NCBI RefSeq assembly: GCF_016433145.1
Contig: NC_058130.1
Location: 801,137,137-801,200,652 of the forward strand
Source of the DNA: Gracilinanus agilis
Taxonomy: Eukaryota
Direction of reading: 5' to 3'
DNA length: 63,516 bases
Position numbers and translations under genes: made by a program
Notes under the pieces: generated by a model
Told to the model about the DNA's origin: nothing
The model's database searches: none
Seen by the model: the letters and a program-made list of their open reading frames with translations, nothing else
Shown here: positions 1-63,516 of the stretch, in pieces
Position numbering within the stretch: position 1 is the stretch's first letter
Layout of the letters: the number at the start of each line of letters is the position of its first letter

Positions 1-195
1 CCCCCCAGCCTGAGCCCCGGCCTTGGGCAGCCGCAGGAAGAACACCCCCCCCCCATGGCCCCAGGTTCCAGAGCCCTGTGCAGGGGGGCCTGCCCGGATG
101 CCTTCTGGCTCTTCAGAGTTCAGCCATTTCAGGCGTGGCAGACCCTCAGTGGCCCCTTCGGGGAGTCGTTTGTCACTTCCTTCTCCCCATTCATT

Positions 196-310
196 TGACA
201 TAGTAGGACACTGAGGCAAACCAGGTTAAGTGACTTGCCTAGGGTCACGCAGCCAGGCAGTGTCTGAGCCTGGATTTGAACTTAGAAAGAGGAGTCTCCA
301 GGCCTGGCAC
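196..310. mobile_element. MIR/MAR-type SINE fragment
   Basis: Core motif ctgaggc...gttaagtgacttgcctagggtcacgcagc...ggatttgaact. Further degraded copies lie near 755-860, 3625-3690, 9140-9240 and 14905-15010. Confidence 0.7.
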
Positions 311-2178
311 TCTGTCCTCTGTGCCACATAGCCATGCCATCTGGGCACGTATGAACTAATGATCAGCATGGCATCTGGGCAGCCTTGTGTGCTTCTCCAG
401 CATGGAGAGATGATCCCACAGGCCTTTGCCCTCCTTTCCTCCCCCCCCCCCCCCCGACACTGGCCCTGGGGCTCCCCGGCGGCCTTCAGCATTCATGGGA
501 GACCTCATTGGCAAGGGCAGGGAGAGCCACGAGGCACAAGAGAGCTTCCTCTTCCTCCAGGCACTTCTGGGGGACAGCTGAGGCTCTTCAGCTCGCACTC
601 GCCTCCCCTCGGGGCTCTCTGCCTCCAGCCTCCATCTCCCGCCTCCATGCTTTTGCCCTGCCGCCCTCCATCCTCCTTGGCTCAGTCTCTGTCTTCTCTG
701 GGAAGCCTCTCCTGCTCTTCCCTCCTTAAAGGAACTACCTAATTATTAGCAGCAGAGAACGTGCTGGGCCCCGAGTTCAAATGGTGCCTCTCTTGCTGCT
801 CACTAGCCCCGTAAGCCAAGGCAAGTCGCTTAGCTATTGTCAGCCTCAGTTTCCTCCTCTGAACACAGGCCCCACAGTAGGAGCGCTTCGCCCCCAGCCC
901 CGTGGCGTGGACGCCCTGCACCCCCGGCCGCTGCAGGAGAGGTGCAGGCTGGGGCCGGGCAGTTCTTTTGGCCCCGTTGGGAGGCGATGAGGGCGCCTGC
1001 CCAGCAGCCAGGGGCCCCGCTGCGCCTCCCCCGGCTGGACCTCCCGTCCCAGCTCCTCTCCAGCCCGTGTTTGTGCGCTGGCCTGGCCGAGACCTCGTTC
1101 TGGGAAGCCTCGCGGTGGGGTTCTGCCAGCAGCCCCGGGGAGAGCCTGTGGCCGCTCCAAGGATGGAGGGGGGGAGCCGTCACCCACATTGATCCCTCGA
1201 ACCAGGGCAGGCCCCGAAATCGGGGAAAACGTCGTTAAAAAACTCGGACAGCCCCTGAGGGGGCATCGGGGCACAGCGGCGCTCCGTGGCCAGGCCTGTG
1301 GACTGCCCAGGAGCCCCCCTTCATCCCCGAGCGTCAGGTGTCGGAGGGCGAATGCCACCTGCGTGGACGCCCCCCATCTGGGCGTGGCTGCTGGCCGTGG
1401 GCTCTGCTTTCTTCCCCTCGACTATTTCTTTATGTCAGGGATCCCTCAGAGCCCGTGGACGTGCCCCAGGTTCTGCCATTCGTCCCGGCTCCCAGACATT
1501 CTGGTTGCTTTTTCCACAAGAGATGGTTCTGCCGCCGCTGGCCTTGGTGTCAGGCTGATTCGGAGGCAGATGCCTCTGCAGAAAGGCCACCAGCTTGGGA
1601 GTGCGCCGCCAGGGGCTGAGGGTCTCTCTCTCTCTAGGTCCTTTCTGGCGAGCTCGTCAGGTTATGCCTCCGTGCGGCTCCGTCCCCTCTTGGGTTAAGA
1701 GCTCAGCCCTTCCTTCGGCTGCACGCGGTGGGAGGTGCCCACCTACGCCACTTCCTGCCAAGCTGCTCTGGGGGCGTGGGGGGCCGTCCTCTAGGAGTCC
1801 GCTTTGTTCTCGGCTTTCCTCGTCCTCGTGGGCCCTGGCTGTCTGGTCTGCCCCACTGATCGAATGTCTAGACACCGTGCTGGACGGAGCGGGCCGAGCT
1901 GCCCTGGGTGCGACTTTGGACACCAGCTGGGAGTCAGCCTGGGTCTAGACCAGCCCGGATCTCGGCCTTTGCCTTTCTGTGTAGCTGAAACAAAACCCTT
2001 CTTTTCCTCTGGGCCTCAGTCTCCCCATCCGCAAAAATGGAACGACGTTTGTCGTCCCCTCCCCCCACCCCAGAGTACAGGACGGGCCTGTAAGGATCAG
2101 CTAGTGGGCAGCAGACACTGGGGGCGCCAGAAGAGAGGCTGCGGCTCACAGGCACGTGTCCCTTTGGGGTCTTTCCAG

Positions 2179-8478
<6,300 letters not shown>

Positions 8479-11040
8479 CGGCCCTCGGCCCCCGCCCCCT
8501 GCCCGAGGTTGCCAGAAGAGGCTGGAGCCCCTGGGGGGAGGGGGCGCTTGGCGCTATGAGATCACCCATTTCCGGGGAGAGTCCAGAGGCCGGAAGCTTT
8601 GGCTCGCTCGGGCAGCCGGCCGCCTGCTGTGCCGGCCTCTCCGGCCTGGGCTTTGATGTAGAGCATTGCGGGGCTGTCGGCTGTGCCCGCGCAGCACTGG
8701 CCACCCCGCGGGGGCCCGGACGGGCCTGGGGAAGGCTGGGCCCTCTGTAGCGTGCTCCCCGCTGCTCCTTTGTACATAAAAGATGCTAGTCCAGCCCGGC
8801 CGCGCTCCCTCGTCTCTGTGTTTGAGGCGGCCCCGCTCGGCCCCCCCGGCGCCGCCCAGGCTGCAGAACTTCCATGGAACGGGGCGCCCCGGCATGCTCC
8901 CACCTTCCTCTTCCTCCGAGCCCCCTCCAGGAAGCAGGCGCTCTTTCTGCCCAGGCCTCTGGCGGCCCGCCTGGAGGCTGGGTGGGCCCGGCTTCTTCAG
9001 GGCCCCGAGCGGGGCCGGCCCGACTCAGACTAACAGCAAAGACCGCCAGTGCTTAGGGAGCCCCTTCAGCCCCCCGCAGCGTGCCGAGCGCTTTGCAGAG
9101 CTCTCACTGGAGCCTCACAGCTCTGCTAGGAGGTGCTGTTATTCCCCCATTTTACAGATGAGGAAACTGAGGCAGGCAGCGGGGGAGTGACTTGCCCAGG
9201 GCCACACAGCTAGCATGTAAACTTGGGTCCTCTGGACCCAGCAGGCCGGAGGCTGGCCGCAAGGGGAAGGGCCCTGGCGAGGGCACTGAGGCTGACCCGC
9301 CTGGCCGCTCCACAGACCCCTCCGGGGGGGGGGGGGGCGCAGGCTCTTCCCAGCAGCAGCCCGAGTGGCAGCCTAGCTGGGCCTCGCGCTGCAGGCCTGC
9401 CGGGGGGCTTGAGGAGAAATCCAGCTCTGAGAGGGCGCCCAGAGGCCTCCCTGGACCCCCGAAGGGGAGCTTCCCGAGTTCAGTCACAACCGTTCTGAGC
9501 CCCAGCAGGCACCCCAGGCCTGGAGAGGAGGGCTCGGAGGGCTTGCGGCCCGTCTCGGGGCTAGCGCAGGGTGGGGTGCGGCCCGGCTTCTCGCCCGCTT
9601 CTGTCGGCTGGCCATCGGATAGGCCCGACGAGCAGGCTGCCCGAGGCCTTGGTCTGGGGGGCGACGGGCTCTCGGGGTCGGCCCCATGGAAGGGGCCCAG
9701 GGCGGGAGCCGGGCACGGCCGGCCGGTCGACAACAGGCTCTTAGCCAGGGTTCTCCGAGGCCCCGGCTTGGCCCCGGGCAGCCAACGCTGAAAAGGAGCC
9801 CGGCCCGGCCCGGCCTCGAGAGCCTTCCTGCGGCATCACCTGCATCTGAACCAGCGGATCCTCGCGGGCCCCCAAGAGGCCGGAGCGGACGGAGCACCAG
9901 CCCTTCTCCTTCAGCTTGGGGATGGCAGTGCCAACGGGCCCGGGGCCGGGAGAGGAAAGGCCGCTTGGGAGCCTTGTGGCGAGGGCCTGGGCGGGAGAGG
10001 CCGAGGGGGCGGCCCTCCCAGCCACCCTCCTTGGTCCAGTCCAGCCGCTGCCACATGGCCGAAGGATGCGAGGCCAGCCTCGCCTCTGGGGTCCCAGCCC
10101 CCCAGAACTGCCCAGCATTCCCTGTGTGTAGATGGGGGGTGCCTCCCCGCGGGCATCCTTCTGGCCCCCCCAGCCCAGGAGAGGCTGGGAAGCGAGGAGG
10201 GCACTGGTAGGGGGACAGGTCTGCCCTCTGCTCCTCCTGTCCAGGGCTCAGCACGCGGGCTGACAGACAGGGAAATGGGCCGGGGGAGGGGGGGGAGCTG
10301 ACACTGGAACCCGAGCCTTGGGCCCTGCAGCCAGCCCAGGAAAAGGCGGGGGGAGCAGGGCCCCGGGCTGCTTGGCTCCTCGTGCCCTTTGGCACTCCAA
10401 GGGGGGGGCAGTGGCCCAGGTTCACGCTGGGTGGCGGCTGTGGCCTCGGGGTCTGCCCATTGAGTGGCTTGGCAGCAGCTCCCTTGGGTGGGCTCCCCTC
10501 TAAGAGAAAGGCGGCCACATGGCGGGCATGGGGGCCCTCAGGACACGGGGGCAGCTCCTGCAGCAGGTGCCTCCCCCCTCCTCTCCACATCACCGCCATC
10601 TGCAAACACTGAACCAGCCCCCGGAGCCCACTGCCAGGGCTCTGAAGGAAACCTGTCCAGGGCGTGGGTGCAGGGAGGGATGAAGCCTCCATGCCCGCTG
10701 GGCCTGCCAGCCCGGGGCCAGGGACCGCCCAGGCAGAAGGGGGCAGCGGCACCTTCTCGGGAGTGCTGGGGAAGCCGCCGAGGCAGACCCGAGCGAGGAG
10801 GAGCCTCCGGGGAGTCGGGCAGGGCACCGGCTCGGCAGCCGAGGCTTCCCTTGGTCAGCTTTGGCCGTCTCGGTCTGAGCCTGGTCGGCAGACAGTGCAA
10901 CCCAGTGGCTGGCGCTGCCTTCTGGGGGTCCCGTCACGGATTTCCCAGCTGGTGTCTCTCAGCCGGCCCCGGGAGCTGCGGGCAGGCCATTGGAGCTCAG
11001 CACTAAGGGTGGCCAAAGGAAGCACAAAGTCACTCAAGGG

Positions 11041-11046
11041 TTTATT
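11041..11046 (-). terminator. Probable polyadenylation signal (AATAAA on minus strand) of the SLC25A1-like gene
   Basis: TTTATT at 11041-11046 is the first canonical hexamer I found downstream of the stop, giving a 3'UTR of about 0.85 kb. Confidence 0.6.
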
Positions 11047-11885
11047 GAACCTTTTGGAAAGGGCGCAGAGCTAGAACTCGTGAATCCGGAACCGCCGAAG
11101 CCAGACGCGGGCAGCCCGGGAAGGCCTGGCCAGGAGCGATGGCGTCCTGCCCGAGGGGCCCACGGGGGACTCTGCCCTGGCCAGGGTGCCCACCAAGTGA
11201 CTCCGGGCCAGGGAGAGCCAAGGCAGAGGGTGGCGGAGTGCAGACCGTCTGCGGGAGGTGGAGATGTTCCGGGGGCTGCTTGGAGAGCCGGCACTGGCCC
11301 AGGCTCCCGCCCTCCCTCCCGCGGGAACCGTCTCCCTTGGAGCGTCCCCATGGCCCGGGTGGCCCTTGTGTCCCCCACAAAGGCTTCATCCCTCTCTTCC
11401 TCTGGCTGAAAGAGGAGGGGGATGAAGCTGATGGTGCCGCCCCGGCGCTGGCACAGAAAGGAGAGGGCCCAGGCGCGCCTGGCCGGGAAGCCCGGGGAGG
11501 AGGGCTTGGGCAGGCCTGGACTCCCATCAAAGGAGGCCCCAGTGGAGGCGGGGGCTGGAGCCCAGCGCCCATCCCCGAGGCAGCAGCGAGGCCTTCCTGG
11601 GCAGGAGAGCGGGAGCGGCATCAGGTCCGCTGGGCAGCGTCCCCTGGCGGAGACAAGGCCACCCCTGGAGCCCCGAGCTCACGGGCGCCACCGGGACCCT
11701 CCAGAGCACCCCCGGCCTGCCTCCTCCCGGCTCCCGACGTGCCCGCAAATCCTCGCCCCCAAAGGCCCACCTTCGAGGCCCAGGCCGCCTCTGGGGGGGT
11801 CCACGGGTCAGTCCCGGCTCAGCCCCCCCTTCCTGCGGCTCTCTGGGGCCTCCCACGACCGACCCACGTGCTGCTCACCGGCCGG

Positions 11886-14800
11886 TCACCAGATCAGGTT
11901 CAGAAATTTGACAATTTCGTCATACAGGACGAAGACGACGGCCACGTCCAGGCAGACCCTGACCAGGCGCGGAAGGGTTCCCTTGTAAAACCTGCCGAAG
12001 AGGAAGTGGGGGCAAAGGCAAAGGCCTCTGGAGAGGAAAGAGCCAGGGAGACCCGAGTGCAAATCCAGCCTCGGGCACCAGTCCCTGAAGCTCTGCTTGC
12101 CCGAGTGCCCTTCTCTGCGAGTCCGTCCCTCCAGGGTCCTGGGGAGGGTCACGGGAAATCCAGCAGGCACAGCACCTACGTCATCCCTCCTTGCTCCCTG
12201 CCATCCCTCAGGGCTGGTGTGCAGCTCCGGGAGCTCCCCTCTCCTCCCCTCCCGGATGCCAGAGAAGAACACGGAACATTTATCCAGTCTTTACTGTGTG
12301 CCTGGCACCGTGCCATTTGCTCTGCCTTTAGGAGCTCACTTGACCCTCCCAACAACGCTAGGAAGGAGGTGCTCTTATCTCCCTCAGTTAACAGATGAGG
12401 ACGCTGAGATGGACAGAGGTCCAGTGACTGGGCCAAGTTCCCACAGCTGGTGTCGGAGGCTGGATTTGAACTCGGGTCTCCCTGACTCCAAGGCTGGCCT
12501 ACTATCCACTGTGTCACCTAGTTCCCCCTGAAACTCCAAACTGTGGACCGGGGAGCCAGGGAGAAGTAATGGTCCCAGCTCGCCTGCACTCCACTCCCGG
12601 AAAGGGAGCCCCCAAACCCCAGCCCGGGCAGCAGGCTCAGGTGTGGGGGGGCCTCTGGTGGCTCTCTGGGCACTTGGACCTGAGGCAGCAGCAGAGAAGG
12701 CCAAGGCCCACTGCTGACTTTCAGGGTCAAATTATTCAAGCAAAATGTCTGGACAAGCCAAGACCTGGGCTCCCATGCCAGGGAAATCTCCCTGAGGGCT
12801 TAGGGTGGGCACATCTTAGGAAACTGTTGTACAGGCAGTGCCAGGGAGTTCTCGGTCACTTACGCCCTGACGCCCTCGTTTTTATAGACCTGGATGGCAC
12901 AATCCAATGTGTTTTTATACTTGGAGGCTTCCAGGCTCTGAAATGAAAGATTGGAGACCAGTGAGGGGCCTGCCTTTTGTTTTCTCTCCCTATCTCAGGC
13001 AGGCACTAAACATTTATTAAGGGCCTACTATGTGCCAGGCATTGTGCAGAATTCTGGGGTTACAGTGAGGAAAAGATTCCTGCCCTCAAGGTACTTACAT
13101 TCTAATGGGGCAAGACAACACCCAAAAGAAAGGCGAACATAGGTGCGGAGGGCACGAAGGTGCCCCACACAGGGAATCTGTCTATCCATCCATCTGTATG
13201 TTCATCCATGCGTCCATCGATCCATCTGTCCTTCCATCTATCCGTCCGTCCATTCATCCATCCATCTATACATTCATCCATCTAGCTAGCTACCTCTGTC
13301 CATCTATCTGTGTATCCATCTATCTATAGCTATATCTATATCTATATTTGTGTCTGTGTCAGTGTCTCTATCTGTGTCTATATCCATATCCATCCATCCA
13401 TCTATTCGTTCATGTGTCCTTCCATGACCAGGTCTTTCTACCTTGTCCAGCCTAGAAGTGCAGTGACACTCGCCAGTCCAGTCCCTCAGGACTTCTGGCC
13501 TGCTCCATTTCTCTGACCTAGACCAGGGTCCGGGTCCTTCAACCGCCTGGCGGCCACCCTACTCCAAGAGGCTCACCCTCTTGGGGCCAGACTGCATGCA
13601 GATATCTAGTGCAGCTCCAGAGATCAACCAGCCTCAGCTTCTGAGGCCTCCCCAAGGACTGATTGCCAGCACCCTGCGCCCCGCGGCAGGCGAGGCCTCC
13701 AAAGCACTTGGGTCCCTGCCCTTTGTGTCCATTCCTTTGGGAGCCGGGAGCGTGAGGTGCTTAGAGGAATTTTTTTTTTTTTTTATCCTGGGACTCCATT
13801 CTAGGAGCATAGGGCCACAACCAGTAGGCAATGGGTCACACAGTCGCTCAGGGTTGCCCAGCTGGGAAGTGTCTGAGCCCGGGTTTGAACCTGGGACCTT
13901 TCGTCTCTAGGCCTGGCTCTCCATCCACTGAGCTAGCCCAGCTGCCCCTACTTTAGGTTGCAGTTTCTTTAGTTTTACAGGGTGGGGTTGCTAGCCCCAC
14001 GCCCAACCCTCCTCCTTTTTCATCCGGGCTAGGGACCGTCCCTGGCCCAGGAGTGGTAAGGGTGGGCAGTAGGGGTCAAGTGACTTGCCCAAGGCTTAGA
14101 GGAATTAAGGGGGCACAACTCCTGCCCGAGAACAAGGCTTTCCACTTCAAGTGGGCTTCCTGCTGGTTTTCCCCCAACGAGCCATCAGGCAATGACTGAC
14201 CCCCCTGGCTTTGTTTTACCTGCATCCTTGTTTTTACCACATCAACTGGGGTGTTGCCAAAGACACTGGCTGCTCCTGCGGTGATCCCAAAGATAGCCGT
14301 GATGACGGGGTTCATCTTTTTCTGCGGATTATCATCTAATGGAGACATCAGAGAGAGTGCGAATGCTAGCCAGACCACTGGCCTCACTGGCCCAAGCAGG
14401 CCTTTTAGTCACTCTTCCTGTCCCGGAGCCCAGTTCCGGCCCGAATGCTTGCACCAAGGGAGAGAGGCTGGGGGTCTTCTAGAAGAGAAGAGAAGTGCCC
14501 TGGAGGGACCTGGGAGCCCAGTCTGGCTCTGGTCTGACCAGGGGCCTCCTTAATTGGCTGCCCCTGTTGCAGTGCCCTGGGGGAAGGGCTTGGTCAACCA
14601 GGTCAGCCTTACTCTGGGTTCTGCATCTGGTCTTGGCTTGATGTCTTCCTGCTCTGAGATATCTGGCGAGAGACAGTGCTGTAACGAGAGGGGCCTCGGA
14701 CCTGTGCTCTAGCAGGATCCAAGGCCTTCCTCCGCACCGCACCTGCCTCCCCTTCCCCAGCCGGTCCTCGAGGTTTCTACTCAGCCCAGAGTGAGCCGAC

Positions 14801-17800
14801 CAGAACTAGTGAGAGAATGTCTGTACGGTGGGAGCATCGGGTCTGACTCTTCATCACACCAGTCCTGTCTGGGGGGCTTCTTAGAGTGGTTCTTCAGTGG
14901 ATTAAGGCAAACAGAAGTTCAGTGACTCGCTCAGGGTCACACAGCTAGTAAGTGTCTGAGGTTTGATTTGAATTCAGGTCTTCCAGACTCTAGGCTCAGG
15001 CCAGCTAACTGCCTCCTCTGAGGCACCTTTTGGAGCCCAGCATCCTGATGCCACTCCCAGATGGGCAGGAGCACTAGTGGCCCTCTGGGGATGCTTGTGG
15101 GCATCTGGGCTCAGAGTTCATGGCCTTCCATTCCTTTTTAAATGGCCGGAAGCCTAGGCCTGGGCTATGGCCAGCTGGGCCCTAGCACTCACAACCCTGG
15201 CCTTGCCATCCGCCTCATGCTTCCCCCAAATACACTCCTCCTTCCTCCTTGCTCAGAATGATCTTCAGGTCGGTGTGACCATTGCTGCTAGGAGGGGCAT
15301 GGCTGACCAGCCCAAGCCAGCCTCCAAGGAGAGTCCCCGAGACTCTAGGTCGTGGCATCGCTCCCCGGTTTCTCCTGCCCTGTTCCTAGCCCACGATGCC
15401 CGACCCTTCTGTTGGGCCCTCTGGAGCCCCGTTCTCAGAAATCCCTCGTTCCACATGCCAGCTCCAGTCTTGGTGCAAATGATTTCCTCCAATAGGATTC
15501 TTCTTGAGAGATGGATTTGGCGAGCCAAAGGCAGGGGCAGCGTGTTCCAGGGGTCCAGTAGTCCGAGACAGGCCAGAAGAGGTGTCTGTGTTTGAGCCCC
15601 GAGGCCACCAGCAGGAAGCCAGGGGTTCTCAGCAGCGAGGCAGCAGGGAGGCCGATGGGGAAACGAGGACCGAGAGGGAAGGAGGAGCTGCAAGACTTGG
15701 CACCCAGCATGAAAGGGAGAGAGGAGAAGGAAAGAGGCTGGCTAAGGCTCCCATGCGTGAGGGGGAGTGAAGGCGGGAAGCCAGCCAGCCAGGCTTCGGA
15801 GGGGCTCTGACGAATTCCATTCAGGGCACGCCGAGTTTCCAGTGCCGGTGGGGCATCCAGGGGTCGGCCTAGTGCTGCATTTAGGGGAGAGCCGAGGGCT
15901 GGACAAACTGATGTGGGAGTCATTCTTCAGCTAATCATTGAATCCGTGGTGCAGAAACTGGGACCTTCTTGATACCAGGCCCACCCAATGCCCTGGTGAT
16001 GAAGCACCTCCTGGGTGCCAGGCGCTGGGCTACTTCTAGGGGTACAGAGAAAGGCAAAGGGGCCCCTGTGGTCCTAATGGGGCAGGCAGCCTGTCAGGAA
16101 GGGCATGAAGCAGGGCTCAGAGACGAGTCTGAGCCGAGCTTCCGGGCAGCAAAGGGCAAGAAGGGCAGGTCATGAAGAGCTTCCAAGGCCCCGCCAGGAG
16201 CCCCTGGAGATGCCAGAGAGTCGGGGAGAGGCCGAGGGCACCTGTGCCTTCAGGAGGATGACTTTGGCAGCCCGATGAGGTGGTGCCGCCTGCCTGGTCC
16301 AGGGGTGGGGGGGGCAGAGATGGGAGATGGGGGAGGCCCCCCTTTCTGTCTTCTGGCCCAGTGGACTTCAGGAAACAATGGTGGGGATCTGGGTGGTCCC
16401 TGACCAGAGGCTCCTGGGAAGGAGGCTCTGGCTTATCTCAAGCCCAGCACCCAGCCAAGAGTGGCCCTCAAAGGGCCTTGGCAATGGGGGGGGAGCGGAC
16501 ATAGAAGGGAAGAGGATCCAGAAGAAAAGGCGGGGCAGCCAGGAGGCCAGGGGGTGGCCCAGGCCCAGCCTGGGCTCTCTCAGGCAGGGGGAGGGAGCAG
16601 AAGGAGCCCTTCCGCTCTGGATGTCGGAGCTCAGCTCAGCCAGGGCTGGCTGGCTGGGGGGTTGGGTGGGGCAGGAGGGGCAGAGGGTCCTTGAGGAGCC
16701 AGGAGAGGGGCTCGAGACACTGTGTTCTGCCCTTCGCCCCCTGGGAATCCCAAGGGTTCGGCCTCAGGGCCTCGCCCCTTTCCCAAGATCCCCTCTGACC
16801 GTGCTCAAGGAGCCCCCAGACTCCCAGACTCCCCCCGGGGCCCAGGCCTGGCCATTACCTAGGTACCAGTTGCGGAGGGAGGTCATGGTGAAGAAGCGGA
16901 TGGCCTGGTTGGTTCCTTGCTTGATGATGGTGGCGGTGATGCCCTGGTAGATTCCGTGTAGGCCTGGGGCGGGGAGGGAAGGGCGTCCCCACACATCACT
17001 CTCGCTCCTCCCTCTCCTTCCCCTCCTCCACCTGAACGGGTCCCAGGATGCTGCCCCAGGCAGGGAGGACTGGGGCTGAGGCCCTGGCCTCGGGGGGCCC
17101 AGGGGCTCCAGAGGGGGCACCTCCGCAGACGGGGCCACAAGTACCTTGTTCCCGCACAATCTCCTGAACCCCATGAAAGAAGCCGCGGTACTTGGCTTTC
17201 CCCATCTTCTGATCATGAATAAATTTCACCTGGAGACGACCAAAGGGAAGATGGTCTTCCTGTGGCCAGACTCCGGGTGCCCCAGGCTGCCTCCCTCCGG
17301 TGCCAGGGCCCAGGGAGCCCGAGCCTCTCGCCTGGGGACAAACCCTTCTTCCTGGCACGGTTTCTAGGCAGCCCCATCACAGTTCTCCAGGCTGAGGCTG
17401 CCACCGTCTGCTGAGCCAAAGAACGTGAAGCTGGCACCAGGGGGCGGGTAGGCAGTGACACCACCCCCAGGCCTGTCCCGGGCCCTCGGACGGGAGGGAC
17501 TGGTTTCTCTCAGCCCAGAAAGCTGCGAGTTTCACCTAAAAACTAACCCAACCCCCCCCCCCCACCGGCCAAGGGCAGAGGCCTCTCTCCATTGACGGGG
17601 AGCCCGGGGAGACGTGCAGGAGAGACCGAGATGTAGGTGCGAGACGAGGGAGACAGAGAACAGACAGGCGGAGCACAGCTAGAGGAGGACGGAGACGTCC
17701 CCCCCCCACGGGGAGCTGGGGGAGTTCCTTGGCAGCTGGGGCTTCGCCTGGGCTCAGGATCAGGGTTGGTCCTTGCCCAGGCTCGGTGGCCGGCCGCCTC

Positions 17801-20800
17801 CCCGGGGCCCGTCGGGATCACCATTTCTACCACGGAAGCCTCTTCCTGCACTGGCTGTGCCGGTGCCGTGATTCTAACTCCATAATCATGAGGGCTCCAA
17901 GGCTGAAGTCTAAGGCCTTGCTGCCACCCCCTCTCCTAGCCTGGGCCCCCCAATCCCTTGTGTCTTCTGCTCCGTAGCTCCCTGCCTGCTTCGCTCTGGG
18001 CGTGGACTTAGCCACGGTGCTGTCGGTCTTGGTGCCGGGCCAGGGTCCCCCTTCCGCGGGGCCATCCCGGGCTCCCCTTCAAGGCCCGGGCCCCCTCTCA
18101 AGGCAGGGTCAGAATGCTCAAACCTTGATGGTCTCCAGGGGGCAGACGATGACAACGGCCTCCATGCCGCCGGCTCCGAGGCCACAGAGGAAACTCCTCA
18201 TGTTGCTCAACTTGCCATTGGCGTCTCTGGCGTAATTGCTCAGGAACTGAAATGTGCCAAACCTGCCGAGAACATGCCCAGAATGAACGGCCCGGGCCGC
18301 CCTGCCTCCAGACAAGGACGGTCTGCTGGCACCGGGCCGTAAGTACTGTTCAAAATGACGAAGGAAGGACGGGAGGAAACAGTCTCTGGGCAGTCCTGCT
18401 CTAGGCTGAGCAGGCTCTGGAGGGCCCCCGTGGAACTCGGGAGCGGCTGCAGCAAAGCCACAGGCAAGGCCCCGCCTCGGATGCTGAAGCCTGTAATGAT
18501 GAGGGGGCGTCTCTGGATCTTCGGGAGCCGGGAGGAATGACCGCCCAGGGCCTTCGGCGGGGTGCCTCACTGACCCAAGGCTGCGTTTGGCTTCACGGGG
18601 CGGCCCCAGGAACAAAGGGGGGAGTTCTAGGAGGACACGAGACTGCTGTGGCAGCAGTGGCCTGGACCTCCTGGAAGGCAGAGGCTCCCCTTGTGGGAGT
18701 CACCCCGAGAGCTGCCAGGACTCCAGACTCCGGGACACATTTTCCGGCCTTTTTCCCCCGTTTTCAGGCCCTTCTGGAAACAATTTCTGACCTTTGAGGG
18801 CTCAGCTTCTCCCTCCCTGTCCCAGGTGGTAACCAGTCGGATCGGGGCTACAGCAGTGCTTTCATGGAGTGCGTATTTCTGCACTGCTCGTGTCACAGCG
18901 GAAGACACACATCACACACCCCCAGCAGTTCTTGCCAAATAGGGAGCCTCCCCCCAGAGTTTGGGTCTTTGGGATACGGTCCCTAACGACCGTGTGTGGA
19001 TCGCCTGACCTTCTCCGTTGATCCGCCACTCCATTTCTTAGCCAGTACCAGACTGGTTTCGTGATGACCCAGAGGGGGCACCGTTTTTTCATTGGTTCCC
19101 TGGCTATGGCTGGCCTTTCGTTCTTCCAGATGAAGTTCGGTGGTGTTTTTTGAGTTCCGTGAAATACTTTTTGGATAGTTTGATGGGCGTGGCAAGGCAG
19201 TGGAATCTGGACCCTGCTGGCTCAGCCTATCCATGGGCAACTAATGTCTTTCCAGTTGTTCAGGCCTATCTTTATTAGGGTGAAAAGCGTTTTGCAATTG
19301 TGTTCTCACAGTCGCTGCCTTTGTTTTGGTGGCACACCCCGAGCTGCTTCACATTGTCCTTTTCCACCTCTTGCTCTACGGCTTCATGGGTGTCTGAGCT
19401 TGATTGCTGACTGGCTCTAGGTAGGACTAAATAAGGGGGGAGCTTGGAAGGGAGGCTGACCAGCCTCTCCCTGCTGGTGGTGGCCAAGGCCCAGAGCTCC
19501 GCAGGCTCCCGGGGACCTTTCTGCCCCGTCATTCATGAGACACTTTAAGGCTTTTCAGGCGGGCATCCCAGCCATCTGTGAGCAGGCCTGGCAGGGCACC
19601 AGGTGAAGTCCCAGCAGGACCAGGAGGGCGAGGGGGCAGTGTGGGAGCAGCCCTCCAGGGCACTCACCTCACTGCTGACTTGGGCATAGCGCCATAGAGC
19701 AGGCTGCTGAGGCCCCGATAGAGGCCCAGGATGCCGTGCTCCTGGATGGTCAGCTTTATGCAGTCACCTGGGAGACAGAAGGGAGAAGAAGGGTCATCAG
19801 GGAGCCTGGGGGGGACCCAGGCCGCCGGGTGGGGGGGGGGCACAGAGGAGGGGGCGGCTCTCTCACCCACAGTGGTGTACCGAGGATTCTTGGCCTTCTC
19901 CTCCAGCTGCATCTGGGTCTTGATGTACTCTGTGGGGAAGGTGACAAAGACTTCGATGCCTCCAGCGATGCCACCTGTGGGAGAGANNNNNNNNNNNNNN
20001 NNNNNNNNNNNNNNNNNNNNNNNNNNNNNNNNNNNNNNNNNNNNNNNNNNNNNNNNNNNNNNNNNNNNNNNNNNNNNNNNNNNNNNNNNNNNNNNNNNNN
20101 NNNNNNNNNNNNNNNNNNNNNNNNNNNNNNNNNNNNNNNNNNNNNNNNNNNNNNNNNNNNNNNNNNNNNNNNNNNNNNNNNNNNNNNNNNNNNNNNNNNN
20201 NNNNNNNNNNNNNNNNNNNNNNNNNNNNNNNNNNNNNNNNNNNNNNNNNNNNNNNNNNNNNNNNNNNNNNNNNNNNNNNNNNNNNNNNNNNNNNNNNNNN
20301 NNNNNNNNNNNNNNNNNNNNNNNNNNNNNNAGACAGAAGGAGGGAGCCAGGGACAGAGAGAAAGATGGGGGAGAGGGAGACGCTGTGGGACTGTGGAAAG
20401 CCATCTGGAACTTTGCCGGGTGTCGGCCCAGGCCCCCGTGTGGCCCTTTTTTGTGGGAACGAAGGACTGCTGTCGGCAGGCAGTCAGGCCATGGCAAGGG
20501 ACAGAACCACCAGACACGCGCGCACACTCAGACAGATCTAAATTGGGTCGCCAGATTCCCGGGCCTGGCAGGCCCGGCCGGGTCCCAGACAAGGGGTGCC
20601 CCCTCACTCCCCGGCGCTCTCCCCCTTTTCCAACCCACTCCGGGGCTAAGGGGGTGACTCCCAGGGCAGGGGAGGGTTCCGGACCCCCGTCCACCATATC
20701 AGGGAGCCCTGTTGGGGGCTGAAGTTCCACTGCCGGGGTACGACCAGGAGATCTGGGAGGGGCATAGGCCTCCAGGAGGCACTCCAGATGCTCACTGACT

Positions 20801-21173
20801 TGGGGCACAGCCTGGGCAAAGGCCCGGGGATGGGCTACAGTCCAAGGGGGAGGGGAGGATCCGAAGGGAGGGGGCCGGGAGGGCTCTCCACCGAACAGAC
20901 CAGGGAGGAAGGGAAGGGGGGCCGGGAGGGCGGCGGAACTCCCCGCATTAGCATGAACAACCGTGGCCTCCACGTGACCCGGGCAGCCATGACCCCCCCC
21001 AAGTAACGCCCCTCCTGCCGCCACGCCCCCGACCACGCCCCACTACCGGCCACGATCGCCTTCCCCGTGTGGGTGTTCTTGGTGCAGTGGAGCTTCGAGG
21101 CAGCGGCCAGGCCCAGGCTGAGGCCTCGCTGGGGGAGGCCGGGGCCGAGGCCCTCCTCAGCCTTCCGCCTCAT
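11886..21173 (-). CDS. SLC25A1-like: Mitochondrial citrate (tricarboxylate) carrier paralogue, complete, 319 aa; exons 21173-21047, 19974-19867, 19767-19668, 18262-18124, 17229-17145, 16963-16859, 14335-14220, 12937-12864, 11991-11886
   Basis: Nine GT-AG exons total 960 nt in one open frame. ATG at 21173 has A at -3 and an in-frame upstream TAG at 21189-21191; stop TGA is at 11886-11888. Three carrier signatures are present (PTEYIK, PLETIK, PVDVVK) plus citrate-carrier motifs [17 protein letters not shown] and [11 protein letters not shown]. Internal exon sizes 108/100/139/85/105/116/74 equal those I recall for SLC25A1. Confidence 0.93.
12270..12520. mobile_element. MIR-type SINE (GC-shifted)
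   Basis: Motifs ...tgtgcctggcaccgtgc...cagatgaggacgctgag...cacagctggtgtcggaggctggatttgaactcgggtctccctgactcc. Confidence 0.7.
12995..13125. mobile_element. L2 LINE 3' end fragment
   Basis: aaacatttattaagggcctactatgtgccaggcattgtgc...cctgccctcaagg...acattctaatgggg is the typical L2 tail. Confidence 0.7.
13181..13410. repeat. Degenerate (ATCC)n/(ATCT)n microsatellite
   Basis: Read directly from the sequence. Confidence 0.85.
13772..14093 (-). mobile_element. Composite SINE (SINE1-like segment + RTE-5'UTR-like segment + second tRNA-derived SINE head + A tail), 5'-truncated
   Basis: Poly-T at 13770-13784; 13-bp TSD GCTTAGAGGAATT at 13759-13771 and 14094-14106; a homologous independent copy at 41200-41490. 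Confidence 0.8.
18915..19460 (-). mobile_element. L1 ORF2 fragment in intron 3 of SLC25A1-like, strongly GC-enriched
   Basis: Minus-strand translation gives degenerate L1 ORF2 motifs [29 protein letters not shown] and SLFGKNCWG. Confidence 0.8.
19987..20330. other. Assembly gap, 344 N (SLC25A1-like intron 1)
   Basis: N run. Confidence 0.99.
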
Positions 21174-21682
21174 CCTAGCCAAGGGGTCCTAACTGCGAGC
21201 GCCGCACCCCTCACTCTCCTCGAGCCCTCCCCGGCTCCGCCCCTCGGCCTCCACGTGGCCCCGCCCCTAGCCTAGGCCTCACCCCTGCCGTGACCCGCCC
21301 CCCCCTCCCGCCAGGCATTGATCCCGCCCATCATCTGCTTTGGGCCTCTCTGAGGGCGGGTGGGGCGGGGCAAGCCTAGTCCAGGCGGAGAAGGACCAGT
21401 CCGCCCCCGGCTTCTGATTGGCTGTTGGCAAAGGGCTCGTGGCCCGGATTGGAGGCGGGGATCCTCTCGGTGACAGGCTGAGAGACTGACCGGCTCCCAA
21501 GAGGACGCCTTCCACCAAGCCCTCGACCCTCCTAGTCCCGGCGGAGAGCGCCCGGAGCACCGGGAGGTCCCTTTTACGGACAGTAACCTGAGGCCCCTAC
21601 AGACCGCGCGTTGGCCCGCCTCCGTTTCTGCCTCTGCCGGGCTGCGCGCGGGAGGCCGGCTCCAAGACCGGAACTCGGCCCA

Positions 21683-21719
21683 GTTGCCAGGGAAACGCGT
21701 TCCCGGCTACCATGGCGAC
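21683..21719. promoter_or_regulatory. Two RFX X-box-like motifs: GTTGCCAGGGAAAC (21683-21696) and GCTACCATGGCGAC (21706-21719)
   Basis: Both resemble the 14-bp palindromic RFX consensus GTTRCCATGGYAAC and sit at the 5' end of a motile-cilia gene, where X-boxes are expected. Confidence 0.7.
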
Positions 21720-21789
21720 CAGAGTGTTTGCGGGGCCCGGTGGCAGAGGCCGGGGCAGCTCCGGACAGTGCGCTCCTCAGCGCGCCTGG
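21700..21789 (+). other. TEKT1: Putative non-coding first exon of TEKT1 (start approximate)
   Basis: Strong donor TGG|GTAAGG at 21789/21790; matching acceptor tctcttccctccag| at 23364/23365, 17 nt before the TEKT1 ATG. Confidence 0.6.
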
Positions 21790-23348
21790 GTAAGGCCCGA
21801 GGGGCCTGCGAGGAGGGGCTGCGGCGCCCATAGAGGCCCGGGGCCGGGGCGGCCGGGGCGCCCCCCCCCCACTCCACGCTCCTTCCCCTCCTTCCCCCCC
21901 TCTTTTTCTCCCTCCCCTCCCGGATGTTGGAGCAGGGCGGGGGGAGAAGGTTGTGGCTTTGAGCCCGCGGGCGGCCGGGCGGCCGGCGTGCTCCCTAGCG
22001 GCCCCTCCCCCGGCGGGTCTCCTATCCAGCACCATTTCTTCTCTCTTGGATGCCAGATTGTGCTCCTCTTCGCCGGGACGCCGGGGGCCACTTGCTGCAG
22101 TAATTTGGGGTCTAGCGAGCTGCCTTTGGGCCAGGTCAGGGCGCGGAGGAGACGGGAGCAGCCCTGGGCCCTGGGGAGGGGCAGCCAGGGAGGCCAGGAA
22201 TTCGGCTCATATCATTTGGGTTTGGAAGGCGCCTCTTGGAGGACGACGTTAGGGCGGGAGCAGCTTGGGGACCCAGAGCCTCTCCCCTCTCTTCCAGCGA
22301 GTCTCCCAGGTTGCACCGCGCCTCCTTGTGGCCTTTGTCTAGTTCCCGACCTCAGCAATGTCCCGACAGCCCTGGCTGCGCCCCAGGGGTGGCGGGCCCC
22401 TACTAGCCTCTGTATTCTTCAGACAGCTTCTCTCAACTCCTGGCAGCGCCCGAAGCCCCTGGGGGCAGCCCTCGAGTCTGCTGTGCCCACCCTCCCGGCC
22501 TCTTGGAACCGTCCTTTCCCCTTTGCCCTGGCTGCCAGGCCATTTCTCCCAAACACGCTGCTGCCTGAAATTCCCCTCCCCCTCGTCAGCTGGCCTGACT
22601 CTCTGGGTCTGCGCCAGCCTGTGCCCTGATGTTCCCTGCCCTGCCGCTTCGCAAGCTGGGCAAGGTTTAGAGCCCCTGCCCTTTGCCCCAGGAGTGGCTG
22701 CCACCCTATGGCTGGGCATTCTGACAGTTCTCCAGTTGTTGGCCCCAAGCCTAGTATGGGGTTGGGGATGGTGGGGGCAGTCGGTGCCCTTTAGGAAGGC
22801 TGGTCACTACTGGCCCAGGAGGCACAGTTTGCCATAGGAAGAGTCAGCCCTTGCTCTAGGCTCCCTTCTGTCTGGGCGCACTGGGGCGAGAGGGTGGGGC
22901 TAGAGAAGGCTTTGAGCCCTTGTCCTCACAAAGGGGACACCTGGGAAAGTGAGTGTCTCTCCAATCTCTGCTCTCCCAAACCTAGCAGTGGGGTACAAGA
23001 GTGTCCAAGGAGGTAGCTGCAAAGGCCCCTCAGGCCCCCGAGTAAGAATGCCCATTTCTGATGGAGGGACTCAGAGAGGGCTTCGTGGTGGAGGGAGCTT
23101 TCTGCTAGGCCTTAAAGGATGGCTCAGATTTCACCGAGATGGGGTTGGGGAGAGACTTGGGACTGTCACAAGCAAAGGCATGAGAGTTCATGGTGGAGAT
23201 GAGTGAGGGTGTGTGGTTGGAGACATTGAGAGGCCAGTGCTGAGTTGTAAAGGAACTCAAAGGCTCAAGCTCTGGGCAGGGGGAGAATGAGGAAGACGGA
23301 GCTGACTGGCCCCTTTCGGGGACTTGCCAGAGCCTCCTGAGTTTCTGA

Positions 23349-28176
<4,828 letters not shown>

Positions 28177-28178
28177 TC

Positions 28179-28678
28179 NNNNNNNNNNNNNNNNNNNNNN
28201 NNNNNNNNNNNNNNNNNNNNNNNNNNNNNNNNNNNNNNNNNNNNNNNNNNNNNNNNNNNNNNNNNNNNNNNNNNNNNNNNNNNNNNNNNNNNNNNNNNNN
28301 NNNNNNNNNNNNNNNNNNNNNNNNNNNNNNNNNNNNNNNNNNNNNNNNNNNNNNNNNNNNNNNNNNNNNNNNNNNNNNNNNNNNNNNNNNNNNNNNNNNN
28401 NNNNNNNNNNNNNNNNNNNNNNNNNNNNNNNNNNNNNNNNNNNNNNNNNNNNNNNNNNNNNNNNNNNNNNNNNNNNNNNNNNNNNNNNNNNNNNNNNNNN
28501 NNNNNNNNNNNNNNNNNNNNNNNNNNNNNNNNNNNNNNNNNNNNNNNNNNNNNNNNNNNNNNNNNNNNNNNNNNNNNNNNNNNNNNNNNNNNNNNNNNNN
28601 NNNNNNNNNNNNNNNNNNNNNNNNNNNNNNNNNNNNNNNNNNNNNNNNNNNNNNNNNNNNNNNNNNNNNNNNNNNNNN
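28179..28678. other. Assembly gap, 500 N
   Basis: N run of round length, typical of a scaffolding join. Confidence 0.99.

Positions 28679-28729
<51 letters not shown>
28679..28729. repeat. (AC)n microsatellite at the contig end; mirrored as (GT)n at 63466-63516
   Basis: Read directly from the sequence. Confidence 0.95.
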
Positions 28730-28733
<4 letters not shown>

Positions 28734-29469
28734 AAGCCACTTGATATGATAAATTAATTTATCATTTCCACAAATAGCCAAATCACTTCAGAAGAAAAAG
28801 TTTCAAAATAAGAATTTAGAATCAGAATGCTATAGGCTATCAAAACACATTATCAACAGGGTTGATAAGATAACATCACAACTTTTCCAAATATATACAT
28901 ATATATAATTGTTTTAAAAAGTTTAGTTCATAATTTAATAACATCTAGAACAAAGGGAAATATGCCTTTACAACAATTTACCAAATTTCACCTTATTGTG
29001 AGCAATATTCAAGAATTTAAAAAATAAAACAACTCATTGCCAAATTTTCAAATGATCTTATGCAGGATTGCTTTTTATCACATTTAAAACTATGTATAAA
29101 GTTATCTACTATAAAGTAATTCTATTCCTTTAAAATTATAATCAGACTTCATTAAAGAAATAATTATAAAAACAATTAGCAGTGTATTTATCGTGATTAA
29201 CATGATTATTTACATTGAGTTCCAATTCAATAAAAGTTTATATTACACTCAGTAAGAAAATATACTTCACTGTCAATGAAACCACAGCATGATTTAGTTT
29301 CAGCATTAAATCAGGGTTCACTCACACCTATAACTTCATTCTTATTTCCTTTCAATGATCTGGGCCAATATTTGCTCACTAAATAATAGCTTAATAGTTC
29401 TTTTTTCTGGTGAATCCTTCCTCCAAAAGCTCTCTTCCTTGTCTTTTTCAAACCTCACATTCCCCCACT

Positions 29470-30257
29470 GTCACCCCCAATAGGGGCTTCAGGAATTTGA
29501 AATGGACCTACCTTTGTTCACCCCCAAGATCTGCTCAGGAAAAGGAAATAACAATGCAAATAAAGAAGCGTATTTAAATTCATGTGAGTGTTTGAATGGT
29601 TCTGAATTTCCTTCAACTTCTCCAAAATTGGACCCTCAGTACTAATTTCATCAAGAGGGATGGAGAGGTTGGCTGTTCCTGACTTTCCTATTCAGTCAGC
29701 CTTGGAGAGTTTGTGAAGGATTTATAACATCTACATTTTATAACATTTTGTAACATTTTATAACATTTTGTAACATTTATAACATCTGATCTAATTTGAA
29801 CACTTTTGGACCAAAGACAAAGGAGCTCCGGGGCCATAACTCAGAGCCCCTCTGCGGGCAGCAAAAGGCAGCTGCTGGACCGTCACAGCCACCGACTCAG
29901 TTTCACATCAAGATCTTGGCTAACGGAAAGAAATATCTCTACCACGTTAAGTAATATTTTGTTTTGGAATTAGGATAGTAAGATAGAAATTATAATTTAG
30001 TAAGTTCAGTGTAGAATTAAGTAGGAAGGCCAAGTGATGAAAGCTGGTTGGGAAACATGTAGTTTTTATTACTTAATAGGAAATCTTTTATAATACTTAA
30101 TTTCCTTTACTTCCTTTTACTTCCCTTTTATTTATTTAATTAGTAGTTATAATAAATAAGTTTTTTTTAATAACTGGCCTGAGAAAGATTTTTTAGAACT
30201 GCCTGGTGGCCATATTTTTCCAATGAACAAATTGAGAACCTGTTCACACCTTATACA
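29470..30257. mobile_element. Possible LTR remnant (boundaries uncertain); mirror at about 61938-62725
   Basis: TG...CA candidate ends, internal 10-bp tandem (TAACATTTT[G/A])n at about 29723-29786, and TATA-like and AATAAA motifs. No TSD found. Confidence 0.35.
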
Positions 30258-31189
30258 ACTATTCGTGTAGTCAATATACCAATGATTAGTAATGGGTCAA
30301 TACCCTTTACAGCATTCCCAGGACTGAGGCACCATTGATCCTGAAGTAAGATTTTTATTAGACTGGTGGTATACTGAGCAATTTTGGTCAACCACAGCAA
30401 AATGGCCAACAGAATCTCTTGAACAAGAATGTGCCCTTCTGGGTTAAAGGGGGAAGTACTTGGTGGTCTTGTGGTGACACAGACCTTTACTACGGAGAAT
30501 CTACTGATTGCCAAAAAAAGGTCATTCTTCAACCTTTATGTTTTTGAACAAGGAAATGATTTGTGAGCTGATTCATTCAAGCCTAAAAAATCATTTAAAT
30601 ATCAACTTCTCACTTGTAACAAGTTTGGGGTGCCCTGAGCAGAATCACAGGGGTTATGGAATTTCCTGAAAGCAACAAAATTCTGTTCCTAAGCCAGATC
30701 ACTAGTGCCAGTGGATCTGCCACCATGCAAAAAGGATAAAGAAAGCCTACTTTTCAAGGGATTAAAATTAGACTTCTACAGCTAAAATGGACTGAATACC
30801 AAACCTCTTGCTTTTAAAATGATTTATCCTGCAGTGTTTTGGGCGTACCACACAAAAGTCAGAGTGGCTCTACCACAAAGAAGAACAGAGTGTCCAAGTG
30901 CACCTTTTCCTGGGTGTCCACCAGACTTGGTTTTCCTCTCAAGTGAGGAGCTCAATCTGTGAACTTAATGAAAACCCAGAAAGGCTGATTTAGATCTGCT
31001 CTGAAAATTTCCTCTAACAGTTTAAAAGATATTCTCTTTGGACCCCTCCTTCATGCCTTTCCCCTCCCCAGGAAACCTACTGGGAAACCTCATTATCCTC
31101 CAAGATTAAATAAACCTCCATACTCATCAGTCTCTTCTGCCCTTCTGATTGGATCCTTTGACTGGATGGCAGGTCTGTGGGCATTATGG

Positions 31190-32130
31190 GTTTTTTTAAA
31201 ATATAATTGTATTATTATTTTTAAATATTTTTTCCATGGTTACATGATTCATGTTCTCTCCCTCTCCTTTTCCCCCATCCCATGGCTGAAAAGCAACCCC
31301 ATCAGGTTATACATGTATTATCACTCAAACCCCATTTCCATATTATTCATTTTTGTAATAATCTTTTAAATCCAAAACCCCAAACCTACATCCATATAAA
31401 CAAATGACAAATCATATGTTTTTCTTCTGCATTTCTACTCCCACAGTTCTTCCTCTAGATGTTGATAGTATTCTTTCTCATAAGTCCTTCAGGATTGTCC
31501 TAGATTTTTGTTAGAAGCAAAGTATCACATTTGATTGTCCCACAGTGTTTCAGTTATAATATTCTCCTGGTTCTGTTCATTTCATGCTGCATCAGTTCAT
31601 GTAGCTCTTCCTAGTTCTTATAGAAATCAAATAGTTCACCATTCCTTATAGCACAATAATATTCCATTACCACCATAGGCCACACTTTGTTCAGTCATTC
31701 CCCAATCAAGGGACACCCCCTCATTTTCCAATTTTTTGCCACCACAAAGAGTGTGGCTATAAATATTTTTGTACAAACATTTTTCCTTATTATCTCTTTA
31801 GGGCTCAAACCCAGCAGTGGTATGGCCAGATCAAAGGGTATGTATTCTTTTAAAACCCTTTGGGCATGATTCCAAATTGCCTTTCAGAATGATTGGATCA
31901 ATTCACAACTCCATCAGCAATGCATTAGTGTCCTAATTTGGCCACATCCTTTCCAACATTTAATATTTTCCATTACTGTCATATTTTCCAATCTACTAGG
32001 TGTGACGAGGTACCTCAGAGTTGTTTTGATTTGTATTTCTCTAATAAGGAGGGATTTAGAACACTTTTTCATATGATTATTGATAGTTTTTATTTCTTCA
32101 TCTGAAAAATGTCTATTAGTATCCCTTGAT
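31190..32130 (-). mobile_element. L1 3' portion (ORF2 C-terminus + 3'UTR); mirror at about 60065-61005 (+)
   Basis: T-rich start followed by marsupial L1 3'UTR/ORF2-like sequence (e.g. rc ggaaaggatgtgg...ggacactaatgcattgctgatggagttgtgaattgatccaatcattctg). Confidence 0.8.
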
Positions 32131-32305
32131 GGTCATGGGCATTATGGGACATCACCACAGTCTTCTCTCTTTTTCCCACTAACTACTCTGCTTTTGGACT
32201 TTCCCATCATGCCCCTGTGCTGGGTACTTTCTGCATTCCCTTTCTTTCCTCCTTTCCTTTTCAGCTTTCTCTTGTGTGTTATCTTCCTCCAGCTTGATGA
32301 CCACT

Positions 32306-32504
32306 GGGGCAAGTAGGTGACACAATGGATTGAATTCTGGACCTGGAAGTAGAAAGACCTGAGGTCAAATCTGGCCTCAGATACTTCCCAGCTGTGTGAC
32401 CCTGGGCAAGTCACTTGAACCCCATTGCCTACCCTTACCACTCTTCTGCCTTGGAGCCAATACACAGTATTGACTCCAAGTTGGAAGGTGAGGGTTTAAA
32501 AAAA
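32306..32504 (+). mobile_element. Opossum SINE1-like tRNA-derived SINE; mirror at about 59691-59889 (-)
   Basis: ggggc...tcaaatctggcctcagatacttcccagctgtgtgaccctgggcaagtcac...ccttaccactcttctgccttggagccaatacacagtattgactccaag...ggtttaaaaaa. Confidence 0.85.
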
Positions 32505-33274
32505 TAATTGGGACATAAGTCTACTAAAATAGTTTTGTTTAATCTAACATTAATCTAATATCCAAGTCACTTCCTATTTAGATACATCTCCAAATTGACA
32601 TAGTTCCCTCATGCCCTCCAACATATCTCTCTCCTCCAAGATAAGTTGAGATAACATTATAGGAATCTTGAACAAAGAAAATATGTTAAAATACAATTTT
32701 GTACTTTTGAAAACAGTCAATATTCAGTTCTTTCCTAGAGTCCTCCTCTAGGGTCCTCCAGAAACAGAAAAGGGATCTATTCTCAGCCTTCAGTTTGTAG
32801 ATCATGCCTCTGATAGACATATTGTACAATCCTAGCATATAGACAAAGGGGAGAAGGTCCTGTTGAATTGACTCAGATTAGCTATGGTTAGTAATGGAGT
32901 CCAGCTAGAGGATGAAGCTGGCTGTCCTAACAAGAGGGAGGGGTAAGAGTGAGTAGAATTCTTTCTCCTCCCCCACCCCTGGGAGCAGTTGGACCAGAAG
33001 GCAAAAACTGTTTAACTGAATCCCTCTTAGTTCAAGCTATGGAGGCTGTACAAGCTTGGTAAATTCAGGGGCAAGTTGGTAAACTGACAGGGAATAATCC
33101 CACTGAGGTCAGCAAGTCTCACTGTTTAAACTATTCCCTAAACCCTAGGATAGAATAGACTCCAGGTTGTCTTCAAATACAGATGACTTGCTCTCAAGGA
33201 AAGGAAACTGCACCAGTGCTTATATGAATGGATCTTTCCTTTGGTAAAGTATATGGATGGTGAGTATATCCTAG

Positions 33275-33802
33275 TGTAACTTCACACAGGCCCAGTACCT
33301 TAACAAGAAAGGGGGTTTATTATTTTCAGGAAAACAGGGTGAGGGGAAATGGTTTTAGGGATGAAAGGGAGGTAAGCTAACTAAAATCTTCAATGAACTT
33401 GTTGGCTACACATTTGGAATGTGTTTTGAACAACTTAACTTCTATCCTACTCACTAAGTAATCTTTCTCCTAATCTAATGTACCTAAGTTAAAGATGGAA
33501 AGGTAATCTTGCTTGAAGATCTGTATAGAGATTACTTAAGATGCTGCAATTGAGATATTCTTCCAGTAGTAAACCAGTAAAGTAACATTCAGCCCTTGAG
33601 GTCAGAGATGAGCTAACCAAAGAGTAATCTAACTCTCCCTCCCAGCCCTTGAACCCACAAGGAGTGTGATCAAAGAATCCTTACAAGTAGGGTGACCTGG
33701 CCTTTGTACTCAGGTTTCTAACTGCCCCAACTACCCCGTCTCCTGGAGTTCTGGGGGGGCACTATGGAATTCTGTGCCCCACTTATGATCATGGATGTTA
33801 CA
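33275..33802 (-). mobile_element. LTR-like element; mirror 58393-58920 (+)
   Basis: Perfect 6-bp terminal inverted repeats TGTAAC...GTTACA and an AATAAA in the element orientation. No TSD. Confidence 0.55.
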
Positions 33803-33977
33803 GTAATCCCAGTTTTCTAGTATATAGAATTTCCACTAGAAATTCTGCAAGCATCTTGCATCTTGCACACTTCACCTTGCTCCACTCTGCACCTAAATCT
33901 CTCTATCTTTAGCAACATAAAAAAATCTATCCTTAAGACTGATACTAACTGTCTACCACCATCTAGGAAGGCAAAGT

Positions 33978-35460
33978 ATGGTCAGTGAAGAGCAGGATAC
34001 CTTACCCTACTCATGGTCTGAGAAAAAAGAGATACAAAATGACACTGATAGGCGCATAAATAATTTTTCTGCACCAAGATGCAACACAGAAATACAGACT
34101 GAGGCACAGAGAATCCAAACAGACAAATTTAAAGGGGAAATACCACCATTACAATCACAGAGTCCTGAGTCAGTACAAGTAGAAGTCCAAGAGCAAAATC
34201 AATGGGATTTAGATTGTACTGATATAGAGGCACCTTTGATACCTGTTAATCAATATGCTAAAGACAAGGAGCCCTTGATAATGGTGAAGATTGGAGAACA
34301 AATCTACTCAGCTTTAATCGATACTGGTGCAACTAGATCTGTACCAGAAGATTGCACTTTAATGGGATCTGTGAGAGTTAAAGGAGCCATTGGGCAAATG
34401 GAGTTGGTGCCCAAGCTAAGATCTTGAAGCCGTCCACTGACTCCATGAAGATTCCTAGTGGGTTGGACACTCAGAAAGGGGAACCAAGGACTGAGTGAAA
34501 ATGGGTTACGGGTTAAGGACTAATGGAAAGGGAACATAAGGTGAGAATAAAGACACACAGACACAGAAAGTTCTGGCGTAAGGTAGACAGACATCGAGTA
34601 AGCTCTGATGGTCAAGAGCTTCTACCTCAACTGTCATATAGCTACTTTTATTAGGGTTACAATCATACACGGGGGGACGAGGAAGGCAAGTGGTCTGATG
34701 TGAGGTAAACATCACGAGATACAGACTGTTGGACCCTAAAGCAATAGATAGAGCAAACATCTAGATCCAGAATCTATATGGCCTAAGGTCTTGATACTAA
34801 TTACTTGTTTTTTTGTAAAATAAGGAGCCTGAGATAACTGACCAGTCCTCCAGAGTGTAGCCTTAGGGAAGGGCTAGGAATTTGGCAAGGTTGAGGTTTA
34901 ATTCAACTCAAGGTTACCGAAATCATTCATAAGCAATACAAGAGTCATTTTTGAGCACTCTTAAAATAATATCACAATTAATGTATACCTGGATTCCTAC
35001 AGATCTAAAATGGTAAAGACAGGCCCAATGACTTTGGATCATTCATTTCTATTGATACCCGGACACCCATCCAATCTCTTAGGGAGGGATATCCTTTGCA
35101 AATTAGGTGCAACTATCTAATGGGACAAGTCTGGCCAAATATTCCTACATTTACCCAAATAGTCACTCAAGCACCATCCTTTGCTGTTCCTGGGGCAAGT
35201 GGTGGTGGTGGTGGTGGTGGGGTGATGAGGAAGAACATCATATGGGGAGTATCTTTGAAATCCCTGAAGATATCTCAGAGGCAGTTTGGGCAAAGCATCC
35301 CACTGATGTAGGAATTTTAAAATCTGCAACACCTGTCAAGATCGAGGTGAAAGAGGGCACTCCACCTAGAATTCCTCAGTATAGATTGAGTAAAGAGGCT
35401 ATAGAGGGTATCAGACCTATCATTCAGAGCCTCCTGAAGCAGAGCTCCATAGCCCAAAGA
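33978..35460 (+). mobile_element. Degenerate ERV pro-pol fragment (aspartic protease + start of RT), interrupted by a solo LTR; mirror at about 56735-58217 (-)
   Basis: LIDTGATRSV active-site motif; after the insert NLLGRDILCKLGATI; then VWAKHPTDVGILKSATPVKI...IPQYRLSKEAIEGIRPII. Stops, frameshifts and a (GGT)n insertion are present. Confidence 0.85.
34425..35001 (-). mobile_element. Solo LTR, 577 bp; mirror 57194-57770 (+)
   Basis: TG...CA ends; 5-bp TSD GATCT at 34420-34424 and 35002-35006; AATAAA followed by a U5-like tract in minus orientation. Confidence 0.88.
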
Positions 35461-35497
35461 CTTTAGTGTGGAGAAAGCAATGAGCTAAATAAGAGAT

Positions 35498-36225
35498 TGT
35501 GAAAGGGAATTCTTTATTCTCTTTGTCTATTTTGAGTTAACACTAACTGAAGTACCCCTAATTAGTACCTCACCAGACTGTGAAGTGTGAATCAGACTTT
35601 CTTTTAGTACCCCTACTTAGTACCTTACCAGACACTAAATAAGAGTGTTCTCAAGTCATTTGCTAAAGTGGGTAACAACTCAATGTGTCAGGAAATTGTG
35701 AATCCTTTTGATAAGAGTTTACACCTCCAGAGGATGAGAAGTGGATGGCAAGACATTGCCCCTCTGGGCAGTGCTAAACAATTTGAAAGCTGTGATAGGC
35801 CCCTGTGAAGAGGAGAAAGGACAAGAAGTCATTATAAAAGCCCTGAATTTCTAGGGCTAGAGGGTCAGCTTCAGGAGTTGTCCTAAACAAGTCATCTTCT
35901 TCAGCCCTAACTGCCTCTTGGAGGGAACTTGGGTGAGTGAATAACTCTTTCCTTTCCTGACTTCTTAAGAGAGATTAATTCTGGTTGAGGGTTAACAAGT
36001 GGTGCTGGGCTAAGTGGAGCACCAGAGCAATATTTAATGTGATAAGCTAAATATCTTCTCTACCCTCTTTTTGTATTTCTCAACTTTCACTCTCTCCACC
36101 TATTCTGTAAATAAAAAATATTGAAAGTTATTTTGACTTGAGCTATGATATTTTAAATCAGCAACCACCATATTATTTATAATTTTCTTATATTTTAGTC
36201 AAACCCTTAAATTTAATTCCTTTCA
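35498..36225 (+). mobile_element. Solo LTR, 728 bp (4-bp TSD, ERV1-type); mirror 55970-56697 (-)
   Basis: TGTGAAAGGGAATT...AATTCCTTTCA termini; TSD AGAT at 35494-35497 and 36226-36229; TATAAAA near 35834 and AATAAA near 36110. Confidence 0.85.
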
Positions 36226-36849
36226 AGATACATTTAATTTTAGTTTTGGTTATTAACTAGGATAACTCAGATCCATTTTGCTAAGAAGAACTTTCTAATC
36301 TATCTTCAAATAAGGCAGTTGGGCAAAGATGTTCAGACCAGAAAAACTATTAATTTTTAGCATTTTCAACTTTGCTACAAAAAGTTTTGAAAATGTTTCC
36401 ACATTTCCCCCTTTTGTGCTAGTTTTTACAATTTGCTCAAAGTAACATCTATGGCTATTATTTCCAGATTCTCAATTTTATATTAATCAGGACCAAGATA
36501 CATCTGTCTGATTTGTCCAAAATTAACACCAGGTTTATACATATGCTTCCATTTTATGTATTTTATTTTATGCATTTTTAAACAATATTATGAGAAGGTG
36601 TTCATAGCCTTTATGAGATAGCCAGAGAAGTCAGTGACAAATGGTAATAATTTACTGTCTAACTTGTCAACACATACTCAAAGTCTGTTGTTGCTTTGTG
36701 CCTGCCAGGGGGCTCTGCCTTCAATCCTAGTTTGAAAAATATATAAAATGAATATAATGAGAGTTCTCAACTAGGTGGGGAATATAATAGGAAAATGTTG
36801 TTGATTAAGATGTGTTCCAGAAAATTATAAAGGGAAAGACAACTCTCTG

Positions 36850-37731
36850 AATTCTTTTTTTTTAATTTTAATTTTGAATATTTCATGTTCTTTCCCTCTC
36901 TCCCAAACACCTCTTAGCCCCCTCAACTGGCACACAATTCCACTGGGTTTTACATGTATCACTAATCAAGACCTAATTCCATATTATTGATAGTTGGACT
37001 AGAGTTATCATTTAGTGTCTACATCCCCAATAATATCCCCATCAGCCCATGTGTTCAGGCAGTTGTTTTTTTTTCTTCTTCTGTGTTTCTCCTTCCACAG
37101 TTCTTCCTCTGAATGTGGCTAGTTTTCTTTCTCATAAGTCCCTCAGCCTTGGTCTGGATCCTTGCATTGCTGTTGGTAGAGAAGTCTGTTATGTTCAATT
37201 GTACCACAGTGTATCAGTCTCTGTGTACAAAGTTCTCCTGGATCAGCTCCTTTCACTATGCATCAATTCCTGGAGGTCTTTCCAGTTCACATGGAATTCC
37301 TCCAGTTCTTTATTCCTTTGAGGTCTCTCTGAATTCTAATGACCTTTTCTCAATTCTCTTTGATCTCTCTGTAGCCTTTGTTATGGGTGACTACTCTCTC
37401 CTACCTGATATTCTTTTCTCTCTAGGTTCCAGAAAACCACTTTTTCATGGTTCTCCTCCTTCTATCTGAGTATGCCTAGTTACCCTAATAACGTTTTACA
37501 ATTTCCCAAGCAGTTTTTGTCAAATGGTGGGTTCTTTTACCAAAAGTGTGGGTCTTTGGATTTGTCAAACCCTAGGTAACTATGCTCATTTACTACAATG
37601 TGTTATTGAGTGCATAATCTATTCCATTGATCCACTACTCTATTTCCTAGCCAGTACCAGATTGTTCTCATGGTTGCTGCTTTATAATACAGTCTGAAGT
37701 CTGATAGAGTTAAGCTAATGAACTGTGTGTG

Positions 37732-37782
<51 letters not shown>

Positions 37783-38870
37783 ATTTTTTCATTTATTCCC
37801 TTGATATTCTTGACCTTCTGTGCTTCCAGACGAATTTTATTATTTTATTTAGTTCTATGAAATAATTTTTGGGCTTCTTAATTGACATGGCACTGAATAC
37901 AAAAATTACTCTATATATAGAATTTTCATTTTTATTACGGTGACTCAGCCTACCCATGAGCAATTAGTAGTTTTTCAGTTGTTTACATCTGACTTTTTTG
38001 TGAAAAGTGTTTTGTAGTTGTGATCATATAGTTCTTGAGTTTCTCTTGGTAGTTGGAGTCCCAGGTATTATTTGTAGCATAGTTAAATGCTGATGATTTA
38101 TGTGGTTTATTTTATATCCAACAACTTTGCTAAAATTGTTCATTGTTTTGATTATATTTTGGTTGATTCTCTCAGATTCTCTATGTATATCATATCATCT
38201 GGGAAAACTGATGGCTTCATTTCCTCATTGCCTATTCCAATTCCTTCAATTTCTTCTTCTCTTACTGCTATAGCTAGCATTGCTAGTGCTTTATCATCTA
38301 GTAGTGTTGATAGTGGGCATCCTGGCTTCAGCCCTGATCTTTGTAGGAAAGCTCCTAGTTTATCCTCATTGAAGATAATCTTTGCTAATGGTTTTAGATA
38401 GATGCTATTTATTATTTTGAGAAAGGGTCCATTTATACCAGTGTCCTATAGTTATTAGGAAAAGGTGTTGAATTTTGTCAAAAGCTTTTTTTTTTTTTGA
38501 CAAAAAGTATCTATTGAGGGGGCAGCTGGGTAGCTCAGTGGATTGAAAGCCAAGCCTAGAGACAGGAGGTCCTAGGTTCAAATCTGGCCTCAGACACTTC
38601 CCAGCTATGTGATCCTGGGCAAGTCACTTGACCCCCATTGCCTACCCTTACCACTCTTGCACCTATAAGTCAATACACAGAAGTTAAGGGTTTAAAATTT
38701 AAAAAAAGTTAAAAAAAAGCATCTATTGAGATAATCATAAAGTTTCTGTTGTTTTTCTCATCAATATTGTCAAATGTGCTGATGCAGTTCCCAATATTGA
38801 ATCAGCCCTGCATTCCTATTCGTGGTATTTGATCTTTGTGATATGTTGCTATAATCACCTTGCTAGTGTG
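36850..38870 (-). mobile_element. Fragmented L1 (ORF2 + 3'UTR), interrupted by (CA)24 and a SINE; mirror at about 53327-55345 (+)
   Basis: The mirror copy reads degenerate L1 ORF2 (...[16 protein letters not shown]..., FDKSKDP...FDKNCLG) and an L1 3'UTR. Confidence 0.85.
38518..38718 (+). mobile_element. Young SINE1-like insertion inside L1; mirror at about 53479-53679 (-)
   Basis: gggggcagctgggtagctcagtgg...ggttcaaatc A/B boxes, A-rich tail, and TSD AAAAAG(T/C)ATCTATTGA on both sides. Confidence 0.88.
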
Positions 38871-39901
38871 TGGAATGAAATGTGTGCATTATTTCCCAAT
38901 ATACATTGATTAGTATTAATAATCCTGGATTGTCAACTTCCTATAGAAAAATAGTGAAGTTAGGTGCTCTCCACCAGAGATAACAATCTCTCCTTTTGAA
39001 GAGTAGAAGAAACCCCCTCCCCAAGGAGCTTTATACACATGTATTAATATAGGCCTTTAGTATGCTCTTTTTCAAATGGGGCTAAGAGACTATGATTCCC
39101 AAGACCCCACTCACTTCCTGTCATTACGTGCTGATGTAGACAGGAGATAAATTGGGTTAGCACACTTGCTTCTAGAAAGGAAAGATGTCCTGGAATGGGA
39201 TTTTGCCCCACTCCATGCAATGGAACAGCCCTGCCCACCATCCGATTAACCCTATTTGCCTCAGTTTCCTTGCCTATAAAATATGTTAAGAAAAGGAAAT
39301 GGCAAGCCTCTTCAGTATCTTTGCCAGGAAAACCCCAAAATGGGTTCTAGAAGGGTAAGAGATGCCTGAAGTGCCTAAACAAGAATAAATGTTTCTTGAT
39401 ATAATGATTGATTGATTCAGTCATCCATTCTGAAGGAGTTAAAGGTCTTATCAATGACAGTGGGTAAAGAAATGGAGGAGGGACATCAGCAATACTGAAG
39501 TGAGCATTAAATGTCAGGCACAAAAGACAGAAGGATAAAGAGGAACATTTTCACAATCATGAGATAAGGAAATTCAATAGGGTGTTACCACTGAGAAAAC
39601 TAGTGCAATTGATGGAAATCTTCAGTTAAATGTACAAAGTAGATATGATTCAAGTATTACCACGTTCATGAAACAGATATCCCAGAATGACACAGGCCAT
39701 TTCTCAGGTACTTCTGCTTTGTGAAGGAATTCTGATTCAGTGTTCCAGAACTTTTTTTTTCTCATAGGAAAGAATTTGGACTTGACTCATAATTGAAGAG
39801 CAATGGGAATGAGCTAGTTCCAAAACTGCCAGCAGATGGAGTCAGTGTGGTTCTCTGGATTTCCACTATAAACTACTTGCTCTCTTATTCCCCTCAGTTT
39901 C

Positions 39902-40827
39902 TCACACTGAGTACTTCCCCCTCTTGCCCTCTGACTTATTTCTCATGCATTCCTGGGCGTTCTCATTTGGCCTCAGCAAGATCACCCAACACTTGGGAAT
40001 AAAGATAGAGCTTAGTAAGCCAGCACTGGATGCCAGGATGGAGAAGATCTCCACCACCACCATGGCTTTGCCCTTGGTGCTCTGGTATGTGGGCAAGAAG
40101 GAGAGCCACACACTGCAGAACACCAGCATGCTGAAGGTGATGAACTTGGCTTCGTTGAAGGTATCAGGCAGACTCCTGGCCAGGAAAGCCACTATGAAGC
40201 TTCCCAGAGCTAAGAGGCCAATATAGCCCAAGACACAGTAGAAACCAAGGACAGAGCCCTCATTACATTCAATGATGATCTGATCAGGCTGGGAATATGT
40301 GTCTGTGTCAGGAAAGGGGGGAGAGATTCCCAGCCAGATGCCACAGAGAGTTGCCTGAATTCCAGAGGAAAGTAATACAATACAGTTGGATACTCTAGGT
40401 TGTAGCCAGATCTTTCCTCTACTCCCTGGTATTGTAACCCTGAAGGCCATAACAACCAGAATGGTTTTTGCTAAAATGGAAGAAACAGCCACAGTGAAGA
40501 CAAGGCCAAATGTCGTTTGTCGGAAGAGGCAGGTGACTGCAGTGGGACGGCCGATAAAGAGCAAAGAGCAGAGAAAACAGAAGGTGAGGGAGATGAGGAG
40601 GGTGTAGCTGAGGGTCCTGTTATTGGCTTTCACTATGTGTATATCTCGGAACTTCACAAACACCCCGAGAATCAGAGCTGTCAGCACAGAGAAGAAAAGA
40701 GCCACACAGGTGAGAGCCATTCCCAGAGGTTCTTTGATATCCAGGAAGGTGATGGCTTTGAGGAGGCAGCGATCTCTCTCCTTATTGGGATGTTCATGTT
40801 CAAGACACTTCATACAGTGCTTCATAT
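39902..40827 (-). CDS. Vomeronasal type-2 receptor (class C GPCR), last exon (end of cysteine-rich domain + 7TM); upstream exons absent
   Basis: Open frame DMKHCMKC...CLLKAITFLDIKEPLG...VKANNRTLSYTLL...SSILAKT...ECNEGS...LARSLPDTFNEAKFITFSMLVFCSVW...IFSILASSAGLL...FIPKCWVILLRP. The acceptor ttccctccag gives the phase-1 D codon typical of V2R last exons. Confidence 0.9.
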
Positions 40828-41199
40828 CTGGAGGGAACAAGAAGCATCTCATTGTGTTATGTTTCAAAATTTTTCCTTATTCCCAAACCTGGGAAACAGA
40901 CACAATATCTGTGGTCAGTCCTTTTTGTCTGAGAGAGGGAGATATTGATAGAGCCCCTAAGTTATTGGACCCCTAAGTAAAGGAATCATAGTACATTGAA
41001 TAAGCCTAGGAATGAACCTAGGACAGTCTTGTGTACTATATCCCTGGAAACTGTAGCAGAAGAGTCATCTTGAGTATGTTTTCATGTATCTTATGGAAAC
41101 CCCTGAATCCTCCAATCACCATGCACATTGTATCCCATGGATCAATACCTTGATAGGATGCATTTTTCTTCTCAAAACTCTCTGTGATTGGCTATCTCT

Positions 41200-41490
41200 C
41201 TCTCTCTCTTTTTTTTATCCTGGGACTCCATTCTAGGAGCATAGGGCCACAACCAGTAGGCAATGGGTCGCTCAGGGTCACCCAGCTGGGAAGTGTCTGA
41301 GCCCGGATTTGAACCTAGGACCTTTCGTCTCTAGGCCTGGCTCTCAATCCACTGAGCTAGCCCAGCTGCCCCTACTTTAGGTTGCAGTTTCTTTAGCATA
41401 TGTAGTTTTTACAGGGTGGGGTTGCTAGCCCCACGCCCAACCCTCCTCCTTTTTCATCCGGGGTAGGGACCGTCCTTAGCCCAGGAGTGA
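41200..41490 (-). mobile_element. Second copy of the composite SINE, 5'-truncated; mirror at about 50707-50997 (+)
   Basis: Close match to 13785-14055; candidate TSD CTATCTCT at 41192-41199 and 41491-41498. Confidence 0.8.
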
Positions 41491-42862
41491 CTATCTCTTA
41501 CTATGAAAATATTCCCTGTAACCATATTGATGGGTATGTTTGGGTAGCAACCCAGATTCCTATAACTATCATCACCTCCCTCAATAAAGCTGCCGTGGGG
41601 CCATTGAATACCATCTGCATCTTTGATCCTTTTGATTCTTTTGTCTTTTTCATGATCCTCGCCACCTCCTTACCCCAACAAAGACTTCACAGGACCCTCA
41701 TAGGGCCCCCAGAGACTGGGAGGACATGGCTGGCTGCTCTTATCCAGATATGGCTCTTATGGTGTAATTAATGCCACCTTGGTGTAGCCACCAAGGGGAT
41801 CAAGGCCATCCCATTGTGCTCCTCACCTTTATAATTTAGAAGGCTTAGATCAGGCTATTTCTCAGCATTTATCTTTTCCAGAGGAAGACAATTGTTCCTC
41901 CATCTAGGGACACCCATTTGAGTTCACTCTTTTCAAACTTGGAAAACTATTAAAAACCAGATATACCAACAAGGGAGGATTTAGTGTCAGGTAGTATAGA
42001 TTAGTGTCAGGTAGTATAGAGAGGGTTTGGGAATAATTAGCCAGAATCAGGGAGTGATAGGGAGAATCAAGATCATGAAGACTCCATCTTGCAATGGACT
42101 TAGAGGGAAGTAATAGAACTTAGAGATTAGGTCATTCTTGTTCCTAAATCCTCCTTCATTACCCCTTTTAATTAATAAATCTATTACTGTTACATCAAGA
42201 AGTTTTAAAAGACTGGTTTGTGCTCTGGCCCTAGTGTGGTAAGGCCCAATCTGCCTTACTTCATTAAAGAGGAACTGTGGTATTTATAACTAGTTCCCTT
42301 GGTGGATAACAACATCTACCCATGTCAGTTTACCATAATACTTTAATTGTCAAGTGAAAACAGACAAGGACCTGGAATATTTTGAATTTTTAAAGGACTA
42401 ACAGCCATTTTGGCCTCCTTTAGAACTCTCACTCTTGGCAGGAGGTCGAGGTGGCCATTAGAATCCTGAGAGCTGACAGTTGCAGTCTATGTATTGTCAT
42501 AATATAACAGTAGCTGGCCCAGTCGGTGGCTCCATAACCTCCCTCTCATTTAGATGTCACTCACACAGCTATTTACAAGCAGTTTTCAAGCCAACTACTT
42601 TGTTTTATAAAAGTGGAAGGCAATAATTCTTGCTGTTTCCCTGAGGAGATTCATTTTACTCAGAAAGTTCATTTCTCCAGGGTGCCTACGTATAGCACAA
42701 TGGAGATGATTTGGTATCAGATTACAATGATACCCTCTTTCTTTATGGCAATCACACCAGATTACCTACATGATTTTATGGGCTTCAAGCCTTACTTCCA
42801 ATAACCGACATGACTATATATAGGGCTCTATCTTATTTGCCTCTCCTGTTTCTATTATTGGG

Positions 42863-45000
42863 TTGCTGTACCAATTTAAAAATGTAGCAGTTTTTAAAAG
42901 GCTCATTGTTACTGGCTGGTTAAATCTAGGGAACAGTGAATTAAAGCAACCGGTTCTAACCCTGCAACAAAAGATTGATCAACTGGAAGCTCAATGTTTC
43001 AAACTAACTGAACAAAAATGGGCAATGCTAGGGGCAATGCTAAAGGAAGCAGCTAAACAAGGGGGTGCAGAAAAAACACAGGCACCTACCAAGCCTCAGC
43101 TGGTAACTGATGTATTAGAACATAATTCTGTCCATATGTTCCCTTTGCATGATGCGACCTATATTGTTCTAGATATAGGCATTGTGTATATAAAGTCACC
43201 TAAACAATTTACTTCAGCTGACTGAGATGCCATAGAGAAAAGAAATCCCAGATTTGATGATGAACCAAATAAAGTGATCTATGAGTTTAAAAGAGTGATA
43301 AAGATCTTTGACCCTGATTTTAGGGACTTTGAATTGATTATGGATGAACTTTTAAGAAAGAGAGAGAAACAACAATTTATTGAGCAGACCAGTAACAATC
43401 CTATTCTAACATCCTGGCCAAATGAGGATCCTCAATTAGAGATGGATTCTGTAGAAGCCTAAAGATATCTATAGCTAAGGGAAGCAATTTTGGAAACAAT
43501 GAAGGCAAATTCAAAGGACACGTGGTCCAAATTTGAAACAAAAGATAGGAGCCTGGGGAAACACCTGCAAGCTTTTTGGACAGGATCATAGATTCTGGAG
43601 AGCAATTACTTGGGGTGGACTTACTGATGGAGGAAAACTCAAATCACATTCACGGTCAATTTGTGAAAAATTCATGCACTTCTGTTAGGAATTTTTTCAG
43701 GAACAACTGTCCTACCTCGTAAACTATGGGTCCAGAAGAGCTTAAAAGAACAGTTAGATACATATACCAAGCTGGAAAACATAGACAAACAGAAGACAAA
43801 AGTGACTTAATATATGATTTAAGAAAGCAATTAAGGGAAGCAAACCAAAAGCCTAAAGATAGTGAGATAAAAGAAGTAAAGGCAATTGAACCTTTGAGAT
43901 CATATAGACCTAAAAATGATTTTAACCCCAGACAAACTAGACAAAGTCCACCTAGATGTTATTTGTGTAACCAAATTGGCCATTTCATGAGGGAGTGTCA
44001 GTTCAGGGGACAATTTTCTGGCCAAGCATTTAGGATGAACTGAGGCAACAACTTTAATAGTTTCAACGGCAATGGTTATAGGCAGAATTTGTGTAGTTAT
44101 GCCGACAGAATCAATAATCAATAATGCATTCCAAAGACAGGACCAGAATGGCTGCTGCAACCATGGATGTTGCCATGGGTCCCAACAATACCCTGATTTA
44201 CAAACTATGCAGGAGTAGGTCAAGAATGGAGCTTGTCTGAGATACTTCTTGTGGGTCAGGGAGAAATTGCCAGAAAGGGGATTTGGAAAAGGGGGCATAT
44301 GTATTATGAAGGCATGAACAGAACAGCACATTTATAGGAAAGAGAAACATAGAGGCAGATTGTGAGAAAGGAAACATTGATACAATAATATCAAGTGAGA
44401 GCAATGGAATAGAAACAAATAGAAAGCAATGGAATAGAAAAAATAGAAACAAAAAGAAGGTGTAATGAACAAAATAAATCCTGGCAGAATAATAGCAATC
44501 TTAAACCCTGGCAAAGCAATGGTTAAGAAGTAAATGGGGAGGTGGAATGTGATGGACAGGAATTAGAGATGCAATTCCCAGATCTATCCATTTTGGCACC
44601 AGTCATACAGACACATTCACCACCAAATAGCACGGAACCCCATGTATCATTAAGAGTAGAGGAGCATATTTATGATCTTTTGGTGGATATGGGGGCTAGT
44701 AAATCTGTTTTGCAAATGTCCCCTGAGGAATGCAAGTCTGTAGGAACTATAGAAGTAATGGGGGTAACTGGGAGACCACAAAGGGTAAAGAAGTTGCAAT
44801 CCAAAATGGTATCATTAGGTCCTTTCTATGTAGAACACTCATTCCTTTTGATGCCAAATTCACCTGCAAATTTACTTGACAAGGATCTTCTGTGCAAATT
44901 AAGAGCTACAATACAGTGCACAATGCCTGGAGACATATCTTTAGTACTTCCAGAGGGATCCTTAAGTGTGTTTGCTGTATTATTCTTAGACACAGTTGAG
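42863..45000 (+). mobile_element. Degenerate ERV gag-pro (class I-like)
   Basis: Capsid-like segments; CCHC knuckle CYLCNQIGHFMREC (ORF 43726-44043); protease LLVDMGASKSVL...NLLDKDLLCKLRATI (ORF 44542-45084). Multiple stops and frameshifts. Confidence 0.85.
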
Positions 45001-45848
45001 AAAGAGGAGAAAGGGGTCCTTGCCAAGACTACCACTGAGAGCCTACTGCCACTTCTCTTCAGTACACTGACTGGGAGTCCTTGAAAGCTGCTTCCTGCCC
45101 AGCTGGTAAAGTATAAATTTCCCTCACATTGCTAACACCTGAGTGCTTGCTGCTGTCTTGGAAGCATGGGTGTTTCTCTTAGGCAACAATTATCTTCCTC
45201 AGGGCTTTCATCTTGAGGCAAGCTTCCACCCTCTTAACTCCTTGACAACATAGCTGGGGAGGGCAATCAAGGGGAGCAGCAGTCCACTGTCCATGCGACA
45301 GTAGAAGCAAGTGGCCCCCTGGCATTTTTACCCCTTGGGGAGGAGAAGTAAAGTACTAATTTTACTCAGTACATACTAGGGTAGCACCACCTACAGATAG
45401 GAAGCAGAGATTGCAAGCAGGGTCCAGTTTTCTGCCTATCTCAAATAGCTCCCATTTCAGGAGAGCCTTACTGAGCTTGTGCAGCTTACAGCTTAAGATG
45501 TCTTTTCTTACTGCTGTTCCTAGGTATACTGATTGGATACCTTGCTGTTAGCTTGAGTAATCTCAAGATTCAGAGGGAAGATTCATCTCCCTACACCCCC
45601 TTGCCATTTTGGCCTGCCCAGTCTCTGCAACACATCCAATATGGGGTTCATCCACACTATGCTCAGTGCAAGTATGGGGAACCCCAAAAGTGTGACCAAA
45701 GAAATCTAGACAGATGATGATACTGGGGAGGGGAAGGAACCTTGAAGAGTCTGGAGGTGAATTTTAAGCCCTTTTAGACCCCATTGCTTTATTGATGTTA
45801 CCTGTTTCAGTTTGTTCCCCTCCAAATAGTGAAGAAGTCTCTGTAACA

Positions 45849-46348
45849 NNNNNNNNNNNNNNNNNNNNNNNNNNNNNNNNNNNNNNNNNNNNNNNNNNNN
45901 NNNNNNNNNNNNNNNNNNNNNNNNNNNNNNNNNNNNNNNNNNNNNNNNNNNNNNNNNNNNNNNNNNNNNNNNNNNNNNNNNNNNNNNNNNNNNNNNNNNN
46001 NNNNNNNNNNNNNNNNNNNNNNNNNNNNNNNNNNNNNNNNNNNNNNNNNNNNNNNNNNNNNNNNNNNNNNNNNNNNNNNNNNNNNNNNNNNNNNNNNNNN
46101 NNNNNNNNNNNNNNNNNNNNNNNNNNNNNNNNNNNNNNNNNNNNNNNNNNNNNNNNNNNNNNNNNNNNNNNNNNNNNNNNNNNNNNNNNNNNNNNNNNNN
46201 NNNNNNNNNNNNNNNNNNNNNNNNNNNNNNNNNNNNNNNNNNNNNNNNNNNNNNNNNNNNNNNNNNNNNNNNNNNNNNNNNNNNNNNNNNNNNNNNNNNN
46301 NNNNNNNNNNNNNNNNNNNNNNNNNNNNNNNNNNNNNNNNNNNNNNNN
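45849..46348. other. Assembly gap, 500 N, at the centre of the mirror duplication
   Basis: N run of round length. Confidence 0.99.
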
Positions 46349-47196
46349 TGTTACAGAGACTTCTTCACTATTTGGAGGGGAACAAACTGAAACAGTTAAC
46401 ATCAATAAAGCAATGGGGTCTAAAAGGGCTTAAAATTCACCTCCAGACTCTTCAAGGTTCCTTCCCCTCCCCAGTATCATCATCTGTCTAGATTTCTTTG
46501 GTCACACTTTTGGGGTTCCCCATACTTGCACTGAGCATAGTGTGGATGAACCCCATATTGGATGTGTTGCAGAGACTGGGCAGGCCAAAATGGCAAGGGG
46601 GTGTAGGGAGATGAATCTTCCCTCTGAATCTTGAGATTACTCAAGCTAACAGCAAGGTATCCAATCAGTATACCTAGGAACAGCAGTAAGAAAAGACATC
46701 TTAAGCTGTAAGCTGCACAAGCTCAGTAAGGCTCTCCTGAAATGGGAGCTATTTGAGATAGGCAGAAAACTGGACCCTGCTTGCAATCTCTGCTTCCTAT
46801 CTGTAGGTGGTGCTACCCTAGTATGTACTGAGTAAAATTAGTACTTTACTTCTCCTCCCCAAGGGGTAAAAATGCCAGGGGGCCACTTGCTTCCACTGTC
46901 GCATGGACAGTGGACTGCTGCTCCCCTTGATTGCCCTCCCCAGCTATGTTGTCAAGGAGTTAAGAGGGTGGAAGCTTGCCTCAAGATGAAAGCCCTGAGG
47001 AAGATAATTGTTGCCTAAGAGAAACACCCATGCTTCCAAGACAGCAGCAAGCACTCAGGTGTTAGCAATGTGAGGGAAATTTATACTTTACCAGCTGGGC
47101 AGGAAGCAGCTTTCAAGGACTCCCAGTCAGTGTACTGAAGAGAAGTGGCAGTAGGCTCTCAGTGGCAGTCTTGGCAAGAACCCCTTTCTCCTCTTT

Positions 47197-49334
47197 CTCA
47201 ACTGTGTCTAAGAATAATACAGCAAACACGCGTAAGGATTCCTCTGGAAGTACTAAAGATATGTCTCCAGGCATTGTGCACTGTATTGTAGCTCTTAATT
47301 TGCACAGAAGATCCCTGTCAAGTAAATTTGCAGGTGAATTTGGCATCAAAAGGAATGAGTGTTCTACATACAAAGGACCTAATGATACCATTTTGGATTG
47401 CAACTTCTTTACCCTTTGTGGTCTCCCAGTTACCCCCATTACTTCTATAGTTCCTACAGACTTGCATTCCTCAGGAGACATTTGCAAAACAGATTTACTA
47501 GCCCCCATATCCACCAAAAGATCATAAATATGCTCCTCTACTCTTAATGATACATGGGGTTCCGTGCTATTTGGTGGTGAATGTGTCTGTATGACTGGTG
47601 CCAAAATGGATAGATCTGGGAATTGCATCTCTAATTCCTGTCCATCACATTCCACCTCCCCATTTACTTCTTAACCATTGCTTTGCCAGGGTTTAAGATT
47701 GCTATTATTCTGCCAGGATTTATTTTGTTCATTACACCTTCTTTTTGTTTCTATTTTTTCTATTCCATTGCTTTCTATTTGTTTCTATTCCATTGCTCTC
47801 ACTTGATATTATTGTATCAATGTTTCCTTTCTCACAATCTGCCTCTATGTTTCTCTTTCCTATAAATGTGCTGTTCTGTTCATGCCTTCATAATACATAT
47901 GCCCCCTTTTCCAAATCCCCTTTCTGGCAATTTCTCCCTGACCCACAAGAAGTATCTCAGACAAGCTCCATTCTTGACCTACTCCTGCATAGTTTGTAAA
48001 TCAGGGTATTGTTGGGACCCATGGCAACATCCATGGTTGCAGCAGCCATTCTGGTCCTGTCTTTGGAATGCATTATTGATTATTGATTCTGTCGGCATAA
48101 CTACACAAATTCTGCCTATAACCATTGCCGTTGAAACTATTAAAGTTGTTGCCTCAGTTCATCCTAAATGCTTGGCCAGAAAATTGTCCCCTGAACTGAC
48201 ACTCCCTCATGAAATGGCCAATTTGGTTACACAAATAACATCTAGGTGGACTTTGTCTAGTTTGTCTGGGGTTAAAATCATTTTTAGGTCTATATGATCT
48301 CAAAGGTTCAATTGCCTTTACTTCTTTTATCTCACTATCTTTAGGCTTTTGGTTTGCTTCCCTTAATTGCTTTCTTAAATCATATATTAAGTCACTTTTG
48401 TCTTCTGTTTGTCTATGTTTTCCAGCTTGGTATATGTATCTAACTGTTCTTTTAAGCTCTTCTGGACCCATAGTTTACGAGGTAGGACAGTTGTTCCTGA
48501 AAAAATTCCTAACAGAAGTGCATGAATTTTTCACAAATTGACCGTGAATGTGATTTGAGTTTTCCTCCATCAGTAAGTCCACCCCAAGTAATTGCTCTCC
48601 AGAATCTATGATCCTGTCCAAAAAGCTTGCAGGTGTTTCCCCAGGCTCCTATCTTTTGTTTCAAATTTGGACCACGTGTCCTTTGAATTTGCCTTCATTG
48701 TTTCCAAAATTGCTTCCCTTAGCTATAGATATCTTTAGGCTTCTACAGAATCCATCTCTAATTGAGGATCCTCATTTGGCCAGGATGTTAGAATAGGATT
48801 GTTACTGGTCTGCTCAATAAATTGTTGTTTCTCTCTCTTTCTTAAAAGTTCATCCATAATCAATTCAAAGTCCCTAAAATCAGGGTCAAAGATCTTTATC
48901 ACTCTTTTAAACTCATAGATCACTTTATTTGGTTCATCATCAAATCTGGGATTTCTTTTCTCTATGGCATCTCAGTCAGCTGAAGTAAATTGTTTAGGTG
49001 ACTTTATATACACAATGCCTATATCTAGAACAATATAGGTCGCATCATGCAAAGGGAACATATGGACAGAATTATGTTCTAATACATCAGTTACCAGCTG
49101 AGGCTTGGTAGGTGCCTGTGTTTTTTCTGCACCCCCTTGTTTAGCTGCTTCCTTTAGCATTGCCCCTAGCATTGCCCATTTTTGTTCAGTTAGTTTGAAA
49201 CATTGAGCTTCCAGTTGATCAATCTTTTGTTGCAGGGTTAGAACCGGTTGCTTTAATTCACTGTTCCCTAGATTTAACCAGCCAGTAACAATGAGCCTTT
49301 TAAAAACTGCTACATTTTTAAATTGGTACAGCAA
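47197..49334 (-). mobile_element. Mirror copy of the ERV gag-pro
   Basis: Reverse complement of 42863-45000, with a few substitutions in the protease region. Confidence 0.85.
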
Positions 49335-51369
49335 CCCAATAATAGAAACAGGAGAGGCAAATAAGATAGAGCCCTATATATAGTCATGTCGGTTATTGGA
49401 AGTAAGGCTTGAAGCCCATAAAATCATGTAGGTAATCTGGTGTGATTGCCATAAAGAAAGAGGGTATCATTGTAATCTGATACCAAATCATCTCCATTGT
49501 GCTATACGTAGGCACCCTGGAGAAATGAACTTTCTGAGTAAAATGAATCTCCTCAGGGAAACAGCAAGAATTATTGCCTTCCACTTTTATAAAACAAAGT
49601 AGTTGGCTTGAAAACTGCTTGTAAATAGCTGTGTGAGTGACATCTAAATGAGAGGGAGGTTATGGAGCCACCGACTGGGCCAGCTACTGTTATATTATGA
49701 CAATACATAGACTGCAACTGTCAGCTCTCAGGATTCTAATGGCCACCTCGACCTCCTGCCAAGAGTGAGAGTTCTAAAGGAGGCCAAAATGGCTGTTAGT
49801 CCTTTAAAAATTCAAAATATTCCAGGTCCTTGTCTGTTTTCACTTGACAATTAAAGTATTATGGTAAACTGACATGGGTAGATGTTGTTATCCACCAAGG
49901 GAACTAGTTATAAATACCACAGTTCCTCTTTAATGAAGTAAGGCAGATTGGGCCTTACCACACTAGGGCCAGAGCACAAACCAGTCTTTTAAAACTTCTT
50001 GATGTAACAGTAATAGATTTATTAATTAAAAGGGGTAATGAAGGAGGATTTAGGAACAAGAATGACCTAATCTCTAAGTTCTATTACTTCCCTCTAAGTC
50101 CATTGCAAGATGGAGTCTTCATGATCTTGATTCTCCCTATCACTCCCTGATTCTGGCTAATTATTCCCAAACCCTCTCTATACTACCTGACACTAATCTA
50201 TACTACCTGACACTAAATCCTCCCTTGTTGGTATATCTGGTTTTTAATAGTTTTCCAAGTTTGAAAAGAGTGAACTCAAATGGGTGTCCCTAGATGGAGG
50301 AACAATTGTCTTCCTCTGGAAAAGATAAATGCTGAGAAATAGCCTGATCTAAGCCTTCTAAATTATAAAGGTGAGGAGCACAATGGGATGGCCTTGATCC
50401 CCTTGGTGGCTACACCAAGGTGGCATTAATTACACCATAAGAGCCATATCTGGATAAGAGCAGCCAGCCATGTCCTCCCAGTCTCTGGGGGCCCTATGAG
50501 GGTCCTGTGAAGTCTTTGTTGGGGTAAGGAGGTGGCGAGGATCATGAAAAAGACAAAAGAATCAAAAGGATCAAAGATGCAGATGGTATTCAATGGCCCC
50601 ACGGCAGCTTTATTGAGGGAGGTGATGATAGTTATAGGAATCTGGGTTGCTACCCAAACATACCCATCAATATGGTTACAGGGAATATTTTCATAGTAAG
50701 AGATAGTCACTCCTGGGCTAAGGACGGTCCCTACCCCGGATGAAAAAGGAGGAGGGTTGGGCGTGGGGCTAGCAACCCCACCCTGTAAAAACTACATATG
50801 CTAAAGAAACTGCAACCTAAAGTAGGGGCAGCTGGGCTAGCTCAGTGGATTGAGAGCCAGGCCTAGAGACGAAAGGTCCTAGGTTCAAATCCGGGCTCAG
50901 ACACTTCCCAGCTGGGTGACCCTGAGCGACCCATTGCCTACTGGTTGTGGCCCTATGCTCCTAGAATGGAGTCCCAGGATAAAAAAAAGAGAGAGAGAGA
51001 GATAGCCAATCACAGAGAGTTTTGAGAAGAAAAATGCATCCTATCAAGGTATTGATCCATGGGATACAATGTGCATGGTGATTGGAGGATTCAGGGGTTT
51101 CCATAAGATACATGAAAACATACTCAAGATGACTCTTCTGCTACAGTTTCCAGGGATATAGTACACAAGACTGTCCTAGGTTCATTCCTAGGCTTATTCA
51201 ATGTACTATGATTCCTTTACTTAGGGGTCCAATAACTTAGGGGCTCTATCAATATCTCCCTCTCTCAGACAAAAAGGACTGACCACAGATATTGTGTCTG
51301 TTTCCCAGGTTTGGGAATAAGGAAAAATTTTGAAACATAACACAATGAGATGCTTCTTGTTCCCTCCAG

Positions 51370-52295
51370 ATATGAAGCACTGTATGAAGTGTCTTGAACA
51401 TGAACATCCCAATAAGGAGAGAGATCGCTGCCTCCTCAAAGCCATCACCTTCCTGGATATCAAAGAACCTCTGGGAATGGCTCTCACCTGTGTGGCTCTT
51501 TTCTTCTCTGTGCTGACAGCTCTGATTCTCGGGGTGTTTGTGAAGTTCCGAGATATACACATAGTGAAAGCCAATAACAGGACCCTCAGCTACACCCTCC
51601 TCATCTCCCTCACCTTCTGTTTTCTCTGCTCTTTGCTCTTTATCGGCCGTCCCACTGCAGTCACCTGCCTCTTCCGACAAACGACATTTGGCCTTGTCTT
51701 CACTGTGGCTGTTTCTTCCATTTTAGCAAAAACCATTCTGGTTGTTATGGCCTTCAGGGTTACAATACCAGGGAGTAGAGGAAAGATCTGGCTACAACCT
51801 AGAGTATCCAACTGTATTGTATTACTTTCCTCTGGAATTCAGGCAACTCTCTGTGGCATCTGGCTGGGAATCTCTCCCCCCTTTCCTGACACAGACACAT
51901 ATTCCCAGCCTGATCAGATCATCATTGAATGTAATGAGGGCTCTGTCCTTGGTTTCTACTGTGTCTTGGGCTATATTGGCCTCTTAGCTCTGGGAAGCTT
52001 CATAGTGGCTTTCCTGGCCAGGAGTCTGCCTGATACCTTCAACGAAGCCAAGTTCATCACCTTCAGCATGCTGGTGTTCTGCAGTGTGTGGCTCTCCTTC
52101 TTGCCCACATACCAGAGCACCAAGGGCAAAGCCATGGTGGTGGTGGAGATCTTCTCCATCCTGGCATCCAGTGCTGGCTTACTAAGCTCTATCTTTATTC
52201 CCAAGTGTTGGGTGATCTTGCTGAGGCCAAATGAGAACGCCCAGGAATGCATGAGAAATAAGTCAGAGGGCAAGAGGGGGAAGTACTCAGTGTGA
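51370..52295 (+). CDS. Mirror copy of the V2R last exon (identical translation)
   Basis: Reverse complement of 39902-40827. Confidence 0.88.
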
Positions 52296-54414
52296 GAAAC
52301 TGAGGGGAATAAGAGAGCAAGTAGTTTATAGTGGAAATCCAGAGAACCACACTGACTCCATCTGCTGGCAGTTTTGGAACTAGCTCATTCCCATTGCTCT
52401 TCAATTATGAGTCAAGTCCAAATTCTTTCCTATGAGAAAAAAAAAGTTCTGGAACACTGAATCAGAATTCCTTCACAAAGCAGAAGTACCTGAGAAATGG
52501 CCTGTGTCATTCTGGGATATCTGTTTCATGAACGTGGTAATACTTGAATCATATCTACTTTGTACATTTAACTGAAGATTTCCATCAATTGCACTAGTTT
52601 TCTCAGTGGTAACACCCTATTGAATTTCCTTATCTCATGATTGTGAAAATGTTCCTCTTTATCCTTCTGTCTTTTGTGCCTGACATTTAATGCTCACTTC
52701 AGTATTGCTGATGTCCCTCCTCCATTTCTTTACCCACTGTCATTGATAAGACCTTTAACTCCTTCAGAATGGATGACTGAATCAATCAATCATTATATCA
52801 AGAAACATTTATTCTTGTTTAGGCACTTCAGGCATCTCTTACCCTTCTAGAACCCATTTTGGGGTTTTCCTGGCAAAGATACTGAAGAGGCTTGCCATTT
52901 CCTTTTCTTAACATATTTTATAGGCAAGGAAACTGAGGCAAATAGGGTTAATCGGATGGTGGGCAGGGCTGTTCCATTGCATGGAGTGGGGCAAAATCCC
53001 ATTCCAGGACATCTTTCCTTTCTAGAAGCAAGTGTGCTAACCCAATTTATCTCCTGTCTACATCAGCACGTAATGACAGGAAGTGAGTGGGGTCTTGGGA
53101 ATCATAGTCTCTTAGCCCCATTTGAAAAAGAGCATACTAAAGGCCTATATTAATACATGTGTATAAAGCTCCTTGGGGAGGGGGTTTCTTCTACTCTTCA
53201 AAAGGAGAGATTGTTATCTCTGGTGGAGAGCACCTAACTTCACTATTTTTCTATAGGAAGTTGACAATCCAGGATTATTAATACTAATCAATGTATATTG
53301 GGAAATAATGCACACATTTCATTCCACACACTAGCAAGGTGATTATAGCAACATATCACAAAGATCAAATACCACGAATAGGAATGCAGGGCTGATTCAA
53401 TATTGGGAACTGCATCAGCACATTTGACAATATTGATGAGAAAAACAACAGAAACTTTATGATTATCTCAATAGATGCTTTTTTTTAACTTTTTTTAAAT
53501 TTTAAACCCTTAACTTCTGTGTATTGACTTATAGGTGCAAGAGTGGTAAGGGTAGGCAATGGGGGTCAAGTGACTTGCCCAGGATCACATAGCTGGGAAG
53601 TGTCTGAGGCCAGATTTGAACCTAGGACCTCCTGTCTCTAGGCTTGGCTTTCAATCCACTGAGCTACCCAGCTGCCCCCTCAATAGATACTTTTTGTCAA
53701 AAAAAAAAAAAGCTTTTGACAAAATTCAACACCTTTTCCTAATAACTATAGGACACTGGTATAAATGGACCCTTTCTCAAAATAATAAATAGCATCTATC
53801 TAAAACCATTAGCAAAGATTATCTTCAATGAGGATAAACTAGGAGCTTTCCTACAAAGATCAGGGCTGAAGCCAGGATGCCCACTATCAACACTACTAGA
53901 TGATAAAGCACTAGCAATGCTAGCTATAGCAGTAAGAGAAGAAGAAATTGAAGGAATTGGAATAGGCAATGAGGAAATGAAGCCATCAGTTTTCCCAGAT
54001 GATATGATATACATAGAGAATCTGAGAGAATCAACCAAAATATAATCAAAACAATGAACAATTTTAGCAAAGTTGTTGGATATAAAATAAACCACATAAA
54101 TCATCAGCATTTAACTATGCTACAAATAATACCTGGGACTCCAACTACCAAGAGAAACTCAAGAACTATATGATCACAACTACAAAACACTTTTCACAAA
54201 AAAGTCAGATGTAAACAACTGAAAAACTACTAATTGCTCATGGGTAGGCTGAGTCACCGTAATAAAAATGAAAATTCTATATATAGAGTAATTTTTGTAT
54301 TCAGTGCCATGTCAATTAAGAAGCCCAAAAATTATTTCATAGAACTAAATAAAATAATAAAATTCGTCTGGAAGCACAGAAGGTCAAGAATATCAAGGGA
54401 ATAAATGAAAAAAT

Positions 54415-54463
<49 letters not shown>

Positions 54464-57400
54464 CACACACAGTTCATTAGCTTAACTCTATCAGACTTCA
54501 GACTGTATTATAAAGCAGCAACCATGAGAACAATCTGGTACTGGCTAGGAAATAGAGTAGTGGATCAATGGAATAGATTATGCACTCAATAACACATTGT
54601 AGTAAATGAGCATAGTTACCTAGGGTTTGACAAATCCAAAGACCCACACTTTTGGTAAAAGAACCCACCATTTGACAAAAACTGCTTGGGAAATTGTAAA
54701 ACGTTATTAGGGTAACTAGGCATACTCAGATAGAAGGAGGAGAACCATGAAAAAGTGGTTTTCTGGAACCTAGAGAGAAAAGAATATCAGGTAGGAGAGA
54801 GTAGTCACCCATAACAAAGGCTACAGAGAGATCAAAGAGAATTGAGAAAAGGTCATTAGAATTCAGAGAGACCTCAAAGGAATAAAGAACTGGAGGAATT
54901 CCATGTGAACTGGAAAGACCTCCAGGAATTGATGCATAGTGAAAGGAGCTGATCCAGGAGAACTTTGTACACAGAGACTGATACACTGTGGTACAATTGA
55001 ACATAACAGACTTCTCTACCAACAGCAATGCAAGGATCCAGACCAAGGCTGAGGGACTTATGAGAAAGAAAACTAGCCACATTCAGAGGAAGAACTGTGG
55101 AAGGAGAAACACAGAAGAAGAAAAAAAAACAACTGCCTGAACACATGGGCTGATGGGGATATTATTGGGGATGTAGACACTAAATGATAACTCTAGTCCA
55201 ACTATCAATAATATGGAATTAGGTCTTGATTAGTGATACATGTAAAACCCAGTGGAATTGTGTGCCAGTTGAGGGGGCTAAGAGGTGTTTGGGAGAGAGG
55301 GAAAGAACATGAAATATTCAAAATTAAAATTAAAAAAAAAGAATTCAGAGAGTTGTCTTTCCCTTTATAATTTTCTGGAACACATCTTAATCAACAACAT
55401 TTTCCTATTATATTCCCCACCTAGTTGAGAACTCTCATTATATTCATTTTATATATTTTTCAAACTAGGATTGAAGGCAGAGCCCCCTGGCAGGCACAAA
55501 GCAACAACAGACTTTGAGTATGTGTTGACAAGTTAGACAGTAAATTATTACCATTTGTCACTGACTTCTCTGGCTATCTCATAAAGGCTATGAACACCTT
55601 CTCATAATATTGTTTAAAAATGCATAAAATAAAATACATAAAATGGAAGCATATGTATAAACCTGGTGTTAATTTTGGACAAATCAGACAGATGTATCTT
55701 GGTCCTGATTAATATAAAATTGAGAATCTGGAAATAATAGCCATAGATGTTACTTTGAGCAAATTGTAAAAACTAGCACAAAAGGGGGAAATGTGGAAAC
55801 ATTTTCAAAACTTTTTGTAGCAAAGTTGAAAATGCTAAAAATTAATAGTTTTTCTGGTCTGAACATCTTTGCCCAACTGCCTTATTTGAAGATAGATTAG
55901 AAAGTTCTTCTTAGCAAAATGGATCTGAGTTATCCTAGTTAATAACCAAAACTAAAATTAAATGTATCTTGAAAGGAATTAAATTTAAGGGTTTGACTAA
56001 AATATAAGAAAATTATAAATAATATGGTGGTTGCTGATTTAAAATATCATAGCTCAAGTCAAAATAACTTTCAATATTTTTTATTTACAGAATAGGTGGA
56101 GAGAGTGAAAGTTGAGAAATACAAAAAGAGGGTAGAGAAGATATTTAGCTTATCACATTAAATATTGCTCTGGTGCTCCACTTAGCCCAGCACCACTTGT
56201 TAACCCTCAACCAGAATTAATCTCTCTTAAGAAGTCAGGAAAGGAAAGAGTTATTCACTCACCCAAGTTCCCTCCAAGAGGCAGTTAGGGCTGAAGAAGA
56301 TGACTTGTTTAGGACAACTCCTGAAGCTGACCCTCTAGCCCTAGAAATTCAGGGCTTTTATAATGACTTCTTGTCCTTTCTCCTCTTCACAGGGGCCTAT
56401 CACAGCTTTCAAATTGTTTAGCACTGCCCAGAGGGGCAATGTCTTGCCATCCACTTCTCATCCTCTGGAGGTGTAAACTCTTATCAAAAGGATTCACAAT
56501 TTCCTGACACATTGAGTTGTTACCCACTTTAGCAAATGACTTGAGAACACTCTTATTTAGTGTCTGGTAAGGTACTAAGTAGGGGTACTAAAAGAAAGTC
56601 TGATTCACACTTCACAGTCTGGTGAGGTACTAATTAGGGGTACTTCAGTTAGTGTTAACTCAAAATAGACAAAGAGAATAAAGAATTCCCTTTCACAATC
56701 TCTTATTTAGCTCATTGCTTTCTCCACACTAAAGTCTTTGGGCTATGGAGCTCTGCTTCAGGAGGCTCTGAATGATAGGTCTGATACCCTCTATAGCCTC
56801 TTTACTCAATCTATACTGAGGAATTCTAGGTGGAGTGCCCTCTTTCACCTCGATCTTGACAGGTGTTGCAGATTTTAAAATTCCTACATCAGTGGGATGC
56901 TTTGCCCAAACTGCCTCTGAGATATCTTCAGGGATTTCAAAGATACTCCCCATATGATGTTCTTCCTCATCACCCCACCACCACCACCACCACCACTTGC
57001 CCCAGGAACAGCAAAGGATGGTGCTTGAGTGACTATTTGGGTAAATGTAGGAATATTTGGCCAGACTTGTCCCATTAGATAGTTGCACCTAATTTGCAAA
57101 GGATATCCCTCCCTAAGAGATTGGATGGGTGTCCGGGTATCAATAGAAATGAATGATCCAAAGTCATTGGGCCTGTCTTTACCATTTTAGATCTGTAGGA
57201 ATCCAGGTATACATTAATTGTGATATTATTTTAAGAGTGCTCAAAAATGACTCTTGTATTGCTTATGAATGATTTCGGTAACCTTGAGTTGAATTAAACC
57301 TCAACCTTGCCAAATTCCTAGCCCTTCCCTAAGGCTACACTCTGGAGGACTGGTCAGTTATCTCAGGCTCCTTATTTTACAAAAAAACAAGTAATTAGTA

Positions 57401-60400
57401 TCAAGACCTTAGGCCATATAGATTCTGGATCTAGATGTTTGCTCTATCTATTGCTTTAGGGTCCAACAGTCTGTATCTCGTGATGTTTACCTCACATCAG
57501 ACCACTTGCCTTCCTCGTCCCCCCGTGTATGATTGTAACCCTAATAAAAGTAGCTATATGACAGTTGAGGTAGAAGCTCTTGACCATCAGAGCTTACTCG
57601 ATGTCTGTCTACCTTACGCCAGAACTTTCTGTGTCTGTGTGTCTTTATTCTCACCTTATGTTCCCTTTCCATTAGTCCTTAACCCGTAACCCATTTTCAC
57701 TCAGTCCTTGGTTCCCCTTTCTGAGTGTCCAACCCACTAGGAATCTTCATGGAGTCAGTGGACGGCTTCAAGATCTTAGCTTGGGCACCAACTCCATTTG
57801 CCCAATGGCTCCTTTAACTCTCACAGATCCCATTAAAGTGCAATCTTCTGGTACAGATCTAGTTGCACCAGTATCGATTAAAGCTGAGTAGATTTGTTCT
57901 CCAATCTTCACCATTATCAAGGGCTCCTTGTCTTTAGCATATTGATTAACAGGTATCAAAGGTGCCTCTATATCAGTACAATCTAAATCCCATTGATTTT
58001 GCTCTTGGACTTCTACTTGTACTGACTCAGGACTCTGTGATTGTAATGGTGGTATTTCCCCTTTAAATTTGTCTGTTTGGATTCTCTGTGCCTCAGTCTG
58101 TATTTCTGTGTTGCATCTTGGTGCAGAAAAATTATTTATGCGCCTATCAGTGTCATTTTGTATCTCTTTTTTCTCAGACCATGAGTAGGGTAAGGTATCC
58201 TGCTCTTCACTGACCATACTTTGCCTTCCTAGATGGTGGTAGACAGTTAGTATCAGTCTTAAGGATAGATTTTTTTATGTTGCTAAAGATAGAGAGATTT
58301 AGGTGCAGAGTGGAGCAAGGTGAAGTGTGCAAGATGCAAGATGCTTGCAGAATTTCTAGTGGAAATTCTATATACTAGAAAACTGGGATTACTGTAACAT
58401 CCATGATCATAAGTGGGGCACAGAATTCCATAGTGCCCCCCCAGAACTCCAGGAGACGGGGTAGTTGGGGCAGTTAGAAACCTGAGTACAAAGGCCAGGT
58501 CACCCTACTTGTAAGGATTCTTTGATCACACTCCTTGTGGGTTCAAGGGCTGGGAGGGAGAGTTAGATTACTCTTTGGTTAGCTCATCTCTGACCTCAAG
58601 GGCTGAATGTTACTTTACTGGTTTACTACTGGAAGAATATCTCAATTGCAGCATCTTAAGTAATCTCTATACAGATCTTCAAGCAAGATTACCTTTCCAT
58701 CTTTAACTTAGGTACATTAGATTAGGAGAAAGATTACTTAGTGAGTAGGATAGAAGTTAAGTTGTTCAAAACACATTCCAAATGTGTAGCCAACAAGTTC
58801 ATTGAAGATTTTAGTTAGCTTACCTCCCTTTCATCCCTAAAACCATTTCCCCTCACCCTGTTTTCCTGAAAATAATAAACCCCCTTTCTTGTTAAGGTAC
58901 TGGGCCTGTGTGAAGTTACACTAGGATATACTCACCATCCATATACTTTACCAAAGGAAAGATCCATTCATATAAGCACTGGTGCAGTTTCCTTTCCTTG
59001 AGAGCAAGTCATCTGTATTTGAAGACAACCTGGAGTCTATTCTATCCTAGGGTTTAGGGAATAGTTTAAACAGTGAGACTTGCTGACCTCAGTGGGATTA
59101 TTCCCTGTCAGTTTACCAACTTGCCCCTGAATTTACCAAGCTTGTACAGCCTCCATAGCTTGAACTAAGAGGGATTCAGTTAAACAGTTTTTGCCTTCTG
59201 GTCCAACTGCTCCCAGGGGTGGGGGAGGAGAAAGAATTCTACTCACTCTTACCCCTCCCTCTTGTTAGGACAGCCAGCTTCATCCTCTAGCTGGACTCCA
59301 TTACTAACCATAGCTAATCTGAGTCAATTCAACAGGACCTTCTCCCCTTTGTCTATATGCTAGGATTGTACAATATGTCTATCAGAGGCATGATCTACAA
59401 ACTGAAGGCTGAGAATAGATCCCTTTTCTGTTTCTGGAGGACCCTAGAGGAGGACTCTAGGAAAGAACTGAATATTGACTGTTTTCAAAAGTACAAAATT
59501 GTATTTTAACATATTTTCTTTGTTCAAGATTCCTATAATGTTATCTCAACTTATCTTGGAGGAGAGAGATATGTTGGAGGGCATGAGGGAACTATGTCAA
59601 TTTGGAGATGTATCTAAATAGGAAGTGACTTGGATATTAGATTAATGTTAGATTAAACAAAACTATTTTAGTAGACTTATGTCCCAATTATTTTTTTAAA
59701 CCCTCACCTTCCAACTTGGAGTCAATACTGTGTATTGGCTCCAAGGCAGAAGAGTGGTAAGGGTAGGCAATGGGGTTCAAGTGACTTGCCCAGGGTCACA
59801 CAGCTGGGAAGTATCTGAGGCCAGATTTGACCTCAGGTCTTTCTACTTCCAGGTCCAGAATTCAATCCATTGTGTCACCTACTTGCCCCAGTGGTCATCA
59901 AGCTGGAGGAAGATAACACACAAGAGAAAGCTGAAAAGGAAAGGAGGAAAGAAAGGGAATGCAGAAAGTACCCAGCACAGGGGCATGATGGGAAAGTCCA
60001 AAAGCAGAGTAGTTAGTGGGAAAAAGAGAGAAGACTGTGGTGATGTCCCATAATGCCCATGACCATCAAGGGATACTAATAGACATTTTTCAGATGAAGA
60101 AATAAAAACTATCAATAATCATATGAAAAAGTGTTCTAAATCCCTCCTTATTAGAGAAATACAAATCAAAACAACTCTGAGGTACCTCGTCACACCTAGT
60201 AGATTGGAAAATATGACAGTAATGGAAAATATTAAATGTTGGAAAGGATGTGGCCAAATTAGGACACTAATGCATTGCTGATGGAGTTGTGAATTGATCC
60301 AATCATTCTGAAAGGCAATTTGGAATCATGCCCAAAGGGTTTTAAAAGAATACATACCCTTTGATCTGGCCATACCACTGCTGGGTTTGAGCCCTAAAGA

Positions 60401-63400
60401 GATAATAAGGAAAAATGTTTGTACAAAAATATTTATAGCCACACTCTTTGTGGTGGCAAAAAATTGGAAAATGAGGGGGTGTCCCTTGATTGGGGAATGA
60501 CTGAACAAAGTGTGGCCTATGGTGGTAATGGAATATTATTGTGCTATAAGGAATGGTGAACTATTTGATTTCTATAAGAACTAGGAAGAGCTACATGAAC
60601 TGATGCAGCATGAAATGAACAGAACCAGGAGAATATTATAACTGAAACACTGTGGGACAATCAAATGTGATACTTTGCTTCTAACAAAAATCTAGGACAA
60701 TCCTGAAGGACTTATGAGAAAGAATACTATCAACATCTAGAGGAAGAACTGTGGGAGTAGAAATGCAGAAGAAAAACATATGATTTGTCATTTGTTTATA
60801 TGGATGTAGGTTTGGGGTTTTGGATTTAAAAGATTATTACAAAAATGAATAATATGGAAATGGGGTTTGAGTGATAATACATGTATAACCTGATGGGGTT
60901 GCTTTTCAGCCATGGGATGGGGGAAAAGGAGAGGGAGAGAACATGAATCATGTAACCATGGAAAAAATATTTAAAAATAATAATACAATTATATTTTAAA
61001 AAAACCCATAATGCCCACAGACCTGCCATCCAGTCAAAGGATCCAATCAGAAGGGCAGAAGAGACTGATGAGTATGGAGGTTTATTTAATCTTGGAGGAT
61101 AATGAGGTTTCCCAGTAGGTTTCCTGGGGAGGGGAAAGGCATGAAGGAGGGGTCCAAAGAGAATATCTTTTAAACTGTTAGAGGAAATTTTCAGAGCAGA
61201 TCTAAATCAGCCTTTCTGGGTTTTCATTAAGTTCACAGATTGAGCTCCTCACTTGAGAGGAAAACCAAGTCTGGTGGACACCCAGGAAAAGGTGCACTTG
61301 GACACTCTGTTCTTCTTTGTGGTAGAGCCACTCTGACTTTTGTGTGGTACGCCCAAAACACTGCAGGATAAATCATTTTAAAAGCAAGAGGTTTGGTATT
61401 CAGTCCATTTTAGCTGTAGAAGTCTAATTTTAATCCCTTGAAAAGTAGGCTTTCTTTATCCTTTTTGCATGGTGGCAGATCCACTGGCACTAGTGATCTG
61501 GCTTAGGAACAGAATTTTGTTGCTTTCAGGAAATTCCATAACCCCTGTGATTCTGCTCAGGGCACCCCAAACTTGTTACAAGTGAGAAGTTGATATTTAA
61601 ATGATTTTTTAGGCTTGAATGAATCAGCTCACAAATCATTTCCTTGTTCAAAAACATAAAGGTTGAAGAATGACCTTTTTTTGGCAATCAGTAGATTCTC
61701 CGTAGTAAAGGTCTGTGTCACCACAAGACCACCAAGTACTTCCCCCTTTAACCCAGAAGGGCACATTCTTGTTCAAGAGATTCTGTTGGCCATTTTGCTG
61801 TGGTTGACCAAAATTGCTCAGTATACCACCAGTCTAATAAAAATCTTACTTCAGGATCAATGGTGCCTCAGTCCTGGGAATGCTGTAAAGGGTATTGACC
61901 CATTACTAATCATTGGTATATTGACTACACGAATAGTTGTATAAGGTGTGAACAGGTTCTCAATTTGTTCATTGGAAAAATATGGCCACCAGGCAGTTCT
62001 AAAAAATCTTTCTCAGGCCAGTTATTAAAAAAAACTTATTTATTATAACTACTAATTAAATAAATAAAAGGGAAGTAAAAGGAAGTAAAGGAAATTAAGT
62101 ATTATAAAAGATTTCCTATTAAGTAATAAAAACTACATGTTTCCCAACCAGCTTTCATCACTTGGCCTTCCTACTTAATTCTACACTGAACTTACTAAAT
62201 TATAATTTCTATCTTACTATCCTAATTCCAAAACAAAATATTACTTAACGTGGTAGAGATATTTCTTTCCGTTAGCCAAGATCTTGATGTGAAACTGAGT
62301 CGGTGGCTGTGACGGTCCAGCAGCTGCCTTTTGCTGCCCGCAGAGGGGCTCTGAGTTATGGCCCCGGAGCTCCTTTGTCTTTGGTCCAAAAGTGTTCAAA
62401 TTAGATCAGATGTTATAAATGTTACAAAATGTTATAAAATGTTACAAAATGTTATAAAATGTAGATGTTATAAATCCTTCACAAACTCTCCAAGGCTGAC
62501 TGAATAGGAAAGTCAGGAACAGCCAACCTCTCCATCCCTCTTGATGAAATTAGTACTGAGGGTCCAATTTTGGAGAAGTTGAAGGAAATTCAGAACCATT
62601 CAAACACTCACATGAATTTAAATACGCTTCTTTATTTGCATTGTTATTTCCTTTTCCTGAGCAGATCTTGGGGGTGAACAAAGGTAGGTCCATTTCAAAT
62701 TCCTGAAGCCCCTATTGGGGGTGACAGTGGGGGAATGTGAGGTTTGAAAAAGACAAGGAAGAGAGCTTTTGGAGGAAGGATTCACCAGAAAAAAGAACTA
62801 TTAAGCTATTATTTAGTGAGCAAATATTGGCCCAGATCATTGAAAGGAAATAAGAATGAAGTTATAGGTGTGAGTGAACCCTGATTTAATGCTGAAACTA
62901 AATCATGCTGTGGTTTCATTGACAGTGAAGTATATTTTCTTACTGAGTGTAATATAAACTTTTATTGAATTGGAACTCAATGTAAATAATCATGTTAATC
63001 ACGATAAATACACTGCTAATTGTTTTTATAATTATTTCTTTAATGAAGTCTGATTATAATTTTAAAGGAATAGAATTACTTTATAGTAGATAACTTTATA
63101 CATAGTTTTAAATGTGATAAAAAGCAATCCTGCATAAGATCATTTGAAAATTTGGCAATGAGTTGTTTTATTTTTTAAATTCTTGAATATTGCTCACAAT
63201 AAGGTGAAATTTGGTAAATTGTTGTAAAGGCATATTTCCCTTTGTTCTAGATGTTATTAAATTATGAACTAAACTTTTTAAAACAATTATATATATGTAT
63301 ATATTTGGAAAAGTTGTGATGTTATCTTATCAACCCTGTTGATAATGTGTTTTGATAGCCTATAGCATTCTGATTCTAAATTCTTATTTTGAAACTTTTT

Positions 63401-63461
63401 CTTCTGAAGTGATTTGGCTATTTGTGGAAATGATAAATTAATTTATCATATCAAGTGGCTT

Positions 63462-63516
<55 letters not shown>

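Follow-up and report, generated by a model that had tools for sequence, protein, structure and literature searches.

A probable ancient second citrate carrier gene, distinct from SLC25A1, beside TEKT1 in the opossum Gracilinanus agilis

INTRODUCTION

Work on citrate export, lipogenesis, the 22q11 deletion and 2-hydroxyglutaric aciduria assumes that there is one citrate-carrier gene, and the SLC25 catalogue of human and mouse holds a single citrate carrier. Eight residues, K97, R101, K190, R198, K245, R247, R282 and R285 in human numbering, are taken here to be the basic residues of its two citrate-binding sites. A citrate-site role has been described for R247 and R282 (PMC4746751). Both of the zebrafish genes have been treated as orthologues of human SLC25A1 (PMC4746751; PMC4487986; PMC6567007). 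Our search of the literature found nothing on a second citrate carrier in tetrapods.

We have analysed a stretch of 63,516 nucleotides (hereafter the window) from the opossum Gracilinanus agilis, in which a preliminary description had placed an intact second citrate carrier between SMTNL2 and TEKT1. Our reading, to which we would give a probability of roughly 0.8, is that this gene is an ancient second citrate carrier, distinct from true SLC25A1. Amphibian and reptile "-like" genes would be of its kind, and so would "tricarboxylate transport protein A" of fishes; we refer to it as A-type and to true SLC25A1 as B-type. In the databases the opossum gene figures as a predicted "-like" gene, and it is undescribed in the literature that we found.

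METHODS

Homologues were reached from an exon 4 query through a horse relative, then with the stop-free stretch 18121-18699 (of which the exon part was scored), and finally with the full-length Monodelphis protein; exon 4 searched against the representative protein library had returned mostly fragments. Residue positions follow the 311-aa Elephantulus protein, which has K or R at exactly the eight positions listed above. Trees were of two kinds, a quick one with four very long outgroups, which raised long-branch warnings, and careful ones, among them a tree with a beetle as the sole outgroup and full-length marsupial rows.

RESULTS AND DISCUSSION

Gene structure

The mitochondrial-carrier gene occupies positions 11886-21173 of the window on the minus strand, and its nine exons amount to 960 nt, coding for 319 aa and a TGA stop:

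21047..21173, minus strand: exon 1, 127 nt, with the ATG at 21173, a GT donor and the variable N-terminal segment
19987..20330: assembly gap of 344 N within intron 1, beginning 12 nt upstream of the exon 2 acceptor
19867..19974, minus strand: exon 2, 108 nt, first carrier signature (P-T-E-Y-I-K), size and phase as in gharial exon 2
19668..19767, minus strand: exon 3, 100 nt, from the gene model and the gharial comparison
18124..18262, minus strand: exon 4, 139 nt, second signature (P-L-E-T-I-K)
17145..17229, minus strand: exon 5, 85 nt, from the gene model and the gharial comparison
16859..16963, minus strand: exon 6, 105 nt, from the gene model and the gharial comparison
14220..14335, minus strand: exon 7, 116 nt, third signature (P-V-D-V-V-K)
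12864..12937, minus strand: exon 8, 74 nt, from the gene model and the gharial comparison
11886..11991, minus strand: coding part of exon 9, 106 nt, including the TGA at 11888-11886
11041..11046, minus strand: candidate AATAAA poly(A) signal, implying a 3' UTR of ca. 840 nt

All eight introns are of the GT...AG kind, and their positions and phases match those of the gharial A-type gene, where the internal exon sizes are identical too. The complete frame with canonical splice sites that had been described was borne out, and as the model is 100% identical to the NCBI prediction XP_044512680.1 (G. agilis "tricarboxylate transport protein, mitochondrial-like") it was already in the databases. The start codon has an A at -3 and an in-frame stop 18 nt upstream, in agreement with the good start context that had been noted. 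So does the poly(A) signal hold, since the ca. 1.1 kb downstream of the stop, scanned for AATAAA and ATTAAA, contained the single match at 11046-11041, ca. 840 nt past the stop codon. Between the assembly gap and exon 2 there are 12 bases of intron left, among them a pyrimidine run and the CAG acceptor. The join of exons 1 and 2 (phase 1) agrees with the gharial gene both in alignment column and in phase, and the protein is collinear with that of Monodelphis (no indels, 19 substitutions), so that no coding sequence is expected inside the gap. A processed SLC25A1 retrocopy (already excluded in the preliminary description from shared intron positions) or pseudogene is ruled out by the intact frame and by the eight introns, all of them common to the gharial gene in column and phase.

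Family and citrate-site residues

The SLC25 family is marked by three tandem repeats, each of about 100 aa, and by the signature P-x-[DE]-x-x-[KR] where helices 1, 3 and 5 end. The Pfam Mito_carr model (PF00153) matched three stretches of the opossum protein (E 9e-68, with 224.5 bits where 22.3 is the threshold), and the signature occurs three times in the translation (PTEYIK, PLETIK and PVDVVK). Among the best 120 homologues, every one with a descriptive name is a tricarboxylate transport protein, TXTP or SLC25A1, and their identities lie between 56 and 80%, aside from a 100% match to the query itself. The copy of the PDB that we searched held no solved citrate-carrier structure, the nearest entries being UCP1, UCP2 and the ADP/ATP carrier, and exon 4 alone found no match there. 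All eight basic residues are unchanged in the seven marsupial A-type proteins wherever these are covered, which includes the six (K97, R101, K190, R198, R282 and R285) whose retention had been reported for the opossum. As judged from its family, the protein most likely resides in the inner mitochondrial membrane and, by analogy with SLC25A1, most likely exchanges citrate against malate or another anion of that kind, which it would do by alternating access.

Phylogeny and age of the duplication

Six other marsupial "-like" proteins join that of the opossum in a single clade (support 100/100), and this is nested within an A-type clade of sharks, coelacanth, the "A" copies of ray-finned fishes, amphibians, turtles, crocodilians and lizards. 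The A-type clade, marsupial copies included, stands apart from true SLC25A1 with a support of 100/99 in the careful tree rooted on the beetle and of 98 in the quick tree. An AU test rejected a clade of the marsupial copies with mammalian SLC25A1 (p-AU 0.0135, at a cost of 30.3 lnL units); in other words, tree and test both put the opossum copy outside the SLC25A1 orthologue clade. Since the sequences are so highly conserved, the family tree has a weak backbone. With two long outgroups it collapsed in one of the careful trees, and the marsupial clade ended up in a polytomy. The marsupial stem is long (0.48-0.65 changes per column across three trees). Only two columns separate A from B (Elephantulus positions 73 and 124), and at both the marsupial copies have the A-type residue (L and S, respectively).

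The opossum protein is 67-70% identical to eutherian citrate carriers and 63-68% to true marsupial SLC25A1, while the true marsupial copies are about 91% identical to the eutherian ones, in line with the suspicion that the protein was too divergent for a marsupial SLC25A1 orthologue. To other A-type proteins (fish, amphibian and reptile) it is 64-70% identical, against 83-85% of those among themselves.

Both types were found in gar, bowfin, bichir, paddlefish, sharks, coelacanth and frogs. The duplication that separated A from B would be older than the split between cartilaginous and bony fishes. An origin in the early vertebrate genome duplications is probable, and is consistent with both copies being present in cartilaginous and bony fishes and with their different paralogous neighbourhoods.

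Gene neighbourhood

The gene is flanked by two recognizable neighbours:

27892..28128, plus strand: TEKT1 exon (Pfam Tektin, E 4.5e-22), a neighbour in divergent orientation
5444..5599, plus strand: CH-domain exon (Pfam CH, E 2.3e-10) of a smoothelin-like neighbour in convergent orientation, SMTNL2 by position

The best solved relative of the former is Tektin-1 (E 3.8e-28, vs 1e-10 for Tektin-4), and those of the latter are smoothelin and smoothelin-like 1. The location between SMTNL2 and TEKT1 that had been proposed is thus supported by exons of the two expected kinds on the plus strand. The same order, TEKT1, carrier, smoothelin-like CH-domain gene, is found in Monodelphis and in a gecko; the gharial A-type copy is head-to-head with a tektin gene, and XAF1 adjoins the "A" copy of the tarpon. 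True SLC25A1 adjoins a clathrin heavy-chain gene in Trichosurus (brushtail possum) and in Callorhinchus (elephant shark), and the opossum carrier has TEKT1 and the smoothelin-like gene as neighbours instead of a clathrin heavy chain (CLTCL1). The A copy would have stood in this place since at least the amniote ancestor. With the A-type clade, the rejection of a mammal-specific duplication and the conserved TEKT1 synteny, the view of the gene as an old duplicate stands.

Distribution

Full-length orthologues of the opossum gene are present in five other marsupials belonging to three orders, and with a partial model of 205 aa in Dromiciops the marsupial orthologues span four orders. Besides XP_044512680, the marsupial A-type accessions include XP_056662924, XP_072475132, XP_031813213, XP_051847479 and XP_074153830. 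Dromiciops has both the A-type and a true-type SLC25A1. There is also a UniRef entry with a true-type sequence whose members have Didelphinae as their common taxon, which suggests that G. agilis itself would have true SLC25A1. No eutherian A-type protein appeared among the best hits listed in the protein search. Together with the single citrate carrier of the human and mouse catalogue this suggests, at the protein level, that the A-type was lost in eutherians. The preliminary description had proposed a gene kept in marsupials and lost in eutherians; marsupials do keep the copy, but retention is not specific to them, as most of the non-eutherian vertebrate groups sampled have the A-type.

Rate, constraint and possible roles

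The marsupial A-type is accelerated (57 unique changes vs 11, p 2e-8), evolving five to six times faster than its reptile orthologue and than true marsupial SLC25A1, and the opossum copy has 70 unique changes vs 15 in the didelphine true copy. The increase is strong on the marsupial stem and on the didelphid branch. In 157 near-invariant columns the opossum protein differs at 20, mostly by swaps among V, I, L and M, but also with changes at otherwise invariant positions such as C41F, E106Q, P159A and G250S. The fast evolution points to either relaxed constraint or specialisation, and with the changes at invariant positions it could reflect an altered substrate or a partial decay. The carrier core of the marsupial A-type is under purifying selection. 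The 19 differences between the two opossums are concentrated in the N-terminus (8/36 vs 11/283 in the core; Fisher p 0.0004), and dN/dS against the gharial gene was 0.07-0.18, a figure that comes with saturated dS and, the window being the sole marsupial DNA compared, is not lineage-specific.

A possible but rather doubtful alternative is that the marsupial A-type has changed its role, with another substrate or other kinetics, or with use in one cell type (ciliated cells or sperm) by way of a promoter region shared with TEKT1. The rate increase on the marsupial stem and didelphid branch would agree with this, as would the alteration of positions that do not vary across some 60 other vertebrate carriers. 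Along similar lines, the carrier and TEKT1 stand head-to-head in gecko and gharial as they do in opossums, and the interval between the two genes contains the following elements:

21174..21790: GC-rich interval shared head-to-head with TEKT1, with many GC boxes and a putative promoter function
21414-21423: CCAAT box within the shared interval
21683-21696 and 21706-21719: two X-box-like motifs within the shared interval

However, X-box-like motifs over the whole window are not more numerous than expected by chance, and the proximal region looks like an ordinary CpG-island promoter with GC boxes and CCAAT. Besides, none of the basic residues known to contact citrate has been lost, and the changes are for the most part conservative. 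One could go further and imagine, as a speculation that we hold no more strongly, a therian ancestor with two carriers, of which eutherians deleted the one linked to TEKT1, while the marsupial copy diverged fast into a specialised carrier, either in kinetics or substrate or for ciliated or germ cells through an RFX-type promoter region shared with TEKT1; zebrafish slc25a1a, in wide use as a model of human SLC25A1, would then be the orthologue of the lost gene and slc25a1b the true orthologue.

It is unlikely that the gene is intact on paper and disused, a relic that is unexpressed or in decay and heading for the loss that eutherians would already have completed. The high rate could be read in this way, and for several species there are only short or odd N-terminal isoform models of the A-type protein. 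As for expression, the sole sequencing run matched (X1) contains, in addition, 92% of the words from a stretch that is mostly intron, and since introns are present too it looks like DNA and not RNA; no assembled Monodelphis transcript with exactly the A-type product (P0270) was on record, and P0270 was read on a single contig, that of the genome itself. Against decay, the frame is open and every splice site is kept in the opossum, binding-site and signature residues are all preserved, and the orthologues of the five other marsupials are full-length. The avoidance of the carrier core by replacements between the two opossums is also difficult to reconcile with a relic, as are an overall dN/dS far below 1 (with the saturation mentioned) and the 97.6% identity among the dasyurid copies. 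A recent DNA-level duplicate of SLC25A1, marsupial- or mammal-specific, which moved beside TEKT1 and then diverged fast, is very improbable: the long marsupial branch is open to misplacement and one careful tree left its position a polytomy, but the AU test speaks against it, gecko and gharial have the A-type gene at the same tektin-adjacent place, both diagnostic residues are A-type, and long-branch attraction would have drawn the marsupial copies toward the long outgroup and not toward the short-branched A-type group of tetrapods.

Significance

An ancient second citrate carrier in the opossum would have consequences beyond this species. Most of the vertebrate groups sampled, marsupials included, carry this second, older paralogue, and in marsupials one can study, within mammals, whether two citrate carriers are redundant or divide the labour between them. 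Naming in the databases is inconsistent (the A-type proteins of the Tasmanian devil, a dunnart and the alligator are named as if they were SLC25A1) and can mislead work based on orthology. The "a" and "b" genes of fish probably did not arise by a duplication specific to teleosts, both types being present in the groups listed above, from gar and bowfin to frogs. We take zebrafish slc25a1a to be the fish "A" gene by NCBI naming. That slc25a1a is A-type is suggested by this A/B naming and by the zebrafish identities to human of 78% vs 84% (PMC4487986), the tree and alignment set having been drawn from species other than zebrafish. The zebrafish "a" gene, knocked down as a disease model, would in that case be orthologous to a gene missing from placentals.

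Comparison with known systems

Like the opossum A-type gene, SLC25A1 of mammals (CIC/CTP, linked to DGCR) has the three-repeat carrier architecture, with about 67-70% of the residues matching, the same eight basic residues and three P-x-[DE]-x-x-K signatures. The two differ in clade and in neighbourhood (clathrin heavy chain vs TEKT1 and the smoothelin-like gene), and the opossum protein is the faster evolving, with its 70 vs 15 unique changes and 20 near-invariant positions altered. Processed SLC25A1 retrocopies and pseudogenes have likewise arisen from the citrate carrier and are found away from the DGCR block; processed retrocopies are without introns, whereas the opossum gene has eight at ancestral positions and an intact frame. 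Also among the closest known systems are the fish A genes and the amphibian and reptile "-like" genes, which belong to the same A-type clade and share the XAF1/TEKT1 neighbourhood of the opossum gene (tarpon, gharial and gecko). The teleost A proteins differ in length (361-386 aa, against 319 aa in the opossum), being extended at the N-terminus by about 45 aa, and the gharial gene has intron positions and internal exon sizes identical to those of the opossum.

Gene Model and Genomic Context

The citrate carrier of the window is encoded by nine exons running from 21173 to 11886 on the minus strand, with a CDS of 960 nt and a product of 319 aa. All eight introns are GT...AG, the ATG is preceded by an A at -3 and, 18 nt upstream, by an in-frame stop, and the AATAAA at 11046-11041 is the only one in the ca. 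1.1 kb scanned downstream of the stop. The translation contains three Mito_carr repeats (Pfam, E 9e-68), with the carrier signatures PTEYIK, PLETIK, and PVDVVK. The homologue search went from exon 4 alone, through a horse relative, to the stop-free stretch around exon 4 (of which the exon part was scored) and on to the Monodelphis protein; XP_056662924.1 of this species is 94% identical to the window protein. XP_044512680.1, in the same 90% cluster, equals it over 319 of 319 residues, so the NCBI pipeline had independently predicted the same Gracilinanus gene, and the intact nine-exon frame with canonical splice sites of the preliminary description stands.

Features of the window
ca. 5444-5599, plus strand: CH-domain exon, closest to smoothelin and smoothelin-like 1
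13180-13420: long imperfect (CCAT/CATC)-type simple-repeat run in carrier intron 8
19768-19866: carrier intron 2 (99 nt)
19987-20330: assembly gap (344 N) in carrier intron 1
21174-21790: interval between carrier and TEKT1
ca. 27892-28128, plus strand: tektin exon, closest to Tektin-1 (E 3.8e-28, vs. 1e-10 for Tektin-4)
28179-28678: assembly gap (500 N)
28679-45848 and 46349-63516: palindrome arms, around a central gap (500 N, 45849-46348)

Between the gap in intron 1 and exon 2 there are 12 intron bases, among them a pyrimidine run and the CAG acceptor. Exons 1 and 2 join in phase 1, at the alignment column where the gharial gene has this join too, and across the join the Monodelphis orthologue is collinear with the window protein, of equal length and differing by substitutions only. 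What the gap hides should therefore be part of intron 1, with its branch point, and no coding sequence is expected in it. Intron 2 is stop-free and in frame with exons 2 and 3 (open stretch 19984-19667), so that a retained intron 2 would lengthen the protein by 33 residues and not cut it short.

The carrier and the smoothelin-like gene are in convergent orientation, and the carrier and TEKT1 head-to-head, in agreement with the earlier placement of the carrier between SMTNL2 and TEKT1. The interval shared with TEKT1 has many GC boxes, one CCAAT box and two X-box-like motifs separated by 10 bp, GTTGCCAGGGAAAC and, on the other strand, GTCGCCATGGTAGC, at 21683-21696 and 21706-21719. Relative to the carrier ATG this pair is ca. 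510-545 bp upstream, and it immediately precedes what may be the first exon of TEKT1 (donor near 21786-21790); across the whole window the count of such motifs is not above chance (35 of 100 shuffles reach it). The TEKT1 frame (27814-28178) runs into the gap at 28179 with Pfam Tektin positions 192-270 of 383 covered, and the remainder was not found beyond the gap within the window, so the assembly cuts TEKT1 at this point. The complete Monodelphis tektin gene at this position spans 4.2 kb.

Beyond that gap GC falls from ca. 0.6 to ca. 0.35-0.45, and the window is a perfect palindrome throughout (28679-63516, arms 100% complementary), which looks like an assembly artefact in which one 17.2-kb contig was used twice, once in each orientation. 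By eye, a 321-aa ORF in it (39902-40867 minus, mirrored at 51330-52295 plus) resembles a seven-transmembrane vomeronasal-type receptor exon, and other ORFs resemble retroviral gag and protease.

Phylogenetic Placement and Origin

The vertebrate proteins returned by the full-length search fall into two sets, one with the ordinary name "tricarboxylate transport protein, mitochondrial" (B-type, the true SLC25A1; "B" in fish) and one named "-like" or "A" (A-type). The latter was found in sharks, coelacanth, bichir, paddlefish, bowfin, teleosts, a caecilian, a salamander, frogs, turtles, crocodilians, and lizards, and both types occur in Bufo gargarizans, Erpetoichthys, Polyodon, and Dromiciops. 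A quick tree gave the A-type clade, with five marsupial "-like" proteins, 98% SH-aLRT. With two long outgroups, a careful tree did not resolve the backbone; without the longest outgroup and with full-length marsupial proteins added, the A-type clade had 100/99 support and the seven marsupial copies formed one clade (100/100) nested among tetrapod A-type sequences. Clean A/B differences are confined to two alignment columns, and at both the marsupial residue is the A one. Grouping with mammalian SLC25A1, which counted among the conditions set for overturning the initial interpretation, was rejected by the AU test (lnL difference 30.3, p 0.0135).

Marsupials carry true SLC25A1 besides the A-type copy. 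It is present in Trichosurus, Petaurus, and koala; Dromiciops has one protein of each type; and a true-type UniRef entry of three members has as common taxon Didelphinae, which includes Monodelphis and Gracilinanus (evidence at taxon level).

A retrocopy is excluded, as had been argued from shared introns: all eight introns match the gharial A-type gene in column and phase, and all seven internal exon sizes are identical. Gene order independently backs the A-type placement. The A-type gene is found in the order F-box gene, tektin, carrier, CH gene in Monodelphis and XAF1, tektin, carrier, CH gene in the gecko Sphaerodactylus; in gharial it is head-to-head with the tektin gene, and in tarpon XAF1 adjoins the "A" gene, with Rap-GAP, NLE (WD40), and inositol-phosphatase/SKICH-type genes nearby that may be RAP1GAP2, NLE1, and INPP5K, which are on chromosome 17 in human. 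The B-type gene follows a clathrin heavy-chain gene in both brushtail possum (Trichosurus) and elephant shark (Callorhinchus). Each paralogue has thus kept its own neighborhood since before the split of bony and cartilaginous fish. Clade, gene order and introns together support the window gene as an A-type citrate carrier, an old duplicate distinct from true SLC25A1. The proposed origin in the early vertebrate genome duplications fits these long-kept neighborhoods, although it is not proven.

Names in NCBI and UniProt follow the two types inconsistently. A-type proteins of Tasmanian devil, dunnart, American alligator, and common lizard (our P0307, P0313, P0314, P0330, P0337) are called "tricarboxylate transport protein, mitochondrial" or "Solute carrier family 25 member 1," like true SLC25A1, and the true-type Dromiciops protein (P0251) is called "-like." Short isoforms of 205-208 aa, modelled in Dromiciops, tammar, dunnart, a turtle, and the didelphine true SLC25A1, all use a conserved internal Met as their start (M-F-E-F-L-S-N). 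In both opossum A-type genes this Met is Thr (G-T-F-Q-F-L-S-N; 18250-18262, start of exon 4), so the short form cannot begin there.

Constraint and Expression

The eight basic residues associated with binding of citrate (K97, R101, K190, R198, K245, R247, R282, R285; numbering of the 311-aa Elephantulus carrier) are unchanged in every marsupial A-type copy wherever its sequence covers them, which extends the earlier reading of six of them in the window protein. Monodelphis, tammar wallaby, Tasmanian devil, antechinus, and dunnart each have a full-length orthologue, and Dromiciops a partial one. Gracilinanus and Monodelphis differ by 19 replacements, of which the N-terminal 36 residues carry 8 and the 283-residue core 11 (Fisher p 0.0004), as purifying selection on the carrier fold would predict. 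The comparison with gharial gives a dN of 0.22 and, with dS saturated, a dN/dS of 0.07-0.18.

The marsupial A-type lineage is clearly accelerated, with 57 unique changes vs. 11 in gharial (p 2e-8) and 70 vs. 15 in didelphine true SLC25A1. Dasyurid copies are 97.6% identical to one another, and opossum and Australasian copies only 70-75%. The window protein differs at 20 of 157 columns near-invariant in ca. 60 other vertebrate citrate carriers, mostly by V/I/L/M swaps; a few are less conservative, namely C41F, E106Q, P159A, T180I, V201T, and G250S in the Elephantulus numbering. To judge from sequence, the marsupial protein is best read as an exchanger of the citrate type that probably still works, with the constraint on it relaxed or shifted. 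One sequencing run matching the window gene was found, with the introns present in it too; no assembled transcript with exactly the Monodelphis product (P0270) is on record, and the single contig on which this product was read is the genome itself.

Distribution and Comparison with Other Vertebrates

A-type clusters include many turtles, three crocodilian genera, lacertids, geckos, and tuatara. Among the best 120 protein matches there was no bird, monotreme or eutherian A-type protein, and bird and eutherian B-type did appear. Human and mouse have one citrate carrier among their 53 catalogued SLC25 genes. Together these support a loss of the A-type in eutherians and hint at one in birds, absence from protein match lists being weak evidence in both cases. 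The original observation itself is confirmed and its interpretation, with corrections, supported.

Our literature search found no description of a second tetrapod citrate carrier or of its loss in placentals. Although predicted, the window gene is an undescribed member of a well-known family. What surprises is how old it is, that a mammal has kept it, and, going by the NCBI A/B naming, what it may imply for fish disease models. Zebrafish slc25a1a and slc25a1b, 78% and 84% identical to the human protein (PMC4487986), are treated as two orthologues of human SLC25A1 (PMC4746751, PMC4487986, PMC6567007).

Follow-up and report, generated by a model that had tools for sequence, protein, structure and literature searches.

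Two distinct promoter modules, probably brought together in marsupials, between TEKT1 and an SLC25A1 ohnologue

We identified a head-to-head gene pair, TEKT1 on the plus strand and an intact SLC25A1-like carrier on the minus strand, within a 63.5-kb window of the Gracilinanus agilis genome (the whole stretch of DNA analysed; Table 1). The initial annotation of this DNA had proposed a second citrate-carrier copy facing TEKT1, and both gene identities and their orientation are borne out. All of its coordinates for the carrier start codon and for two X-box-like motifs were also reproduced. The first of these motifs, X-box A, starts 510 bp from the carrier ATG (A at 21173), and 617 bp separate the same ATG from the putative splice donor of TEKT1 exon 1. 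When CpG islands are defined by 200-bp windows with a GC content of at least 0.5 and an observed/expected CpG ratio of at least 0.6, overlapping runs cover approximately 20851–22270. The 744 bp from 21047 to 21790 have a GC content of 0.706 and an observed/expected CpG ratio of 0.69. The motif and CpG scans thus agree with the earlier description of a single CpG-rich block that holds both GC boxes (seven) and CCAAT boxes (two). A further conserved block lies at 22027–22158.

Table 1. Features of the TEKT1/carrier locus in Gracilinanus agilis, with positions counted from the first letter of the window.
Feature	Position	Strand	Description
SLC25A1 ohnologue A ('tricarboxylate transport protein, mitochondrial-like')	11886..21173	-	9 coding exons, 319 aa
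Carrier coding exons 1-5	21173-21047, 19974-19867, 19767-19668, 18262-18124, 17229-17145	-	
Carrier coding exons 6-9	16963-16859, 14335-14220, 12937-12864, 11991-11889, plus stop codon	-	
Carrier exon 1	21047..21173	-	targeting sequence and start of helix 1; 100% match to P0128 residues 1-43; followed by GT donor
CpG-rich block	20851..22270	.	spans carrier exon 1, spacer, TEKT1 exon 1 and start of TEKT1 intron 1
Proximal carrier promoter	21176..21404	-	six of seven GC boxes; E-box CACGTG (21252)
Double CCAAT module, NF-Y type, carrier sense	21405..21459	-	boxes at 21417-21421 and 21448-21452, 31 bp apart
X-box A (distal), RFX-type palindrome	21683..21696	+	GTTGCCAGGGAAAC; one mismatch to GTNRCCNNRGYAAC, either strand
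X-box B (proximal)	21706..21719	+	GCTACCATGGCGAC; one mismatch to GTNRCCNNRGYAAC; deeper conservation than box A
Forkhead-like TGTTTGC, candidate FOXJ1 site	21725..21731	+	just 3' of X-box B
Putative non-coding TEKT1 exon 1	21720..21790	+	inferred; donor CTGG/GTAAGG after 21790
TEKT1 exon 2	23365..23573	+	acceptor ...ccctccag; Kozak GCCACCATGG; ATG 23382; Pfam Tektin E = 1.2e-10

TEKT1 is recognized by a Tektin domain (Pfam accession PF03148) on two exons (E = 1.2e-10 and 1.9e-18), and its N-terminus, read from exon 2, is 92% identical to that of Monodelphis TEKT1. The block taken as exon 1 shows 0.56–0.72 identity among marsupials, and its GT donor is retained in Monodelphis and Sarcophilus and reads AT in Dromiciops. 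The ATG within a CCATGG sequence at 21713 was considered as the TEKT1 start codon and rejected because the TEKT1 open reading frame begins at 23382.

Translation of the carrier exon set yields exactly a protein predicted for Gracilinanus agilis (XP_044512680.1; P0128 in Table 1). Three single exons (3, 4 and 7) match the Pfam Mito_carr domain, and all three PX[DE]XX[KR] signatures are intact (PTEYIK, PLETIK and PVDVVK). The carrier is 67–70% identical to vertebrate SLC25A1 proteins. In a phylogenetic tree it falls within clade A, apart from the main copy (clades A and B are supported by SH-aLRT values of 82 and 94, respectively), and gene order also supports its orthology with clade A. No eutherian or bird copy was present among the 120 best matches. 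Judged from tree and gene order, the marsupial 'SLC25A1-like' gene is the vertebrate A ohnologue (slc25a1a in fish), an old ohnologue and not a young duplicate or retrocopy.

The marsupial carriers form a group with a long stem branch (0.68) and contain 15–23 changes at 164 positions that are otherwise invariant in the other vertebrates sampled. The carrier has 22 changes at otherwise invariant positions, which may bear on the substrate specificity of this predicted citrate carrier. Carrier exons were concatenated for a codon comparison with Monodelphis, and the resulting dN/dS of 0.097 shows purifying selection.

The head-to-head layout of TEKT1 and the carrier was found in eight other species besides Gracilinanus. 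The initial annotation had called for a comparison with other marsupials and sauropsids, and we found the same arrangement in all four of the additional marsupials checked, in sauropsids and in bowfin. Notamacropus was compared by gene order only (isoform X1 locus). The bowfin carrier has a Tektin gene and a CH-domain SMTNL2-like gene as its neighbors. On this comparison, the order TEKT1/carrier A/SMTNL2-like gene dates at least to the common ancestor of bowfin and tetrapods.

The distance from the X-boxes to the carrier ATG is 1.3–4.4 kb in non-marsupials (lizard, turtle, gharial, toad and bowfin) and 339–816 bp in four marsupials, with the value of 339 bp in Monodelphis. Among the species compared, shrinkage of the spacer to approximately 0.34–0.8 kb is thus seen only in marsupials. 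This short distance would place the marsupial pair within the operational definition of a bidirectional promoter, and the start sites of the two genes in Gracilinanus are likely less than 1 kb apart. Literature searches returned no publication that treats tekt1 and slc25a1 as a gene pair, describes an X-box within a bidirectional TEKT1 promoter or reports how the opossum SLC25A1-like gene is expressed.

We defined X-boxes as imperfect 13–14 bp palindromes that fit GTNRCC(N0-3)RGYAAC. Both Gracilinanus boxes fit this pattern with one mismatch each, and the Sarcophilus orthologue of box B is the near-perfect GTTCCCATGGCAAC, which has zero mismatches to the narrower consensus GTHNYYATRRNAAC. In a promoter alignment of eight species (Gracilinanus, Monodelphis, Dromiciops, Lacerta, Gavialis, Emydura, Bufo and Amia), the arrangement of X-box A, X-box B and the forkhead-like site is alignable throughout, from bowfin to marsupials. 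The starts of boxes A and B are 20–25 bp apart in all eight (23 bp in Gracilinanus), and the box B core CCAT[G/A]G is invariant (8/8). Monodelphis, Lacerta and Gavialis keep the left half-site of box A (GTTGCC), and variants of it occur in Dromiciops, Emydura, Bufo and Amia. At the forkhead position, six of the eight species have TGTTTG, TGTTTAC or TTGTTG; Emydura has TGTGTA and Amia has CGTTGC. The module always faces TEKT1 and lies 0.67–2.5 kb upstream of the TEKT1 ATG exon across species. The corresponding distance in Gracilinanus is 1.66 kb, and the boxes are placed directly 5' of the conserved block that ends in the splice donor at 21790. An ETS/GABP-like CCGGAA at 21668 was considered as a conserved mark of a bidirectional promoter and rejected; the aligned sequence is CTGGAA in Monodelphis and Dromiciops.

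Short GC-rich palindromes might also arise by chance and lack a function. Consistent with this explanation, both boxes depart from the ideal palindrome and single X-box-like matches to the strict consensus are not enriched over the 63.5-kb window (6 found, 4.7 expected). The pair, however, is not reproduced by chance: none of 2000 sequences simulated with a first-order Markov model of the 3-kb promoter neighborhood contained two matches within 40 bp (0.21 X-box-like matches per sequence; P = 0.0185 for two or more). An apparent window-wide enrichment under a looser consensus was inflated by a duplicated AT-rich region, and we replaced it with this local simulation and the cross-species comparison. 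Position, spacing, orientation and core are all kept in eight species, and this conservation effectively refutes the chance explanation, which we regard as highly improbable. The earlier claim that genuine RFX-type X-boxes lie at the TEKT1 5' end thus stands.

Because the X-box pair and the forkhead-like site are kept beside TEKT1 in eight species, we interpret them as the ancestral RFX/FOXJ1-type promoter of this gene. We regard the module as an ordinary cilia-type TEKT1 promoter that is deeply conserved. In a reported assay, FOXJ1 induced a human TEKT1 promoter reporter and RFX3 enhanced its activity (PMC3710277), and multiciliated-cell core promoters have been reported to be enriched in X-boxes, with Rfx2 recruiting Foxj1 to promoters (PMC5245798). 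The TEKT1 module (21683–21731), with two X-boxes and a forkhead-like TGTTTG, carries the signature of a motile-cilia or flagellar gene. RFX2/RFX3 dimers would bind the X-boxes and then recruit or stabilize FOXJ1. Plus-strand transcription would start near the X-boxes and yield a short non-coding exon 1, with splicing from its donor at 21790 to the ATG exon, which begins at 23365.

The carrier side of the spacer contains a different set of motifs. Its CCAAT boxes appear as ATTGG at 21417 and 21448 (CCAAT on the minus strand), and GC boxes (GGGCGG or CCGCCC) occur at 21237, 21261, 21295, 21324, 21354, 21363 and 21401. A motif scan found no TATA box in the carrier promoter region. The GC boxes beside the carrier ATG are conserved in Monodelphis and Dromiciops. 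The CCAAT module is conserved in Sarcophilus, represented by one of its two boxes in Dromiciops and deleted in Monodelphis.

Several observations implicate these motifs in a promoter of the carrier's own. First, Lacerta, Gavialis, Emydura, Bufo and Amia have paired AGCCAATCA-type CCAAT boxes in carrier sense, 29–32 bp apart, which in these five species lie 130–500 bp upstream of the carrier ATG and 1.1–3.9 kb from the X-boxes. Second, lizard, gharial, turtle and bowfin have a separate CpG-rich stretch at the carrier ATG, and no X-box-like site was found within 1 kb upstream of the ATG in these four species. (The same thresholds detect no CpG-rich stretch at the toad carrier ATG.) Finally, marsupial conservation forms two separate peaks at the X-box and CCAAT modules (0.58–0.82 identity), and the intervening spacer has an identity of 0.14–0.55. 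As far as conserved motifs can tell, the carrier possesses its own separate and equally ancient CCAAT/GC-box promoter. This module (21176–21459) combines two CCAAT boxes with GC boxes and an E-box, lies in a CpG island and lacks a TATA box; it would be the NF-Y/Sp1-type promoter of the minus-strand SLC25A1 ohnologue A and is most likely broadly active.

We consider it probable that the 744-bp stretch comprises two distinct ancient promoter modules that were pushed together by marsupial evolution. Against their independence, the X-box and CCAAT modules of Gracilinanus are only approximately 230 bp apart within one common CpG island, and the CCAAT module is entirely lost in Monodelphis. We infer RFX/FOXJ1 binding, the positions of both start sites and the mutual independence of the two modules.

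The initial annotation had read the same stretch as a bidirectional promoter in which the X-boxes serve both genes. The X-boxes are real, the genes are head-to-head and a single CpG island covers both 5' ends, but the X-boxes appear to be TEKT1's own element, kilobases from the carrier outside marsupials, and the carrier has a separate paired-CCAAT/GC-box promoter in other vertebrates. Since the X-boxes are distant and the carrier promoter is separate elsewhere, a shared promoter would be at most a marsupial novelty that arose through shrinkage of the spacer. Shared control of the carrier and TEKT1 in marsupials is possible on sequence grounds, and cilia- or spermatid-specific expression of the carrier is purely conjectural.

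Such a marsupial-only bidirectional promoter would have its palindromic X-boxes drive both strands. The carrier would be coexpressed with TEKT1, with enrichment in ciliated cells and spermatids or restriction to them, and might serve flagellated cells in the supply or export of citrate. The short distance between the X-boxes and the carrier ATG in four marsupials and the single CpG island of Gracilinanus are consistent with this model. So is the Monodelphis carrier, which lacks the CCAAT module and is still under purifying selection. However, the ancestral NF-Y/Sp1-type carrier promoter is retained in Gracilinanus and Sarcophilus and partly in Dromiciops, and we found no Logan transcript-derived protein in the didelphid or dasyurid clusters, a weak argument against the model. 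Accelerated protein evolution on the marsupial stem followed by constraint is a pattern of tissue-specialized paralogues and would fit a change of role. Yet in Monodelphis, Dromiciops and Sarcophilus the distance between the carrier region and the end of a chromosome is 0.7–2 Mb, and the region has a very high GC content (GC3 of 0.75–0.80). Biased gene conversion is therefore another possible cause of the fast evolution of the carrier.

Dasyurid gene models bear on the same question. The Sarcophilus carrier has two annotated first coding exons, one with the canonical ATG at 10824 and one upstream at 10001–10492 (both in locus L008). The NCBI isoform X1 (P0137) starts at an ATG within the Sarcophilus X-box B described above, reads through the CCAAT boxes and has a donor near 10492. 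Antechinus carrier isoforms have an N-terminal extension that is homologous by sequence. With the dasyurid upstream exon, low-complexity sequence takes the place of the segment where helix 1 begins. The annotated X1 model is a hint that the X-box region of dasyurids gives rise to carrier-sense transcripts, and in this respect it favors a shared promoter; alternatively, the upstream exon may represent a by-product transcript or an over-extended model. Taking these arguments together, we regard a true shared promoter as rather unlikely.

Divergent transcription is common at CpG-island promoters. The carrier might thus be broadly expressed from its CCAAT/GC-box promoter while the TEKT1 module also fires divergently in RFX/FOXJ1-positive cells, giving an upstream and probably non-productive transcript spliced into exon 2. 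The two Sarcophilus first exons would be explained by this dual use, and the Antechinus isoforms agree by sequence. Its evidence consists of annotation models, however, and in Gracilinanus the X-box ATG does not open a comparable reading frame. We consider this dual use quite improbable.

A more far-reaching proposal is that spacer shrinkage in marsupials, accompanied in Monodelphis by loss of the CCAAT module, put carrier A under the RFX/FOXJ1 module and turned it into a citrate carrier specific to ciliated cells and spermatids. This would account jointly for the burst of substitutions on the stem, the later purifying selection and the dasyurid X-box transcripts, but we judge it unlikely. Knock-down of slc25a1a in fish causes broad developmental, non-ciliary phenotypes (PMC4487986; PMC4746751), which argue against an ancestral cilia-specific role of the carrier.

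Under the preferred reading of two ancient modules, the TEKT1 promoter would have an RFX/FOXJ1-type grammar in the eight species compared, a pair of X-boxes separated by approximately two helical turns and accompanied by a forkhead site. Its conservation makes it a useful reference for the prediction of cilia-gene promoters. The marsupial 'SLC25A1-like' gene can now be placed as an A ohnologue under selection, with no eutherian or bird copy among its best matches. The locus also represents a natural experiment, in which the same two modules are separated by 4.4 kb in toad and by 0.34 kb in opossum. Expression compared across these species could reveal whether a housekeeping-type promoter comes to follow a tissue-specific neighbor simply by being close to it. 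If the carrier were indeed cilia- or sperm-specific in marsupials, it would connect mitochondrial citrate export with flagellar cells in a new way.

The closest known systems are the human TEKT1 promoter (Didon et al., 2013; PMC3710277), which belongs to the same gene, and the RFX/FOXJ1 promoters of multiciliated cells (Quigley and Kintner, 2017; PMC5245798). They resemble the Gracilinanus module in having X-box and forkhead motifs at the core promoter. The excerpts of these two papers available to us make no mention of a double X-box architecture or of conservation from bowfin to marsupials. The mechanism expected from these systems is that RFX acts as a scaffold for FOXJ1, and the Gracilinanus case is known from sequence and conservation alone.

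Zebrafish slc25a1a ('tricarboxylate transport protein A') falls in the same tree clade as the marsupial carrier. The marsupial copies differ from the fish gene in their long branch and in their substitutions at otherwise invariant positions. SLC25A31 (ANT4) is a testis-specialized mitochondrial carrier paralogue. The marsupial carrier, too, is an additional copy of a housekeeping carrier whose sequence has changed at an accelerated rate, a likeness that would fit a sperm or cilia role. In contrast to a young duplicate or retrocopy, the marsupial gene is an old ohnologue.

Mammalian bidirectional CpG-island promoters have start sites less than 1 kb apart and often contain NF-Y, Sp1 and ETS/GABP sites. 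The marsupial locus shares with them the head-to-head layout, a single CpG island, CCAAT and GC boxes, the absence of a TATA box and a spacer below 1 kb. It differs from them in that the TEKT1 and carrier modules appear to be of separate origin and to have been ancestrally 1.3–4.4 kb apart.

The first 28 kb of this vertebrate DNA has a GC content of 52-72%, save for the kilobase with the N gap. The SLC25A1-like carrier is encoded by nine minus-strand exons, single ones of which match Pfam Mito_carr, and these agree exon by exon, with zero differences, with the annotated Gracilinanus protein (P0128; NCBI XP_044512680.1). The TEKT1 ATG exon matches Pfam Tektin, and its N-terminus is 92% identical to that of Monodelphis TEKT1. 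A calponin-homology (CH) exon belongs to an SMTNL2-like gene, and CH-domain genes adjoin the carrier in other species too.

Features of the carrier-TEKT1 window, by window position
Feature	Position	Strand	Remarks
CH exon, SMTNL2-like gene	~5.4-5.6 kb		
Carrier exons	21173-21047, 19974-19867, 19767-19668, 18262-18124, 17229-17145, 16963-16859, 14335-14220, 12937-12864, 11991-11889	-	translation is P0128
CpG island	~20851-22270		
E-box CACGTG	20963-20968		
Intron-1 X-box-like match	20974-20987		GTGACCCGGGCAGC
E-box	21252		
CCAAT boxes	21417, 21448	-	
Conserved element	21565-21599		GTCCCTTTTACGGACAGTAACCTGAGG
X-box A	21683-21696		GTTGCCAGGGAAAC; one mismatch to consensus GTNRCCNNRGYAAC
X-box B	21706-21719		GCTACCATGGCGAC; one mismatch to consensus GTNRCCNNRGYAAC
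TEKT1 exon 1 (putative), 3' end	21790	+	
TEKT1 intron-1 block	22027-22158		
TEKT1 ATG exon	start ~23365, ATG 23382	+	clean acceptor upstream; Kozak GCCACCATGG
First N gap	28179-28678		
Inverted duplicate, arms	28700-46098, 46099-63495		
Second N gap	45849-46348		

TEKT1 is incomplete in this assembly: exons to ~28110 match Monodelphis TEKT1, and its last ~130 residues are matched nowhere in the window. DNA past the first N gap has a GC content of 0.2-0.4 versus 0.6-0.7 before it, a sharp difference that suggests a misjoin. The AT-rich right half is a perfect inverted duplicate (arms 100% complementary) centred on the second N gap, so that motif counts there are doubled; it looks like a fold-back assembly artefact, not biology.

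The initial annotation placed two RFX-type X-boxes (here A, distal, and B, proximal to TEKT1) in one CpG block with GC and CCAAT boxes, and every coordinate was correct on re-reading. The carrier ATG and the start of X-box A are separated by 510 bp, and the interval holds seven GC boxes, two CCAAT boxes and an E-box, with no TATA box. Single X-box-like matches across the whole window occur at chance level only. The tandem pair, unlike these, is not a chance occurrence: when the 3-kb neighbourhood was simulated 2000 times with a first-order Markov model, two matches at most 40 bp apart never arose. A third X-box-like match overlaps an E-box in carrier intron 1, ~60 bp downstream of the exon-1 donor. 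The conserved element ~100 bp upstream of X-box A is near-identical in Dromiciops; Monodelphis has lost part of it, and it is weak in Sarcophilus.

We identified related loci by a word search with carrier exon 4, an uninterrupted reading frame, which retrieved the Monodelphis carrier (P0001) and other marsupial ‘-like’ proteins. A search with P0001 then returned ‘-like’ copies in turtles, lizards, gharial, frogs, coelacanth and sharks, along with fish ‘A’ and ‘B’ proteins. Seven loci were compared with DNA (Dromiciops, Lacerta, Gavialis, Emydura, Monodelphis domestica, Amia ocellicauda and Sarcophilus harrisii), and Notamacropus for gene order only. All eight have a Tektin gene head-to-head with the carrier, so this layout is kept in the other marsupials and sauropsids examined and in bowfin (Amia); a CH-domain gene lies tail-to-tail downstream of the carrier wherever the flank extends far enough. 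The Bufo gargarizans locus contains no Tektin gene inside the 10-kb flank of the carrier, and its X-box module has the expected orientation. Bowfin and tetrapod loci share the TEKT1 / carrier / SMTNL2-like order, which makes it at least as old as their common ancestor.

A maximum-likelihood tree of 43 proteins (quick search) divides vertebrate SLC25A1 into two clades (SH-aLRT 94 and 82). Clade B comprises the ‘main’ copies of eutherians, birds, squamates and amphibians plus fish ‘B’ proteins. Clade A comprises fish ‘A’ (slc25a1a), shark, coelacanth, frog and reptile ‘-like’ copies and every marsupial ‘-like’ copy. Tree and gene order agree in placing the carrier as the old SLC25A1 ohnologue A. 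None of the 120 best matches to P0001 is a eutherian or bird clade-A protein, suggesting that the gene was lost in both groups. Knock-down of zebrafish slc25a1a causes mitochondrial depletion and heart, brain and craniofacial defects (PMC4487986, PMC4746751), and the ancestral clade-A role thus appears general rather than ciliary.

The marsupial stem is long (0.68 changes per column), and of the 164 columns without variation across 33 other vertebrate A and B proteins, 15-23 differ in marsupial carriers, mainly by conservative changes (e.g. V60I, M154L, T191I, G261S). All three PX[DE]XX[KR] signatures are intact in P0128, and dN/dS between Gracilinanus and Monodelphis is 0.097 (dS 0.286; codons of concatenated exons); the carrier is thus functional and constrained. 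Rapid stem evolution could represent a change of role. Alternatively, it could represent GC-biased gene conversion, conceivable because a chromosome end is 0.7-2 Mb away in Monodelphis, Dromiciops and Sarcophilus and carrier GC3 is 0.75-0.80. The clade-A wombat protein (P0004; Vombatus ursinus, UniRef) has PLKTIK in place of PLETIK, a GARWGSARG insert, an odd N-terminus and a long end branch (0.82); this degraded-looking model may reflect poor gene prediction or gene decay in wombat.

In TEKT1 sense, all eight species have X-box A, ~9 bp and X-box B in the same order, followed in most by a forkhead-like TGTTTG, TGTTTAC or TTGTTG. The X-box B core CCAT[G/A]G is invariant, and the box is near-ideal in Sarcophilus (GTTCCCATGGCAAC), Emydura (GTTCCCATAGCAAC) and Bufo (GCTTCCATGGTAAC). 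The two boxes start 20-25 bp apart in every species (23 bp in Gracilinanus, Monodelphis, Dromiciops and Lacerta). The TEKT1 ATG exon lies 0.67-2.5 kb downstream of the module. A conserved GT donor lies ~70 nt past the module in Gracilinanus, Monodelphis and Sarcophilus (AT in Dromiciops). TEKT1 is predicted to have a short, non-coding first exon ending at 21790. The X-boxes form a real, conserved and very old module of RFX/FOXJ1 type, which most probably belongs to TEKT1.

The 132-bp block in TEKT1 intron 1 is 92% identical to Monodelphis (flanks 72-81%) and does not align in Dromiciops. It has a possible acceptor (tcctatccag|, ~22029), a possible donor (gggccag|gtcagg, ~22136) and a 17-codon upstream open reading frame; in didelphid TEKT1 it may serve as an additional 5'-UTR exon or as an alternative first exon. 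Amia carries a perfect cAMP-response element (TGACGTCA, L007 ~6330-6345) ~30 bp upstream of its TEKT1 X-box, an element absent from the marsupial module. Bufo has five X-box-like 14-mers (L003:8291-9179; four GTGACCAGGGAAAC, one GTCACCAGGGAAAC) 150-275 bp apart and 0.8-1.7 kb upstream of the carrier ATG, which resemble copies of a repeat, and a run of ~20 ATATTGGAGTAA units ~20 bp apart (L003 7207-7547).

The carrier has its own candidate elements. Lacerta, Gavialis, Emydura, Bufo and Amia each carry, 130-500 bp upstream of its ATG, a carrier-sense pair of AGCCAATCA-type CCAAT boxes with a spacing of 29-32 bp, and all of these except Bufo have a separate CpG-rich stretch at the ATG. The Gracilinanus pair (31 bp apart) is ~250-280 bp from the ATG; Sarcophilus also has a pair, Dromiciops keeps one box, and Monodelphis has lost both in a ~130-bp deletion (L006:9797-9836 versus window 21390-21520). 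Across three marsupial orders, intergenic conservation forms two distinct peaks, with identities of 0.56-0.82 over the X-box module plus exon 1 and of 0.58-0.72 over the CCAAT module, against 0.14-0.55 elsewhere. The carrier thus probably has an NF-Y/Sp1-type promoter of its own, as old as the X-box module.

X-box A lies 1296 bp from the carrier ATG in Lacerta, 2467 bp in Emydura, 2728 bp in Gavialis, 3679 bp in Amia and 4363 bp in Bufo, and neither the reptiles nor bowfin have an X-box-like site within 1 kb of that ATG. The nearest annotated X-box is 339 bp away in Monodelphis, 699 bp in Dromiciops and 816 bp in Sarcophilus. Since this distance is long outside marsupials and short within them, the ‘one promoter’ is at most a secondary marsupial state reached by spacer loss. 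In place of the single shared promoter that the initial annotation proposed, the comparison points to two modules that appear separate and ancient. These two old modules, TEKT1's and the carrier's, have come close together in marsupials only.

That the X-boxes nevertheless co-regulate the carrier with TEKT1 seems to us rather unlikely. Their proximity in marsupials speaks for it, as do the surge of protein changes along the marsupial stem and the Monodelphis deletion, which leaves X-boxes but no CCAAT module near the carrier; the carrier's own promoter is, however, kept in three of the four marsupials with promoter DNA compared. Also in favor, the NCBI-annotated Sarcophilus isoform X1 (P0137) has an upstream first coding exon (L008:10001-10492) of 164 codons. 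Within L008:9995-10492 it starts at the ATG of the X-box B CCATGG core in carrier sense and crosses X-box A and both CCAAT boxes before being spliced to exon 2, whereas the start of the canonical isoform is at L008 10824. Antechinus isoforms, likewise in favor, have a homologous N-terminal extension. Against it, this dasyurid exon, an annotation model, swaps the start of helix 1 for low-complexity sequence; as a weaker point, the didelphid and dasyurid clusters hold zero transcript-derived proteins. A mixed arrangement, in which a broad carrier promoter is joined by a divergent by-product transcript from the TEKT1 module, is improbable. We favor two separate promoters, and treat TEKT1-carrier co-expression as a testable question, not a finding.

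Assignment of the X-boxes to TEKT1 fits characterized systems. In the core promoters of multiciliated cells, the X-box is the motif with the strongest enrichment, and Rfx2 recruits Foxj1 there (PMC5245798). A human TEKT1 promoter reporter is induced by FOXJ1, an effect enhanced by RFX3 (PMC3710277), and this response agrees with the module described here.
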